This document shows positions 1 through 64,000 of a stretch of 64,000 nt of DNA, piece after piece. Within the stretch, counting starts at the first letter, position 1, and every line of letters starts with the position of its first letter. The position numbers and the translations under genes were made by a program. The notes under the pieces were generated by a model. That model was given only the letters and a program-made list of their open reading frames with translations, was not told the origin of the DNA and ran no database searches. The DNA is from an uncultured Chloroflexia bacterium (GTDB lineage: Bacteria; Chloroflexota; Limnocylindria; Limnocylindrales; CSP1-4), in contig CAWEYL010000001.1 in assembly GCA_963813335.1 (NCBI GenBank), positions 192,001 to 256,000 on the forward strand, given 5' to 3'.

Positions 1-194
1 GCCGCTCGAGACGTCGCTGACGACCTCGGGGCTGTACGCCGTCGGCCAGCTGCTGCTGCTGGGCGCGTTCGCGGCCGGCCTGCCGACCTCCCACACGCCG
101 GAGCCCGAAGCCGACGACGACGAGGACGCGACCCGACGCCGAGGCGACCGACGACGAGGCGACCGGCGTCGAGCCCGAGGGCACGACCGCCTAG
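1..194 (+). CDS. 3' end of a membrane protein of unknown function (partial, probably frameshifted near the end)
   Basis: Frame from position 2 reads PLETSLTTSGLYAVGQLLLLGAFAAGLPTSHTPEPEADDDED, a hydrophobic helix followed by an acidic tail. TAG at 192-194 overlaps the convergent gene's stop. Confidence 0.4.
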
Positions 195-793
195 GCCCGG
201 TCCACCGGCAACGACGCCGCGAGGTTCCGCAGCAGGTTCAGGCCCTCGTCGACGGATTCGGTCGGCGCGTACGGGCCCGGCATCAGGAAGCACGGCCGGC
301 CACCCAGCGCGACGCCGGGGAGCTGGCCCCACGGCTCCTCGAGCGGTCGTCCCGCGGCGATCGATGCCGCGCGCTTGTAGATGAACACGACCGCGGCGGG
401 TCGCCAGAGCGCGATCTTCTGCCAGAGCGGGCCGATCCCGGCGGTCAGGTCCGCGTCGGTGGCCTCGTCGCGGGCGGTCGGCACCTTCAGCAGGTCGGTG
501 ATGCCGTGGCCGGCGGCGACGAGGGCGTCGTCGGCGGTCTCGATCTCGGTCCCGGGCGGCAGGATGCGGGCCGTGATGAGCCGCTTCCAGAACGTGCGCC
601 CGAGCTTGCCCTGGTGGTAGTGGCCGGCATCGACGCTGACCGGCGACGGGTTCAGCCCCACGAACAGCAGCCGGTCGCGCATCGGCGGCAGGTCGGCGAG
701 GGTCTGGACGCGCGTGCCGGCGATGGTGAGGGTCACCAGGTGGGGTCCCGGCCCCGGCCGCTCCATCAGGGCGGCAAGCTCCTCCGGGGTCAC
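191..793 (-). CDS. Uracil-DNA glycosylase superfamily protein, Mug/TDG-like
   Basis: LLFVGLNPS...GHYHQG...FWKRL and GITDL resemble family-2 UDG motif 1 (GINPG...GH.F....N.FW). Confidence 0.75.
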   Translation of the reverse strand: MTPEELAALMERPGPGPHLVTLTIAGTRVQTLADLPPMRDRLLFVGLNPSPVSVDAGHYHQGKLGRTFWKRLITARILPPGTEIETADDALVAAGHGITDLLKVPTARDEATDADLTAGIGPLWQKIALWRPAAVVFIYKRAASIAAGRPLEEPWGQLPGVALGGRPCFLMPGPYAPTESVDEGLNLLRNLAASLPVDRA

Positions 794-824
794 GGCAGCT
801 GGATGCCCGCGGCCGACGACGAGG

Positions 825-1052
825 TCAGGCGGGCGGCTGGGTGCCGGCGCCGGGGCCGGCAGGATCCGAGGGCGCCTCGGGCGACGTGGTCCGCGCCTGG
901 ATCTCGGCCTGTGCCTTGGCCGCCTCGGACTTGGCGTCCTTGACGCCCTTGCCCAGGGCCGCGCCCCACTTGGGCAGGGTCTTGGGGCCGCGGATCACGA
1001 TCACGGCCACGAGGATGATGATCAGGACGAGCAGGATGTCCGACGGTGCCAT
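825..1052 (-). CDS. tatA: Twin-arginine translocase TatA/TatE subunit
   Basis: N-terminal TM helix, then GPKTLPKWGAALGKGVKDAK amphipathic helix; 75 aa. Confidence 0.85.
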   Translation of the reverse strand: MAPSDILLVLIIILVAVIVIRGPKTLPKWGAALGKGVKDAKSEAAKAQAEIQARTTSPEAPSDPAGPGAGTQPPA

Positions 1053-1077
1053 ACGCGGATGGTACGCCCCGCGGCCG

Positions 1078-1476
1078 TCAGCGCGGGCGGAGCGCGACCG
1101 GGATCACCAGGCGGGCCGCGGTGTGCGTCGCCGAGAACGACGCGACCTTGTTGTCGACCAGGCCGGAGCCCGTCGCCGCCGCGATGACCTCGACGTCGCG
1201 GAGGGTGGCGGCCTTGCCCTTGCGCGAGATGACCCAGATCGCGCCATTCGGGCGGATGCGGCTGGCGAGGTCGCGGAGGGGCGCGAGCTGCGCCATCGAG
1301 TCGGCGCCGAGCAGGACGATGTCGGTGTCGGGCTCGGGCCAGCCCTCGGTGATGTCGGACGTGCGGTCGGCGAGCAGCGGGCGGATCGCCTCGTCGTCGA
1401 TGTCGATCAGCGCGACCCGCATGCCGGGCCGGACGCCGAGCTTGTCGAGGAGCGGGGTCGTGTAGACGCGTTCCAT
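1078..1476 (-). CDS. DUF3052-like protein
   Basis: TPLLDKLGVRPG...LASRIRPNGAIWVISRKGK...GLVDNKVASFS pattern; ATG at 1476. Confidence 0.6.
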   Translation of the reverse strand: MERVYTTPLLDKLGVRPGMRVALIDIDDEAIRPLLADRTSDITEGWPEPDTDIVLLGADSMAQLAPLRDLASRIRPNGAIWVISRKGKAATLRDVEVIAAATGSGLVDNKVASFSATHTAARLVIPVALRPR

Positions 1477-1495
1477 CGCCGGTATGGTGGCACGC

Positions 1496-3169
1496 ATGCT
1501 GCTCGTGTACGGCCCGCGCTCGACCACGTACGACTTCGGGCCGGGCCACCCGCTGACGCCGCGGCGCTTCGGACCGGGCATGGACCTGCTCCGCGCGGTC
1601 GGCGGACTCCCCGGGCTGGAGCCGGAGCCGGCGTCGGACGACGAGCTCGCGTGGTGCCACGACGAGGCCTACATCGAGACCGTGAAACGGTTCTCAGCGG
1701 CGCCGTACGGCCCACCACAGGCGGGGATCGGGATCGGCGGCGACGACCCGCCGTTCGCCGGGATGCACGACGCCGCCTCGATGGTCGCCGGCGGGTCGCT
1801 GCGGGCGGTCGAGGCGGTCCTGCGCGGCGAGGTGGCGCATGCCTTCCACCCGGGCGGCGGGCTCCACCATGCGATGCCGGACCGGGCCTCCGGGTTCTGC
1901 ATCTACGACGACCCGGCGCTCGCGATCGCGCGGGCGCGGCGGGACGGCCTGCGCGTGCTCTACCTCGACGTCGACGTCCACCACGGCGACGGCGTCCAGG
2001 CGATCCACTGGGACGACCCGGGCGTGCTGACGATCTCGATCCACGAGTCCGGGCTCACGCTCTTCCCGGGCAGCGGGTTCCCCGACGAGATCGGGGAGGG
2101 GACGGCGGCCGGCACCTCGGTCAACGTGCCATTGACGGCGGGGACGGGCGAGCGGGTCTGGCTCGAGACGCTCCGGACGCTGCTCCCCGAGCTGGCCGCC
2201 GCGTTCGGGCCGGACCTCATCGTCAGCCAGCACGGCGCGGACTCCCATGCGTGGGACCCGCTCGCGCACCTGCGCATGACGACCACCGCGATGGGCGAGG
2301 CGGCGCGGCTCGTCGACGAGGTGGCGCATCGCTACGCCGGCGGCCGCTGGCTGGCGACGGGCGGGGGCGGCTACGACGCGTACCGGGTCGTGCCGCGGAT
2401 GTGGTCCCTGGTCTGGCTCGCCGGCGCGCACCAGGCCGTCCCGTCCGAGACGCCGGCCGAGTGGCGCGAGCGATGGGCGACCGATGGCGCCCGGTACGGC
2501 CAGGCGCCGCTGCCGCTGGCCTTCGACGACCCGCCGAACGCCGGGCTCGAGATCGACTCGGCGCAGCGGACCGCCGAGATCGCGTCGTCCGAGGCGGCGA
2601 GCGCGGTCCGTGCCGCGCTCGTGCCGCGGCTCCTGCGCGTGGCGCGCGACCGAGGGTGGTGGGACCCACTGGCACCGGCGACCGGGCGCGGCGGGCCGGG
2701 CGACAACGGCGGGGCGCCGGAGCTCGTCGAAACGGTCGGGGGGCGGCAGATGGACGACCTGGCGCTCGCGCCACGGGTCGTCGCGCCGGTCGACCCCGGC
2801 GCGGGCCATGCCATCGTCAGGGCGGCGATCGAGGACGGCGCGCACGTGTCCGCGGCGGTCGTCGGGTCCTCGATCGTCGGTGGCGCGGTCATCGTCGGGC
2901 TCGCCATCGCGTCGCCGGACCACGAGCTCCTGGCGCTCGGCGTCGCGCCGGAGTACCGCCGCCAGGGGATCGCCGGTCGACTGCTCGCCGCCAGCGGCGC
3001 GATCCGGGCCGAGGCGACTGTCGCGGAGCGCGACCCGTTCGACCCACTGGACCGGGTGACCCGAGCCGCGGTGGCCCGCAAGCTCCTCGAAGGGGCCGGC
3101 TTCTGGGTGGGGCCGGCCGACCGCGGCGTTCGCGCCATCGATCCGCTCGCGGTCCGGGCGACGCGCTGA
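1496..3169 (+). CDS. AcuC-like Zn-dependent (HDAC family) deacetylase with C-terminal GNAT domain
   Basis: GHPL, GGGLHHAM, SGFCIY, DVDVHHGDG, SIHESG..LFPGSG, QHGADSH, TGGGGY; C-terminal acetyl-CoA motif A LALGVAPEYRRQGIAGRLL. Confidence 0.9.
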   Translation: MLLVYGPRSTTYDFGPGHPLTPRRFGPGMDLLRAVGGLPGLEPEPASDDELAWCHDEAYIETVKRFSAAPYGPPQAGIGIGGDDPPFAGMHDAASMVAGGSLRAVEAVLRGEVAHAFHPGGGLHHAMPDRASGFCIYDDPALAIARARRDGLRVLYLDVDVHHGDGVQAIHWDDPGVLTISIHESGLTLFPGSGFPDEIGEGTAAGTSVNVPLTAGTGERVWLETLRTLLPELAAAFGPDLIVSQHGADSHAWDPLAHLRMTTTAMGEAARLVDEVAHRYAGGRWLATGGGGYDAYRVVPRMWSLVWLAGAHQAVPSETPAEWRERWATDGARYGQAPLPLAFDDPPNAGLEIDSAQRTAEIASSEAASAVRAALVPRLLRVARDRGWWDPLAPATGRGGPGDNGGAPELVETVGGRQMDDLALAPRVVAPVDPGAGHAIVRAAIEDGAHVSAAVVGSSIVGGAVIVGLAIASPDHELLALGVAPEYRRQGIAGRLLAASGAIRAEATVAERDPFDPLDRVTRAAVARKLLEGAGFWVGPADRGVRAIDPLAVRATR

Positions 3170-3906
3170 TGCCCGGTCACGGCGCGCGGTCCGGCGATCC
3201 GGCGGCGCCCGCCCTGCCCGCGACGGACCTCGTCGACGTGCGCCTCTCCGCCGCGTTCGCCGGCGGCGGCTGCCCGGTCTGCGCGGTCCGCGCCCGATCC
3301 GAGCGGGCGATGCTCGACACGATCGTCGCGGAACGCGTGCTGGACATCCCGTTCCGCGAATTGCTCGAGCGCACCCATGGCTTCTGCCGCCGGCACGTGG
3401 CGGAGCTGGTGCTGGCCGACCGGCGCGGGCCGGGCGGGATCCTCGGGTCCTCGATCCTCTACGGCGCGATGCTCGACCGACGGGTCGAGCCGCTGCGCGG
3501 GTCGCTCGGTCGGCGCGGGCGCTCGCTGCGGGCCCGGCTGGCGGGCGCGCGGAAGCGGCCGCCGTGCCTCGCCTGCGAGCAGGGGGCGAGTGCCGTCGAG
3601 ACCGCCCTGGGCCGGCTCGCGGCACGGACCGGCGATCCCGCCTGGGCCGAGGCGATGGCGACGGCCCCGTTCTGCCTCGACGACCTCGTGGCGCTGTGGA
3701 CGGTCGCGGACGGGGCGGAGGGATTCGACCCCATCGCGCGCCGCCAGGTCGAGCGGGTCGAGGCGCTTCGGTCGAGGCTGCAGGGCTTCGTCGATCACTC
3801 GGCGCACGACCGGCGGCACCTCATGCGCGACGACGAAGGGACGGCGGCCGGCGAGGCGGCCGAGCTGCTGGGCGGGACGCGACCCGACCCGGGAGCGCGG
3901 TCGTGA
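3169..3906 (+). CDS. DUF6062-like Cys/His-rich protein
   Basis: CPVC...HGFCRRH and CLAC...FCLDD pairs. ATG overlaps the acuC stop (TGATG). Confidence 0.6.
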   Translation: MPGHGARSGDPAAPALPATDLVDVRLSAAFAGGGCPVCAVRARSERAMLDTIVAERVLDIPFRELLERTHGFCRRHVAELVLADRRGPGGILGSSILYGAMLDRRVEPLRGSLGRRGRSLRARLAGARKRPPCLACEQGASAVETALGRLAARTGDPAWAEAMATAPFCLDDLVALWTVADGAEGFDPIARRQVERVEALRSRLQGFVDHSAHDRRHLMRDDEGTAAGEAAELLGGTRPDPGARS

Positions 3907-4439
3907 CCGGGACGGCCGGTCCGGGCGGTCTGACCCCGCTCGTCGACACCGGCGAGGCCGGACCGTGGGCGCGCGTCGAGGGCGGCGTCGAGTGGCGGCG
4001 CGATCCGTATCTGGTCTCGACGGACCCGGCGCGGCTCGACATCGCCGCGACCACCGCGTTCCTTGCCACGTCGGCTTGGGCCGACGGGATCGACGAACCC
4101 CTGGTCCGCCGCTCGATCGACGGGTCGATCGCTTTCGGCGTCTACGACGGCGACGAGCAAGTTGGCTTCGCGCGCGTGGTCACCGATCGTGCGACCTTCG
4201 CGTGGATCGGCGACGTGTTCATCCTCGAGAGCCACCGTGGCCTCGGCCTCGCGCTGTGGCTGTCGCGCTGCATGGTCGCGCACCCCGATCTGCAAGGGCT
4301 GCGCCGTTGGGCCCTCACCTCGTCGGGCGCCCGCGGGCTCTACGCGAGGCTCGGGTTCACGCCGCTCGGCGCCCCGGAAAAGTTCATGGAGATCCACGAC
4401 CCGGGCGTCCATCGGCGCCAGCGGGCCCGCGAGGGTTAG
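3903..4439 (+). CDS. GNAT family N-acetyltransferase
   Basis: STDPARLD, QVGFARVVTDRATFAWIGDVFILESHRGLG, GLYARLGF; GTGA overlap with the upstream stop. Confidence 0.9.
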   Translation: MTGTAGPGGLTPLVDTGEAGPWARVEGGVEWRRDPYLVSTDPARLDIAATTAFLATSAWADGIDEPLVRRSIDGSIAFGVYDGDEQVGFARVVTDRATFAWIGDVFILESHRGLGLALWLSRCMVAHPDLQGLRRWALTSSGARGLYARLGFTPLGAPEKFMEIHDPGVHRRQRAREG

Positions 4440-4454
4440 GCAGGACGGGGTCGC

Positions 4455-5219
4455 TCACGGCCGCCCCACGGAGACGGTTCGAGGCGGATGGTCGAGGATC
4501 GTGGCCGCGTCACCCGACACATCGGCCCAGAGCAGCGCGGATCCCGGCCAACTGGCGTCAGCGGTCGTCAAGGCAGCGAACGCCGCCGACGTCTCGGCTG
4601 GGTAGGCCTCGCGAACGACCTCCCCGAACCGCTCGACGATGTCGCGATTTGCGCGGGTGTTCCGGAGGATCAAGAGCTGGTCGATCCGATCCGGTGGCTC
4701 AGCGAGTCGCCAGATCGTCGCCGATGCGAGCGAGTCGGCCTTCTCGTGCGACCAGCGGACCTGCTGTTCGAGCCTCCGCAGCTCGGATTGGACCTCGACG
4801 ACGCCGGCGACCCGGGCCGCTCGGTCGTGCACGACGAGGTCGATGACGCCGCGGGCGGGACGGTAGACCGGAACCTCCAGATGCCGAGTCCAGCGCTGAT
4901 CGACGATCGGCAGGAGCGCCTCGAGGATCCGCGCCTGGATCGGGTCCCGGATCCGCGGGCCCGTGCCCGGATAGACGCGCACTCGGAGCGAGCCGCCGAG
5001 TGCCTGCGAGATTGCGACGAGGACGGCGAGACTCGGCTCGCGGAGCCCACGCTCGATCTGCGACAGGAATCCCGGGTCGATCTCGGCGGCCTTCGCGAGG
5101 CGCCGCTGGCCGAGCCCGGCGTCGAGTCGAAGGCGTCGGATTTCCGCGCCGGTGGCGGCCACGAGATCGTGTGTTTGGCGTCCGACGAGGGTCCGCTGGC
5201 TATGGCGCGACGTGGTCAC
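4455..5219 (-). CDS. XRE-family HTH protein with C-terminal PD-(D/E)xK-like domain (start approximate)
   Basis: IRRLRLDAGLGQRRLAKAAEIDPGFLSQIERGLREPSL is an HTH_3 pattern; HLEVPV...IDLVVHD...VVEVQSEL is a restriction-endonuclease-like core. Confidence 0.7.
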   Translation of the reverse strand: MTTSRHSQRTLVGRQTHDLVAATGAEIRRLRLDAGLGQRRLAKAAEIDPGFLSQIERGLREPSLAVLVAISQALGGSLRVRVYPGTGPRIRDPIQARILEALLPIVDQRWTRHLEVPVYRPARGVIDLVVHDRAARVAGVVEVQSELRRLEQQVRWSHEKADSLASATIWRLAEPPDRIDQLLILRNTRANRDIVERFGEVVREAYPAETSAAFAALTTADASWPGSALLWADVSGDAATILDHPPRTVSVGRP

Positions 5220-5507
5220 GCTCGATACGGAAGCACGTGGCACGTAGCTGGCGATCAACGGGACGCCCGGGGGGTGTCGGTCGAGGCCCCAGGCCGGGTC
5301 GTGCGCTGGCTCAGCGCCAATGGATTCGATAGCAGGCCGGACTGGATCTGCGACTTGCTGACGCAGCGCCAACGTTCGCGCGGCGGACTGAGCCCTTCGT
5401 GGATGTCTGCTGGCGGCCCGCCAGCGAATGGCAGGGATACGGGCGGCATCCTCCCGATTCACTGGCTCACGGCCAGCAGCGGAGATCAGGGATCGGGGAA
5501 ACCGATT

Positions 5508-5545
5508 TCGACCATCTGTTCTAGAACGCGCCGGCGTCCTATACT
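5508..5545 (+). promoter_or_regulatory. Candidate LexA (SOS) box and -10 element upstream of lhr
   Basis: TCGACCATCTGTTCTA has one core mismatch to GAAC-N4-GTTC; TATACT at 5540-5545 lies 9 nt before the GTG. Confidence 0.4.
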
Positions 5546-5554
5546 CGGGGTCCC

Positions 5555-8500
5555 GTGACCGCGACCAAGCCGAGGCCCGAGACGGACCCCGGTCCCGCCG
5601 ACGCCCTCGCCCCGTTCTCGCGCCCCGTCCGCGAGTGGTTCGAGGCGAGCTTCGAGGCGCCCACCGACGCGCAGGCCCGCGGCTGGGCGGCGATCTCCGC
5701 CGGCCGGCACACGCTGATCCATGCCCCGACGGGGAGCGGCAAGACGCTCGCCGCGTTCCTCTGGACGCTGGACCGCCTCGCGACCCATCCGACGCCGCCG
5801 CGGAACAAAGGCGGCCCGCCCGGAACCGTCCGCGTGCTCTATATCTCGCCGCTCAAGGCCCTGACCTACGACGTCGAGCGGAACCTGCGCGCCCCGCTCA
5901 CCGGCATCGGCCATGCGGCCCAGCGCCTCGGCGAGCCAGCCGCCCACCATCACCGTCGCCAGCCGCACCGGCGACACCCCGTCGGAGGACCGGCGCGAGA
6001 TCGCCCGCCACCCGCCGGACATCCTCATCACGACCCCCGAATCCCTGTACCTCATGCTCACCAGCCAGGTCCGCGAGGTCCTCCGCGGCGTCGAGCACGT
6101 CATCGTCGACGAGGTCCACGCGATCGCGGGCACCAAGCGCGGCGCCCACCTCGCGCTCAGCCTGGAACGGCTCGAACGACTCCGCGCCCCGGACGCGCCA
6201 CCCCTCCAGCGCATCGGCCTGTCCGCCACCCAGCGCCCGCTCGAGGCGATCGGCCGCTTCCTCGCCGGCACCGGCCCGGGGCGGGAGGTGACGATCGTCG
6301 ATGCCGGCGCGCGCAAGCCGCTGGACCTCCAGGTGGTCGTCCCGGTCGACGACATGTCGGCCATCGGCGAGGTGCTGCCGCTCGACCAGCAGCCGGGCGG
6401 GCCGGCCACGAGCGGCGAGGCGCGCAACAGCATCTGGCCGGCCATCCACCCGCGGATCCTCGAGCTGATCCGGAGCCACCACAGCACGATCGTCTTCACC
6501 AACAGCCGGCGGCTGAGCGAGCGGCTGGCGCAGCGGCTGAACGAGCTGGCCGGCGAGGACCTGGTCAAGGCCCATCACGGCAGCATCGCCCGCGAGCAGC
6601 GGCTGGCCATCGAGGAGGACCTCAAGGCGGGGCGGCTCCCCGCGCTGGTCGCCACGTCCAGCCTCGAGCTCGGCATCGACATGGGCGCCGTGGACCTCGT
6701 GATCCAGGTCGAATCGCCGACGAGCGTCGCGCGGGGGCTCCAGCGGGTCGGCCGGGCCGGGCACCAGGTCGGTGCCCCGAGCAAGGGCGTGATCTTCCCG
6801 AAGTACCGCGGCGACCTGCTCGAGGTGGCGGTCGTGACCCGGCGGATGCACGAGGGCGCCATCGAGGCGACCGCCATCCCGCGCAACCCGCTCGACGTGC
6901 TCGCGCAGCAGCTCGTCGCGATGACCGTCATGGACCCCTGGACCGTCGCGGACCTGCTCGAGACGGTGACCCGCGCCACGCCGTACGAGACGCTCACCCG
7001 CGAGCTGCTCGAGGGCGTGCTGGGGATGCTCGCCGGCGCGTACCCCTCGGACGAGTTCGCCGAGCTCAAGCCGCGGGTCACCTGGGACCGCGTGACCGAC
7101 GTCGTCGAGGGGCGCCGCGACGCCCGGGTGGTCGCCATCACCAGCGGCGGCACGATCCCGGACCGCGGTCTCTACGGCGTGTTCATGGCCGGCGAGGCCG
7201 GCACGCCCGGCCGGCGCGTCGGCGAGCTCGACGAGGAGATGGTCTACGAGCTCCGGGCGGGGATGCACGGCGATGTCGTCGTCCTCGGCGCCAGCAGCTG
7301 GCGGGTCGACGAGATCGGCCACGACCGGGTCACGGTCTCGCCGGCGCCCGGCGTCCCCGGCAAGCTGCCGTTCTGGAAGGGCGACGCGGTCGGGCGCCCG
7401 ATCGAGCTCGGCCGCGCCATGGGCGCCTTCGTCGGCGAGCTCGAGGCGGACCTGGCGAAGGGCGACAAGGGCCGCCGTGCCGCCACCGCCCGACTCCGCG
7501 AGCTCCACGACCTCGACGAGCGCGCCGCCGACAACCTGCTCGCCTATCTCGACGACGAGCGCGAGGCGACCGGCTCGCTGCCGACCGACAAGCGGATCGT
7601 CGTCGAGCGCTTCCGCGACGAGCTCGGCGACTGGCGGCTGTGTCTGCTGACCCCGTTCGGCGGGCGGGTGCACGCCCCGTGGTCGATGGCGATCGAGTCC
7701 CGGCTGCTGGAGCGGCGCGGCCTCGAGGTCCAGACCATCTGGTCGGACGACGGCATCGCCATCCGGCTGCCCGAGGGCGACGCCTCGCTCGACGGCATCG
7801 AGGACCTCCTGTTCCCGGACGCGGACGAGGTCGAGGACCTGGTCGTCGGGCAGGTGGCGACGCTCGTCGCTGTTCGCCAGCCGGTTCCGCGAGAACGCGG
7901 CGCGGGCCCTGCTCCTGCCGCGACGCCGGCCCGGCACGCGGACGCCGCTCTGGCAGCAGCGCCAGCGGGCGGCGGACCTGCTCGCCGTGGCGTCGCGCTA
8001 CGGCAGCTTCCCGATCCTCGTCGAGACCTATCGCGAGTGCCTGAGCGACGTCTTCGACCTGCCGGCCCTGCGCGAGGTCCTCGCCGGCGTCGCGCGGCGC
8101 GAGATCGCGGTCCACGGCGTCGAGACCCAGCGGGCCAGCCCGTTCGCCAGCAGCCTGCTGTTCGACTACGTCGCGGCGTACATGTACGACGGCGACGCGC
8201 CGCTGGCGGAACGCCGCGCCGGCGCGTTGACGCTCGACCGCGACCTGCTCCGCGAGCTGCTCGGCCAGGAGGAGCTGCGCGAGCTGCTCGACCCCGACGC
8301 GCTCGCCGACCTCGAGCTCTCCCTCCAGGCGCTGACCGAGGACCGCCAGGCGACGACCGTCGACGGCGTCCATGACCTCCTGCGCCGACTGGGCGACCTG
8401 TCGACCGGGGAGGTGGCCGCGCGGGTCGTGGACGGCGGTTCGGTCGCCGAGAGCTGGCTGGCCGAGCTGGCGGCCGGGCGCCGCGCCGTCCGGACCCGGA

Positions 8501-10134
8501 TCGCCGGCGAGGACCGCTGGATCGCCATCGAGGACGTCGCGCGCTACCGCGACGGCGTGGGCGTCTCGGCGCCCGTCGGCATCCCCGAGGCCTTCCTCGC
8601 GCCGGTCAGCGGCGCGCTCGACGGGCTGCTGGCCCGCTGGGCCCGCACGCACGGGCCGTTCCTGACGCCGGAGCCCACCCGCCGCTGGGGGCTCCCGGCC
8701 GGGATCGTCGAGGACGCGCTGGAGCGGCTGCTCGCGGCCGGGACGCTGGTCCGCGGCGAGTTCCGCCCGGGCGGTGCGGAACGCGAATGGTGCGACCCGG
8801 ATGTCCTCCGCCAGCTCCGGCGGCGGTCCCTCGCCCGGCTGCGCCGCGAGGTCGAGCCGGTCGACCCGGCCGCGCTCGGTCGGTTCCTGCCGGGCTGGCA
8901 CGGGATCGCGCCGGCCGGCCGTGCCGGCTCCCCGTTCCGTGGCTCGGCGGCCCTCGAGCGGCTCGCGGAGGTCGTCGACCAGCTGGCCGGCCTCCCGATC
9001 CCGGCTTCGGTGCTGGAGCGGGACGTGCTGCCGGCCCGCATCCCCGGCTACCAGCCGCGGCTGCTCGACGAGCTGGGCTCGCTCGGCGAGGTCGCCTGGG
9101 TGGGGCGGGGGAGCCTCGGTCGCGACGACGGGCGGATCGCCCTGGTCCGCCCCGGCCGCGATGCGCTGCGGCCCGTGGGCTTGCCCGACGGCACGGAACG
9201 GCCGACCGGCACGCGCCACGACGGCATCCGCGACCATCTCGCGAGCCGCGGGAGCATCCTTCTACCGCGACCTCCATCGCGCCGCGGGCGGCGGCCCGGA
9301 CCGCGAGGTCCTCGACGCGCTGTGGGACCTCGTCTGGGCCGGCGAGGTCACCAACGACACGTTCGCGCCGCTCCGCGCCCTGCGCTGGAAGCGGACCGGC
9401 GGTGGCGGCACGCGGCGCGCCCGGCCCGGCCGGTTGACGGCCCTTGGCCCGCCCGAGGCCGCGGGCCGCTGGTCCCTCGTCGAGCCGCCGACCGGGACCC
9501 CGACCGAGCGGCTCCACGCCCAGTCGCTCGCGCTCCTCGAGCGCTATGGGGTCCTGACTCGCGAGGCGGTCGCCGCGGAAGGGCTCGATGGCGGGTTCAG
9601 CGCGGTCTACCCGGTCCTGCGCGCGCTCGAGGACGCCGGTCGGATCCGCCGCGGCTACTTCGTCGACGGGCTCGGGGCGGCCCAGTTCGCGCTCCCGGGC
9701 GCGCTCGACCGGCTGCGTTCCGCGCGCGATGCCGCCGAGCGTGCCGATGCTGCCGAAGTGCTGGTCCTCGCCGCGGCCGATCCCGCCAATCCGTACGGGG
9801 CGGCCTTGTCGTGGCCGCGCCGCGACGACGCGCGACCGCCGGCCGCTGCAGCGCGCCGCCGGCGCGTACGTCGTCCTGGTCGACGGCGTCGCCGCCCTCT
9901 ACCTCGAGCGGGGTGGCTCGACGCTCCAGACGCTGGCGCCAGCCGACGATCCGGACGTGGCGCTGGTCGCCGCCGCGGCGCTCCGCGAGCTGGTTCTCGA
10001 CGGCCGGCTGAAGGAGCTCGTGGTCAAGCGGGTCGACGGCGAGGACGTGGGCGGGTCGCCGTTCCGCGAGCGGCTCCTGGCCGCAGGCTTCGCGCCCGGG
10101 CTACCGCGGACTGGTCCTGCGCTCCACCCGTTGA
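5555..10134 (+). CDS. lhr: Lhr-family SF2 helicase, long form with C-terminal winged-helix/glycosylase-like region; interrupted by about five +1 frameshifts (~5940, ~7860, ~9253, ~9833, ~10100)
   Basis: APTGSGKT, YISPLKAL, TTPESL, DEVH, GLSAT, HHGS, TSSLELGID, QRVGRAGH, GGTIPDRG, PLWQQRQR, RRGYFVDGLGAAQFA, AAADPANPYG in successive frames. Confidence 0.9.
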
Positions 10135-10168
10135 CCGAGCGGTGAGTGCGGCGTGCTAGGATGGCGCC

Positions 10169-10480
10169 ATGGCGAAGCCAAGCCGCGCCAAAAGCGCCAC
10201 ATTGCCGGTCGATGCGGCCACGTCCGTCGGCGTGCGAGAACTGCGCGACCATCTCTCCGTCTACCTTGGCCGCGTCAAGGCCGGCGAAACCCTGACCATC
10301 ACCGAGCACGGACGCCCCATCGCGACCCTGATCGGTCGGGGTCTGCCACCATCGCTCCTCGCGCTGGTCGCGCGCGGGGAGGCCACGCTGCCGACGCGGC
10401 CGCTCTCGGACCTGCTCGCCGTCCGAGGAGTGCCATACGACGGCGACGTCCAGGCACTGATCGACGAGATCCGCGGGTGA
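10169..10480 (+). CDS. Phd/YefM-family antitoxin (VapB-like)
   Basis: VGVRELRDHLSVYLGRVKAGETLTITEHGRPIATL; overlaps the PIN gene. Confidence 0.85.
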   Translation: MAKPSRAKSATLPVDAATSVGVRELRDHLSVYLGRVKAGETLTITEHGRPIATLIGRGLPPSLLALVARGEATLPTRPLSDLLAVRGVPYDGDVQALIDEIRG

Positions 10481-10905
10481 CCGCCTACGTCGACAGTTCG
10501 GCCATCGCGAAGCTCGTCCTGCTTGACGAGTCGGCTCACGAGCAACTGGCCGCGCTCCTCGCGGCCGTGGGGAGCATCGCGTCGAGCCGCCTGACCTATG
10601 TCGAGACCCGGGCGGCGATCGCCAGCGCGCGACGAGCCGGTCGGCTGTCGTCACGCGACCACGATGGGGCGGTCGCGGCCATCGATGCCCTGTGGCCGAC
10701 GGTTGCCGTCATCGATCTGACGCAGGCGGTGGCGCGTGAGGCCGCCGACATCGCGGAGACGTTCGGCCTCAGGGCCGGCGATGCCGTCCAACTTGCGAGC
10801 CTTCGGCGACTCGGTCAGGACGTCCCGCTGTTGATCGCCTGGGACGTCCGCCTTCGCGCTGCGGCCGTCGCCAGTGGCTACGACGTCTACCCGCCCGAGG
10901 CATGA
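10477..10905 (+). CDS. vapC: VapC-family PIN-domain toxin
   Basis: AYVDSSAIAKL...E, SRLTYVE, LRAGDAVQLAS, AWDVRLRAAA; GTGA coupling to the antitoxin. Confidence 0.85.
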   Translation: MTAYVDSSAIAKLVLLDESAHEQLAALLAAVGSIASSRLTYVETRAAIASARRAGRLSSRDHDGAVAAIDALWPTVAVIDLTQAVAREAADIAETFGLRAGDAVQLASLRRLGQDVPLLIAWDVRLRAAAVASGYDVYPPEA

Positions 10906-11745
10906 ATGCCTGAGGGCGACACCCTCTTCCGCACCGCAGCCGGGTTGCGGCCGTATCTCGTGGGGCGCCCCGTGACCGCGGCCAGGACGCAAGGCCCCGG
11001 ACCGGTCCCGCAGGTCCACCGGGTGATCGGCAGGACGATCGAGTCGGTCGACTCGATGGGCAAGAACCTCATCATCCGCTTCGACGGCGGGCTGGAGCTG
11101 CGGACGCATCTGCGCATGAACGGCTCGTGGCATCGCTATCGACCCGGCGAGCGCTGGCGCCGCCCGGCGTCGCGGGCGCGGCTCGTCCTCGAGGTCCCGG
11201 GCGCGGTGGCGGTCTGCTTCGATGCCCCGGTGGTCGAGCTCCTCGAGACCCGCGCCGAGACGCTCCACCCGTCGCTCGGCCGACTCGGGCCGGACCTGCT
11301 GGCGGACGACTTCGACGCGACCGAGGCGCACCGCCGGCTGCGCGATCCGTCGCGAGCCGACGTGGAGGTCGCCGTCGCGCTGCTCGACCAACGTGCGCTC
11401 GCCGGCATCGGCAACGTCTACAAGAACGAGGTCCTGTGGATCGAGCGGGTCTCGCCGTTCGCCCGGGTCGCCGACGTCGACGACGCGACCCTCGACCGCC
11501 TGATCGCGACCGCCCGGCGGCTGCTGCAGGCCAACGCCGCCACGGTGCGCGGCCCGGAACGGGTCACCACCGACGGCGACCGCGGTGCGCCCGGGCCGCT
11601 CTACGTCTACGGCCGGACCGGGCGTCCGTGCCGCCGCTGCCGGACAGCGATCCGCTCGACCCAGCAGGGCGCCGACCTGCCGCGGACGACGTACTGGTGC
11701 CCGGCCTGCCAGGGCGGTTCCGTATCATCGGCCGGTCATGTGTGA
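10906..11745 (+). CDS. nei: Fpg/Nei family DNA glycosylase/AP lyase
   Basis: N-terminal MPEGD, GKNL, HLRMNGSW, LLDQRALAGIGNVYKNE (H2TH) and C-terminal zinc finger CRRC...WCPACQ. Confidence 0.92.
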   Translation: MPEGDTLFRTAAGLRPYLVGRPVTAARTQGPGPVPQVHRVIGRTIESVDSMGKNLIIRFDGGLELRTHLRMNGSWHRYRPGERWRRPASRARLVLEVPGAVAVCFDAPVVELLETRAETLHPSLGRLGPDLLADDFDATEAHRRLRDPSRADVEVAVALLDQRALAGIGNVYKNEVLWIERVSPFARVADVDDATLDRLIATARRLLQANAATVRGPERVTTDGDRGAPGPLYVYGRTGRPCRRCRTAIRSTQQGADLPRTTYWCPACQGGSVSSAGHV

Positions 11746-12454
11746 GCACTACGTGGTCCGCGCCGCGACGCCGTTCCGGCTCGACGAGCTGTGGCCGTTC
11801 ACCGAGAAGCTCGAGCACTTCGGGCTCGCCGGGTTCGGCTGGGGCGCGTCATGGCTCCAGCCCGACGGCGGCCTCGCCTCCTATCGCGATGTCCGGGCAT
11901 TCGCCGACGACCCGGGGCGCGAGCGGATCGGCGCGGTCGAGACCACCAGCGCGCTCGTCCACCTGCGCCGGCCGTCGAGGCTCTCGACGCTGACGCTGCC
12001 GGACACGCAACCGTTCGACGACCCCGCCGGGCGGTTCGCGTTCAGCCACAACGGCGACCTGCGCGACTACAAGAGCCTGCGAGCGACGTACCGGGAGCAG
12101 GGACGGATCCACGGCCGCGCGGACACGGAGGTGGGTGCGCGCTGGCTCGAGGACGCATGGCATCCGGGCGAGCAGGTCGGCCACCTGCTGGCCGCCCTCC
12201 ACGACCGCTTCGGCGGGCAGGCCAACCTGGCCGTGATCGCCGCCGACGGCACGCCGTCGCACTACGCGGGCAACGGCGAGAACCCGGTCTTCTCGTTCCG
12301 GCTCGGGCGGATCGGGGTCGTCTCGACCGGCATCTACTCGCTGGACCGGTCGCTGTTCCGGTTCGTGGCGCCCGGCGCGAGCACGCGGCGGCTGGTCCCG
12401 CTCCACACGACGGTCTCCCTCGACGGCGACGGGGCACCGACCATCGAAGCGTAG
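11738..12454 (+). CDS. Class II glutamine amidotransferase / Ntn-hydrolase domain protein
   Basis: N-terminal Met-Cys, GWG, HLRRPS, TQPF, FSHNG, DTE motifs. Confidence 0.75.
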   Translation: MCEHYVVRAATPFRLDELWPFTEKLEHFGLAGFGWGASWLQPDGGLASYRDVRAFADDPGRERIGAVETTSALVHLRRPSRLSTLTLPDTQPFDDPAGRFAFSHNGDLRDYKSLRATYREQGRIHGRADTEVGARWLEDAWHPGEQVGHLLAALHDRFGGQANLAVIAADGTPSHYAGNGENPVFSFRLGRIGVVSTGIYSLDRSLFRFVAPGASTRRLVPLHTTVSLDGDGAPTIEA

Positions 12455-12537
12455 GATGGTGTAACGACCCTCGCGTCCAGCGCGTCATGGTGGCAGGCCG
12501 ACGGACGGACCTGCTCGCGACAGCACGAGGCGGCAGG

Positions 12538-13884
12538 ATGCAGAGCCCAGACGCATCCGGACCCAGCGACCTGGCGGCGGACGGCCGGCCCACCGCGCGG
12601 CTCCCGATGGGCCAGCTCATCCGGATCTCGCTGTACTGGCTCGGGCTGTCGGCGATCTTCACCGGCCTGAACGTGATCATGACGGGCCGGCTCGTCTTCA
12701 CCGGCTTGGTCCCCGAGGACGAGGTGGGACGGACGCTGTTCCGGCTCACGGCCTTCGGGGCGCTCATCGCCGTCATCGTCCAGCCGACGGTCGGCTCGAT
12801 CTCCGACTACACGATCTCCCGGTGGGGCCGACGCAAGCCGTACATCTTCATCGGCTCGGTCCTCGATGTCGTCTTCCTCATCGGCATCGCGACGAGCAAC
12901 GACCTGGTGGCCATCGCGGCGTTCATCGCACTGCTCCAGTTCAGCTCCAACTTCGCCCAGGGCCCGTTCCAGGGGTATATCCCGGATCTCGTCCCGGCCG
13001 CCCAGGTCGGCTTGGCGAGCGCCCTGGTCGGCGTGATGCAGGTCCTCGGCAACGTGTCGGGCTATGTCGTCGGCGGCATCGCGACGGCCACGCACAACTA
13101 CTCCCTGGGCCTGGTCGCCCTCGGCGTGCTGGAGCTTGCGACGATGCTCTCGGTGGTGATCCGGGTCCGCGAGGGCTCGGTCGCCAAGCCACGCAAGGGC
13201 CGGTCGTGGTGGTCGGTCGCCGGCGAGGCCTGGGGCACCGACATCCTGCGCGAACGCAGCTTCCTCTGGCTCGTCGGGTCGCGCCTCGCCATCCTGATGG
13301 CGGGGTCGTTCCTCACCCAATGGGCGCTGCTCTACCTCAACCGCTCACTCGGCCTCGGTGAGAAGGACGCCGGGACCATCCTGATCCCGCTCGTGGGCGT
13401 GGTCGGGCTCGGGACGCTCGTCTCGGTCGTGCCCGCGGCGAGGATCTCGGACCGCGTCGGTCGCAAGCCGGTGATCTGGGCGAGCTGCGTCATCGGCGCC
13501 ATCGGTCTCGCGACCACGGCGATCGCCCCGAGCGTTCCGGTCGCGTTCCTCGGCGCGGTGATCTATGGGCTGTCCGCCGGGATCTTCCTGGCCGTGGACT
13601 GGGCGCTGATGACCGACATCATCCCGAAGGCGTCGACGGGCCGCTACATGGGCCTGTCGAATGTCGCCACGGCGTCGGCGGGTGTGCTCGCGGTCGCCGT
13701 CGGCGGCGTGGTGATCGACCTCGTGGGCGGGGGGCAGGGCGTCCGGGACGCGCTCTGGATCGGCGTCCTCCTGATGGGCGTCGGCGCGCTCCTGCTCAGG
13801 CCGGTCGACGAGCGCCGTCGTGAGATCGGCGACGACCCGACACCGGTCGTGGTGCTGTCAGAGGCGGCGACGCCGCTCGCCTAG
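12538..13884 (+). CDS. MFS transporter
   Basis: About 12 TM segments; GSISDYTISRWGRRKPY and ISDRVGRKP motif A. Confidence 0.88.
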   Translation: MQSPDASGPSDLAADGRPTARLPMGQLIRISLYWLGLSAIFTGLNVIMTGRLVFTGLVPEDEVGRTLFRLTAFGALIAVIVQPTVGSISDYTISRWGRRKPYIFIGSVLDVVFLIGIATSNDLVAIAAFIALLQFSSNFAQGPFQGYIPDLVPAAQVGLASALVGVMQVLGNVSGYVVGGIATATHNYSLGLVALGVLELATMLSVVIRVREGSVAKPRKGRSWWSVAGEAWGTDILRERSFLWLVGSRLAILMAGSFLTQWALLYLNRSLGLGEKDAGTILIPLVGVVGLGTLVSVVPAARISDRVGRKPVIWASCVIGAIGLATTAIAPSVPVAFLGAVIYGLSAGIFLAVDWALMTDIIPKASTGRYMGLSNVATASAGVLAVAVGGVVIDLVGGGQGVRDALWIGVLLMGVGALLLRPVDERRREIGDDPTPVVVLSEAATPLA

Positions 13885-14816
13885 CTCGCGCTCGGCCTCG
13901 GACCCGCGACGCGCGCTCGCGCGATCCCAAACCAGCGGCGCCACGTGGACGGTCGCAGGAAGTCGAACGGGTCGGGCCGGCGGTACAGCCATGGCACGAA
14001 CGCCCAGAGGTAGACGAGGTAGTCGAGGCGGACCGGCCGCGCCCCGAACCCGAAGAGCACCTGGAGCTGGATGATCGTGAGCGGCAGCGTGATGATGCTG
14101 AGCGCGATCGAGACCGCGAGCCAGAGCAGGCCCCATCGCCGCGTCCGCGGCGCGAGGATGAACCAGTGGATGGCCGGGATCCATTTCATCCATGTCGCGA
14201 GGGCCCACAGCAGCCCGCCGAGGCGCGGACCCGTGAATTGGGCGGCCCACAGCATCAGCGTGAGTTGCAGGTTGATGTTGCCGGTATCGAGATTGGCCCC
14301 GAACGGGAACGCCAGCAGCGCGAAGATGACCGCGGTGGTCAGCGGCCGCTGGCGATACGCCCAGTGGATGGTCCAGAGCAGCAGCAGGATCGTGCCGCCG
14401 CGCCACACGAACCAGGCGACGTCCCACGGCAGGATCGCCCACGGCGTGAACAGCGGCAGCATCCACGGGGCGTAGACGTACGGGAGGAACGGGCCTGTCG
14501 GGTGGTAGGCGTCGCCGCCGTTCAGCCAGATGCGGACGGCCGCCCAGTAGGCCCGTGCATCGGCCCCGCCGGGCTCGCCGCGTGCGATGAGACCGGCCGC
14601 GAGCAGCGCGAAGGACAGGCTGAGCAGCAGGATCGCGGCGATGCGCCGCGGGTCGTGGAGCCGCGACCACTCCCGCCGCAGGGCCCGCCGGAAGACGCCG
14701 GCCCGGCGCCTCGTCGGGCGGTCGAGCAGGTCCGAGAGGTCGACCACGATCCGCCCGCGTCCCTGGGCCGAGCCGGGGATCGGGTGAAGACCGGCGGGCT
14801 CCTCCTCATCGGTCAT
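13881..14816 (-). CDS. GT87-like polytopic (GT-C) glycosyltransferase
   Basis: DARAYW, PYVYAPW..PLFTPWAILPW, GNIN, KWIPA patterns with multiple TM helices. Confidence 0.65.
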   Translation of the reverse strand: MTDEEEPAGLHPIPGSAQGRGRIVVDLSDLLDRPTRRRAGVFRRALRREWSRLHDPRRIAAILLLSLSFALLAAGLIARGEPGGADARAYWAAVRIWLNGGDAYHPTGPFLPYVYAPWMLPLFTPWAILPWDVAWFVWRGGTILLLLWTIHWAYRQRPLTTAVIFALLAFPFGANLDTGNINLQLTLMLWAAQFTGPRLGGLLWALATWMKWIPAIHWFILAPRTRRWGLLWLAVSIALSIITLPLTIIQLQVLFGFGARPVRLDYLVYLWAFVPWLYRRPDPFDFLRPSTWRRWFGIARARVAGPRPSAS

Positions 14817-14919
14817 GGCGGGGCGATTCTCGCACGCCCGTTGCGCGGCCCGTCTCGGCGTGCGGACCGGCCGAGAAGGTATCCTCTCCGCCAACCACCG
14901 TCGAAGTGCCAGGAGGCCC

Positions 14920-15756
14920 GTGGCCGAGGGAACCGTCATCATCATCGGCGGCGCCGAGGACAAGGTCCGGGACCGGGTCATCCTCAGCCGGTTCGTGGCG
15001 CTCGCGGGCGGCGTGGACGCCACGATCGCGGTCATCTCCACCGCGTCGTCGCTGGGGCTGGAGGCGGGCGAGCGCTACCGCGAGGTCTTCGGCGAACTGG
15101 GGGTCACGCAGGTCCGGCCGCTGCACGCGGTCACCCGCCCGCAGGCCAACGACGAGTCCGCGGTGCTGGCGGTCCGCGACGCGACCGGCATCTTCCTGAC
15201 CGGCGGCAACCAGCTCCGCCTGTCCTCGACCATCGGCGGGACGCGGCTGGCGGACGCGATCATGGAGCGGTTCCGCCACGGTGCGGTCGTCGCCGGGACC
15301 TCGGCGGGCGCGTCGGCGATGTCCAGCCACATGATCGCGTTCGGGGCGTCCGGGGCGACCCCGAAGCACCGCATGGCCCAGATCTCCGCGGGGCTCGGCG
15401 TGCTCCCCGGCGTCATCGTCGACCAGCACTTCCAGCAGCGCAATCGGCTCGGCCGGCTGCTCAGCCTGATCGCCCAGAACCCGTCCCTCCTGGGGCTCGG
15501 CGTGGACGAGGACACGGCCGGCGTCGTCGGTCCCGATCACATCATGGAGGTCATCGGCCGCGGGTCGATCACGGTGGTCGACGGCGCGCAGTCCGAGACC
15601 GACGCCTGGGAGGTCCATGGCCACCGTCCGCTGATGATCAGCGGGGTCGTGCTGCATTCCCTGCCGGCGGGCTACCGCTTCGACCTGCGCCGCCGCGAGC
15701 GCATCATGACCCCGGCCCTCCACGCCCTGCCCGGCGGCGAGGCCGCGTCGAGCTAG
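14920..15756 (+). CDS. cphB: Cyanophycinase (peptidase S51)
   Basis: IIGGAEDK, FLTGGNQLRL, GTSAGA, DQHFQQRNRLGRL, GVDEDT; AGGAGG RBS. Confidence 0.93.
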   Translation: MAEGTVIIIGGAEDKVRDRVILSRFVALAGGVDATIAVISTASSLGLEAGERYREVFGELGVTQVRPLHAVTRPQANDESAVLAVRDATGIFLTGGNQLRLSSTIGGTRLADAIMERFRHGAVVAGTSAGASAMSSHMIAFGASGATPKHRMAQISAGLGVLPGVIVDQHFQQRNRLGRLLSLIAQNPSLLGLGVDEDTAGVVGPDHIMEVIGRGSITVVDGAQSETDAWEVHGHRPLMISGVVLHSLPAGYRFDLRRRERIMTPALHALPGGEAASS

Positions 15757-15810
15757 GCCGACCGATCCCGTCCGGCCGGGCAGCCGCCCGTGTCGACCAA
15801 GGAGGAACCC

Positions 15811-18669
15811 GTGGCCCAGAGCGCACCAGCGTCGCGCACGAAACGCAGCCCTCGATCGTCGAAGGTGGCGGCGACGGCGGACGCCACGGGGCCGCTGCCG
15901 ACGCTGCGCATCCTCGAGACCCGGGTCCTGCGCGGGCCGAACTACTGGGCGCGCGAGCCGGTCATCCGCATGCTGGTCGACCTCGGCGTCCTCGAGGAGT
16001 ACCCCTCGAGCAAGCTGCCGGGCTTCACGGACGCCCTCGTCGCGCTGATGCCGACGCTCGAGGACCATGCCTGCTCGCTCGGTCGGCGCGGCGGCTTCAT
16101 CACCCGGCTCCGTGACGGGACGTGGGCCGGCCACATCGCCGAGCATGTCGCCCTCGAGTTCCAGAACCTTGCCGGCACGAACGTCCGCCACGGCAAGACC
16201 CGCTCGGCGGGGACCACCGGGCAGTACAACTGCATCTACGAGTACGGCGAGGAGACGGTGGGCCTGGAGGCCGGGCGGATGGCCGTCGGGCTGGTCAACC
16301 ATCTCGTCGCCCCGGACGACCCGGAGGTCTTCTTCGACTTCGCCCCGCAGCTCGAGGCGCTCATCCGGGTGGCCGAGCGGTCGGCGTTCGGCCCCTCGAC
16401 CCAGGCGCTCATCGACGAGGCGGTCAGCCGCGACATCCCGTTCATCCGCCTGGACCGCCACTCGCTGGTCCAGTTCGGGCACGGCGTCCACCAGCAGCGG
16501 ATCCGCGCGACGATGACCTCGAAGACGTCGGCGATCGGGGTCGACATCGCGTCCGACAAGAACCTGACCAACAAGCTGCTCGACTCGGCGGGCCTGCCGG
16601 TGCCGCGCTCCGAGGTGGTGGACACCGAGGAGGCCACCGTCGCCGCGGCGAAGCGGTTCGGCTACCCGTGCGTGGTCAAGCCGCTCGACGGCAACCACGG
16701 CCGCGGCGTCCACCTGGACCTGCGCTCCGAGGAGGCGGTGCGCGCCGCGTTCCACGGGGCCCGTGCCGAGAGCCGTTCGGGTGACCTCGTGGTCGAGACG
16801 TACGTGGCGGGCAACGACTATCGCTGCCTGGTCATCGGCGGCAGGATCGCGGCCATCGCGGAGCGCGTGCCCGCGTCGGTCACCGGCGACGGCGAGCACA
16901 CCGTCCGCCAGCTGGTGGACATCGCCAACGCCGACCCCCGCCGCGGCATCGGGCACGAGAAGGTGCTGACCCGGATCAAGCTGGACGAGGCCGCGGAGGA
17001 CCTCGCGCGCAAGCAGGGCTACGAGCCCGATTCGGTCCCGCCCGAGGGCACGTGGCTCAAGCTGGCGCTGACCGGCAACATGTCGACGGGCGGCACGTCC
17101 ATCGACCGCACCATCGATGCCCACCCCGACAACATCGAGATCGCGGAGACCGCGGCGCAGATCGTCGGCCTCGACGTCGCCGGCATCGACTTCATCTGCC
17201 CGGACATCGCCACCCCGGTCCGCGAGACCGGCGGCGCGATCGTCGAGGTCAACGCGGCGCCCGGCTTCCGGATGCACACCAACCCGACCGAGGGCGAGCC
17301 GCAGTACGTCGCCCGGCCGGTCATCGATTCGCTGTTCCCGCCCGGCGTGTCGGCGCGCATCCCGATCGTGGCGGTGACCGGCACGAACGGCAAGACCACG
17401 ACGGTCCGGATGATCGCCCACATCCTCAAGCTGATGGGCCGGCGGGTCGGCATGACCTCGACCGACGGCATCGTGGTCGACGGCCGGCTGATCAAGAAGG
17501 GCGACATGTCCGGGCCGAAATCGGCCCAGACCGTGCTCCAGAACCCGACCGTGGACACCGCCGTCTTCGAGGTCGCCCGCGGCGGCATCCTGCGCGAGGG
17601 GCTGGGCTACGACCGCAACGACGTCGCGGTGGTGACCAACGTGGCCGGCGACCACCTCGGGCTCGGCGGCATCAACACGATCGGCCAGCTGGCCAACGTC
17701 AAGGGCGTGGTCGTGGAGGCGGTGCCGCGCTCCGGGACCGCGGTCCTCAACGCCGACGACGGCCACGTCTACCGCATGGGCCGCCACTGCGCCGGGCGGG
17801 TCGTGCTCTTCAGCATGTCGACGACGAAGGGCGAGGACGGCTTCGACCGCGTCGACGGGCACACCGGGCGGGGCGGGGCGGCGTTCTGCCTCGAGCCGTC
17901 GGCGGAGGGCGAGCTGATCGTCCTCAAGCTCGGGCCGCGGACGATGCCCGTGCTGTACACGCACCTGATCCCGGCGACGTTCGGCGGTCGGGCCCGGATG
18001 AACGTGGCGAACGCCCTGGCTGCGGCGGCCGCCGCGTGGGCCGCCGGCGCGCACCTGCACGACATCCGCCAGGGCCTGCGGACGTTCTCGACGTCGTTCT
18101 TCCAGGCGCCCGGCCGGCTCAACCTGCTCGACGTCGGCGGGGTGCGGGTCGTCATCGACTACTGCCACAACGTCGACGGGATGCGCCAGCTCGCCGACTT
18201 CGTGACCCGGATGATGGAGGAGACGCAGACGAAGGCCGGGCGGATCGGGGCGGCGAAGGCCGCCCAGCGGAACGGGCGCGCGATCGGCGTGCTCGGCATC
18301 CCCGGCGACCGGCGCGACGCGGACCAGCGCGAGTATGGCGCGATCGCGGCGACCGCCTTCGACGAGATCATCGTCCGCGAGGACAAGAACCTGCGCGGGC
18401 GGGCACCCGGCGAGACGGCGACCAATGTGCTCGACGGCGTGCGCGGGGCCAAGGCGAGCGGCAGCGGGCGCACGACCCGGTCCGACAAGATCCTCGAGGA
18501 GATGGCCGCGGTCCGCGCCGCGCTCCGCCGGGCGATCCCGGGCGACCTGGTCGTGTGCTGCGTCGACGACGCGATCGCCGTCTACCGCGAGGCCACGGCC
18601 GCCGCCGGCACGTCCCGTGGCGGCACGGCGTTCACCGACCCGGGCGAGTGGACCGCGCCCGAGGGCTGA
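15811..18669 (+). CDS. cphA: Cyanophycin synthetase CphA1 (N + ATP-grasp + Mur-ligase domains)
   Basis: LRGPNYW, C-x19-HIAEH, GPST, VKPLDGNHGRGV, NMSTGG, EVNAAPGFRMH, GTNGKTT, EVARGG, DHLG. Confidence 0.95.
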   Translation: MAQSAPASRTKRSPRSSKVAATADATGPLPTLRILETRVLRGPNYWAREPVIRMLVDLGVLEEYPSSKLPGFTDALVALMPTLEDHACSLGRRGGFITRLRDGTWAGHIAEHVALEFQNLAGTNVRHGKTRSAGTTGQYNCIYEYGEETVGLEAGRMAVGLVNHLVAPDDPEVFFDFAPQLEALIRVAERSAFGPSTQALIDEAVSRDIPFIRLDRHSLVQFGHGVHQQRIRATMTSKTSAIGVDIASDKNLTNKLLDSAGLPVPRSEVVDTEEATVAAAKRFGYPCVVKPLDGNHGRGVHLDLRSEEAVRAAFHGARAESRSGDLVVETYVAGNDYRCLVIGGRIAAIAERVPASVTGDGEHTVRQLVDIANADPRRGIGHEKVLTRIKLDEAAEDLARKQGYEPDSVPPEGTWLKLALTGNMSTGGTSIDRTIDAHPDNIEIAETAAQIVGLDVAGIDFICPDIATPVRETGGAIVEVNAAPGFRMHTNPTEGEPQYVARPVIDSLFPPGVSARIPIVAVTGTNGKTTTVRMIAHILKLMGRRVGMTSTDGIVVDGRLIKKGDMSGPKSAQTVLQNPTVDTAVFEVARGGILREGLGYDRNDVAVVTNVAGDHLGLGGINTIGQLANVKGVVVEAVPRSGTAVLNADDGHVYRMGRHCAGRVVLFSMSTTKGEDGFDRVDGHTGRGGAAFCLEPSAEGELIVLKLGPRTMPVLYTHLIPATFGGRARMNVANALAAAAAAWAAGAHLHDIRQGLRTFSTSFFQAPGRLNLLDVGGVRVVIDYCHNVDGMRQLADFVTRMMEETQTKAGRIGAAKAAQRNGRAIGVLGIPGDRRDADQREYGAIAATAFDEIIVREDKNLRGRAPGETATNVLDGVRGAKASGSGRTTRSDKILEEMAAVRAALRRAIPGDLVVCCVDDAIAVYREATAAAGTSRGGTAFTDPGEWTAPEG

Positions 18670-18817
18670 CGCGCCGCCCCGGTTCACCTCCTCCCATCCG
18701 GTTCACCTCCAGTGAACGGATGCATCCTCAAGCGCCCGACCGACCGCATCGAGCCTGCGTACGACCCGCACGGTGTATCGTGCTACTCGTGAGTAGCGTG
18801 TTCGCGGTCCGGAACGT

Positions 18818-19549
18818 ATGACCCGGCTCCCGGATCTGCGGCGGCGGCCGTGGGTCATGCGGATGCGCTGGGTCGACCTGCTGTTCGCACACTGGGCCGT
18901 CGATGCCGATGCCCTGCGCGCGAAGCTGCCGGACGGGCTCGACCTCGACCTGTTCGAGGGGCGCGCCTGGCTCGGCATCGTGCCGTTCGTGATGGAGGAC
19001 GTCGGGCCGCGCGGGCTGCCGGCGCCGCCGGCGGCCGGGCGGTTCCCGGAGCTCAACGTGCGGACCTACGTGCGCCACGAGGGCCGGCCGGGGGTCTGGT
19101 TCCTGAGCCTGGACGCGGCGAGCCGGCCGGCCGTGGAGGGCGCCAGGGCGAGCTTCCATCTGCCGTACTTCCACGCGGCGATGTCGACGGGTCGCGTGCG
19201 CGAGGTGATCGACTACCGCTCGGTCCGGGACGACCAGCGCGGGCCGCCCGCCCGGTTCACGGCGCGCTACCGGGCGACTGGGCCGGTCGAACGAGCGGCG
19301 CCGGGCTCGTTGGAGTCGTGGCTGACGGATCGGATGCGCCTGTTCGCGGCTGACGGGGAGGGGACGATCGCGCGGACCGAGATCATGCACCGACCCTGGC
19401 CGCTGCAACCGGCGGCCGCGCGCATCGAGCGCAACACGATGGCCGAGGCGCACGGCCTGACGCTCTCCGACGAGCCGCCGCACCTGCTGTACTCGGCACG
19501 GCTCGACGTCCGCGCCTGGTGGCCGAAGGTCGACCGGACCGAGGGCTGA
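18818..19549 (+). CDS. YqjF/DUF2071 family protein
   Basis: MRWVDLLFAHW, FPELNVRTYV, GVWFLSLDA, LPYFHAAM, HRPWPLQ. Confidence 0.85.
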   Translation: MTRLPDLRRRPWVMRMRWVDLLFAHWAVDADALRAKLPDGLDLDLFEGRAWLGIVPFVMEDVGPRGLPAPPAAGRFPELNVRTYVRHEGRPGVWFLSLDAASRPAVEGARASFHLPYFHAAMSTGRVREVIDYRSVRDDQRGPPARFTARYRATGPVERAAPGSLESWLTDRMRLFAADGEGTIARTEIMHRPWPLQPAAARIERNTMAEAHGLTLSDEPPHLLYSARLDVRAWWPKVDRTEG

Positions 19550-19564
19550 GCCCGGCGCCTGTCC

Positions 19565-21316
19565 CTACCGCGGCCGACCCTGCAGCCGCGGCACCAGCGT
19601 CGTGAGCTCCGAGGCGATGTCGACCGGCCGCGCCCCCAGCGCGGCCAGCAGCTCGAACACGGCCTCGCGCTCCTCGTGGCACATCAGCACGATGACCCGG
19701 GCATCGCCGCGGCCGCCGGTCGGCCCGTGGCCCGCGGCCCCGTTCAGTTCAGCCCGGAGCGCAGCCGTCTCGGACTCGTAGATCGCGACGTCCGCCGCAT
19801 CCCCGCCGCCGGCGACCACCCCGGCCAGTAGCTCCCCGACGACGGACTCGGCCGACCGCCCGCGGAGGTAGCGGAGGGTCTGCTTGATGGCGACCCGCTG
19901 CGCCCGCTCGGCGGCGATCCGCCCGATGCCGCGCAGCGTGTCGTCCGGCCGGTCGCCGGCCGTGCCGATGATCGCGGTGATCGGGGTGGCGCGACCCGCG
20001 GCCCCCGCGGCGATCCCTTCCGCCACGTCCAGCACGGCCGAGATCCCCGCCTCGTTGTGGGCGAAGTCGACGATGACGATCCGCCCGCCGAGGCGGAACA
20101 GGTTCAGGCGCCCCGGTGAGATGTCGGCGGTCGGCCGGAAGTCGAGGAGGCCATCGCGGACCTGCTCGATCGTGGCGCCGAGCCCGCGCGCCCCGCCGGC
20201 CGCCGCGAGCGCGTTCGCGACGTTGTGGCGGGCCAGCCCGCCGATCGTGATCGGGATCCGGCCGACCTCCGCGATCTCGGTCTCGCGTTCGCCGTCGGCC
20301 TCGATGAGCGTCCCGCGCCGGGCAATGTATGCGCGCCCGCCCCGGGCGCGATGGCGAACGACGATGGGCGACGCCGCGTCGAGCGCGAAGTAGGCGACCT
20401 GCGCGTGCACACGACGGGCGACCGCCGCGACCAGCGGGTCGTCGGCGTTGAGCACCACCCAGCCGTCCGGCTTCGTGATGCGGCAGATGGTCGACTTCAC
20501 CTCGGCCAGCTCGGGGAGGGTGTGGATCCCCTGCAGGTCGAGATGGTCGGACGAGACGTTGGTCAGCACGCTCGCCTCGTTGGATTCGTAGCCGACGCCG
20601 CGCAGGACGATGCCGCCGCGCGCGGTCTCGAGGACGGCGACGTCGATGTCGCGGCGGGCCAGGATCTGCTGCGCGCCGCCCGGGCCGGTCCAGTCGCCAG
20701 GATCGACCATCCGCTCGTCGACGAGGACGCCGTCGGAGGTGGTCATGCCGACGTGCCGGCCGGCGCCCATCAGGATGTGCGCGATCAGTCGCGTGACCGT
20801 GCTCTTGCCGTTCGTCCCCGAGATCGAGACGACCGGCACGTGCCGCTCGGCGTCGTGGATCCAGGACGGCGGGGTCGCCCGCGCCTCGGCGATCCGGTCG
20901 CTCCAGCGCTCCAGCAGCCTGGCCTGGGCGCCGGTGAGGTGGGCATGCCGCGACGGCGAGACGTCCCGATCGGTCAGCGCGAGCGCGGCCTCGGCGATGA
21001 CCTGCGCCCGCTCCGCCCCGCGCCACGGCACCGTGACGATCCAGTGCCCCGGGTCCGACGAGCGGTGGACGCGCAGCCCGCCGGTCCCCTCGCCGTGCTC
21101 GGTCCGCAGGCGGCGCAGCCAGGCCGCCAGCGTCACGATCCCGTACGGCCAGTCGCGGGGCGGCACGGCGGCACCCAGCCGGACGAGCGCATGGCGCGCC
21201 GGGTCGCGCTGGCCGTACCAGGTCCGCCGCCGGCCGATGGCGACCTCGAGCTTGACCACCGGCTCCAGCCGGTAGACGTTGGGCCCCTCGAACAGGCGGG
21301 TCTCGACCAGTCGCAC
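19565..21316 (-). CDS. CphA-like protein with N domain and Mur-ligase domain but no ATP-grasp domain
   Basis: N-terminal ETRLFEGPNVY resembles CphA ETRVLRGPNYW. About 160 aa later come VVSISGTNGKST, TTSDG, LETARGG, TNVSSDHL, VLNADD, HNVANALAA, PGRLN, DFAHN and AGDR. Confidence 0.85.
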   Translation of the reverse strand: MRLVETRLFEGPNVYRLEPVVKLEVAIGRRRTWYGQRDPARHALVRLGAAVPPRDWPYGIVTLAAWLRRLRTEHGEGTGGLRVHRSSDPGHWIVTVPWRGAERAQVIAEAALALTDRDVSPSRHAHLTGAQARLLERWSDRIAEARATPPSWIHDAERHVPVVSISGTNGKSTVTRLIAHILMGAGRHVGMTTSDGVLVDERMVDPGDWTGPGGAQQILARRDIDVAVLETARGGIVLRGVGYESNEASVLTNVSSDHLDLQGIHTLPELAEVKSTICRITKPDGWVVLNADDPLVAAVARRVHAQVAYFALDAASPIVVRHRARGGRAYIARRGTLIEADGERETEIAEVGRIPITIGGLARHNVANALAAAGGARGLGATIEQVRDGLLDFRPTADISPGRLNLFRLGGRIVIVDFAHNEAGISAVLDVAEGIAAGAAGRATPITAIIGTAGDRPDDTLRGIGRIAAERAQRVAIKQTLRYLRGRSAESVVGELLAGVVAGGGDAADVAIYESETAALRAELNGAAGHGPTGGRGDARVIVLMCHEEREAVFELLAALGARPVDIASELTTLVPRLQGRPR

Positions 21317-21349
21317 GGTCCGGGCAGGATAGCAACTAGACTCGGCGCG

Positions 21350-22576
21350 ATGGACGCCCCGACCGCCCTGCCCGACAGCGCGACGCTCGATGCGCTGCGC
21401 ACCGCCATCGATGCCGACCTGCCCGCCTACCTCGCCGATCTCGAGCGGGTCGTGAACATCGACTGCGGGAGCTACACGCCCGAGGGCGTCAACGTCGTCG
21501 GCCGCTGGACCGCCTCGTTCCTCGAGGGGCTCGGTGGACGCGTGGAGACCCGGCCCGACCCGGCCGGCCGGCTGGGAGACACCGTCGTCACGACGTTCGA
21601 CGGCGATCCGGGCGGCCCGCGGGTGCTCCTGATCGGTCACCTCGACACGGTCTTCGACCCGGGGACCGCCGCGGCGCGGCCGTTCCGCATCGCTGACGGC
21701 ATCGCGACCGGCCCCGGCGTCACCGACATGAAGTCCGGGCTCCTCGCCGGGCTCTACGCGCTCAAGGCGATCATCGGCACGACCGGCGGGCTGCCGTTCG
21801 AGCGCCTGACGTTCGTCGCCAACCCGGACGAGGAGATCGGCTCGCCGACCTCGACCCCGCACATCCGGGCGCTCGCCGCGGACGTCGATGCGGCGCTGGT
21901 CCTCGAGTGCGCCCGCGCCAACGGCGACATCGTCTCGTCGCGCAAGGGCATCCGCGACCTGCGCATCGAGGTCAGCGGCCGCGCCGCCCATGCCGGCGTC
22001 GAGCCCGAGAAGGGGCGGAGCGCGATCCTCGAGGCGGCCCGCATCGTCCGCGACCTGCACGATCTGAACGGCCGGTGGCCGGGCGTGACCGTCAACGTCG
22101 GGGTGATCGCCGGCGGCTCGCGCTTCAACGTGGTCCCCGAGCATTGCCGGCTCGATGTCGACGTCCGCGGCGTCGCCCGGGCGGAGCTCGAGGCGGCCGA
22201 GGCGGAGATCCGCCGGATCGCGGCGGCGACCGTCGTCCCGGACACGACGGTCGAGATCCACGCCGACGCCGGCTGGTGGCCGATGGAGAAGCTCGCCCGC
22301 AGCGCCCGGCTCCTCGAGCACGCGCAGGGCGTCGCCGGCGCGCTCGGCTTCGACCTCGGTGACGCCGCGACCGGCGGCGCCTCGGACGCCAACACCACCT
22401 CCGGCATGGGGATCCCCAGCCTCGACGGGCTCGGCCCGATCGGCGGCAACGACCATTCGCCCGCCGAGTACCTCGAGGTCGATTCGATCGTGCCGCGAAC
22501 GACGCTGCTGGCCGGCCTGCTCCTGGCGATCGCCCACGACCCGCAGGTCCTCGCCTGGCGCGACGCCCCGGGATGA
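21350..22576 (+). CDS. M20 family metallopeptidase (carboxypeptidase G2-like)
   Basis: GHLDTVF, GPGVTDMKSG, PDEEIGS, GRAAHAG, GGASDAN, DGLGPIGGNDH...EY. Confidence 0.9.
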   Translation: MDAPTALPDSATLDALRTAIDADLPAYLADLERVVNIDCGSYTPEGVNVVGRWTASFLEGLGGRVETRPDPAGRLGDTVVTTFDGDPGGPRVLLIGHLDTVFDPGTAAARPFRIADGIATGPGVTDMKSGLLAGLYALKAIIGTTGGLPFERLTFVANPDEEIGSPTSTPHIRALAADVDAALVLECARANGDIVSSRKGIRDLRIEVSGRAAHAGVEPEKGRSAILEAARIVRDLHDLNGRWPGVTVNVGVIAGGSRFNVVPEHCRLDVDVRGVARAELEAAEAEIRRIAAATVVPDTTVEIHADAGWWPMEKLARSARLLEHAQGVAGALGFDLGDAATGGASDANTTSGMGIPSLDGLGPIGGNDHSPAEYLEVDSIVPRTTLLAGLLLAIAHDPQVLAWRDAPG

Positions 22577-22962
22577 CGGACCGTCGCCTGATCTCCTCGG
22601 GCGGGCCGCTCGAAGCGGTCGCCGGCTACAGCCGCGCGGTCGTCGTCGGCGACAGCTGCTGGGTCGCCGGCACCACGGATCTCGGCCCGGACGGGCGGTC
22701 GCGCCACCCGGGCGACGTCACGGCGCAGGCGCGGGCGACGCTCGACATCATCGCGGCGGCTCTGGCGGAGGGCGGCTTCCGCCTCGAGGACGTCGTGCGG
22801 ACCCGGATGTACGTCACGGACGTCGCGCTCGCCCGGGACGTCATGGCGGTCCACGGCGAGGTCTTCGGCGCCATCCGGCCGGCGGCCACGCTGGTCGGGG
22901 TCGCGGCACTGGTGGACCCGAGCCTGCTGGTCGAGATCGAGGTCGACGCCCGCCGGGGTTAG
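22573..22962 (+). CDS. RidA/YjgF family protein
   Basis: GYSRAV, AGTT, DVVRTRMYV, IRPAATLV, LVEIEVDA; ATGA coupling to the M20 gene. Confidence 0.9.
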   Translation: MTDRRLISSGGPLEAVAGYSRAVVVGDSCWVAGTTDLGPDGRSRHPGDVTAQARATLDIIAAALAEGGFRLEDVVRTRMYVTDVALARDVMAVHGEVFGAIRPAATLVGVAALVDPSLLVEIEVDARRG

Positions 22963-22965
22963 CCC

Positions 22966-23307
22966 CTAGGGCAGCGCCGCCAGTCCGAGGTTGCGGGCCA
23001 CGACGACCACGATCACCGCGGCGGCGAGCCCGAGGAACAGGTTCTTCCGCCACGCGACCAGGCCGAGGCACACGAAGAGCGCCAGCCACTCCACGCCGAC
23101 ATGGAAGGTGGGACCCGATCCTTCTGACGTCGTGACCATGACGGCGACGGCCGCGAGCGCCGCGAGCACGGCCGGCCCGACCAGCTGGAGGTAATCGAGC
23201 ACGACCTTGGGCAGGCGGTCCATCGCCGGCGCGAGGAGGCCGAGCGCCCGCGAGGGATAGGTCACCGCGAACATCAGGACCGCGAGCCAGACGAGGTTCG
23301 TGCTCAT
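22966..23307 (-). CDS. azlD: AzlD-family membrane protein
   Basis: VTYPSR...PAVLAAL in a small hydrophobic protein immediately downstream of azlC. Confidence 0.75.
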   Translation of the reverse strand: MSTNLVWLAVLMFAVTYPSRALGLLAPAMDRLPKVVLDYLQLVGPAVLAALAAVAVMVTTSEGSGPTFHVGVEWLALFVCLGLVAWRKNLFLGLAAAVIVVVVARNLGLAALP

Positions 23308-24137
23308 CGGTCCGGGGCCTCTCCGTCCGCTGGGGGGCCGGAGGGTTCGGCGGGCGCGTCGGGCCCGAGATGCGTCCCCGGCATCGAGTAGATCTCCGCC
23401 GACGCCTCGGATCCGAGCGGCGCGGTCTCATGGGCGACCCGTGCCGGCACCAGCATCCCGACCAACGGCCCGAGGATGCCGCCGGCGATGATCCCGATCG
23501 ACGCGCTGGTTCCCAGTGCGACCAGGACCGCGATCGCCGCGCCGGCCAGCGCCGCGACGATCTCGCGCCGGCCGGTGATCAGGCCGACCGCCAGCCCGAC
23601 CATCGCGGCCGGGAAGATGATGTCGATGCCGAAGCGGGACGGGTCCGGGATCTGCCCACCGAGCAGCACCCCCGCGAGCGTCGCGAGGTTCCAGGGGATG
23701 AAGGTCACGAGGATGGCCGCGATCCAGTAGCCGCGGGTGTCGGCCCAGCCGAGACGGCGGAAGTGGGCGATGGTCAGCGCGTACGCCTCATCGGTCAGGA
23801 GGTGGGCCATCACGACGCGCCGTCGCCGCGGGACGTCGCGCAGCCACGGGGCCAGCGACGCGGAGTAGAGCAGGTGACGGGCGTTGAGCAGGCCGGTCAG
23901 CAGCACGATGCCGGGCCACGGCAATCCGCCGACGACGTAGCCCACGGCCGCGAACTGGGCTGCCCCGGCGAACGCGATCGTGCTCATCGCCATGGCCTCG
24001 ATCGGCGAGAACCCGGCCTGGCGGGCCGAGAGCCCGTAGACGAACGCGAAGCCGATCGCCGAGACCGCGATGCCGACCCCGTCCGTCGCGAGCCGGCGGC
24101 GGCTCGCCCTGACGTCGGGGCCTGCAGCGACGCTCAG
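23304..24137 (-). CDS. azlC: AzlC-family branched-chain amino acid exporter permease (start approximate)
   Basis: MSTIAFAGAAQF, LLNARHLLYSASL, LTDEAYA, FGIDIIFPA. Confidence 0.85.
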   Translation of the reverse strand: MSVAAGPDVRASRRRLATDGVGIAVSAIGFAFVYGLSARQAGFSPIEAMAMSTIAFAGAAQFAAVGYVVGGLPWPGIVLLTGLLNARHLLYSASLAPWLRDVPRRRRVVMAHLLTDEAYALTIAHFRRLGWADTRGYWIAAILVTFIPWNLATLAGVLLGGQIPDPSRFGIDIIFPAAMVGLAVGLITGRREIVAALAGAAIAVLVALGTSASIGIIAGGILGPLVGMLVPARVAHETAPLGSEASAEIYSMPGTHLGPDAPAEPSGPPADGEAPDR

Positions 24138-24406
24138 CGCAGGAACGTCTTCGCGCAGGTGCCGTCGCAGACCACGAAGACCGCGTGCTTCTCGACCGCG
24201 TACCCCGCGGCGTGGAGCAGACCCGGGCAGCCCGGGGTCGGGCACTTCCAGACCCACCAGCGCTCGTCCTCGCCGAGCGGCGTCGTCTCGGCGGCCAGCG
24301 TCGCCGCGAGGCCCTCGCGCGCGGCCACGAGCGACGCGATCCGGGCGGCGCGCTCGCCATCGGTCTCGCTCGTGTACGGGTAGTTCTGGCTGACGTTCGA
24401 AGTCAC
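24134..24406 (-). CDS. Small hypothetical protein with Zn-ribbon-like Cys pattern
   Basis: About 90 aa; WWVWKCPTPGCPGLLH...VVCDGTCAKTFLR; GGAGG RBS upstream. Confidence 0.65.
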   Translation of the reverse strand: MTSNVSQNYPYTSETDGERAARIASLVAAREGLAATLAAETTPLGEDERWWVWKCPTPGCPGLLHAAGYAVEKHAVFVVCDGTCAKTFLR

Positions 24407-24539
24407 CGGCCCCTCCACGGCCCGCCCATCGGACGGCAAGGCCGGTGGCGGCGTCGTGTGAGCGCAGCCTGCCACCGGCGGAGGCGAGTATCGCATATGG
24501 CGGAAGCGAACCACCGTGACCGCATGGTCCTGGGGCCCG

Positions 24540-26210
24540 TCACCAGACGGCTGGCAGCCCGTCGCTGCGAGGGTCCGTGGCGGCCGCGAGCGACCCGTCC
24601 TGGGCCGCCGGGCCCCCGCGGACCAGTTCGATGGCGTGTTCGTGGCCGAGATTCGGATCGAAGGGCTCGACGAGCGTGACCGGGTGCCCGAGCGCGGTCA
24701 GCGACGGCGCGATCCCGGCCACGTGCCGCGGCTCGAGGCGGACCTCGACCGGCGGATCGAAGTGGGCGAGCGGCTCCACGTACCAGCGCGGCGCGGCGAC
24801 CCCGGTCGCGACGTCGACGCCGCCGTCGACGAGTGCCGACACCAGCTGCGCGTGGATCTGCGGCTGGGCGTCGCCGCCCATCGAGCCGGCGACCACCCAC
24901 GGACCCGGCTGGCCGTCCCGGAACAGCATCCCGGGGAGCAGCGTGTGGAGCGTCCGCTTGCCCGGCGCGAGCACGTTGGCGTGCCCCGGGTCGAGGCTGA
25001 AGTACGACCCGCGGTCCTGGTAGTGGATGCCCGTCAGCGGGTCCATGACGCCCGAACCGAAGCCGCGGTAGTTCGATTCGATGAGGCTGACGGCATTGCC
25101 GGCCGCGTCCACCGTCGCGAGGTAGATCGTGCCGCCGCCGCTCGGGTTCGTGGCGTTCGCGGGGCGTGCCGCGCGTCGCGGGTCGATGCGCGCCGCCAGC
25201 TCGGCGGCGTAGGCCGGGTCGAGCAGCCGATCGACGGGGATGTCGCGGAACGCCGGGTCGGTCAGGTGGGCGTCGCGGTCGGCCATGGCGAGCTTCGCGG
25301 CCTCGATGCCGAGGTGGATCCAGGCCGGGTCGGTGACGCCGTTCGGGCCGAATGCGCTCGCCGGCGGCGGCTCGAGCTGGGCGAGGATCGACAGCAGCTC
25401 CAGGGCGACGATGCCCGAGCTGTTCGGCGGATGGCTGGTGACCCGCGTCCCGCGGTAGTCGATGGCGATCGGCTCGCCCCACGTCGAGGTGTGCCCGCGG
25501 AGGTCGTCGAGGGTCAGGAACGCGCCGATGTCCGCGAAGAGGCGCGCCTGCCGCTCGGCGAGGTCGCCCTCGTAGAACGCGTCGAACCCCTCGTCGACCA
25601 GGGTCTCGAGCGTCCCCGCCAGGGCGGGGAGACGCACCCGCTCGCCGGGGAGCCAGGCGCGACCCAGCGGCCGGCAGACCGCGAAGAACCCGGCCTCCGG
25701 CCCGAGCGTGGTCGCGACGGTCGGGGCGAGCTCCTCGACGGCGTCACTGAACGAGCCCGTCGCCGCGAACCCGTCCCGTGCCAATTCGATCGCTGGACCC
25801 AGGATCGCCGCCCGCGACAGCCGGCCGAAGCGCGCGTGGGCGTCGCCCCACGAGCGGACGGCGCCCGGGACGGTGATCGACAGCGGGCCGCGCGCGGGGA
25901 TCTCCGTCAGGCCGCTCGCCCGCAGGAATGCCGCGTCGGCCCTGGACCCGGCCCGCCCCGATCCGTTGAGGGCGGATTGCCGACCCTCGGCCGCATCCCA
26001 GATCAGCCAGAAGGCGTCGCCGCCGATCCCGCAGCTGCTTGGCTCGACCACGCCCAGGACCGCGTTCGTCGCGATCGCTGCGTCGACCGCGGACCCGCCG
26101 GCGCGCAGGACCCCGAGCCCCGCCGCGGTCGCGAGATGGTTCGGCGCGACCACCGCACCGTGGGTGCCGCGCGCCAGCGGCCAGGGGCCCTGGACGCGAG
26201 CCGTGGTCAC
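24540..26210 (-). CDS. Gamma-glutamyltransferase family protein (Ntn hydrolase)
   Basis: GGSAVDAAIA, GIGGDAF, TVPGAV, PPNSSG, GGTIYL (Thr nucleophile), GFGSG, HTL, MGGDAQPQ, DPRSDG. Confidence 0.9.
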   Translation of the reverse strand: MTTARVQGPWPLARGTHGAVVAPNHLATAAGLGVLRAGGSAVDAAIATNAVLGVVEPSSCGIGGDAFWLIWDAAEGRQSALNGSGRAGSRADAAFLRASGLTEIPARGPLSITVPGAVRSWGDAHARFGRLSRAAILGPAIELARDGFAATGSFSDAVEELAPTVATTLGPEAGFFAVCRPLGRAWLPGERVRLPALAGTLETLVDEGFDAFYEGDLAERQARLFADIGAFLTLDDLRGHTSTWGEPIAIDYRGTRVTSHPPNSSGIVALELLSILAQLEPPPASAFGPNGVTDPAWIHLGIEAAKLAMADRDAHLTDPAFRDIPVDRLLDPAYAAELAARIDPRRAARPANATNPSGGGTIYLATVDAAGNAVSLIESNYRGFGSGVMDPLTGIHYQDRGSYFSLDPGHANVLAPGKRTLHTLLPGMLFRDGQPGPWVVAGSMGGDAQPQIHAQLVSALVDGGVDVATGVAAPRWYVEPLAHFDPPVEVRLEPRHVAGIAPSLTALGHPVTLVEPFDPNLGHEHAIELVRGGPAAQDGSLAAATDPRSDGLPAVW

Positions 26211-27487
26211 GCCGGGTTCGTGCCGATCGACGGGAGCTGGTCGAGCTGATGCTCCTGGGCCCGCAGCCGGGCCAGCGGCACGACGGCGATGCCGAGCAGC
26301 GCGAGCGTCGCGATGAACATGCCGTCGATGCCGAGCCAGTCCGCGGCCACGCCCCCGATCAGGCTCCCGACGATCTGGCCGAGCGCAAGGAAGACCGAGT
26401 ACAGGCCCATGATCGCGCCGCGGTCCGTCGGGAAGCGCTCCGACATGTCGGCGAGCAGCCCGAGTGCGGCGGGCGTCGCACCCGCCAGCACGAACAGCCC
26501 GGCTGCCGCGGCCACGCCCGCGACGATCGCCACGACCGGGGCGGCCATCGCGAGGTGGTTCGTGATCAGGCCGGCGATGACCAGGACCGCGCCGCCGCCG
26601 ACGCCGTAGCCGATGATCGTGGTCCGCCGAAGCGCCTTGAACCGGTTGCCCCAGTACAGCAGGCCGGCCCCGAACACGATGGCGACCGCGATCCCGCCGA
26701 TGATGATCTGGTTCGCCGAGAAGCCCACCATCAGGGCCTGGTCGGGGAACCGCGGGTCGCCCTTGGCCAGCTGGAAGAAGGACTGGCTCAACCAGACGCC
26801 GATCGCGGCGTTGAGCGCGATCCAGGTCGGCGCGAGCAGCCAGACGTGCGAGGTCCGGATCAGGTCGAGGTAGCGGCCGATCCGGACGTGCTCGCCCGCG
26901 ACGGCCTCGGCCTCCCCGGCCGGATCCTGCACGCCGAACCGGTAGATGAGGAACGAGACCCCGTACAGCCCGGCGTTGATGAAGAACGCCGGCTGGCCGA
27001 AGAGCTCGAACAACTTGACGCCCACGATCGCCCCGCCGGCGAGACCGGCGAGCGTCACGCCTTCGAAGCGGGCCGCGGTCTGGCCGCGCAGGAGCTCGTT
27101 CCCTGCCGTCGCGAGGGCGATGAAGCCCAGGATCGAGGGCACGCTGGCCGCGCCCGATGCGCCCTCGAGGATCCGTGTCCCGCCGAGGAGGAACAGGTTC
27201 GTGGTCAGGGCGGTGAGGATCACCGCGATCGCGCCGAAGATCGGGCCGAAGAGCATGACCCGGTGGTGCCCGAGACGGTCCGACAGGACGCCGAAGACCG
27301 GCGAGAGGACGAGCTCGGCGAGATAGAACAGGGCCGCGTAGAGGCCGACCACGAACCCGTCGACCGAGGACCCGCCGTGGTCGGGGAGATGGACGAGGTA
27401 GAACGCCAGCATCGAGCCGGTCAGGCCAGTGCTGAAACGGAGCACGAACGTACCGGCCAGGACGGCCCGGAGGGAGCGTTCCATCAC
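26207..27487 (-). CDS. MFS transporter
   Basis: About 12 TM helices; GVLSDRLGHHR motif A. Confidence 0.85.
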   Translation of the reverse strand: MMERSLRAVLAGTFVLRFSTGLTGSMLAFYLVHLPDHGGSSVDGFVVGLYAALFYLAELVLSPVFGVLSDRLGHHRVMLFGPIFGAIAVILTALTTNLFLLGGTRILEGASGAASVPSILGFIALATAGNELLRGQTAARFEGVTLAGLAGGAIVGVKLFELFGQPAFFINAGLYGVSFLIYRFGVQDPAGEAEAVAGEHVRIGRYLDLIRTSHVWLLAPTWIALNAAIGVWLSQSFFQLAKGDPRFPDQALMVGFSANQIIIGGIAVAIVFGAGLLYWGNRFKALRRTTIIGYGVGGGAVLVIAGLITNHLAMAAPVVAIVAGVAAAAGLFVLAGATPAALGLLADMSERFPTDRGAIMGLYSVFLALGQIVGSLIGGVAADWLGIDGMFIATLALLGIAVVPLARLRAQEHQLDQLPSIGTNPA

Positions 27488-27585
27488 CGAAAGCGTAGCG
27501 GCTCCACCGGTCGCGGTGGCGACACCGGGCTGGACCCGGCCCGTATCATGCCCGCAACCCTTGGCGAGACGGCAGGAGGAACCAC

Positions 27586-28431
27586 TTGAGCCGCGTCGCG
27601 ATCTTCACCGATTCCGCGTCGGACATGGACCCGGCCGAAGCCGCCAGCGACGGGATCGAGGTGATCCCGCTGCTCGTCTCGTTCGGCCCCGAGACATTCA
27701 CCGCCGGGGTCGAGCTGTCCGCGGACGCGTTCTGGGAGCGGATGATCGCCCCGGATGCCCCGTTCCCGACGACCGCGGCCTCGTCGCCTGGCGTGTTCAA
27801 GGAGGCCTACGAGGCCGCGTTCGAGGCGGGTGCCGAGGCGATCGTCTCGATCCACGTCGCGGGCACGCTGTCCGGCACGATCAAGAGCGCCCAGGTCGCA
27901 CGCGACATGCTGCCGGACCGCGAGATCCACGTCGTGGACTCGCTCGGCGCATCGATGGCGGAGGGGATCCTCGCACGGATGGGGGTCAAGCTCGCCGACG
28001 ACGGCCGCTCCGCCGCCGACATCGCGGCCACCCTCGAGGCGCGTGCGCCGGACATGCGGATGTACGTGGCCCTCGAGACCCTCGAATACCTGCGCAAGGG
28101 CGGCCGGATCAGTGGCGCGCAGGCCGCCATCGGCACGCTGCTCTCGGTCAAGCCGATCATCGCCGTGACCCACGGCGTCGTGGAGACGGCCGACCGGGTC
28201 CGCACCAGGTCGAAGGCGCGCGAACGGGTCATCGACCTGATCTGCGAGCGGCCGGTCGAATCCCTGGCGATCCTGCACACCGTCACCCCCGACGTCGAGG
28301 CCTTCCGCGACGAGGTCGTGGCGCGTGCCGGCCTGCGCGTCGAGGACGTCTCGATCAACCTCGTCGGCCCGTCCGTCGGGCCTCACTTGGGGCCAGGCTG
28401 CGTCGGAGCGGCTGTTCTCTATCGCGTGTAG
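27586..28431 (+). CDS. DegV family fatty-acid-binding protein
   Basis: IFTDSASD, LSGT, VVDS, LEYLRKGGRI, SVKPII, HLGPG; GGAGGA RBS with TTG start. Confidence 0.92.
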   Translation: MSRVAIFTDSASDMDPAEAASDGIEVIPLLVSFGPETFTAGVELSADAFWERMIAPDAPFPTTAASSPGVFKEAYEAAFEAGAEAIVSIHVAGTLSGTIKSAQVARDMLPDREIHVVDSLGASMAEGILARMGVKLADDGRSAADIAATLEARAPDMRMYVALETLEYLRKGGRISGAQAAIGTLLSVKPIIAVTHGVVETADRVRTRSKARERVIDLICERPVESLAILHTVTPDVEAFRDEVVARAGLRVEDVSINLVGPSVGPHLGPGCVGAAVLYRV

Positions 28432-28540
28432 GCGGGGCCCGCCCATCCGAGCCCGTCGCGGCGTTGGGCGCTGCGCGCGCTCGCTCACGCACCTTGGGGT
28501 GCGCTCGCTCCCGTGCTCGCGCCCGCCTTGCGCCGGGCCC

Positions 28541-28644
28541 GCCTTGGCGGGCCCAAGGCAGTTCGTCTTGGCGGCCGGCTGAGCGGGCCCTAGGCAGTTC
28601 GGTTCGGCGGCCGGCTTGGCGGGCCCAAGGCGGTTCGTTGCGGC
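28541..28644. repeat. Three tandem ~36-37 bp palindromic units
   Basis: GCCTTGGCGGGCCCAAGGCAGTTCG.., GCTGAGCGGGCCCTAGGCAGTTCG.. and GCTTGGCGGGCCCAAGGCGGTTCG.. start at about 28541, 28578 and 28614. Confidence 0.7.
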
Positions 28645-28851
28645 ATGGTTGCGGCAACCTTGCGGACCGGTACCATCGAGCAGGCGAAATCCGGGGTAGT
28701 CGGGCTATACTTTCGGCCAGATGAGTCGCGCAACGGACCTCCGGCGATCCCGCTGGGACCCGGCCGCTGCGCCCCGTGGGGTCGTCCGGGAGACGACCCG
28801 CGATGACGAGGCGGCACGACGTTGCCGCCCGACGATGAGGTTCCCCCTCCG

Positions 28852-30117
28852 ATGACGACCGAGCACGTCGCGACCGCGATCAACCCCTGGGATGTCGCGC
28901 AGCGACAGTTCGACCTGGCCGCCGAGCGGCTGAACATGGACCCCGGCCTGCGCCGGGTCCTCCGTGAGCCACGCCGCGAGCTGACCGTCCATTTCCCCGT
29001 CCACATGGACGACGGTTCGGTCCAGGTCTTCACCGGCTACCGCGTCCAGCACAACCTCGGGCGCGGCCCCGCCAAGGGCGGCCTGCGCTACCACCAGGAC
29101 GTCGGCCTCGACGAGGTCAAGGCCCTCGCGATGTGGATGACCTGGAAGTGCGCGGTCGTCGGGATCCCGTACGGCGGCGGCAAGGGCGGCGTCATCGTCG
29201 ATCCCAAGCAGCTCAGCCAGAAGGAGCTCGAGGGGCTCACCCGCCGGTTCGCCACCGAGATCGAGGTCCTCATCGGGCCGGAGCGCGACATCCCCGCGCC
29301 GGACGTCAACACCAACGCCCAGGTCATGGCCTGGATCATGGACACCTACTCCATGCACCAGGGCTACACGGTCCCGGGCGTGGTCACCGGCAAGCCGATC
29401 AGCCTCGGCGGGTCGGAAGGCCGCCACGAGGCGACGGCGCGCGGCTGCGTCTTCACGATCATCGAGGCGGCGCACCACCTCGGCATGGACCTGAAGCGCT
29501 CGCGCGTCGCGGTCCAGGGCTTCGGCAACGCCGGCTCGATCGCGGCGCGGCTCATCCGCGAGGAGGGCGCCACGGTCGTGGCCGTGTCCGACTCGACCGG
29601 CGGCATCCACGACCCGGCCGGGCTGGACATCGCCAAGGTCATCGCCTGGAAGGGCGAGCACGGCACCGTCCAGGGCTTCCCCGGCGCGACGGACATCAGC
29701 AACAGCGACCTGCTCGAGGTCGATTGCGACATCCTCATCCCGGCGGCCCTCGAGAACCAGATCACGAGCCGGAACGCCGGCCGGATCCAGGCCCGCCTGA
29801 TCGCCGAGGCCGCCAACGGCCCGACGACGCCAGAGGCCGACGCCGAGCTCTTCCAGGCCGGCAAGTTCATGATCCCGGACATCCTCTGCAACGCCGGCGG
29901 GGTCACCGTCAGCTACTTCGAGTGGGTCCAGGACCTCAACCGCGACCACTGGAGCGAGGCGGTCGTCAACGAGAAGCTCCGCGGGATCATGACCAAGGCC
30001 TTCCACGAGACCCTGGTCATCGCCCAGCGCGAGGCCTGCGACATGCGGACGGCGGCCTACCTGCTGGCCGTCGACCGGGTCGCCGATGCGATGGAGATGC
30101 GCGGCCTCTACCCGTAA
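28852..30117 (+). CDS. gdhA: Glu/Leu/Phe/Val dehydrogenase (glutamate dehydrogenase)
   Basis: GYRVQH, GPAKGGLRY, MTWKCA, PYGGGKGG, DIPAPDV, VTGKP, QGFGNAG, EAANGP, NAGGVTVSYFEW. Confidence 0.95.
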   Translation: MTTEHVATAINPWDVAQRQFDLAAERLNMDPGLRRVLREPRRELTVHFPVHMDDGSVQVFTGYRVQHNLGRGPAKGGLRYHQDVGLDEVKALAMWMTWKCAVVGIPYGGGKGGVIVDPKQLSQKELEGLTRRFATEIEVLIGPERDIPAPDVNTNAQVMAWIMDTYSMHQGYTVPGVVTGKPISLGGSEGRHEATARGCVFTIIEAAHHLGMDLKRSRVAVQGFGNAGSIAARLIREEGATVVAVSDSTGGIHDPAGLDIAKVIAWKGEHGTVQGFPGATDISNSDLLEVDCDILIPAALENQITSRNAGRIQARLIAEAANGPTTPEADAELFQAGKFMIPDILCNAGGVTVSYFEWVQDLNRDHWSEAVVNEKLRGIMTKAFHETLVIAQREACDMRTAAYLLAVDRVADAMEMRGLYP

Positions 30118-30142
30118 ACCGGCGTCCCTGCACCGACGCCAC

Positions 30143-30175
30143 GAAGCCCCGACCGGTCCGACCGGTCGGGGCTTC
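30143..30175. terminator. Perfect 15-bp hairpin downstream of gdhA
   Basis: GAAGCCCCGACCGGT-CCG-ACCGGTCGGGGCTTC; the U-tract is weak. Confidence 0.6.
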
Positions 30176-30234
30176 CAGCTGGCCTGACCATCGGGTCCCA
30201 TGGGCGCCCCGGACCGGGTGCTAGGATTCCGGCC

Positions 30235-30840
30235 ATGCTGGACCACGAAGAGAAATTCCTGTTCAAGGAGGAGATCCTCCACCTGGCCAACGCGGTGGCG
30301 GAGCCGGGCATCCTCGACAACGTCGAGGACCTGCTGACCGATGTCATCACGAGCCCCCGCTTCGACTCCGAGGTCTTCACCCTGGAGCGCAGCCTCCAGG
30401 TGATGCTCGGGCCGCGCGCCGGGACCACGCTGGTGGGCCTGCTCACCGTCGCGCCGGAGGTCTTCGACGAGGTCGCCGAGGTGCGCATCCCCTCCGAGGT
30501 CCACGAGCGGCTGATCGCCTGGCGGGCCCGCTTCGGTCTGGCCATCGACAACGCGCTGAACTTCCTGAACAACCCCGACGGCATCCAGGGCCACAACTTC
30601 GCGACCCAGATCGCCCACGTCGAGGAGCGGCGCGTCCTGCAGGGCCGTCTGACGCTCGTCCGCTACAACAACGAGCCCCAGTTCTTCGTCGCCGACGCGA
30701 GCGTGTTCCTCGGCCTCGTCGCCGACATCATGGAGCGCCTCGGCCCGTACCTCGAGCCGGACGCCGTCGACGCCGAGACGCTGTCCCGCCTCCGCGACGC
30801 GATCGCGCAGATCGAGCGCAAGACCGCCTCGCGGCCCTGA
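30235..30840 (+). CDS. Hypothetical acidic soluble protein
   Basis: 201-aa ORF with host-like codon usage; TAGGAT 7 nt before the ATG. Confidence 0.75.
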   Translation: MLDHEEKFLFKEEILHLANAVAEPGILDNVEDLLTDVITSPRFDSEVFTLERSLQVMLGPRAGTTLVGLLTVAPEVFDEVAEVRIPSEVHERLIAWRARFGLAIDNALNFLNNPDGIQGHNFATQIAHVEERRVLQGRLTLVRYNNEPQFFVADASVFLGLVADIMERLGPYLEPDAVDAETLSRLRDAIAQIERKTASRP

Positions 30841-30852
30841 CCCGGGCGCCCG

Positions 30853-31971
30853 ATGCGCCACGTCTACCTGGCCGCCACCGGCCAGAACCGGGGCAAGACC
30901 ACGGTCAGCCTCGGGGTGCTCGACGGGTTCGGACGGCGGGGGCTTTCGACCGGGTTCATGAAGCCGGTCGGGCAACGGACCATCATCGAGGACGGCGTCC
31001 CGGCCGATGAGGACGCGATCCTGATGCGCAGCGTCTTCGACCTGGCCGAGCCGCTCGCGCAGATGAGCCCGGTCCATATCCCGCGCGGCTTCACGCAATC
31101 GTTCATCGACGGGCAGGTCGTCGAGGACCTCGGCGCGCGCATCCGGTCGGCCCATGCGGCGTTCGCGGCCGACCGCGACATCCTGCTGATCGAAGGGACC
31201 GGGCACGCCGGCGTCGGCGCGGTCATCGACCTCTCCAACGCCACGGTCGCCGCCATGCTCGGCGTCCCCGCCGTCATCGTGTCGGAGGGCGGGGTCGGCC
31301 GGCCGATCGACGAGATCGTGCTCAACGCCGCGCTCTTCGAGCGCCACGGCGTGCATGTCGCGGGCGCGATCGTCAACAAGGTCGATCTCGATGCCAAGCC
31401 CGGCCTCGCCCGGACGCTGGAGCGCGGCCTCGCCCGCCACGGCGTGCCGCTCCTCGGCGTCCTGCCGTACCGCCCGATCCTGTCGAACCCGACGCTGGCG
31501 ATGGTCCTCGAGGGCGTCCATGGCGAGACGCTCCACCCCGGTCCGGACCTGGACCTGGTCATCGGCGGCGTCGCCATCGGCGCGATGGAGCCCGAGCACA
31601 TGCTCGAGCGGATCGGGCCGCGCAGCCTGGTCATCGTGCCGGGCGATCGCGAGGACGTGATCGGGGCGATCGTCGACGCGCGACTGGCCGGGGACGCGAA
31701 CGGCGGACGTGGCACCCCGGGCGGGGCGGCCGGGCTCGTGCTCTCCGGCGGCTACCGGCCGAGCGACCGGGTGATCGACTCCATCCGGCGGGCCGACCTG
31801 TTCGCCACGCTCGTCCCGGAGGACACCTACGCGGTCGCCTCCGAGGTCCATGACCTCCTCGTCAAGACCCATCCGGCCGATGTCGGGAAGATCGAGGAGA
31901 TCAAGGCCCTCGTCTGGGAGTACCTGTTCATCGACCGGATCCTGGGCGCGGCCACGGAGGCGACCGTCTAG
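30853..31971 (+). CDS. Stand-alone BioD-like (AAA_26) + DRTGG domain protein (phosphotransacetylase N-terminal-like)
   Basis: GQNRGKTT, FMKPVG, LIEGTG, IVNKV, IGAM, IVPGDREDV, LSGG; no Pta catalytic domain. Confidence 0.8.
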   Translation: MRHVYLAATGQNRGKTTVSLGVLDGFGRRGLSTGFMKPVGQRTIIEDGVPADEDAILMRSVFDLAEPLAQMSPVHIPRGFTQSFIDGQVVEDLGARIRSAHAAFAADRDILLIEGTGHAGVGAVIDLSNATVAAMLGVPAVIVSEGGVGRPIDEIVLNAALFERHGVHVAGAIVNKVDLDAKPGLARTLERGLARHGVPLLGVLPYRPILSNPTLAMVLEGVHGETLHPGPDLDLVIGGVAIGAMEPEHMLERIGPRSLVIVPGDREDVIGAIVDARLAGDANGGRGTPGGAAGLVLSGGYRPSDRVIDSIRRADLFATLVPEDTYAVASEVHDLLVKTHPADVGKIEEIKALVWEYLFIDRILGAATEATV

Positions 31972-32073
31972 GCTGGGTCCGGCTCGAACGCCGGACGAAC
32001 CATCCGGCGTCGGAGCAGGTCGATCACGCCGCTCGGACGTCCGTTGGTTCGAGGCCGGGCCCGATCCACGGCG

Positions 32074-32796
32074 CTAGGCCACTTCCTTCGTCGGATGGCC
32101 ACCCACCTGATCCAGGGCCGAAGGCCCGCGCCCCGGCGGCGGAGGAGCCGCGCGGCGGCGAGCAGCCCCACGACCGCCAGGATCACCACGGCGCTGGCGG
32201 CCAGCCATCCCGGTTCGATGCCGGACGACGTGGTCACGGGCGCCGGTGCGGCCACCGGCGTCGTCACCGGCGGTGCTGCGGTCGCCGCGGGAGCCGGAGC
32301 TGCCGCCGTCGGGGCCGCGACCGCGCCGACGACCTTCGCGGCCGCCGGGTCCGAGGACGGTGGTCATCACCGGCCCGACCAGCAGCAGCATGATGTCGTC
32401 GCGGACGCAGGCGCTGCCGGCCGTGCACATCTCGCCGACCAGGCCGATCTGGACGCCGTCGATGCCGCTTGCGGGCACCACGACCTCGGCGGCGTAATGG
32501 CCCGAGCCGCTCGGCTTCTCGAATCCACGTGCCTCGGTCGCCTTGCCGGCGCCGGCGGGCAGGAGCCGGATGAAGACCGGCGAGCCCATGATCGGGTCGC
32601 GGCGGACCGGGGAAGGCATGAACGCATCCCATTCGACGAGGAGCGTGCTGCCCGGGGTGGCGTCGCGCGGGATCGTCGTCGTGAGCTGCGCCTGGACGCC
32701 TTCCTTGGCGGCGACCGGCGCCGCCGCGACCAGCAGCGCGGCGCCGACGACGAGGATCGTCCAGAGCGGGGCAAGGGCACGAGTGCGGGTGGACAT
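32074..32796 (-). CDS. Secreted/membrane-anchored hypothetical protein (frameshift near 32345; 3' end uncertain)
   Basis: Signal peptide ending ...AAAPVAA/KEG. After the frameshift: an Ala/Pro-rich linker and a C-terminal TM helix followed by RRR. Confidence 0.6.
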   Translation of the reverse strand: MSTRTRALAPLWTILVVGAALLVAAAPVAAKEGVQAQLTTTIPRDATPGSTLLVEWDAFMPSPVRRDPIMGSPVFIRLLPAGAGKATEARGFEKPSGSGHYAAEVVVPASGIDGVQIGLVGEMCTAGSACVRDDIMLLLVGPVMTTVLGPGGREGRRRGRGPDGGSSGSRGDRSTAGDDAGGRTGARDHVVRHRTGMAGRQRRGDPGGRGAARRRAAPPPPGRGPSALDQVGGHPTKEVA

Positions 32797-32889
32797 CGGT
32801 CGGACCTCGGCTAGGGCGGTGGCTGTCGATCCCCATACACCGCCGGCGCGCGTCCGGTTCCCGGGTCGTTGCGGTCGGTGGCCGCCGCC

Positions 32890-33726
32890 TCAGCCCAGCG
32901 GCTCGTTGTCGATCAGGCGCGTCGAGCCGAAACGGACCGCCAGCGATGCCAGGGCCGGCCCGCCGACCGTTGCCAGCTCGGCCAGCGTGGCGGCGTCGGC
33001 GACCGAGACGTACTCGACCGCGGCGAGGGGCTCGGCGTCGAGCTCGCGGCGCATCGCGGCCCGCAAGGCGTCGCCCGATCGCTCGCCGGCCGCCCAGGCG
33101 TCGTGGGCGGCGCTGAGCGCCCGATACAGCACCGCTGCGGCGGTCCGCTGCGCCGGGTCGAGATGGACGTTCCGCGACGAGAGGGCCAGGCCGTCCGGCT
33201 CGCGGACCGTCGGGCAGGCGATCACGTCGGTCCGGCTGGCGAGGTCGAGGGCCATCCGGCGGATGACCATGACCTGCTGCGCGTCCTTCTGGCCGAAATA
33301 GGCGTGCTCCGCGCCGACGACCCCGAACAGGATCGCCACGACCGTGGCGACGCCGTCGAAATGGCCCGGCCTGGCGGCGCCTTCGAGCGGAACAGCCAGC
33401 GCCCCCACGCGGACGGTCGTGTCGAACCCCGGGACGAAGACCTCCTCGACGGGTGGCGCCCAGACGATGTCGACCCCCTCCGCCTCGCAGATGGCCACGT
33501 CGCGCGCCTCGTCACGCGGGTAGCGCTCGAAGTCCGACGCGACGTTGAACTGACGGGGGTTGACGAAGATGGTCACGACGGTCGTCGCGTCCGCGGCCCG
33601 TGCCCGCCGCATGAGGGCGCGGTGGCCGTCATGGAGCCAGCCCATGGTCGGGACGAGGCCGATCGGGCGGCCCGCGCCGGCCAGCGCGTCGCGGAGCTCT
33701 GCGCGTGTGCGCAGGACGACGGTCAC
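32890..33726 (-). CDS. panC: Pantoate--beta-alanine ligase
   Basis: VPTMGWLHDGH, IFVNPRQF, RPGHFDGV, FGQKDAQQ, REPDGLALSSRN, RLIDN. Confidence 0.95.
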   Translation of the reverse strand: MTVVLRTRAELRDALAGAGRPIGLVPTMGWLHDGHRALMRRARAADATTVVTIFVNPRQFNVASDFERYPRDEARDVAICEAEGVDIVWAPPVEEVFVPGFDTTVRVGALAVPLEGAARPGHFDGVATVVAILFGVVGAEHAYFGQKDAQQVMVIRRMALDLASRTDVIACPTVREPDGLALSSRNVHLDPAQRTAAAVLYRALSAAHDAWAAGERSGDALRAAMRRELDAEPLAAVEYVSVADAATLAELATVGGPALASLAVRFGSTRLIDNEPLG

Positions 33727-33757
33727 GCGGGCACCCGGGTGCGGCGGACCGAGCGGA

Positions 33758-34672
33758 TCAGAGGTCGCGGTCGAGCGGGATGCCGCCCACCGGGATCGAC
33801 GCGGCGGGGCGATCCGGGGCGCCACGGCCCAGGACGTCGTCGAGGACGGCGTCGTCCATGCGGACTGTCTCCGCCGGGCCGGGGAATGTTCCGCCGGCAA
33901 CTTCGGCGGCATACGAGCGTGCCGCCTCGAGGATCTCGCCGCGGATGTGCGCGTACGGCCGGGCGTGCTTGGGGACGAAGTCGCCGAGGCCGATCAGGTC
34001 GGTGATGACCTGGACCTGGCCGCTCGTCCCCGCCCCGGCCCCGATCCCGATCGTCGGGATGCGCAGCCGCTCCGTGATGGCCGCCGCGAGCTGCTCCGGG
34101 ACGAGCTCGATGACCACGGCGAACGCGCCGGCCTCCTGGACGGCCTGGGCGTCGCTCAGGAGGGCCCTGGCCTGGTCGCGGTCCTTGCCCTGGACGCGGA
34201 CCTTCCCGATCGCGTTGATGGCCTGCGGGGTCAGGCCGATGTGGCCCATCACCGGGATCCCCGCCCGCACCAGCGTCTCGATGATCCGTGCCGTCCGGAC
34301 GCCGCCCTCGACCTTGACCGCCTGGGCGCCCGCTTCGCGCAGGAAGACCCCGGCGTTCTCGAGGGCCTCGTCGGGGGTCGAATACGAGAGGAACGGCATG
34401 TCCGCGATGACCATCGCCCGCGCCGAGCCGCGGACCACCGCCTTGGTGTGGTGGACCATCTCGGCCATCGTCACGCGGACCGTGGTCTCGTAGCCGAGCA
34501 GCACCTGGCCGAGCGAATCGCCCACGAGCAGCAGCGGGATCCCGGCCTGGTCGAGGAGCTGCGCGGTCGGGAAGTCGTACGCGGTGAGCATCGGCAGCCG
34601 CACGCCGTCGGCGTACTGGCGGGCGATGTCGACGACGGTCAGGCGGCGGGGGGTGTCGGTCGTGAGGCTCAT
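33758..34672 (-). CDS. panB: 3-methyl-2-oxobutanoate hydroxymethyltransferase
   Basis: MLTAYD, LLVGDSLG, DMPFLSY, VKVEGG, GHIGLTPQ, IGIGAG, GQVQV. Confidence 0.95.
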   Translation of the reverse strand: MSLTTDTPRRLTVVDIARQYADGVRLPMLTAYDFPTAQLLDQAGIPLLLVGDSLGQVLLGYETTVRVTMAEMVHHTKAVVRGSARAMVIADMPFLSYSTPDEALENAGVFLREAGAQAVKVEGGVRTARIIETLVRAGIPVMGHIGLTPQAINAIGKVRVQGKDRDQARALLSDAQAVQEAGAFAVVIELVPEQLAAAITERLRIPTIGIGAGAGTSGQVQVITDLIGLGDFVPKHARPYAHIRGEILEAARSYAAEVAGGTFPGPAETVRMDDAVLDDVLGRGAPDRPAASIPVGGIPLDRDL

Positions 34673-36022
34673 GCTGGCTCCGAAGCGGGTTCCGGGGTGC
34701 TCGCAGTCTGCGCGGCGGCGTCGCGCTCGTCCAGCGCGGCGGCCACGAGATCCAGGATCCGGTCCGCGACCTCGCGCTTGGTCAGCTGCGGCAGGTCCGT
34801 CCGGCCGCCGTCGGCTGCGAGGATCGTCACCCGGTTCGTGTCCGTCCCGAAGCCGGAGCCGGGCTCGGCGACATCGTTGGCCACCAGCAGGTCGACGCCC
34901 TTGCGCCGGAGCTTGTCCGGGGCGCGCTCAAGCGAGCCGGTCTCGGCGGCGAAGCCGACGAGCACAGGACGGGGCCGCAGGTCGCGGGCCGTCGCGGCCA
35001 CGGCGGCGAGCAGGTCCGGCGTCGATTCGAGCCGGAGCGTCAGGCCGTCGCCGCGCGGCAGCTTGCCCTCGGCGGCCTCGACGGGCCGGAAGTCCGCGAC
35101 CGCGGCCGCCATGACCAGGGCATCAAAGCCGGCCGTGGTCCCGTCGTCGGTGGTGACGCGCCGCAGCGCGGCCTCGAGCTCGGCCGTTGACACGGCCCGG
35201 ACCACGGTCAGCTGGGGGTCGTCGGGGAGGGCCACCTCGATGCTGGCGGCCAGCAGCGTCACCCGCGCGCCCCGGTCGAGGGCTGCGCGCACGATCGCGA
35301 GCCCCATCCTCCCCGTCGAGCGGTTGCCGATGAAGCGGACCGGATCGATCGGCTCGCGGGTCCCGCCGGCAGTGACGACCAGGTGCCGGCCGTCGAGGTC
35401 GGCCTCGTGGCCGGCTGCCGTCAGCGGCGGGCGGGCAGCCGGGTCGGGGGCACGGACCGCCCGGTCGCCGACCGCGGCGACCACCGCGGCCACGAGGTCG
35501 GCGGTCTCGGCCAGGCGTCCCACGCCGGCCTGTCCGGAGGCCAGCGGCCCGCTGGCCGGCTCGACGATCCGGTAGCCGAAGTCGTCGCGCAGCCGGGCGA
35601 CGTTGCGGACGGTCGCCGGATGGGTCCACATGTCGCCGTCCATCGCCGGCCCGACCACGATCGGCGCCGACGTCGCCAGGCACGTGGCGGTCACCACGTC
35701 GGCGGCGAGCCCGTTGGCCATCGCGCCCAGCCAGTGCGCGGTCGCCGGCGCCACGATGATCGCGTCGGCCGTGTCCGCGACCACGATGTGGCCGATCCGG
35801 CCGTCCGGCAGCAGGTCCATGAGCTCGGTCTCGACCGGGTGGCGGGAGAGCGCCGCGAACGTGAGCGGCCCGACGAACCGGGTCGCGGCCGGGGAGAGCA
35901 TCACGACGACGTCGGCGCCCTCGGCGCGCAGCGCGCCGGAGCAGCTCGACGGCCTTGTAGGCCGCGATCGACCCCGTGACGCCGAGGCCGACCAGGCGAC
36001 CTTCGAGCCGGCCACCGCTCAT
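34669..36022 (-). CDS. coaBC: Bifunctional PPC decarboxylase/PPC synthetase (+1 frameshift near 35938)
   Basis: GVTGSIAAYKA, APATA, PAM, TAGGTREPIDPVRFIGNRSTGRMG, AAAVADF, VGFAAET, VANDV. Confidence 0.93.
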
Positions 36023-36832
36023 GACAGCCCGAGTTCCAGCCGCTCCCCGCCGACGACCTCTGCGTGCAGGATCGCGAGGCCCTTCAGGGTGAGCGCCGGG
36101 TCGATCGCGTCGATCCCCTCGAGCGCCTCGGCCCATGGCGCCGCGGACAGGCCGCCGGTCAGGATCGCCTTGACGTCGGCCGGCGCGACGTCGTTGGCCT
36201 CGGCCAGCTCGACGCGGATCCGCGCCAGCAGGCCGGTCGTGAGCGCCTGGTAGCCGAAGACCGTGCCCGCCTGCATGGCCGAGACGGTGTCGCGGCCGAT
36301 GGCGTGCGACGGCGCCCGCAGCTCGATCCGCGGCAGCTTGGCGGTCCGCGTCGCGAGCGCCTCGAGGCCGAGCTCGAGGCCGGGCGCGATCGCGCCGCCG
36401 ACGTAGGCGCCGTCGGCGGCGATGCAGTCGAAGGTGGTCGCGGTCCCGAAGTCGACCACCACGGCCGGCGTCCCGTAGAGGCGCTGCGCGGCCAGGGCGT
36501 TGACCAGCCGGTCGGCGCCCACCTCGTTCGGACGGTCGACCCGGACCGCCATCGGCATCGTGCCCGGGCGACGCGAGCAGCAGCGGCCGCTCGCGCCGGG
36601 CGGCGACCGCGATCGCGGCGGCGGTCAGGGCCGGCACGACGGATGCGGCCGCGATCGCCGAGACGTCGGCGAGCGAGGCGTCGTCGAGTCGCAGGAGGGC
36701 GTCGAGGGTCGCCTCGAACTCGTCGGCGGTCGCGTCGGGATGGGTCGCCGCGCGGCGCGTCGACACGAGGGCCCCGGCCCGGAACAGGCCGAGGGTGACG
36801 TTCGTGTTGCCGATGTCGAGGGCGAGCAGCAT
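36019..36832 (-). CDS. coaX: Type III pantothenate kinase (+1 frameshift near 36570)
   Basis: LLALDIGNTN, SVVP, EVGADR, VVDFGTATTFD, GGAIAPG, TGG. Confidence 0.93.
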
Positions 36833-36919
36833 GAGCGCGATGATACCCGTCGCCACGGCTCCGGCCGTGCGGTACCATCGACGCCACCTCGTCCAGTCCT
36901 TGTGCCCGGGAGACGACTC

Positions 36920-37363
36920 GTGACGACTCCGCCGGCCGCCAAGTTCTTCGTGAACCATGGCCTCGTGTCGAGCCGGACGGACATGCTCAACCTCCTGCGG
37001 CCGCTGCTCAAGCAGACCGTGACCTATCGCTACCTGCGCGGCCGCGAGGTCGTCGCCCACGGCACGGGCTGGGTCGAGCGGATCGTCACCGATGCCGACG
37101 ATGTCTCCACCTACTTCACGCCGCTGGCGATCACGCTGAACATCGATTCCTTCGAGCATCTCGAGTTCGAGACCCGGCCCGACCAGCTCCTCGTCTACAC
37201 CCTCGTCCAGGGCGACGAGCGGGTGGTCGTCGAGTTCGCGCCGGTCGGCCCGGGCACGGACGGGGACCCCTTGTCGCCGTTCGCCCCGACCCAGCTCGAG
37301 TTCGAGATGCGGGAGTACGTCCAGATGGAGCTGCTCGGCCTCGACGCCCACGAGGACGAGTAG
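36920..37363 (+). CDS. Hypothetical protein
   Basis: About 147-aa ORF with host-like codon usage and a GGGAG RBS. Confidence 0.7.
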   Translation: MTTPPAAKFFVNHGLVSSRTDMLNLLRPLLKQTVTYRYLRGREVVAHGTGWVERIVTDADDVSTYFTPLAITLNIDSFEHLEFETRPDQLLVYTLVQGDERVVVEFAPVGPGTDGDPLSPFAPTQLEFEMREYVQMELLGLDAHEDE

Positions 37364-37386
37364 CCGATCCGGGGGCCGGCACCGAG

Positions 37387-37441
37387 GCCGGCCGGGGGGA
37401 GGCACCGCGACCGACGGAGGGTCGGCCGCGCGACGGGCGGT
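37387..37441 (+). promoter_or_regulatory. Candidate purine-sensing riboswitch (xanthine/NMT1-like architecture)
   Basis: P1 GCCGGCCG/CGGGCGGT and P2 GCGACCGAC/GTCGGCCGC flank an asymmetric internal loop GGGGGAGGCACC/GCGA; lies upstream of an NCS2 permease. Confidence 0.4.
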
Positions 37442-37502
37442 GGTGGCGCGGCCCGAGCCCGCGTTGGGTCTCGGCGCGTCCCGTGGAGAGGGAGTCGAGC
37501 GC

Positions 37503-38843
37503 GTGGACGCGATCGCGTCGTTTTTCAAGCTCAGTGACCGCGGCACCAACCTGGGCACGGAAGCCAAGGCCGGCCTGACCACCTTCATGGTCATGGCCTA
37601 CATCATCTTCGTGAACCCGGCGATCCTGACCGGCGGGTTCAAGGATGCGGACCCGGCCTTCACCTTCCCGGCCATCGCCGCTGCGACCGCGCTGGTCGCC
37701 GGGCTCGTGACCATCGCCATGGGCGTCTTCGCGAACTACCCGTTCGCGCTGGCCGCCGGCCTCGGCATCAACGGCATCGTGGCCTTCACGCTGACGGCCA
37801 AGGGGCTCTCCCCGGCGGGGGCGATGGGCGTGATCGTCATCGAGGGCGTCCTCGTCACCATCCTCGTCCTGGCCGGCCTCCGCGAGGCGATCATGAACGC
37901 GGTCCCGCTCGCGCTCAAGCGGGCGATCGGCGTCGGCATCGGCCTCTTCATCCTGTTCATCGGCTTCGCCAACGGCGGGTTCATCAAGGCCGGCAGCGGC
38001 ACGCTGGTCACGATCCAGTTCCCGACGACGACCGACCAGTTCGTGTTCATCGCGGGCCTGGCCATCACGATCGTGCTCTACGCGCGGAAGGTGCCCGCCG
38101 CGCTGCTCGTGAGCATCCTGCTGACGACGCTCCTCGCCCTGCTCGTCGGCTCGGCCAAGCTGCCCGAGACGTTCACCGCGACCCCGGACTTCTCGACCCT
38201 CGGGAGGTTCGACCTCGGGCAGGTGTGGACCCTCGGGCCGTTGATCGCGATCCTGACCATCTTCGCGATCATGCTCACCGACTTCTTCGACACCATGGGC
38301 ACGGTGACCGGTGTCGCCGCCGAAGCCGGCCTGGCCAACGAGGACGGCTCGGTCCCGGGCGTCAACAGGATCCTGCTGGTCGACTCGGTGGCCGCGGCGG
38401 CCGGCGGACTGGCCGGGACCTCGTCCAACACCACCTACATCGAGAGCGCGGCCGGCGTCGCCGAGGGTGGCCGGACCGGGCTGACCGCGGTCGTGACCGG
38501 CGTCCTGTTCCTCCTCGCGGTCTTCCTGACACCGATCGCCGGCATCGTGCCGGGTGTCGCCACGGCCCCGGTCCTGGTGCTCGTCGGCTACCTCATGTTC
38601 ACGCTGGTCAAGGACATCCCGGTGGGGGATTTCGAGGAGGGCCTGCCGGCCCTGCTCACGATGATCCTGATGCCGCTGACCTACGACATCACCGTGGGCA
38701 TCGGCGCCGGCTTCATCTCGTGGGTGCTGATCAAGGTCGTCAAGGGCAAGGTCTCCGAGGTCCATCCGCTGATGTGGCTGGTCTCGCTGTCCTTCGTGAT
38801 CTTCTTCCTCCAGGAGTGGCTCCCGACGGTCCTGCCCAAGTAG
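37503..38843 (+). CDS. NCS2 family (AzgA/PbuG-like) purine permease
   Basis: AGLTTFMVMAYIIFVNPAIL, GIGLF, DFFDTMGT, TTYIESAAGVAEGGRTGLT, MPLTY. Confidence 0.92.
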   Translation: MDAIASFFKLSDRGTNLGTEAKAGLTTFMVMAYIIFVNPAILTGGFKDADPAFTFPAIAAATALVAGLVTIAMGVFANYPFALAAGLGINGIVAFTLTAKGLSPAGAMGVIVIEGVLVTILVLAGLREAIMNAVPLALKRAIGVGIGLFILFIGFANGGFIKAGSGTLVTIQFPTTTDQFVFIAGLAITIVLYARKVPAALLVSILLTTLLALLVGSAKLPETFTATPDFSTLGRFDLGQVWTLGPLIAILTIFAIMLTDFFDTMGTVTGVAAEAGLANEDGSVPGVNRILLVDSVAAAAGGLAGTSSNTTYIESAAGVAEGGRTGLTAVVTGVLFLLAVFLTPIAGIVPGVATAPVLVLVGYLMFTLVKDIPVGDFEEGLPALLTMILMPLTYDITVGIGAGFISWVLIKVVKGKVSEVHPLMWLVSLSFVIFFLQEWLPTVLPK

Positions 38844-38918
38844 CGCCCTCACCCGGCGATCGAGCGGCGCCCCGGCCAGCGGCCGGGGCGCCGCACTCGT
38901 TCCTGTACCATCGAGCCG

Positions 38919-40187
38919 ATGTTCGAACGGACCGCGCTGCCGTCTGGCCCGCGCGTCATCAGCGCCCGGGTGCCCGGCGCGCGCTCTGTCTCGATCGCCG
39001 CGTACGTCCTCGCGGGATCCCGCCTCGAATCCGATGCCCAGACCGGCGTCGCCCATTTCATGGAGCACATCACCTTCAAGGGCACCCGCGCGTACCCGAC
39101 GACACGCGCCATCAGCGAGGCGATCGAGGGGGTCGGCGGCTCGTTCAACGCCGCGACCGACCGCGAGTCGACGGTGTACTGGGTGCGCGTCCCGCGGCGC
39201 GAGGCGGCTCGCGCGGTCGACGTCCTGGGCGAGCTCATCGTCCGCCCCACCCTCGCCGACGGCGAGATCGAGAGCGAGCGCGGGATCATCGTCGAGGAGA
39301 TCCGCTCGTACCTCGACGACCCCTCGGAGTACTGCCAGATCCTGTTCCAGACGGCGATGTTCGGCGACGGGCCGCTGGGCCGCGAGATCTGCGGCGACGA
39401 GGACCGCATCCGCGCGCTGCCGGCCGGCATCATTCGCGACTTCTGGCGGACGATGTACCGCCCCGGCAACACGGTCGTCGCCTTGGCCGGCGACCTCGCC
39501 CACGACGAGGCGCTGGCGCTGACCGCGAGCGCGTTCGGGACGGGGAACGGCGTCGTGCCCGGGTTCGCGCCCGCACCCGAGCTGCCCGCCGGCCCGCGTG
39601 TCGCGCTCGGCAAGCGCGACACCGCCCAGGCCCAGCTCTGCATCGGCGTCCCGGCGCTGCATCGCGACCACCCCGACAGCTGGACGCTGTCGGTCCTCAA
39701 TACCGTGCTCGGCGACGGGATGAGCAGCCGGCTCTTCCTCTCGGTCCGCGAGGAGCGCGGGCTGGCTTACGACGTCTCGTCCGGGGTCGTCGACTATGCC
39801 GATGCGGGGGCGCTCGAGATCTCGGCCGGCGTGGACCCGGCCGGTCTCGGCGAGGCGCTCGGGGCGATCCTCGCGGAGCTCGCCCGGTTGCGCGACGAGC
39901 TGGTCCCGGAGGACGAGCTGGCCAAGGCGAAGCGGTATCTCTCCGGCGGCCTGGAGCTGCGCATGGACGACACCCGCCACGTCGCCTCGTGGGTCGGCGG
40001 GCAGGAGGCGCTGCACGATCGCGTCCTCACGCTGGAGGAGGCCCTCCAGGCGGTCGACGCGGTGGACGCCGCCTCGGTCCAGCGCGTGGCCGCCGGCCTG
40101 GTGCGCGACGACGGCCTGCGGCTCGCCGCCGTCGCCCCGGCCCGCTACCTGCGCGGCCTCGATGCGCGCCTGCGGGTGCCCGGATGA
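38919..40187 (+). CDS. M16 family (pitrilysin-like) zinc peptidase
   Basis: GVAHFMEHITFKGT (HxxEH), NAAT, GMSSRLFLSVREERGLAY. Confidence 0.92.
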   Translation: MFERTALPSGPRVISARVPGARSVSIAAYVLAGSRLESDAQTGVAHFMEHITFKGTRAYPTTRAISEAIEGVGGSFNAATDRESTVYWVRVPRREAARAVDVLGELIVRPTLADGEIESERGIIVEEIRSYLDDPSEYCQILFQTAMFGDGPLGREICGDEDRIRALPAGIIRDFWRTMYRPGNTVVALAGDLAHDEALALTASAFGTGNGVVPGFAPAPELPAGPRVALGKRDTAQAQLCIGVPALHRDHPDSWTLSVLNTVLGDGMSSRLFLSVREERGLAYDVSSGVVDYADAGALEISAGVDPAGLGEALGAILAELARLRDELVPEDELAKAKRYLSGGLELRMDDTRHVASWVGGQEALHDRVLTLEEALQAVDAVDAASVQRVAAGLVRDDGLRLAAVAPARYLRGLDARLRVPG

Positions 40188-41083
40188 TCGAGCCCGACCT
40201 GACGGCCGACGCGTCGCTGCCGCCTGTCGACGCTCCCTCTCGTGGTGCCGATCTCGTGCTGGCCGGCCTCCACCTGCGGATGGGCTCGCTGTCGCTCGCC
40301 CGGGCGGAACTCGAGTCCATGGCCGGTGCCGGGGCGCTCGACGTGCCCGGTGCCGTCGACCTCGCCGAGGTGCGCTGGCGGACCGGCGACCTGGTGGGTG
40401 CGGGGGAGATCGCCGGCGAGGTCCTGGCCGGGGGCCATGAGGCCGTGGTCGTGCTGGTCATCGCCGCGGAGGCGGCCGCCGGGCTGGGACGCCCGAGCGA
40501 GGCGCGCCGGATCGCGGGCCGGGCACTGACGCTCGCCGACGGCCCGATCGACCCGGTCTTTGCCGGCATGCCCCGGTCGGCGGTGTGGCCCGCCGACCCG
40601 GCCGAGCCCGTACCGTCGACGGCCACGCTGTTCCCGCCGGACCGCGCGGCCCATCCGGGCGACGACGACGCGCCGGCACCGGACACGACGACGGCCGACG
40701 ACGACGGGCCGCACGTCCACCCCGGTCCGCTCCCCGACGACCCCGGCCTGTGGGACCAGACCGAACCCGACCTCGCGCCGGCCCGGCCGACGTGGCCGGC
40801 GCCCCCGCCGACCGACGCCGGCGAGCTGCTCGGCGCCGGCCAGCGCGCGATCGCGGCCGGGGACCTCGCGACCGCGGCGGTCGCACTGGGCCTGGTGGTA
40901 CGGCTCTCGCCGTCGCTGGCGCCGGCGGTCCTCGACGTCATCGGCGACACCGGCGATCCCGGCCTCCAGCTGGTCCGCGGCGACGCGTTCCGGGCGGTCG
41001 GGCACGAGATCGGGGCGATGCAGTCGTACGGCGCGGCCATGGCCGCCAGCCGGGCCCCGCAGGAGCCACCCGGCGGGCAGTGA
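40184..41083 (+). CDS. Hypothetical protein with TPR-like helical repeats
   Basis: ATGA coupling to the M16 gene; two helical regions separated by a Pro/Asp-rich linker. Confidence 0.55.
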
Positions 41084-41172
41084 CCCCGTGCGCTCGACCC
41101 GCGTCCGGTCGACCCGCGTCCCAGCCGATACGATATCGGGCGTCCAGCACGGAATCCGTATCCAAGGGAACC

Positions 41173-41640
41173 ATGTCAGCCTCTGAACGGACCCTCGTCC
41201 TCATCAAGCCCGACGGCGTCCAGCGCCAGCTGGTCGGGCGGATCATCGACCGCTATGAAGAGCGGGGCCTCAAGCTCGTCGGCCTCAAGCTCGTCCAGGT
41301 CGACCGCGCCCTCGCGGAGCGCCACTACGCGGCCCACCGCGAGAAGCCGTTCTTCGGCGGGCTCGTGGACTTCATCGTCTCGGCACCGCTGGTGGCGGCC
41401 GCGCTGGAGGGCCCGAACGCGATCGCGGTGGTCCGCGCGATCAACGGCGCGACCCGCCCGCACGAGGCGGCGCCGGGCACGATCCGCGGCGACTACGCGC
41501 TCGAGACCGCGCAGAACATCGTCCACGCTTCGGACGGGCCCGAGGCCTCGGTTGCCGAGCTGGCCCTCTGGTTCAGGCCGGAGGAGCTGTTCGACTACGA
41601 GCGCGACGTCGACCGCTGGGTGCTCGCCCCGGGCGAGTAG
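41173..41640 (+). CDS. ndk: Nucleoside-diphosphate kinase
   Basis: [34 protein letters not shown]. Confidence 0.96.
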
Positions 41641-41646
41641 GCGCGG

Positions 41647-43197
41647 TCAGTCGGTCGCGATCGGCTGGAACGAATCGCCGGGGGACGCTTCGCCCGGCAC
41701 CGGCGACGGGATCTCGAACGACGCGCCCGGCTCCGGCGCCGGCTCGAACGACTCGGTCGGTCCCTCCGCGCCCGGCGCGAACCCGGCGGCCGCGGCGGGT
41801 CCGCCCAGGCCGCCCGCCGCCACCACCAGCGAGAGCACCGCGAGGCCGACGGTCAGCAGCGAGGCGAGCGCGGCCCGGTTCGTCGCCCAGAACGTCGCCG
41901 CCGACGTGCGCGCATCGGTCAGGTCGAGCGGTGTCCGGCGCGGCAGGCCGCCGCGCCCGACCGGCGCCGGGACCTCCGCGGGCGGCCGCCGGACGCCGAT
42001 GACCAGCAGCCGCGCCTCATAGGCGAGCGGCGCGAACGTCCCGAGCAGCACCAGTGCGCCGAGCGGCGCGCCGACCGCGAGGTTCACCAGCGAGGCACGC
42101 GCGTCGAACGCGGCCATGCCCGGGAGGCCGATCCCGGCCAGCACGATCAGGCCGAAGGCGATCGCGAGGACAGGGGAGCGGACCGCCCAGCCGCGGAGAT
42201 CCGGGATGCGACCCGTCCCGTACGTGGTTCGCAGCGAGGCCGCCCACGCCGCGAACGCGCTCCGCGTGACGATGTAGGCGAGGATCCAGATCCGGGCCGG
42301 CGCCCACGCATCGGGGTCGAGCGCGGCGATGGCCAGCAGCACGACCCCGGCGTCGCCGATGATGGAGTAGCCGACCACGTGCTCGAGGTCGTCCTGGAGC
42401 CACGCGGCGAGGGCCGCCAGGACGATCGTGGCGACGGCCACGCCGAGCACGATCGCGCGCTCCGCGTCCATCTCGACGAGCAGCGGCGCCACGGAGGCGT
42501 CGGTCCAGGCCAGAGCCACGACGGCGAAGGCCGCGGGACCCCACGCCGTGACGACCGGCAGCGCGGCCTCCGGGATCGTGTCGGTCAGCCGAGCGGCCCA
42601 GACATGGAACGGGATCGCGCCGAACCGGATGGCCACGGCCAGCGCGAACGCGAGGTAGGCCAGCCCGAACACGACCGGCTGCGCGACAAGCTGGCTGAGG
42701 TCGCGGCCGATCCATGCCGCCGCCGCGATCGCCATCGCGCCGGCCACCGTGAGGGCGCGCAGCTCGAGCGTGCCGATGGTCGCGGCCGCCCGGTCGCCGC
42801 CCGGGACGACCGTCAGGAGCACGGCCAGGAGGCCGCCGGCGGTGATGGCCAGGACGGCGATGCGAGGGTCCGCGAGCGACATCGCCAGCGCCGCCGCTCC
42901 GAGCGTGCCGAGCGTCACGGCCGGGGCGTCGCGGCGCGACCCGGTCGCGAACCCGATGACCGCCAGCGCCAGCCCGATGCTCGAGCCCAGGACCAGGAAG
43001 AGGCGGAGGTACGCCGAGGTCGCGACGACCGTGCCGCCGATGGTCATGTGCTCGGTCGGGTCGATGGCCAGGGCGGCGACGACCGCGACGGCCAGCCCGC
43101 CCAGCCCCACGACGGCCGACCCGATCGGGCGGCGACTGACGAGGAGCGCGAGCCCGGTCGCTCCGAAGGTGACCGCGAGGAAGATGGCGAGCGTCAC
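41647..43197 (-). CDS. Proton-conducting membrane transporter family protein (NuoN/MrpD/HyfB-like), divergent
   Basis: IRFGAIPFHVW, QDDLEHVVGYS, GIGLPGMAAF; many TM helices. Confidence 0.7.
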   Translation of the reverse strand: MTLAIFLAVTFGATGLALLVSRRPIGSAVVGLGGLAVAVVAALAIDPTEHMTIGGTVVATSAYLRLFLVLGSSIGLALAVIGFATGSRRDAPAVTLGTLGAAALAMSLADPRIAVLAITAGGLLAVLLTVVPGGDRAAATIGTLELRALTVAGAMAIAAAAWIGRDLSQLVAQPVVFGLAYLAFALAVAIRFGAIPFHVWAARLTDTIPEAALPVVTAWGPAAFAVVALAWTDASVAPLLVEMDAERAIVLGVAVATIVLAALAAWLQDDLEHVVGYSIIGDAGVVLLAIAALDPDAWAPARIWILAYIVTRSAFAAWAASLRTTYGTGRIPDLRGWAVRSPVLAIAFGLIVLAGIGLPGMAAFDARASLVNLAVGAPLGALVLLGTFAPLAYEARLLVIGVRRPPAEVPAPVGRGGLPRRTPLDLTDARTSAATFWATNRAALASLLTVGLAVLSLVVAAGGLGGPAAAAGFAPGAEGPTESFEPAPEPGASFEIPSPVPGEASPGDSFQPIATD

Positions 43198-43844
43198 CGT
43201 CGGTCGATCGGTCGGGCGTCGGCCGGCCGGACCCCGCGGGGCCGGCCGGGGGTCGTGAGCTCGAAGCCGTCGGCGCCGTCGCGGCTGGCCGACACCGCGA
43301 GGATCGCGACCGCCCCGCCGAGCCCGGCGATGAGCCCCGCGGTGACGAGCTGCTCGAGCGCACCGGGGGTGCCGCCCAGGGCGACGCGCACCAGCAGGGC
43401 GCCATCGGTCAGCAGCAGCAGGCCGATCCCGACGCGCACGACGTCGCGGCCGGTCCACAGCGGCGCGACCGCGAGCGCCGCGAGGGCGAAGCCGGCCGCC
43501 TGGGCGAGCGCGGGACCCTGGCCGACCACGCCGAGTCCGTGCGTCCCATAGCCGACGGTCGCGGCGGCGGCGGCGACGGCCGCCTCGGCGGCCCAGCCGA
43601 GCCGGGAGCCGCCGGTCAGCGCCCCGCCCGTCCGCAGCGCGATCCACAGCAGGTAGGCGGCCAGGACCGCCCCGACGACCCGGGCGGCCAGGCCGAGGGT
43701 GTCGGCCAGCGGATCGGCCAGGAACGGGGACCCGATGAGGAGGACGGCCAGCCCGAGGACCGCGGCCCGGGCATCCCGGACCGAGACCGCCACGATCGCG
43801 CCGATCGTGATGGCGAGGGCGACCCCCGCCAGGGCAGGGTTCAC
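43194..43844 (-). CDS. Hypothetical polytopic membrane protein
   Basis: About 6-7 TM helices; coupled by GTGA overlaps to both neighbours. Confidence 0.65.
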   Translation of the reverse strand: MNPALAGVALAITIGAIVAVSVRDARAAVLGLAVLLIGSPFLADPLADTLGLAARVVGAVLAAYLLWIALRTGGALTGGSRLGWAAEAAVAAAAATVGYGTHGLGVVGQGPALAQAAGFALAALAVAPLWTGRDVVRVGIGLLLLTDGALLVRVALGGTPGALEQLVTAGLIAGLGGAVAILAVSASRDGADGFELTTPGRPRGVRPADARPIDRR

Positions 43845-44440
43845 GGCGTGACCGGCACCAACGCTGGGTAGGTGGGCGTCGGGAGGATCCCGAACGTGTC
43901 GAGCGGCCAGTAGCGGAGCCACGCCCGGCCGACCACGTTGTCGACGGGGACCGTGCCGTGGGCGCGCGAATCCGAGGAGTTGGACCGGTGGTCGCCCATG
44001 AGGAAGAGCTCGCCCTGCGGGATCACCCAGTTCGACTGGTCCGAGTCCGCGGTCGTCGGCTGGGGCGGCCCGCCGGGCACGTCCGAGTAGATGTACGGCT
44101 CGTCCAGCGCGGTCCCGTTGACGTAGACCAGGCCGTCGCGGATCTCGACCGTGTCGCCGCCGACACCGATGACGCGCTTGATGTACGGCGTGTCGTCGAA
44201 CGGGCCCCAGTCGGGTGGCGGCTTGAAGACCACGATGTCCCCGCGCTTGTAGGCGTCCCAGCGGGGGGTGAGCTTGTCGACCAGGACGTACTGGTCGGGC
44301 TCGAGCGTGTGCTCCATCGACTGCATCTGCACCTTGTAGGGCTGCGCGACGAAGTTCTGGATGACGAAGAAGATGATGAGCGTGAGGGCCAGGGTCTCGA
44401 CGATCTCGAAGAGGCACCCGAGCGCGGGCCGTTTGCTCAC
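43841..44440 (-). CDS. lepB: Signal peptidase I
   Basis: SMEHTL, RGDIVVF, YIKRVIG, MGDHRSNSSDSR. Confidence 0.95.
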   Translation of the reverse strand: MSKRPALGCLFEIVETLALTLIIFFVIQNFVAQPYKVQMQSMEHTLEPDQYVLVDKLTPRWDAYKRGDIVVFKPPPDWGPFDDTPYIKRVIGVGGDTVEIRDGLVYVNGTALDEPYIYSDVPGGPPQPTTADSDQSNWVIPQGELFLMGDHRSNSSDSRAHGTVPVDNVVGRAWLRYWPLDTFGILPTPTYPALVPVTP

Positions 44441-44540
44441 AAGGCGCGTCGGTGGGTCACAAGTCCGGCAGTATAGGGGCTGTCCGGCACGACCGCCGTG
44501 GGCGTCGAGGCCGACTGCATATCGGGCCGATGACGCGGGT

Positions 44541-44570
44541 TTGACCCGCTCTCCGGCGCCTTGCTACACT
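44541..44570 (+). promoter_or_regulatory. Sigma70-type promoter for hppA
   Basis: TTGACC-N18-TACACT with TG extension. Confidence 0.55.
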
Positions 44571-44719
44571 CGCCGCCGGCCTGCAAGGTCCCACTCGCCG
44601 ATGCATGGGACGGGCGGCCGGCAGCACGCATTCCCCGGACATGTCGCCCCAAGGCGGCGCCCATCACGCGCCCGACCGCCCGGGGCGACCAGCCCATTCG
44701 TGGAGGACCCTCTGACCTG

Positions 44720-46954
44720 ATGGATGCCAGTGCGCTCCAGCTGATCATCCTGCCCGCAGGTTTGATCGCCGTGCTCTTCGCGATCTACCTCGCCCGCGAC
44801 GTCCTCAGCCGTGACACGGGCACCCAGGAGATGCAGGACGTCGCCGGCACCATCTACGAGGGCGCGGTCGCGTTCATCCGGCGCCAGTACACGACGATCG
44901 CCATCCTGGCGCTCGTCGGGGCCGTCCTGATCGGCATCATCATCACGCTCGTCGAGACCGCGGCGGTCGCAGACGTCCCGAAGCTCGCCGGGCTCCCGAT
45001 CGGGCTCATGACGGCGTTCGCGTTCCTGGTGGGCGCCGCCTGCTCGATGGCCTCGGGCATCATCGGCATGTTCGTGGCGGTCAAGGCCAACGTCCGCACG
45101 GCCTCCGCGGCGCGACGGAGCCTCGTCGAGGCCGTCCAGGTCGCGATGCGCGGCGGCGCCGTCTCGGGGTTCCTCGTCGTCTCGCTGTCGCTCCTCGGCG
45201 TGTGGGGCATCTTCACCCTCTACCAGAACTTCGTCGGCGACGTCACCGTGGCCGACGCGCCATTCCTCATCGTCGGCTTCGGCTTCGGCGCCTCGTTCGT
45301 GGCCCTGTTCGCCCAGCTCGGCGGCGGGATCTACACCAAGGCCGCCGACGTCGGGTCCGACCTCGTCGGCAAGGTGGAGAAGGGCATCCCCGAGGACGAT
45401 CCCCGCAACGCGGGCGTCGTCGCGGACCTGGTCGGCGACAACGTCGGCGACTGCGCCGGCCGCGGCGCGGACCTCTTCGAGTCCACCGCCGCCGAGAACA
45501 TCGGCGCGATGATCCTGGGCGTCGCGGTCTTCACGATCGCGTCCGCCTCGGGCTGGCCGCACCCCGAAGCCTGGATCTTCTTCCCGCTCGTTGTCCGCGC
45601 CTTCGGGCTCCTGGCGACGATCGTGGCGATCTTCTTCGTCCGCGGCAAGGAGACCGAGGACCCGATGAACATGCTCAACCGCGGCTACTGGGTCACGACC
45701 CTGCTGTCCGTGGTCGGGCTGGCCATCACGACCTCGGTGATGATGCAGACCAACGGCGGCGTCGGGACCATCTTCGCCCTGCCGACCTGGGTCTACTTCT
45801 TCTTCGCCGGCGTCGTCGGCCTGGCGACCAGCGTCGCGTTCGTCTACATCACCCAGTTCTATACCGCCGGCTCGTTCCGGCCGGTACGCGAGATCGCCGA
45901 GGCCTCCAAGACGGGTCCGGCGACCAACATCATCAGCGGCACCGCGGTCGGCTTCGAGACCACCCTGGTCACCGCGGTCACGATCTCCATCGCGCTGTTC
46001 GTGAGCTTCTGGCTCGGCGACCACGCGGGGCTGGTCAGCGCCGACGGCAAGAACGTCGGTGGCATCTTCGGCACCGCGGTCGCGACGATGGGCATGCTCA
46101 TGACCACCGCCTACATCCTCGCCATGGACACCTTCGGCCCGATCACCGACAACGCCGGCGGCATCGCCGAGTTCAGCCGGGCCGAGAAGGGCGCGCGCGA
46201 GATCACCGACCGGCTCGACGCCGTCGGCAACACGACCAAGGCCCTGACCAAGGGCTACGCGATCGCCTCCGCGTCGCTGGCGGCGTTCCTGCTGTTCAGC
46301 GCCTACATCAACAAGATCAACGTGATCCAGGGCCGGCGCATCGAGGCCGGCATCGACGGCGCCAAGCTCCTCGAGTCCGTCAACCTCGCCAACGTCAACG
46401 TCTTCATCGCGGCGCTCCTCGCGGCGATGCTCGTCTACTTCTTCTCGAGCCTGGCCATCCGCGCGGTCGGCAAGACGGCCCAGTCGATCATCGTCGAGGT
46501 CCGCCGCCAGTTCCGCGACATGCCCGGGATCATGGACTACACCCAGCGACCGGACTACGCCCGCGTCGTCGACATCACGACCAAGGCCGCCCTCCGCGAG
46601 ATGGTCGCCCCGGGGCTGGTCGCCGTCGCGACGCCGATCCTCATCGGCGTCTTCCTCGGCTACGAAGCGGTCGCTGGCATGCTGATGGTCGGGACCATCT
46701 CGGGCGTCATGCTCGCGACCGTCCTCAACAACGGCGGCGGCGCGTGGGACAACGCGAAGAAGTACATCGAGTCGGGCCAACTCAAGGACGACGAGGGCAA
46801 CGTGCTCGGCAAGGGCTCCGACGCGCACGCCGCGGCCGTCGTCGGCGACACCGTCGGTGACCCCTTCAAGGACACCGCCGGCCCGTCGCTCCACGTCCTG
46901 GTAAAGCTGCTTGCCACCATCACGCTGGTGCTCGCTCCGCTCTTCATCCGCTGA
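44720..46954 (+). CDS. hppA: Membrane-integral pyrophosphatase, predicted K+-independent H+-PPase
   Basis: GGGIYTKAADVGSDLVGKVE, EDDPRN, DNVGD, GPITDNAGG, GNTTKA, GGAWDNAKK, GDPFKDT. Confidence 0.95.
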   Translation: MDASALQLIILPAGLIAVLFAIYLARDVLSRDTGTQEMQDVAGTIYEGAVAFIRRQYTTIAILALVGAVLIGIIITLVETAAVADVPKLAGLPIGLMTAFAFLVGAACSMASGIIGMFVAVKANVRTASAARRSLVEAVQVAMRGGAVSGFLVVSLSLLGVWGIFTLYQNFVGDVTVADAPFLIVGFGFGASFVALFAQLGGGIYTKAADVGSDLVGKVEKGIPEDDPRNAGVVADLVGDNVGDCAGRGADLFESTAAENIGAMILGVAVFTIASASGWPHPEAWIFFPLVVRAFGLLATIVAIFFVRGKETEDPMNMLNRGYWVTTLLSVVGLAITTSVMMQTNGGVGTIFALPTWVYFFFAGVVGLATSVAFVYITQFYTAGSFRPVREIAEASKTGPATNIISGTAVGFETTLVTAVTISIALFVSFWLGDHAGLVSADGKNVGGIFGTAVATMGMLMTTAYILAMDTFGPITDNAGGIAEFSRAEKGAREITDRLDAVGNTTKALTKGYAIASASLAAFLLFSAYINKINVIQGRRIEAGIDGAKLLESVNLANVNVFIAALLAAMLVYFFSSLAIRAVGKTAQSIIVEVRRQFRDMPGIMDYTQRPDYARVVDITTKAALREMVAPGLVAVATPILIGVFLGYEAVAGMLMVGTISGVMLATVLNNGGGAWDNAKKYIESGQLKDDEGNVLGKGSDAHAAAVVGDTVGDPFKDTAGPSLHVLVKLLATITLVLAPLFIR

Positions 46955-46980
46955 CCCGAACCGAGAATCTCGGCGCCTAG

Positions 46981-47820
46981 ATGGACACCGTCTTCCAGGC
47001 CCTCGTGATGGGGATCGTGCAGGGACTCACCGAGTTCCTGCCGGTCTCGTCGTCCGGGCACCTGATCCTGGTGCCCTGGCTCTTCGGCTGGACGGACCCG
47101 TTCATCAACTCGCTGGCGTTCAGCGTGATGCTCCACGTAGGCACGCTCGGGGCGCTGCTCATCTACTTCGCGTCGGACTGGATCCGGCTGATCCCGGCCG
47201 GTCTGGCGACCATCCGCGATCGCTCGTTCCGCGGCGATCCGGACCGCAAGCTCGCCTGGCTGCTGCTGGCGGCCACGCTGCCCGCCGCGATCGCCGGCTA
47301 CTTCCTGAACGACATCTTCGAGGAGGCGGTCCGTGCCCCGGGCGTCGTCGCCCTGACGCTGATCGTCGGCGGCGTGATCCTGTGGCTGGCAGACCGCCTT
47401 GGCGCGACGACGAAGCGCATCGGCGATGTCACGTTCCCGCTGGCCTTCGGGCTGGGTGTCGCGCAGGCGATCGCGCTGGTTCCCGGCATCAGCCGGTCGG
47501 GCATCTCGATCTCGGCGGCCCGGTTCGCCGGGCTCGACCGTGCCTCGGCGACGCGCTTCAGTTTCCTCATGGCCACCCCAGTGACCGCCGGCGCGGCGCT
47601 GTTCGAGTTCCGCAAGCTGGTCGCCGGCGAGTCCGGGGTCGACGTCAGCATCGCTCCGCTGCTCGTCGGCCTCGTCGCCGCGTTCCTGTCGGGCCTCGTC
47701 GCGATCCGCGTGCTGCTGACCTACGTCCGCACCCACTCGTTCGACGTCTTCGTGGTGTACCGGTTCGTGCTCGCAGGGGGCGTGCTGCTGCTCATCGCGA
47801 CCGGGATCCGGCCCGCCTAG
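46981..47820 (+). CDS. uppP: Undecaprenyl-diphosphate phosphatase
   Basis: QGLTEFLPVSSSGH, PGISRSG, FSFLM. Confidence 0.95.
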   Translation: MDTVFQALVMGIVQGLTEFLPVSSSGHLILVPWLFGWTDPFINSLAFSVMLHVGTLGALLIYFASDWIRLIPAGLATIRDRSFRGDPDRKLAWLLLAATLPAAIAGYFLNDIFEEAVRAPGVVALTLIVGGVILWLADRLGATTKRIGDVTFPLAFGLGVAQAIALVPGISRSGISISAARFAGLDRASATRFSFLMATPVTAGAALFEFRKLVAGESGVDVSIAPLLVGLVAAFLSGLVAIRVLLTYVRTHSFDVFVVYRFVLAGGVLLLIATGIRPA

Positions 47821-47827
47821 GCCGGCC

Positions 47828-48310
47828 ATGGAGGTCATGAAGCAGCTCCGCCAGCGGGCCATCCGGGACCTCGTCGAGCAGCGCCCCATCCGGACCCAGC
47901 AGGAGCTCGCGACCGCGCTGCGCGAGCGCGGGTTCCGCACCACCCAGGCGACCATCAGCCGCGATGTCGCCGAGCTGGGCCTGATCAAGGTCGCGCGCGA
48001 GGGCACCGCCGCCTACGCGCTGCCGCCGCGGCTCATCGAGGCCGAGACGTCCGGCGAGGACCGTCTGCGCAAGCTCCTGTCCGACCTGCCGCTCGAGATC
48101 CACGAGGCCGGGCTGCTGCTCGTCCTGCGCACGCTGCCGGGGTCGGCGCACGCCATCGCCGCCGCGCTCGACCGCGCTCGCTGGCCCGAGGTCGCCGGCT
48201 CCATCGCCGGCGACGACACGCTCTTCGTGGCGCTCCCGGACCGCGGCTCACTGCAGCGCATCAAGCGTCGGCTCCTGCGCCTGTCCGAGGGCGGGCCGCC
48301 GCAGCCTTGA
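47828..48310 (+). CDS. argR: Arginine repressor
   Basis: TQQEL, TQATISRD, GSIAGDDT. Confidence 0.93.
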   Translation: MEVMKQLRQRAIRDLVEQRPIRTQQELATALRERGFRTTQATISRDVAELGLIKVAREGTAAYALPPRLIEAETSGEDRLRKLLSDLPLEIHEAGLLLVLRTLPGSAHAIAAALDRARWPEVAGSIAGDDTLFVALPDRGSLQRIKRRLLRLSEGGPPQP

Positions 48311-48348
48311 CGGGACTGGTCCGGGCCGCATCGGCCGTTTCGCGTGCT

Positions 48349-48377
48349 TTGACAGCCGAACGGCACCGCACTACCAT
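48349..48377 (+). promoter_or_regulatory. Sigma70-type promoter for greA
   Basis: TTGACA-N17-TACCAT. Confidence 0.75.
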
Positions 48378-48390
48378 TCGGGCCCGGTCG

Positions 48391-48443
48391 GAACTTCAGG
48401 TGCGCGGATCCAGTGCCGCGAGCCACCTGGAGTTCTTTCCTTT
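48391..48443 (+). terminator. Intrinsic terminator/attenuator in the greA leader
   Basis: GAACTTCAGGTG...CACCTGGAGTTC stem with inner CGCGG/CCGCG, followed by TTTCCTTT; lies downstream of the promoter. Confidence 0.65.
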
Positions 48444-48507
48444 ATCCAGCTTGACCGCCCAGCCCGGTCAGACCACTTGACCACCTGCAGCGCGGGGGCC
48501 ACAGGAC

Positions 48508-48972
48508 GTGAACAACAAGCCCACCTACCTCTCGAAGGAGGGTCTCACCAAGCTCCGCTCGGAGCTTGACGAGATGATCAGCGTCAAGCGGCCCGAGGTC
48601 GCGAATCGGATCCATGACGCCAAGGAACACGGCGACCTGTCCGAGAACGCGGAGTACGAGGACGCCAAGAACGAGCAGGCGTTCGTCGAAGGCAAGATCC
48701 AGACGCTCGAGGCGCTGATCAAGAACGCCACGATCATCGACGAGAATCACTCGACCGAGCACGTCCAGATCGGCTCGACCGTGTCGGTCGAGAGCACCGA
48801 CGGCAGTGAGACCTTCACGATCGTCGGCTCGGCGGAGGCGAAGCCCGGGGAGGGCCGCATCTCCAACGAGAGCCCGGTCGGTCGCGCCCTGCTCGGCAAG
48901 CGCAAGGGCGACAAGATCCTCGTGCGCGTGCCCGCCGGCGACTTCTCCTACAAGATCGTCAGCATCACCTAG
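48508..48972 (+). CDS. greA: Transcription elongation factor GreA
   Basis: HGDLSENAEYEDAK, IVGSAEA, ISNESPVGRALLG. Confidence 0.96.
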   Translation: MNNKPTYLSKEGLTKLRSELDEMISVKRPEVANRIHDAKEHGDLSENAEYEDAKNEQAFVEGKIQTLEALIKNATIIDENHSTEHVQIGSTVSVESTDGSETFTIVGSAEAKPGEGRISNESPVGRALLGKRKGDKILVRVPAGDFSYKIVSIT

Positions 48973-48992
48973 AAGTAGCCCGCGGAGGGCAC

Positions 48993-50600
48993 ATGGACTG
49001 GGCGGACGAACTCGCGGCACAGGTCCGCGATCGCGGACCCCAGGTCGTCAACGACTCGAAGACCCCATCGGGGACGGTCCACGTCGGGAGCCTGCGCGGG
49101 CCGGTCATCCTCGACACGATCACGCGCGCGCTGCGCGCGAACGGCATCGAGACGACGCTCCTCTACGGCGTCGACGACCTCGACCCGATGGACGCCCAGG
49201 CGCTCCTGACGCCCGACGCGGTCGAGCACGAGATGGGTCGCCCGCTGGCGCACGTGCCCGACCAGGCCGGTGACGGCCACGCCTCGTACGCGCGCCACCA
49301 CGCGCAGGTCTTCATCGACGTCTTCGCCGGGCTCGGCATCCACCCCGACCGCTACTACTGGATGAGCGAGATCTACCCCACCGGCGCCATGGACCCGTAC
49401 CTGCGCATCGCGCTCGACAGGGCCGCCGAGGTGCGCGAGATCTACCGCCGCGTCGCCAACGTCCAGCATCCCGATGCGTGGCACCCGGCGGGCGTCATCT
49501 GCCCGAACTGCGGCAAGGTCGGAACGACCATCGTGACCCAGTGGGACGGCGAGCAGGTCTACTACGAGTGCCGCGCACGCCACGTCGAGTGGGCCACCGG
49601 CTGCGGCGCGTCCGGCTGGATCTCGCCGTTCGGCGGCAACGCCAAGCTGCCGTGGAACCTCGAATGGGCCGCCCAATGGTCGCTGTTCGGCGTGACCATC
49701 GAGCCGTGCGGCAAGGACCTCTCGACCGCGGGCGGGTCGCGCGACCGCAGCGATGCCATCGCCCGCGAGATCTACGAGCGCGAGCCACCGCTCAACGTGC
49801 CCTACGAGTTCCTCAACATCGGCGGCAAGAAGATGTCGACGTCCAAGGGCCGCGGCGCGGCCGCCCACACCATCGCCGAGGTCATCCCGCCGGAGCAGCT
49901 CCGCTTCCTGTTCCTGCGTCCGAAGCCCAACCACGCGATCGAATTCGATCCCGACGGGACCGACCAGATCCCGCGCCTCTTCGACGAGTTCGACAAGTTC
50001 GCGGCGGCGACCGCGGGCCGCGAGGTCAAGGGCGAGCTGCCGCCCGGATATGCGGCGACGTTCCGCTACTCGCTGCTGGACCCCGGTGCGGACGTGGCCG
50101 CCGAAGCCGCCGCGTTCCGTCCCGCGTTCTCGCATCTCGCGCTGCTGGCCCAGGTCCCCGGCGTGGATGTCGCCGCACGCGTCGAGGCGGAGAAGGGGAG
50201 TGCGCTCGACGATCGGGAACGCGCGATCCTGGGCGAACGCGTCGCGGCCGCCCGTGCCTGGCTCGACGCCTACGCGCCGGAGCGATCGCTCGTGCGGGTC
50301 CACGAGACGATCCCGGCCGAGACGACGGACCTCGGCCCGACCGAGCGCCGCTTCCTCGCATCGCTGGCCGACGCGGCATCGGATGCGCGGCTCGAGACCG
50401 GCGATGCCTGGCAGGACGCCATCTTCCGCACGGCCGCCGCGACGGACCTGGAGCCGAGGGGAGCGTTCACCGCCCTCTATCTCGCGTTCCTCGGCCGATC
50501 CAACGGCCCGCGAGCCGGCTGGCTCCTGGCCAGCCTCGATATGGCGTTCGTGATCGACCGCCTGCGTGACGCCGGCCGGATCGGCGAGGTCGTGGCATGA
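48993..50600 (+). CDS. lysS: Class I lysyl-tRNA synthetase
   Basis: MDWADE, TPSGTVHVGSL, KLPW, EPCGKD, YEF, KMSTSKG, GPRAG. Confidence 0.92.
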   Translation: MDWADELAAQVRDRGPQVVNDSKTPSGTVHVGSLRGPVILDTITRALRANGIETTLLYGVDDLDPMDAQALLTPDAVEHEMGRPLAHVPDQAGDGHASYARHHAQVFIDVFAGLGIHPDRYYWMSEIYPTGAMDPYLRIALDRAAEVREIYRRVANVQHPDAWHPAGVICPNCGKVGTTIVTQWDGEQVYYECRARHVEWATGCGASGWISPFGGNAKLPWNLEWAAQWSLFGVTIEPCGKDLSTAGGSRDRSDAIAREIYEREPPLNVPYEFLNIGGKKMSTSKGRGAAAHTIAEVIPPEQLRFLFLRPKPNHAIEFDPDGTDQIPRLFDEFDKFAAATAGREVKGELPPGYAATFRYSLLDPGADVAAEAAAFRPAFSHLALLAQVPGVDVAARVEAEKGSALDDRERAILGERVAAARAWLDAYAPERSLVRVHETIPAETTDLGPTERRFLASLADAASDARLETGDAWQDAIFRTAAATDLEPRGAFTALYLAFLGRSNGPRAGWLLASLDMAFVIDRLRDAGRIGEVVA

Positions 50601-51934
50601 GCGTCGGGCTGCAACGGCTCCGCGACGAGCCGGACCTGATCCGCCAGGGCGCCATCGACAAGGGCGAGGACCCGGCCCTGGTCGACCGCGCGCTCGAGCT
50701 CGACGCCAGGCGCCGTCAGCTGCTCGGCGAGAGCGAGACCCTCAAGGCCGAGCGCAACGCCGCCTCGAAGCGGATCGGCGAGGCCATCAAGGGCGGCGCG
50801 GCCCCCGACGGCGACGAGGTCGCTGGGCTCAAGGCAGATTCGACCGCCGCCGGCGAGCGCATCAAGGTCCTCGACGCCGAGCTCGCGGAGGTCGAGGCCG
50901 CCCTCGACGACCAGCTCCTGCGGATCCCGAACCCGGCCGACCCGGACGTGCCGGTCGGTGGCGAGGAGGCCAACGTCACGATCCGCACGTGGGGCGAGCA
51001 GCTCCCGCTCGAGCAGCCGCTGGAGGGCGAGGTGGGCGCGGATGCCCCGGCCGGCGGCGCGACGTGGACGCGCAAGCCCCACTGGGAGCTCGGCGAGGCG
51101 CTCGACATCCTCGACAACGCGCGCGGCGCCAAGATCACCGGCTCGGGCTTCCCCGTCTACAAGGGGGCCGGCTCCGCGCTGCAGCGCGGCCTGATCAACT
51201 GGTTCCTCGACGTCCACACCCGCGAGCACGGCTTCACGGAGGTCTGGCCGCCCGCGGTCGTCAACGCCGACTCGGCGCGCGGCACCGGCCAGATCCCCGA
51301 CAAGGAAGACCAGATGTACGTCGTCACGCGCGACGAGCTCTACCTGGTCCCCACGGCCGAGGTCCCGGTCACCAACCTCCATCGCGACGAGATCTTCGAG
51401 GCGGCCGAGCTGCCGGTCCGCTACGCGGCGTACACCCCGTGCTTCCGCCGTGAGGCCGGGGCCGCCGGGAAGGACACCCGCGGGATCCTGCGCGTCCACC
51501 AGTTCGACAAGGTGGAGATGGTCCTGTTCGAGCGGCCGGAGGACTCTTCGGAAGCCCTCGAATGGATGACGGAGCGAGCGGAGATCCTGCTCCAGCGGCT
51601 GGGCCTCGCCTACCGCGTGCTCCTGATGAGCACCCGCGAGATGGGCTTCACGCAGGCGCGCAAGTACGACCTCGAGGTCTGGTCGCCCGGCGTGGAGCGC
51701 TGGCTGGAGGTCAGCTCCTGCTCGAACTTCAAGGACTTCCAGTCGCGCCGCATGGCCATCCGCTACCGGCCCGAACCGGGCGCCAAGGCCGAGCTCGTCC
51801 ATACGCTGAACGGGTCCGGCCTGGCCCTCGCCCGGATCGTCGCGGCCATCCTCGAGACCTACCAGCAGCCGGACGGCAGCGTGACGGTCCCGCAGGTCCT
51901 GCGCCCGTACCTGGGACGCGACCGGATCGCGTGA
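50597..51934 (+). CDS. serS: Seryl-tRNA synthetase
   Basis: IPN, KPHWELG, LVPTAEVP, CFRREAG, RVHQFDKVE, EVSSCSN, HTLNGSGLA. Confidence 0.97.
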   Translation: MSVGLQRLRDEPDLIRQGAIDKGEDPALVDRALELDARRRQLLGESETLKAERNAASKRIGEAIKGGAAPDGDEVAGLKADSTAAGERIKVLDAELAEVEAALDDQLLRIPNPADPDVPVGGEEANVTIRTWGEQLPLEQPLEGEVGADAPAGGATWTRKPHWELGEALDILDNARGAKITGSGFPVYKGAGSALQRGLINWFLDVHTREHGFTEVWPPAVVNADSARGTGQIPDKEDQMYVVTRDELYLVPTAEVPVTNLHRDEIFEAAELPVRYAAYTPCFRREAGAAGKDTRGILRVHQFDKVEMVLFERPEDSSEALEWMTERAEILLQRLGLAYRVLLMSTREMGFTQARKYDLEVWSPGVERWLEVSSCSNFKDFQSRRMAIRYRPEPGAKAELVHTLNGSGLALARIVAAILETYQQPDGSVTVPQVLRPYLGRDRIA

Positions 51935-51965
51935 ACATGGGTGGTGCGTCCGCGCACTGACCCGC

Positions 51966-53881
51966 ATGGGACTCCCGCCCGCGACGAAGGTCCGGTGGGA
52001 GGTTGCGGTACAGGCCCGTACGCTCGCGGGATCAACGCTCGTGCGGAGACCTGCCTTTTCCGTGTTCGGCTCCGAGCCGCGGATCCGCCGCCCCGTCCTC
52101 CTGCTACTCGTCTACGGCGCCTTCCTCGTGCTGGTCGGCGTCACTGCTTCGGCGCAGGCCTCGATGGTCACGTCCCACTTCACGGACGCCGCGACGAACG
52201 CCGTCGTCGGGGGTGATGTCGCATCGGTCAGGGTCCTGGTCGCCGGGGACCTGCTGAAGGGCACCGACCTGGCTGCGACGGGCGTCCCGGATCCTGTTCG
52301 GCAGGACCAGCTGCGGGAGGTCCTGGCAGCGCTCAACAGCGACGGCGGGATCCTCCATGCCGAGCTGCGCCGCGCGGATGGGACGCTGTTCGCCACGGAC
52401 CAGGAAGGCCCCGTGCCCGTGGTCCCGATCGTCGCGATCGACCAGGCCGCCGACGCCGCCATCGTCCCGCTCGCCGCCGCCGGCGCACACGCCGCCACCG
52501 GCATGACGGCGCCGATGATCCTCCGTGAGCGGCTGCCGATCATGGATCGGGCCGGCGCGCTCCTGGGCGAGCTGACCCTGTGGCGCGACGCCGGGCCGAT
52601 CCTGGCGAAGCTCGATGCCGTGCGCTTCCAGGTCGTGCTGGTCACGCTCAGTGCCGCGGCGGTCGCCGCCCTCTTGCTCTTCCTGATCTTCCGCTCGGCA
52701 CAGAAGCGCCTCAGCCGCCAGACGAAGGAGCTGATCGACTCGACCCGACGGGACCCGCTGACCGGCACCTACAACCACGGGGCGCTGGTGAGCCTGCTCG
52801 CAGGACGGATGGAGACCGCGAAGGCCAACGGCGAGCCCATCGCCGTGGCCCTCATCGACATCGACAACTTCACGCTGCTCAACGACCACCAGGGGCACCG
52901 GGCCGGCGACACGGTGCTCATGACCGTGCTCGATGTCCTCGATGAGGTCTGCCCGGTGGAGGCCGTGATCGGGCGCTACGGCCCGGACGAGTTCCTGGTC
53001 ATCGCGCCGCCGAACGACGTCGCCGGGCTCGAGCCCGCGATCGAGGCGGTCCGCGACGCATTGGTAGAGCGCAGCCTCGACGTCGATGCGGCTGACCGGC
53101 TGCCGATCACGATCAGCGCCGGGATCTCGACATATCCCAAGGACGGGGCGTCGTTGACCGTCCTGCTGGCGACCGTCGCCGCGACCCTCGGCGCGGCCAA
53201 GGCCAGCGGCGGCGACGAGATCAGGGTCACGGGCGATGAGGGGATCGTGGACGGCGGCGCCGCGACCTTCGACGTCCTGCAGGGTCTCGTCTTCGCGGTC
53301 GACACCAAGGACCGCTACACGAAGCGGCACTCGGAGGATGTGGCGCGCTACGCCATCTTCCTCGCCCGGCAGGCGGGCCTCGACGAGCAGACGGTCGGTG
53401 CCGTCCGACTGGCCGGGCTGCTGCACGACATCGGCAAGATCGGCATGCCCGACCATCTCCTACGCAAGCCAGGGGCGCTGACCGACGACGAGTACGAGAT
53501 CGTCAAGCAGCATGTCGTCCTCGGCGACCTGATCGTGCGAGACCTGCCCGACACGGACCTGATCCGCGCCGGGATCCGGCACCACCACGAGCGCTGGGAC
53601 GGGACCGGCTATGTCGACGGACTCGCCGGCGAGGCGATCCCGCTGATCGCCCGCATCGTGTCCGTCGCCGACAGCTTCTCGGCGATGACCACGTCTCGCG
53701 CCTATCGCAAGGCGCTCGACATGGACGAGGCGATCCGGCGCCTCAAGGGCGCGTCCGGGACACAGCTCGACCCCCACCTCGTCGAGCTTTTCGTGAGCAG
53801 GATGCAGACTGTGGCCGATGCTCCGCAACCCGGGCAGGACACGAGCGCGACGATCCGGCTCTGGGCGCCGAAGGCGGTCGC

Positions 53882-53885
<4 letters not shown>
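51966..53885 (+). CDS. Membrane-bound GGDEF(GPDEF)/HD-GYP cyclic-di-GMP signalling protein (start approximate)
   Basis: Two TM helices around an extracytoplasmic domain; DPLTG, DIDNF..LND..GH..GD, RYGPDEF; HSEDV, LHDIGK, HHERWDGTGY, VADSFSAMT..RAYR. Confidence 0.88.
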
Positions 53886-54859
<974 letters not shown>

Positions 54860-54890
54860 GGCTCGCCGACCCGCTGGTATCCTGCGCCAC

Positions 54891-54978
54891 GGAGAGGTGG
54901 CCGAGCGGTTGATGGCGGCGCTCTTGAAAAGCGCAGAGTCGAAAGACTTCGTGGGTTCGAATCCCACCCTCTCCGCCA
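54891..54978 (+). tRNA. tRNA-Ser (anticodon TGA)
   Basis: GGAGAGG/CCTCTCC acceptor stem, anticodon loop CTTGAAA, long variable arm, GGTTCGAATCC T-arm, encoded CCA. Confidence 0.96.
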
Positions 54979-55004
54979 GCGATCCGACCCGCCGGCGGGC
55001 GGGC

Positions 55005-55034
55005 TTGACGCATCCGGCGGGGCCCGCCCATACT
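55005..55034 (+). promoter_or_regulatory. Sigma70-type promoter of the trp operon
   Basis: TTGACG-N18-CATACT. Confidence 0.6.
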
Positions 55035-55049
55035 CCGCCCCTACATCAC

Positions 55050-55338
55050 GAAGAACGGGCTGTGAACGGGACGAGTACCCGTCGCACGTCGACCCAGAGA
55101 CCCGGTGGCTGGTGCGAACCGGGACGACGACGACAGGGAATGGACCCGGGAGCCTCCGGACCGAACGCGGAACTCCGCCAGTAGGCTCCGGCGCAGAGCG
55201 CCAGCGATACAGGGCAGCGCCGATCGGCGATGGTGGCGACACCATCCGACCCGTCGGTCACACGAGTGCGGCATCGCCGAATGAGGGTGGCACCGCGGAA
55301 GGCACGACCTTTCGTCCCGGGACGAATGGTCGTTTCCT
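55050..55338 (+). promoter_or_regulatory. Trp-specific T-box riboswitch
   Basis: Stem I motifs AGTA, CAGAGA, GCTGGTGCGAA; specifier GAA-TGG (Trp codon at 55141-55143); T-box GGGTGGCACCGCG at ~55285; terminator hairpin ACGACCTTTCGTCC/GGACGAATGGTCGT. Confidence 0.9.
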
Positions 55339-55358
55339 GATTCCAGAGGCCAACCGCG

Positions 55359-56979
55359 ATGACGACGACGGACCCGCTCAGCCTGGCCCAGGCGAAGCGC
55401 CTCGCCACCGAGGCGGACACGATCCTGCTGCGCGCCACCCGCCCGGCCGACCTCGAGACCCCGATCGGGGCGTTCCTGCGGCTCGACGACGGCGGGCCGG
55501 CCTACCTGCTCGAATCGGTCGAGGGCGGCGAGCGCCTGGGCCGCTATTCGTTCCTCGGCGTCGGACCGCGACGGCTGCTGGAGGTGCGCGACGGCGTCGC
55601 CCGCACGCAGACCCGACCGGTCACGGTCCCGACGTACGCGCCGGACCTGCCGATCGAGACGGCCCCGGCCGCCGACCCGCTCGAGGCGATCCGTGCGTTC
55701 GTGCCGCGCCGCCGGGTCCTGCCGGTCGACGGGATGCCGCGGTTCACCGGCGGCGCCGTCGGGGCGCTCGCCTACGACGCCGTCTCCACCTTCGAGCCGA
55801 CCGTCCCGCTCCCGGGGCGCGACCCCGTCAACGTCCCGCTCGCGGCGTTCATCGAGACAGACCTCGTCCTCGTCTTCGACCACCTCACTCACACGCTCTC
55901 GGCCATCGCCTCGCTGCACACCGAGGCACCCGACCTCGAGGGCCGCTACCGGATCGCCGAGGAGGCCATCTTCGAGGCGCTCGATCGGGCCGGGCGCCCG
56001 TCCGCCGCGGAGATCGCCGGCGCGGCGCGCCGGACCGGTGGGCTCCCGGCGGCTTCGCCGGCGCCGGTCGACACCAGCCTGGGTCGCGAGGCGTACATCC
56101 ACGCCGTCGAGGTGGCGAAAGAGGCGATCGCGTCCGGTGAGGCGATCCAGGTGGTCCTCGCCCGCCGCCAGTCGTTCGACCTGCCCGGCGACCCGGAGAC
56201 GGGCCGCACGCTCGACGGGATCGGGCTCTACCGGGCGCTCCGGCGCGTCAACCCCAGCCCGTACCTGTTCTTCGTCCGCACCCCGACCTTCGAGGTCGTC
56301 GGCGCCTCGCCCGGAGCTGCTGCTCCAGGTCGAGGGCGACAAGCTCACGACCCACCCGATCGCCGGGACCCGCCCCCGCGGCGTCGATGCCCGTGAGGAC
56401 GCGCTGCTCGCGGAGCAGCTCCAGCGCGACCCCAAGGAGCGGGCCGAGCACGTGATGCTCGTCGATCTCGGGCGCAACGACCTGGGTCGCGTGTCGCGGC
56501 CGGGGACCGTGACCGTCAGCAAGTACATGGAGGTCGAGCGCTACAGCCACGTCCTCCACCTCGTCTCGCACGTCGAGGGGCGGCTCCGGCCGGACCTCGA
56601 CGCCCTCGACGCGCTGCGGGCGGTCTTCCCGGCCGGCACGCTGTCGGGCGCGCCCAAGGTCCGGGCGATGCAGCTGATCGCGGCCGCCGAGGGCGAGCGC
56701 CGCGGCCTGTACGGCGGGGCGGTGGGCTATCTCGGCTACGACGGCAACCTCGACACCGCGATCACCATCCGGAGCGCGGTCCTCAAGGACGGCCAGGCCC
56801 ACGTCCACACCGGTGCGGGCATCGTCGCGGGCTCCGTGCCGGAGCGCGAGTTCGAGGAGACCGACCACAAGGCCGCCGCGGTGCGGCGGGCGATCGACCT
56901 GGCGGCGGGCGTCCCCGACGCGCCGACCGCCGACGACGACGCCCCGGCCGCCGAACCCGTCATCGGAGCGCGGACGTGA
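55359..56979 (+). CDS. trpE: Anthranilate synthase component I (+1 frameshift near 56310)
   Basis: [52 protein letters not shown]. Confidence 0.93.
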
Positions 56980-57632
56980 TCCTCGTCATCGACAACTACG
57001 ACAGCTTCACGTTCAACCTCGTCCAGGCGCTGCAGTCGGCCGGCGCGGATGTCCGGGTGCTGCGCAACGACGCGATCGACCGCGCCGGCGTGGAAGCGCT
57101 CGCCGACGATCCGGCGGCGCACCTGCGGGGCATCGTGATCTCGCCGGGGCCAGGCGATCCCGACGACGCCGGCGTCTCGGTCGAGGCGATCCAGGCCGCC
57201 GCCGCGCGGGAGATCCCGGTGCTCGGCGTCTGCCTCGGGATGCAGTCGATGGCGGTCGCGTTCGGGGCGACGATCGTGCGGGCGCCGACCCTCGTCCACG
57301 GCGAGGCGTCCGAGGTGACCCACGACGGCGCGGGGCTGCTGGCCGGCATGCCGCCGGCGTTCATGGCCGCGCGCTACCACTCGCTGGCGGTCGACCCGGC
57401 GACCCTGCCGCCCGAGCTCCGCGTCACCGCGATGAGCGAGGTCGACCGGGTCGTGATGGGCCTGCGCCACACGTCGCTGCCGCTCGAGGGCGTGCAGTTC
57501 CATCCCGAGAGCGTGCTCACCCCGGAGGGCCCGCACCTCCTCGCCAACTTCCTGCGCCTCGCCGGGGAAGGGGAGGCATCGCGGCTCGACGCGGTGTCCG
57601 GTTCGTTCGCGACCGCCGGGATGGCCGAATGA
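56976..57632 (+). CDS. trpG: Anthranilate synthase component II (class I GATase)
   Basis: [29 protein letters not shown]. Confidence 0.95.
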
Positions 57633-58702
57633 GCGGCCACGTCCGCGCCGCGCTGGCGACGATCGTCGAGGGCGGCTCGCTGTCGCTCGAGGACGCACGG
57701 GTCGCCATGGGCGAGGTCATGGACGGCGAGGCCACCCCGGCACAGCTCGCCGCCATGCTGATGGGCCTGCGGATGCGCGGCGAGACCATCGACGAGCTGG
57801 CCGGGTTCGCGACCGCGATGCGCGAGCGCGTCGTGCACGTCGATGCGCCCCAGGGCGCCATCGACGTCGTCGGGACGGGCGGCGACGGGAGCGGGACCTT
57901 CAACATCTCGACCAGCGCCGCGCTCGTCGCGGTGGGCGCCGGCGTCGTCGTCGCCAAGCACGGCAACCGGGCGATCACCTCGCAGGCAGGCTCCGCCGAC
58001 GTCCTCGATGCGCTCGGCGTGCGCATCGACCATGACGCCGCGTCAGCGGGCGAGGCCCTCCGGACCGTCGGCTTCGCGTTCATGTTCGCCCCGCGGTTCC
58101 ACCCGGCGATGCGCCACGCCGGCCCGACCCGCGGCGAGATCGGCGTGCGGACCGCGTTCAACCTCCTGGGGCCGCTCACGAATCCGGCCGGGACCACGCG
58201 CCAGCTGCTCGGCGTCGGCGACCCGGCCGCTGCCGCCCGGATCGCCGAGGTCGCCCAGCGGCTCGGGACCGAGCGGACGTTCGTCATCCACGGCGACCGC
58301 GTCGACGAGCTGCCGCTCGACGGGAGCGGCGTGCTCTACCACGTCGCCCCGGACGCCATCGTCCGCCACGAGATCGACGCCGCGAAGCTCGGGTTCAAGC
58401 GGGTGGCCACGGCCAAGCTCAGCGGCGGCACGCCCGGCGAGAACGCCCGGATGGTCGAGGCGATCCTGCGCGGCGAGCCCGGGGCACGGCGCGACGTGGT
58501 CGTGCTGAACGCGGCCGCCGCGCTGCTGGTCGCCGGCGCCGTCGGGTCGATGGAGGAGGGGATCGATCGCGCGACGCTGACGATCGATGCGGGCCTCGCC
58601 GCCGATGCGCTCGAGGCCCTGCGCGCCGAACGGCGGGCCGCCGACGCGGCGGCCGCCACCGCAGCCGAGGCTGGCGCGGACAGCACGAAGGCGCCAGCGT
58701 GA
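57629..58702 (+). CDS. trpD: Anthranilate phosphoribosyltransferase
   Basis: GTGGDG..TFNIST, KHGNR, GSAD, RTAFNLLGPLTNP. Confidence 0.95.
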   Translation: MSGHVRAALATIVEGGSLSLEDARVAMGEVMDGEATPAQLAAMLMGLRMRGETIDELAGFATAMRERVVHVDAPQGAIDVVGTGGDGSGTFNISTSAALVAVGAGVVVAKHGNRAITSQAGSADVLDALGVRIDHDAASAGEALRTVGFAFMFAPRFHPAMRHAGPTRGEIGVRTAFNLLGPLTNPAGTTRQLLGVGDPAAAARIAEVAQRLGTERTFVIHGDRVDELPLDGSGVLYHVAPDAIVRHEIDAAKLGFKRVATAKLSGGTPGENARMVEAILRGEPGARRDVVVLNAAAALLVAGAVGSMEEGIDRATLTIDAGLAADALEALRAERRAADAAAATAAEAGADSTKAPA

Positions 58703-61593
58703 CCGCGACCATCGAGCGGCCGAGGCGCGCCGCACCGCGGAGCGTGGTCGATGAGATCGCCGCGCGTCGGCGCGCCGATGTCGAGCGCGAGCTCGCGACG
58801 AGCGGCCCGGCCAGCCCGGCGGCCCTGGCCGCGGCGCCACCGGTCCGCGGCATCGTCGAGCGGTTCCTCGACCCTGGCCTGCACCTCATCGCCGAGATCA
58901 AGCGTGCCTCGCCGTCCGCGGGGCGCATCGCCGCCGATGGCGACGACATCGTCGCCCGGGCGCGTGCCTACCAGGCCGGCGGTGCCGCGGCGATCTCGGT
59001 CCTCTGCGAGCCGCACTGGTTCGGTGGGTCGGTGGACGACCTCCGCGCCGTTCGTTCGGCCGTCTCGATCCCGGTCCTCGCCAAGGAGTTCGTCGTCGAC
59101 CCGCGCCAGCTCGAGACGCTGCGGCTCGCCGGTGCCGACGCGGTCCTGCTGCTCGCGGTCCTCCATCCGGGCAAGCGCCGCCTGCGCGATCTCGTCGAGC
59201 TGTCGCTGTCGCTGGGGCTGGAGCCGCTGGTCGAGGCGCACGACGAGCGCGAGCTGCGCCTGGCCGTGGATACCGACGCCCGCCTGATCGGCATCAACAA
59301 CCGGGACCTGCGGACGCTCGAGGTGGACCCCGACCGGGCGAGCCGTCTCCGCGCGCTCGTGCCGGACGACCGGCTCGTCATCGCGGAGTCCGGGGTCCGG
59401 TCGGCCGAGACCATCGCCCGCTGGCGGGCGCAGGGTTTCGACGGGGCGCTGGTCGGCGAGGCCCTCGTACGGAGTGGGGATCCGGCCGCGGCCGTGCGCG
59501 CATTCGTGGCGGCCGGAGCGGCGCCCACGGACCTGGCCAACGTCGCGCGTCGCCCGTTCGTGAAGATCTGCGGGGTCGGCGACGCGGGGAGCGCCATCGC
59601 CGCGGTCTCGGCCGGCGCCGACGCGCTCGGCCTCAACCTCGTGCCGGGCACGCCGCGCGCGCTGTCGCTCGACGAGGCCGCGGACCTGGCCCGGACCATC
59701 CGGACCGCGACGGCCGTCGCCGGACGCCCGGCGCTCGTCGCCATCACCGCGGACGCGTCCCCCGCTGAGCTCGCCGCGATCGTGGCCGCGGTGGACCCCG
59801 ACGCGGTCCAGCTGAACGGCCGTGAGCCGGTCTCGGTCGTGGCGTCCCTCGGGCGCCCGGCCTGGAAAGTCCTGCATCTTCCCGCCGAGCCGCCGTCGGA
59901 CGTGCCTGCCGCGGCGGCCCGGCTCTCCGAGACGGGTCGTGCCTATCTCGCCGGCGGTGTCGAGCGCCTCCTCCTCGACACCGCCGGCGGGCCGTACCCC
60001 GGTGGCACGGGCCAGCGTGCGTCCGTCGCGCTGGCGGCCGCCGTCGCCCGCGAGATCCCGGTCGCCCTGGCCGGTGGCCTGTCGCCGGCGAACGTCGCCG
60101 CGGCCCTGCGCGACGTCCCGGCGGTCGGCGTCGATGTCGCCTCTGGGGTCGAGTTGCCCCGCGAGCCCGGACAGCGGCCGCGCAAGGACCCGTACCTCGT
60201 CGCCCTGTTCACAAAGCGCGCCCGAGCGGCGCGCGACGACCGCCCCAACCTCGCGTTCGGCCCGACACCCGTCCACGCGGGGCTCATCGAGGCGGACAGC
60301 CACGGCCGCTGGGGCATGGAGCGCGACTTCGGCGGCCGGTACGTTCCGGAGACGCTGATGGCCGCGCTCGAGCAGCTCGAGCACGCCTACGACGACCTCC
60401 GCCAGGACCCGGTGTTCTGGGCCGAGCTGCGCGAGCTCCTCGCCCGCTTCGCCGGCCGCCCCACCGCGCTCTACCGCGCCGACCGCCTGGCCGAGTCGGT
60501 CCGCGTCGAGGCCGCTCGGCTGGCCGGGGCCGCCGCCCGCGGAGCGCGTGCTCGTGGCGCCACCACCACTCGGATCCCCGGGCTCCGCCTCTACCTCAAG
60601 CGCGAGGACCTCGCGCACACTGGCGCGCACAAGATCAACAACGCGCTCGGGCAGTCGCTGCTGACGCGCCGGCTCGGGAAGTCCCGGGTCATCGCCGAGA
60701 CCGGTGCCGGCCAGCACGGCGTCGCCACGGCCACGGCCTGCGCGCTGCTCGACCTGCCGTGCGTCGTCTACATGGGCGCCGAGGACATCGAGCGCCAGGG
60801 GCCCAACGTGCTGCGCATGCGCGCGCTCGGGGCGGAGGTCCGCTCGGTCACCTCGGGGACGGCCACGCTCAAGGACGCGGTCAACGAGGCGATGCGCGAC
60901 TGGGTCACGAACGTGGAGACCACCCACTACGTCCTCGGCTCGGCGATGGGCCCGCATCCCTACCCGACCATCGTGCGCGACCTCCAGCGGCGGATCGGCG
61001 ACGAGGCCGCGGCGCAGCTCCTGGCCGTCGAGGGCCGGCTGCCGGACGCGGCGATCGCCTGCGTCGGTGGCGGATCGAACGCCATCGGCCTGCTGGCGCG
61101 GTTCATCGGCGAGCCGACGGTCCGGCTCGCGGTCGTCGAGGCGGCCGGCGACGGCATCGAGACCGGGCGGCACGCCGCGGCGATCCTCGGCGGGACGCCC
61201 GGCATCCTCCACGGCTCGCGCTCGCTGATGCTCCAGGACCGCGACGGTCAGGTCGTCGAGGCGCACTCGGCCTCGGCCGGGCTCGACTATCCGGGGATCG
61301 GTCCGCAGCTGGCCGCGCTGGCCGAGGGCGGACGCATCGAAGTGGCGTCCGCCACCGACCGCGAGGCCGTCGCCGCGATGAAGACCACGACCCGGACCGA
61401 AGGGATCCTGCCCGCGCTCGAGACGGCCCACGCGATCGCGGCGCTCCCGAAGCTGCTCGCCGGCACGGACGGCTCGAAGGACCCGTGGCCGGACGAGATC
61501 CTTGCTCTGGTCGGGTTCTCCGGCCGGGGCGACAAGGACCTCGCGGCGCTCGAGCGCTTCGCCGACGTCGAGCCGTGGGCGGACGAGGGATGA
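58699..61593 (+). CDS. trpCFB: Trifunctional TrpC-TrpF-TrpB fusion
   Basis: TrpC: IAEIKRASPS, GINNRDL, AESG. TrpF: VKICG, GGTG, LAGGL, DVASGVE. TrpB: FGGRYVPETL, KREDLAHTGAHKINN, GGGSN, SAGLDY, SGRGDKD. All in one 964-aa ORF. Confidence 0.9.
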   Translation: MTATIERPRRAAPRSVVDEIAARRRADVERELATSGPASPAALAAAPPVRGIVERFLDPGLHLIAEIKRASPSAGRIAADGDDIVARARAYQAGGAAAISVLCEPHWFGGSVDDLRAVRSAVSIPVLAKEFVVDPRQLETLRLAGADAVLLLAVLHPGKRRLRDLVELSLSLGLEPLVEAHDERELRLAVDTDARLIGINNRDLRTLEVDPDRASRLRALVPDDRLVIAESGVRSAETIARWRAQGFDGALVGEALVRSGDPAAAVRAFVAAGAAPTDLANVARRPFVKICGVGDAGSAIAAVSAGADALGLNLVPGTPRALSLDEAADLARTIRTATAVAGRPALVAITADASPAELAAIVAAVDPDAVQLNGREPVSVVASLGRPAWKVLHLPAEPPSDVPAAAARLSETGRAYLAGGVERLLLDTAGGPYPGGTGQRASVALAAAVAREIPVALAGGLSPANVAAALRDVPAVGVDVASGVELPREPGQRPRKDPYLVALFTKRARAARDDRPNLAFGPTPVHAGLIEADSHGRWGMERDFGGRYVPETLMAALEQLEHAYDDLRQDPVFWAELRELLARFAGRPTALYRADRLAESVRVEAARLAGAAARGARARGATTTRIPGLRLYLKREDLAHTGAHKINNALGQSLLTRRLGKSRVIAETGAGQHGVATATACALLDLPCVVYMGAEDIERQGPNVLRMRALGAEVRSVTSGTATLKDAVNEAMRDWVTNVETTHYVLGSAMGPHPYPTIVRDLQRRIGDEAAAQLLAVEGRLPDAAIACVGGGSNAIGLLARFIGEPTVRLAVVEAAGDGIETGRHAAAILGGTPGILHGSRSLMLQDRDGQVVEAHSASAGLDYPGIGPQLAALAEGGRIEVASATDREAVAAMKTTTRTEGILPALETAHAIAALPKLLAGTDGSKDPWPDEILALVGFSGRGDKDLAALERFADVEPWADEG

Positions 61594-62450
61594 CCGTCGC
61601 CGCGCCCCGGGCGCTCGGCACGAACGACACCGTCGGCGCCCGGCGGATCGCGGCGGCGTTCGAGCGAGCCCACGCGGACGGCCGCGCGGCGCTCATCCCG
61701 TACGTCGTCGCCGGCTATCCGGACGCCGAGACGAGCCTGCGTGTCGCGCTCGCGGCGGCCGATGCGGGGGCGGATCTCCTCGAGGTCGGGCTGCCGTACT
61801 CGGACCCGCTCGCCGACGGCGCCACGCTCCAGCGCGCATCGGGTGTGGCGCTCAAGGCGGGCGCGACGCTCGAGGACTCCCTTCGGCTCATCGAGCGCAT
61901 CGGCGCAGCGCGCCCGGACCTGCCGCTGGTCCCCATGGGCTATGCGAACCAGGTCATCGGCGGCGGGGACGGGGAGGCCGTCGCGCGGCGCCTCGCGGGT
62001 GCCGGGGCGGCCGGCCTGATCGTCGCTGACCTGACGCCCGACGAGGGGGCGCCCTTCGAAGCGGTCGCCCGAGACGCCGGTCTCGCGGTCGTCTACCTCG
62101 TGGCGCCGACGACGTCGCCGGCCCGTCGAGCGCTCATCGCGGCCAGGAGCGGCGGGTTCCTCTACTGCGTGTCGCTGGTCGGGGTGACCGGGGCGCGCAC
62201 CTCGCTCCCGCGCTCGGTCGGACGCCTGGTGCGGGACGTGAAGGCGGCCTCGCCGGTCCCGGTCGCCGTCGGCTTCGGTGTCAGCAAGCCCGCCCACGTC
62301 CGGGCGATCGCTGCGGCCGGCGCGGACGGCGTCATCGTCGCCTCGGCGCTCGTGGACGCACTCGGTCCCGACGGCCGCGATGTCGAGCGGTCTCGCCAGC
62401 CTGGTCGGCGACCTGCGCGCGGCGACGCGTCTCGCCTGATCCGGGCCTAG
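61590..62450 (+). CDS. trpA: Tryptophan synthase alpha chain (probable frameshift near the 3' end)
   Basis: LEVGLPYSDPLADG, MGYAN, LVAPTT, GVTG, VGFGVS. Confidence 0.94.
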   Translation: MTVAAPRALGTNDTVGARRIAAAFERAHADGRAALIPYVVAGYPDAETSLRVALAAADAGADLLEVGLPYSDPLADGATLQRASGVALKAGATLEDSLRLIERIGAARPDLPLVPMGYANQVIGGGDGEAVARRLAGAGAAGLIVADLTPDEGAPFEAVARDAGLAVVYLVAPTTSPARRALIAARSGGFLYCVSLVGVTGARTSLPRSVGRLVRDVKAASPVPVAVGFGVSKPAHVRAIAAAGADGVIVASALVDALGPDGRDVERSRQPGRRPARGDASRLIRA

Positions 62451-63428
62451 ATCCCGAAGACGGCCTTCGCGGTCCCGCCGCGGATCGCGTCCCGTTCCGC
62501 GTCCGGCAGCGCGGCCGTATTCGCCAGTGACCCGGCGATGTCGTGCACCTGGTGCGGCCAGTCCGTCCCGAACATCACCCGGTCCGCCCCGACCACCGAG
62601 ACCAGGTAGCGCAGGGCGCCCAGGTCGTAGGTGATGCAGTCGTAGTAGATGCGCCGCAGGTAGTCGATCGGGCGCGCCTGCATCCGACGTCGTTCCGGCA
62701 GCTCGACCTCGTCGCCTTTGCCGAACCGCCCGACGAGGTACGGCAGCGTCCCGCCGCCGTGTGCCGCGATGAGTCGCACGTCCGGATAGCGGTCGAGGAA
62801 GCCGTCGAAGATCATCCGGGTGCAGTGCGAGGGTGGTATCGAACATGAACCCGACCGACCAGCTCAGGTCGTACAGGCCCATGTCCATCAGGTCGGCGCC
62901 CGGCGGCTCGCCGGGGTGGACCAGGACCGGCAGCCCGCGCCGGTCGATCTCGGCCCAGATCGGCGCGAACGCCGCCTCGGTCAGGCTCCGGCCGGCGACG
63001 TTGGCGAGGACCATCACGCCGACCGCGCCTTCGTCGCAGCTCCAGGCGAGCTCCTCGACCGCACGGACCGGGTACTGCCACGGCAGCGACGCGAACCAGC
63101 GGATCCGGCGCGGATAGGCGCGTTGCGCCTCGGCCATCGACGCGTTCGCCTCGCGCGCCACGCTCGTGCTCACGGCCTCGCCGCCCCAGTACACGTTCGG
63201 GCAGGTCAGCGACACCACCGAGACGTCGATGCCGGCTTCGTCCATGGTCGCGATGCGGAGGCCGTAGTCGAAGTGGCCGGGCTGCGGGAAGACGACGGGC
63301 GTCTCACCGCGGAAGATCTCCTCGCGACCGTCCGGCCGGATGCCGACGCGGTACGGCCCGCCGGACGCCCGCAGCGACTCGAGCCAGCGACGCGTGAACA
63401 TGTGGGTGTGGACATCGATGATCGCCAT
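62447..63428 (-). CDS. Amidohydrolase_2 family protein (ACMSD-like decarboxylase/hydratase; +1 frameshift near 62822)
   Basis: IDVHTH, VLVHP, AHGGGTLPY, YYDCI, MFGTDWPH. Confidence 0.85.
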
Positions 63429-63445
63429 GGCGGTAGGGTAGGGGC

Positions 63446-64000
63446 ATGACGGCGAGCGAGCGCGTCGGGATCGGCGTGGAGCGCGGCGCGAAGAAGGCCT
63501 TCGCCTGGGCGCTCGACTGGCCGGGCTGGTGCCGGAGCGGCAAGGACGCGGACCTCGCCCGGGCCGCGCTCCTGGCAGCGGCGCCGCGCTACGCCGTCGT
63601 GGCCGAGGCCGCCGGCCTGGCATTCCCGACGACGATCGAGCTCGATGTCGTCGACACCGTGGCTGGCGACGGCGGCACGGACTTCGGCGTCCCGTCCGCG
63701 ATCACCGCCTCCGACCGGCTCCCGGTCACGGCGGTGGAGGCCGAGCGTCTGGCCGACGCTCGTCGAAGCCGCCTGGACCGTCTTCGAGCGGGTGGCCGCC
63801 GCAGCACCCGCCGAGCTTCGCAAAGGCCCGCGCGGCGGCGGGCGCGACCGCGACCGGATGATCGAGCACGTCGACGGCGGCGACGACGCCTACGCCGGGG
63901 TGATGGGCATCAAGGTGCGCGGGCAGGACCGCGCCGTCCCTGGGGCCGTGGAGGCGATGCGCGCCGCGATGCTCGAGGCCCTGCGCCAGCCGTCCGATGG
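63446..64000 (+). CDS. Conserved hypothetical protein (partial; frameshift near 63757)
   Basis: KKAFAWALDWPGWCRSGK...TDFGVP...ELRKGPRGGGRDRD; runs off the window end. Confidence 0.65.
   Translation, partial: MTASERVGIGVERGAKKAFAWALDWPGWCRSGKDADLARAALLAAAPRYAVVAEAAGLAFPTTIELDVVDTVAGDGGTDFGVPSAITASDRLPVTAVEAERLADARRSRLDRLRAGGRRSTRRASQRPARRRARPRPDDRARRRRRRRLRRGDGHQGARAGPRRPWGRGGDARRDARGPAPAVRW

Follow-up and report, generated by a model that had tools for sequence, protein, structure and literature searches.

Cyanophycin has been studied for its role in nitrogen storage and because biodegradable polyamides can be obtained from it, and to our knowledge all known synthesis of this polymer proceeds via CphA1 or via CphA2, a reduced enzyme that derives from CphA1. 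Contacts in the M site of CphA1 have reportedly been described by Sharon et al. in 2021 (Nat Chem Biol). CphA1 comprises an N domain, an ATP-grasp (G) domain, and a Mur-ligase (M) domain. Its primer-generating site, Cx19HxxEH, is given for 83% of CphA1 (PMC9262961), and the roles of Lys, Thr, Glu, Arg, and His residues of the M domain are set out for TeCphA1 (PMC9427784). CphA2, as PMC10273328 describes it, consists of an N domain, an active G domain, and a truncated, inactive M domain.

Here we analyze a gene from a 64,000-nucleotide stretch of DNA of an uncultured Chloroflexia bacterium (the window, by which we mean the whole stretch) whose product fuses a CphA-type N domain (approximately residues 1–155) directly to a complete Mur-ligase module. 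On balance, its sequence suggests a functional, free-standing, ATP-dependent ligase that attaches amino acids to the Asp side chains of cyanophycin-type substrates. An earlier sequence-only reading had called a gene of ~583 aa at this place; position and length hold, but the gene lies on the minus strand, convergent with cphA1, and is separated from it by a DUF2071 gene that ends 15 nt from the N+M stop codon and recurs in 29 of 80 related loci. Since the N+M gene and cphA1 are convergent, they are not co-transcribed. On its other side the N+M gene diverges across a gap of 33 nt from an M20 metallopeptidase gene, and further amino-acid genes recognized by Pfam (AzlCD, gamma-glutamyltransferase, MFS) lie around it. 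Scanning positions 18600–21600 for promoters and terminators found none, and Rfam reported a single tRNA in the whole window.

Table 1 Coordinates of the genes, domains, and motifs discussed in the text.
Feature	Position	Strand	Basis and remarks
Cyanophycinase gene (cphB-type, peptidase S51)	14815..15756	plus	TIGR02069 263.2 bits, cut-off 126.6; Pfam S51
cphA1, full-length (N with Cx19HxxEH, ATP-grasp G, M)	15790..18669	plus	TIGR02068 1120.5 bits, cut-off 850; Pfam domains
DUF2071 gene	18818..19549	plus	Pfam 247.7 bits; between cphA1 and the N+M gene
N+M gene	19565..21316	minus	583 aa, GTG start; frame plot, homologue starts, dN/dS
Loop KQTLRY-LRGR, residues 478-487	19856..19885	minus	candidate amine-specificity loop; CphA1 has (K/R)ED.D-(L/K)RGR
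Mlid (Mur_ligase_C), residues 402-530	19727..20113	minus	Pfam 31.8 bits, cut-off 28.4; GDR (454-456), YLRGR (483-487)
Mcore (Mur_ligase_M), residues 165-374	20195..20824	minus	Pfam 77.8 bits, cut-off 24
D257-H258	20543..20548	minus	equivalent to SuCphA1 D585-H586 (alignment offset)
ETARGG, residues 230-235	20612..20629	minus	E230 putative Mg-binding Glu, cf. Glu558 of TeCphA1
P-loop GTNGKST, residues 167-173	20798..20818	minus	K171 corresponds by motif to Lys499, the P-loop Lys of TeCphA1
N domain, residues 1-155	20852..21316	minus	homologous to CphA1 N domain (hhalign); without Cx19HxxEH metallopeptidase motif
M20 metallopeptidase gene (glutamate-carboxypeptidase-like)	21350..22576	plus	Pfam; NF004788 292.9 bits, below cut-off 349
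RidA-family gene	22573..22962	plus	Pfam Ribonuc_L-PSP; overlaps the end of the M20 gene

The reading frame stays open upstream as far as 22537. The GTG codon at 21316 (the stop codon occupies 19565–19567) lies near the point where the third-position GC pattern shifts in the frame plot (~21300–21380), and homologues share this start, with MRLVETRL as their first residues. The 120 best homologues listed are 71–93% identical to the protein over 99–100% of the query and come from many independent assemblies; most are 585–587 aa long, and the few longer ones that were checked reflect upstream start calls. All 120 share the N+M architecture, which also recurs in many 50%-identity clusters, and dN/dS values of 0.11–0.20 denote purifying selection. 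Because of this shared architecture and these values, we do not regard the gene as an assembly artefact. The chance that it is a mis-assembled or decaying cphA stripped of its ATP-grasp region is practically negligible, given also that its M domain falls outside the CphA1 clade and is 39% identical to that of the adjacent cphA1. The same identity and the separate clades rule out a recent duplication of the local cphA1. Accordingly, the term "paralog" that the sequence-only reading had applied to the gene has to be dropped: it represents a separate, probably old, and very large family.

Only Mur_ligase_M and Mur_ligase_C are matched by Pfam in the protein, both above their cut-offs, which places it in the Mur ligase superfamily; neither an ATP-grasp family nor PF18921 was detected. 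The N domain alone yields no Pfam match even at E ≤ 10, yet residues 1–39 align with CphA1 residues 39–77 at 33% identity (BLASTP, E = 8e-5), and when the N regions of 47 family members were compared, profile to profile, with those of 14 CphA1 proteins (hhalign), the probability was 97.1% and E = 5.4e-11 over 120 columns. The CphA-like beginning that had been noticed is thus real, but the likeness takes in the whole ~155-aa N domain and not the first strand alone. HxxEH is absent from residues 1–200, where the aligned helix has neither His nor Glu, so that the protein indeed lacks both the ATP-grasp domain and the Cx19HxxEH site of CphA1, as had been claimed.

The M module retains the catalytic equipment of its CphA1 counterpart. 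GTNGKST, ETARGG, and the D-H pair are intact, as first read, and the P-loop, Mg-binding Glu, D-H pair, lid Arg/His, GDR, and RGR motifs of CphA1 are all kept. Across 52 family members there is no variation at G167, N169, K171, T173, E230, D257, H258, K274, N368, or R403 and almost none at H420; E230 is the sole invariant Glu and for that reason the putative Mg-binding residue. A double alanine mutant of the SuCphA1 D585-H586 pair is described as having an inactive M domain (PMC9262961). Where the CphA1 M domain is conserved to 90% or more (73 columns), the protein has the identical residue in 62. An AlphaFold2 model (pLDDT 90.7, pTM 0.91) finds CphA1 chains as its four top PDB matches, with query-normalised TM scores of 0.74–0.76; solved CphA1 structures include 7LG5/7LGJ (Synechocystis), 7WAE (Trichodesmium), and 7LGQ, which contains (β-Asp-Arg)8-Asn in the M site. 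The alignments span 896–899 columns and bridge the G domain, extending from the N to the M domain, and the top MurE structure reaches a TM score of 0.53. The CphA1 M module is thus the nearest solved relative by sequence (E 2.5e-74) as well as by fold, and both halves of the CphA1 substrate site are kept.

This conservation also bears on a non-catalytic role. A subunit or regulator that joins CphA1 in hetero-oligomers had been suggested in the sequence-only reading; the protein has both of its modules in common with CphA1, and its gene sits close to cphA1, but none of our results supports the idea. ATP-binding, Mg-binding, and catalytic residues that are invariant in 52 diverse members, together with purifying selection, form the pattern of an enzyme, and the inactive M domain of CphA2 is truncated in the description of PMC10273328, unlike the M module here. 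A purely regulatory role is therefore disfavoured, and we consider it very improbable.

The fold itself, an ATP-dependent acyl-phosphate ligase built from Mur_ligase_M and Mur_ligase_C, is common to MurE and other peptidoglycan Mur ligases, FolC, and PgsB/CapB. Profile scores nevertheless set the protein apart from these enzymes. The best of the MurC/D/E/F models is that of MurE (NF001126, 109.5 bits against a cut-off of 373; the others score lower), the FolC model gives 42.6 bits against 162.65, and the PgsB model 27.2 bits against 222.7; membership of the FolC, MurE, or PgsB families was rejected on these scores, and it is the CphA N domain that the N-terminal part resembles. By contrast, the CphA1 model TIGR02068 scores 382.6 bits, still below its cut-off of 850, with only profile positions 474–838 matched. 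The M module is thus of the CphA kind rather than the FolC or MurE kind.

Full-length alignments at 30–44% identity connect the protein to relatives labelled DUF4938 (PF16292) or "Mur ligase family protein", which have the same length and architecture and share with it an N-terminal R-x-L-x-G-P-N motif. One of them (P0219, with close relatives annotated as "DUF4938 domain-containing protein") scores 102 bits on PF16292, unlike our protein, which that profile does not match at E ≤ 0.01. Together they outline a large N+M family of ~520–600 aa, with RxLxGPN and a CphA-like N domain followed directly by Mur M and C domains, all of which the window protein possesses. The family spans Chloroflexota, Actinomycetota, Acidobacteriota, and Pseudomonadota. 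Its members carry no curated name and go in databases as "Mur ligase family protein", as "DUF4938", or, mistakenly, as "cyanophycin synthetase". Neither a paper on a CphA-like enzyme of the N+M type nor a biochemical result for any family member turned up in the literature searched, and the query "CphA3" returned only an unrelated resistance-gene paper. A point against a cyanophycin role is that a DUF4938 protein, known by that label alone, occurs in Pseudomonas putida A514 (PMC13592688), and Pseudomonas is said to be without cyanophycin synthesis genes (PMC9974463).

In a tree with MurE as outgroup, the window protein and Limnocylindria-type sequences from Chloroflexota form a clade of their own, and the M domains of N+M proteins fall outside a single CphA1 clade. 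With one MurE outgroup the root lies inside the N+M proteins; with four, the base is a polytomy and support for N+M as one clade is only 55, which confines the argument about N+M origin to CphA1 monophyly and parsimony. Since the MurE outgroups have no ATP-grasp domain, the lineage of the window protein most likely never carried one. The family is probably old, a scaffold that predates CphA1 and not CphA1 minus its G domain. The comparison with CphA2 must be read in this light. Both resemble reduced relatives of CphA1 with a single active site, but CphA2 (as PMC10273328 describes it) keeps the G domain that is missing here, and the M module here is full-length with all catalytic residues; "mirror image of CphA2", the earlier description, is apt for domain content but not for evolution. 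The tree bears on how CphA1 itself was assembled, probably by gain of an ATP-grasp domain in a Mur-type N+M ligase.

Gene neighborhoods link the family to cyanophycin genes, as homologues adjoin cphA1 in most of the loci examined. Relatives of the window gene have cphA1 within 10 kb in 50 of the 53 Chloroflexota loci with full flank, at distances of 29 to 8403 nt. In 47 of these cphA1 appears as one good match, in L001 and L078 it is split into pieces, and in L052 it is cut by the locus end; it was not found within 10 kb in L031, L035, and L080. All 80 loci compared come from one Chloroflexota clade, so this synteny may reflect common descent and not selection. The M20/RidA pair is linked more tightly still, a divergent M20 gene lying at most 600 nt from the N+M gene in 71 of 73 loci. 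It is possible, though doubtful, that the protein acts as a Mur-type amide ligase outside cyanophycin metabolism, in a pathway whose small peptide or amino-acid conjugate would be undone by the M20 hydrolase (with RidA), its nearness to cphA1 being inherited synteny. The tight M20 linkage, the convergence with cphA1 and their variable distance, the amino-acid genes nearby, the lid loop unlike that of CphA1, and the breadth of the N+M family all fit such a pathway. On the other hand, a different N+M clade forms an operon with the cyanophycin genes, lying 13–14 nt after cphA, on the same strand and behind a cyanophycinase gene, on all four proteobacterial plasmids with a full-length N+M member (Roseateles, Shinella, and two Ruegeria, amounting to about two independent lineages), and no M20 gene lies near the N+M gene on any of these four. 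The window protein moreover retains a CphA-type N domain, which PMC9427784 describes as part of the polymer-binding site of CphA1, and the identity at 62 of 73 conserved M positions likewise speaks for a cyanophycin-type ligase.

If the protein is such a side-chain ligase, its N and M modules would correspond to those that jointly form the Arg-adding station of CphA1, with the backbone-extending ATP-grasp domain absent; having no G domain, it is not expected to synthesize backbone. Homology to the M domain of CphA1 suggests that ATP binds at the P-loop through K171, with E230 as the Mg-binding Glu. The substrate carboxylate would be phosphorylated to an acyl-phosphate, which the α-amino group of the incoming amino acid, placed by Mlid, would then attack to form an isopeptide bond. 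We infer that the carboxylate substrate is cyanophycin-like. The amine may be Arg or possibly another compound; its identity is uncertain because the lid loop, which is acidic in CphA1, is altered here. The acidic pair is missing, an extra Tyr is present, Asp is replaced by T480, and a Glu is replaced by S491. A second Arg-adding enzyme is also not obviously needed, since the M domain and Cx19HxxEH site of the window CphA1 are intact. In the cell, the protein would act in trans beside CphA1 and cyanophycinase and may finish or repair the polymer, prime it, or decorate it in another way.

A more specific scenario, rather unlikely when taken as a whole, holds that N+M was the ancestral scaffold from which CphA1 arose by ATP-grasp insertion, and that N+M proteins now work in trans, adding an amino acid other than Arg by means of the different lid loop or filling bare Asp side chains. 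If this were true, the natural cyanophycin of such bacteria would be a two-enzyme polymer with mixed side chains. Action of N+M enzymes on the polymer in any form would establish a widespread third enzyme type, altering views of cyanophycin composition and initiation, provide a tool for side-chain tailoring, and explain thousands of genes labelled "cyanophycin synthetase" (in one annotation source) that are unable to build the backbone. Should the family be unrelated to cyanophycin, it would still constitute a large group of orphan ATP-dependent ligases.

The CphA1 proteins encoded beside N+M genes bear on a role in initiation. The first steps of CphA1 from free amino acids (Asp and Arg to β-Asp-Arg) are very slow and (β-Asp-Arg)-Asp is the minimal primer according to PMC9262961, so an enzyme that joins free amino acids into β-Asp-Arg or a comparable dipeptide could speed CphA1 to that primer. 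The chemistry would be that of the M domain, and the linkage to cphA1 agrees with it. However, the primer-generating site survives in the partner CphA1s, as Cx19HxxEH in that of the window and as HxxEH in those of Roseateles, Ruegeria, and Shinella, so that a dedicated primer maker is not obviously needed, and an enzyme acting on free Asp would have no use for an N domain that tethers polymer; we regard this role as quite unlikely. Pairing of N+M with a primer-dependent CphA1 was likewise not seen among these partners. Rescue of a CphA1 with a dead M domain was rejected as well, as the D-H pair and ARGG are both present in CphA1 of the window, of Roseateles, and of Ruegeria; P-loops were located in the M domains of all three. 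For the window cphA1, the real start may lie some codons downstream of 15790.

The reading frame under study extends on the minus strand from 22537 to 19565 in a window with a G+C content of ~73%, whose nearest relatives are Chloroflexota MAG contigs tagged Limnocylindrales or "Chloroflexia". Three lines of evidence place the true start at the GTG at 21316, which yields a 583-aa protein: third-position G+C indicates minus-strand coding only from 19580 to ~21290, with a plus-strand gene beyond; the plus-strand M20 peptidase gene begins at 21350; and the homologs share the start MRLVETRL, which also lies inside longer database homologs (712 and 715 aa) that arise from upstream start calls. By gene order and strand, the gene is convergent with cphA1, encoding cyanophycin synthetase 1 (CphA1), and divergent from the M20 gene across a 33-nt gap. 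The intervening DUF2071 gene ends 15 nt from the stop codon of the N+M gene and has a homolog in 29 of 80 related loci.

Features of the window (plus and minus strands)
Feature	Coordinates	Strand	Remarks
Cyanophycinase	14815-15756	+	TIGR02069 263 bits (cut-off 126.6)
cphA1	15790-18669	+	TIGR02068 1120.5 bits (cut-off 850); N domain with Cx19HxxEH, ATP-grasp, Mur M + C
DUF2071	18818-19549	+	between cphA1 and the N+M gene
N+M gene	21316-19565	-	583 aa
M20 peptidase	21350-22576	+	glutamate-carboxypeptidase-like, below cut-off
RidA	22573-22962	+	overlaps M20 gene
AzlD, AzlC, gamma-glutamyltransferase, MFS	22966-27487	-	
ArgR-type arginine repressor	47828-48310	+	
Class I lysyl-tRNA synthetase	48993-50600	+	
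Anthranilate synthase component I, first ORF	55359-56396	+	Anth_synt_I_N and start of Chorismate_bind
Anthranilate synthase component I, second ORF	56452-56979	+	remaining Chorismate_bind
TrpC-TrpF-TrpB fusion	58744-61593	+	949 aa

Pfam detects only Mur_ligase_M (residues 165-374; Mcore) and Mur_ligase_C (402-530; Mlid) in the protein, and no ATP-grasp (G) family. Residues 1-155 give zero Pfam matches, even at E≤10; despite this, they are a CphA-type N domain: in a profile-profile comparison, 47 family N regions match 14 CphA1 N domains with a probability of 97.1% (E=5.4e-11, 120 columns). This confirms the architecture proposed in the sequence-only reading, an N domain and Mur ligase without ATP-grasp. 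The reported absence of the primer-generating Cx19HxxEH site also holds: no HxxEH was found in the first 200 residues of the protein, and the CphA1 helix that carries this motif aligns to residues 58-73, which lack the metal ligands. The CphA1 equivalog model TIGR02068 matches over profile positions 474-838 only, scoring 382.6 bits (cut-off 850), well above the score with any MurE, FolC, or PgsB model. An AlphaFold2 model built from a 52-sequence alignment (pLDDT 90.7, pTM 0.91; weak segments at 33-36, 528-535, and 581-583) has CphA1 chains as its four top PDB matches, with TM scores of 0.74-0.76 normalized to the query. These alignments span 896-899 columns from the N domain to the M domain, skipping G, and are consistent with a CphA1-like N-M arrangement; the top MurE match reaches a TM score of 0.53. 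On the profile scores, the protein does not group with FolC/MurE-type ligases.

The GTNGKST (167-173), ETARGG (230-235), and D257-H258 motifs noticed in the sequence are all present. Across 52 diverse members, G167, N169, K171, T173, R176, D208, E230, R233, N253, D257, H258, K274, N368, and R403 are invariant, while H420, D455-R456, and R485-G486-R487 are nearly so. By motif, these conserved residues correspond to ATP- and Mg-binding residues of TeCphA1 described in PMC9427784. Mutation of D585/H586 in SuCphA1, aligned with D257-H258, inactivates the M domain according to PMC9262961. The protein matches the CphA1 residue at 62 of 73 M-domain columns whose conservation across 16 CphA1s is 90% or higher. 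Its dN/dS against orthologs from four related loci is 0.115 (L001), 0.111 (L002), 0.20 (L003), and 0.19 (L010); a fifth (L030) gives 0.23 on an alignment shortened by an indel. These features predict an enzyme, not a remnant, and both a purely regulatory role and an artefactual gene are disfavored.

A word-indexed protein search returned 5910 matches among 8000 scored. The best 120 share 71-93% identity over 99-100% of the query, measure 581-715 aa (mostly 585-587 aa), and are called "cyanophycin synthetase" by one source and "Mur ligase family protein" by another. When 1.84 billion cluster representatives were searched exhaustively, 10365 matched at E≤1e-3, of which 1236 reached E≤1e-30; many are ~520-600 aa long and align full-length at 36-44% identity. 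Among 49 of these relatives examined by Pfam, Mur_ligase_M occurs in 49 and Mur_ligase_C in 48; no ATP-grasp domain passes the cut-off, although weak remnants occur in two, whereas PF18921 does so in four and DUF4938 (PF16292) in one (P0219). Names given to relatives include "DUF4938 domain-containing protein [Herpetosiphonaceae]" and, in Nocardioides, Acidobacteriota, Actinomycetota, and Limnocylindria, "Mur ligase family protein". The protein is thus an intact representative of a large family of stand-alone N+M ligases that is unnamed and uncharacterized. Full-text literature searches found no studies of an N+M CphA-like enzyme; the sole paper found to mention DUF4938 reports that a Pseudomonas putida DUF4938 knockout leaves peroxidase secretion unaffected (PMC13592688).

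In a tree of 75 M domains, all 14 CphA1s and 11 short proteins form one clade (SH-aLRT 99), and the remaining 50 N+M proteins fall outside it in four clades, with support of 100 for that of the window's protein. A second tree (64 rows, four MurE outgroups) omitted PF18921-type short proteins, apparently frame-shifted rows, and two outgroups whose P-loop the search pattern missed. Here CphA1 (16 rows) is again one clade (support 95), and the 44 N+M rows branch as a basal polytomy, their grouping as a single clade receiving a support of only 55. The root is not resolved, because it fell inside the N+M proteins in a single-outgroup tree. Since the outgroup lacks an ATP-grasp domain and CphA1 is monophyletic, either topology is explained most parsimoniously by G having been gained once, on the stem of CphA1. 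The gene would therefore not be a CphA1 that lost G, and the N+M family is related to cyanophycin synthetase and probably older than it. The sequence-only reading stands as an observation and is supported in part as an interpretation; its description of a CphA paralog is not supported, the M domain lying outside the CphA1 clade.

The 11 short proteins (533-653 aa; P0205, P0216, P0221, P0222, P0244, P0249, P0251, P0252, P0263, P0266, and P0270) sit at several places in the CphA1 clade; Pfam finds PF18921 or weak remnants of ATP-grasp in those that were scanned. From their placement, they may represent repeated secondary losses of most of G or fragmentary metagenome gene models. A Legionella adelaidensis plasmid (NZ_LR134428.1; L083:7323-9191) encodes a protein of 622 aa whose PF18921 N domain contains Cx19HxxEH and which has Mur M + C but only ~95 residues at the G position. 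Its gene is first in an operon with cyanophycinase and isoaspartyl peptidase, with no cphA1 within 8 kb. Because its M domain nests in the CphA1 clade, it is a different, secondary G-less form.

A genome scan yielded 468 relatives, and the window's genes were compared by tblastn with the best 80 loci, all Chloroflexota-type MAG contigs. cphA1 is present in 50 of the 53 loci with a full 10-kb downstream flank (47 as one good match, L001 and L078 in pieces, L052 cut by the locus end) and absent from that flank in L031, L035, and L080. The good matches across all 80 loci (n=59) are all convergent, 29-8403 nt away (median 1033 nt). In 71 of the 73 loci whose upstream flank is at least 1.4 kb long, the M20 gene lies no more than 600 nt away in divergent orientation, and the divergent M20/RidA pair is likewise kept in 71 of 73. 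Two contigs of one MAG (L002 and L009; MFD09368.bin.2.48) hold the whole block in two copies, each with its own M20, RidA, cphA1, and cyanophycinase genes and N+M proteins 92% and 80% identical to the window's, reflecting either cluster duplication or two strains mixed in the bin. Two loci labeled Patescibacteria / Saccharimonadales (L022, L049; N+M genes 76% identical, same synteny) are probably mis-binned Chloroflexota contigs.

Coming from one clade, the Chloroflexota linkage alone is weak evidence. Independent evidence is provided by four plasmid records (Roseateles, Shinella, and two Ruegeria) with full-length N+M genes by tblastn. All four place the N+M gene 13-14 nt after cphA, which in turn follows cyanophycinase on the same strand, and their N+M proteins belong to a different, "RRLTGPN" clade. 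A near-identical island in Roseateles and Shinella reduces the four to about two lineages, and numerous cphA genes on plasmids lack an N+M gene beside them. The N+M family is thus repeatedly linked to cyanophycin genes. The main rival reading, a cyanophycin-unrelated ligase paired with the M20 hydrolase, is favored by the closer linkage to M20 and by cphA1 lying convergent to the gene, but the operons in Proteobacteria and the retention of the N domain argue against it. Elsewhere, a Deinococcus sp. KNUC1210 plasmid (L086:4684-7183) carries genes for a "Mur ligase family protein" of 693 aa and a fragment of 144 aa called "cyanophycin synthetase" after a cphA, isoaspartyl peptidase, and cyanophycinase cluster, probably a second CphA-like gene in two pieces; a Ralstonia wenshanensis plasmid (L087) has two full-length cphA genes in tandem.

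In CphA1, a hydrophobic loop of the N domain touches the M domain (PMC9262961). Because the N + Mcore + Mlid unit is retained with intact catalytic residues, the best-supported mechanism by analogy would be an ATP-dependent ligation that, in trans, joins an amino acid to the side chain of an Asp in a cyanophycin-type substrate. Next to a CphA1 whose own M domain works, the enzyme could fill bare Asp residues, add a different decoration, or act in priming. The lid loop, conserved in CphA1 as (K/R)-E-D-x-D-(L/K)-R-G-R, reads K-Q-T-L-R-Y-L-R-G-R here and x-x-x-(R/K)-Y-L-R-G-R in other N+M clades, one residue longer and without the acidic pair, and position 491 is Ser instead of the Glu of CphA1. 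If the matching MurE region holds, as we presume, the amino-acid-selecting motif of MurE, the amine used by N+M enzymes may be other than Arg.

The window showed no dipeptidase of the iaaA, iadA, or cphZ type, so we speculate that this missing role, cleavage of beta-Asp-Arg, may fall to the M20 enzyme. The arginine repressor and lysyl-tRNA synthetase genes lie ~26-30 kb from the cyanophycin genes. Further along, anthranilate synthase component I is apparently in two ORFs; the split is either genuine or the product of a frameshift or assembly error. A trp operon with trpG, trpD, and trpA also contains an ORF that fuses indole-3-glycerol-phosphate synthase, PRA isomerase, and a tryptophan-synthase-beta-like PALP domain.
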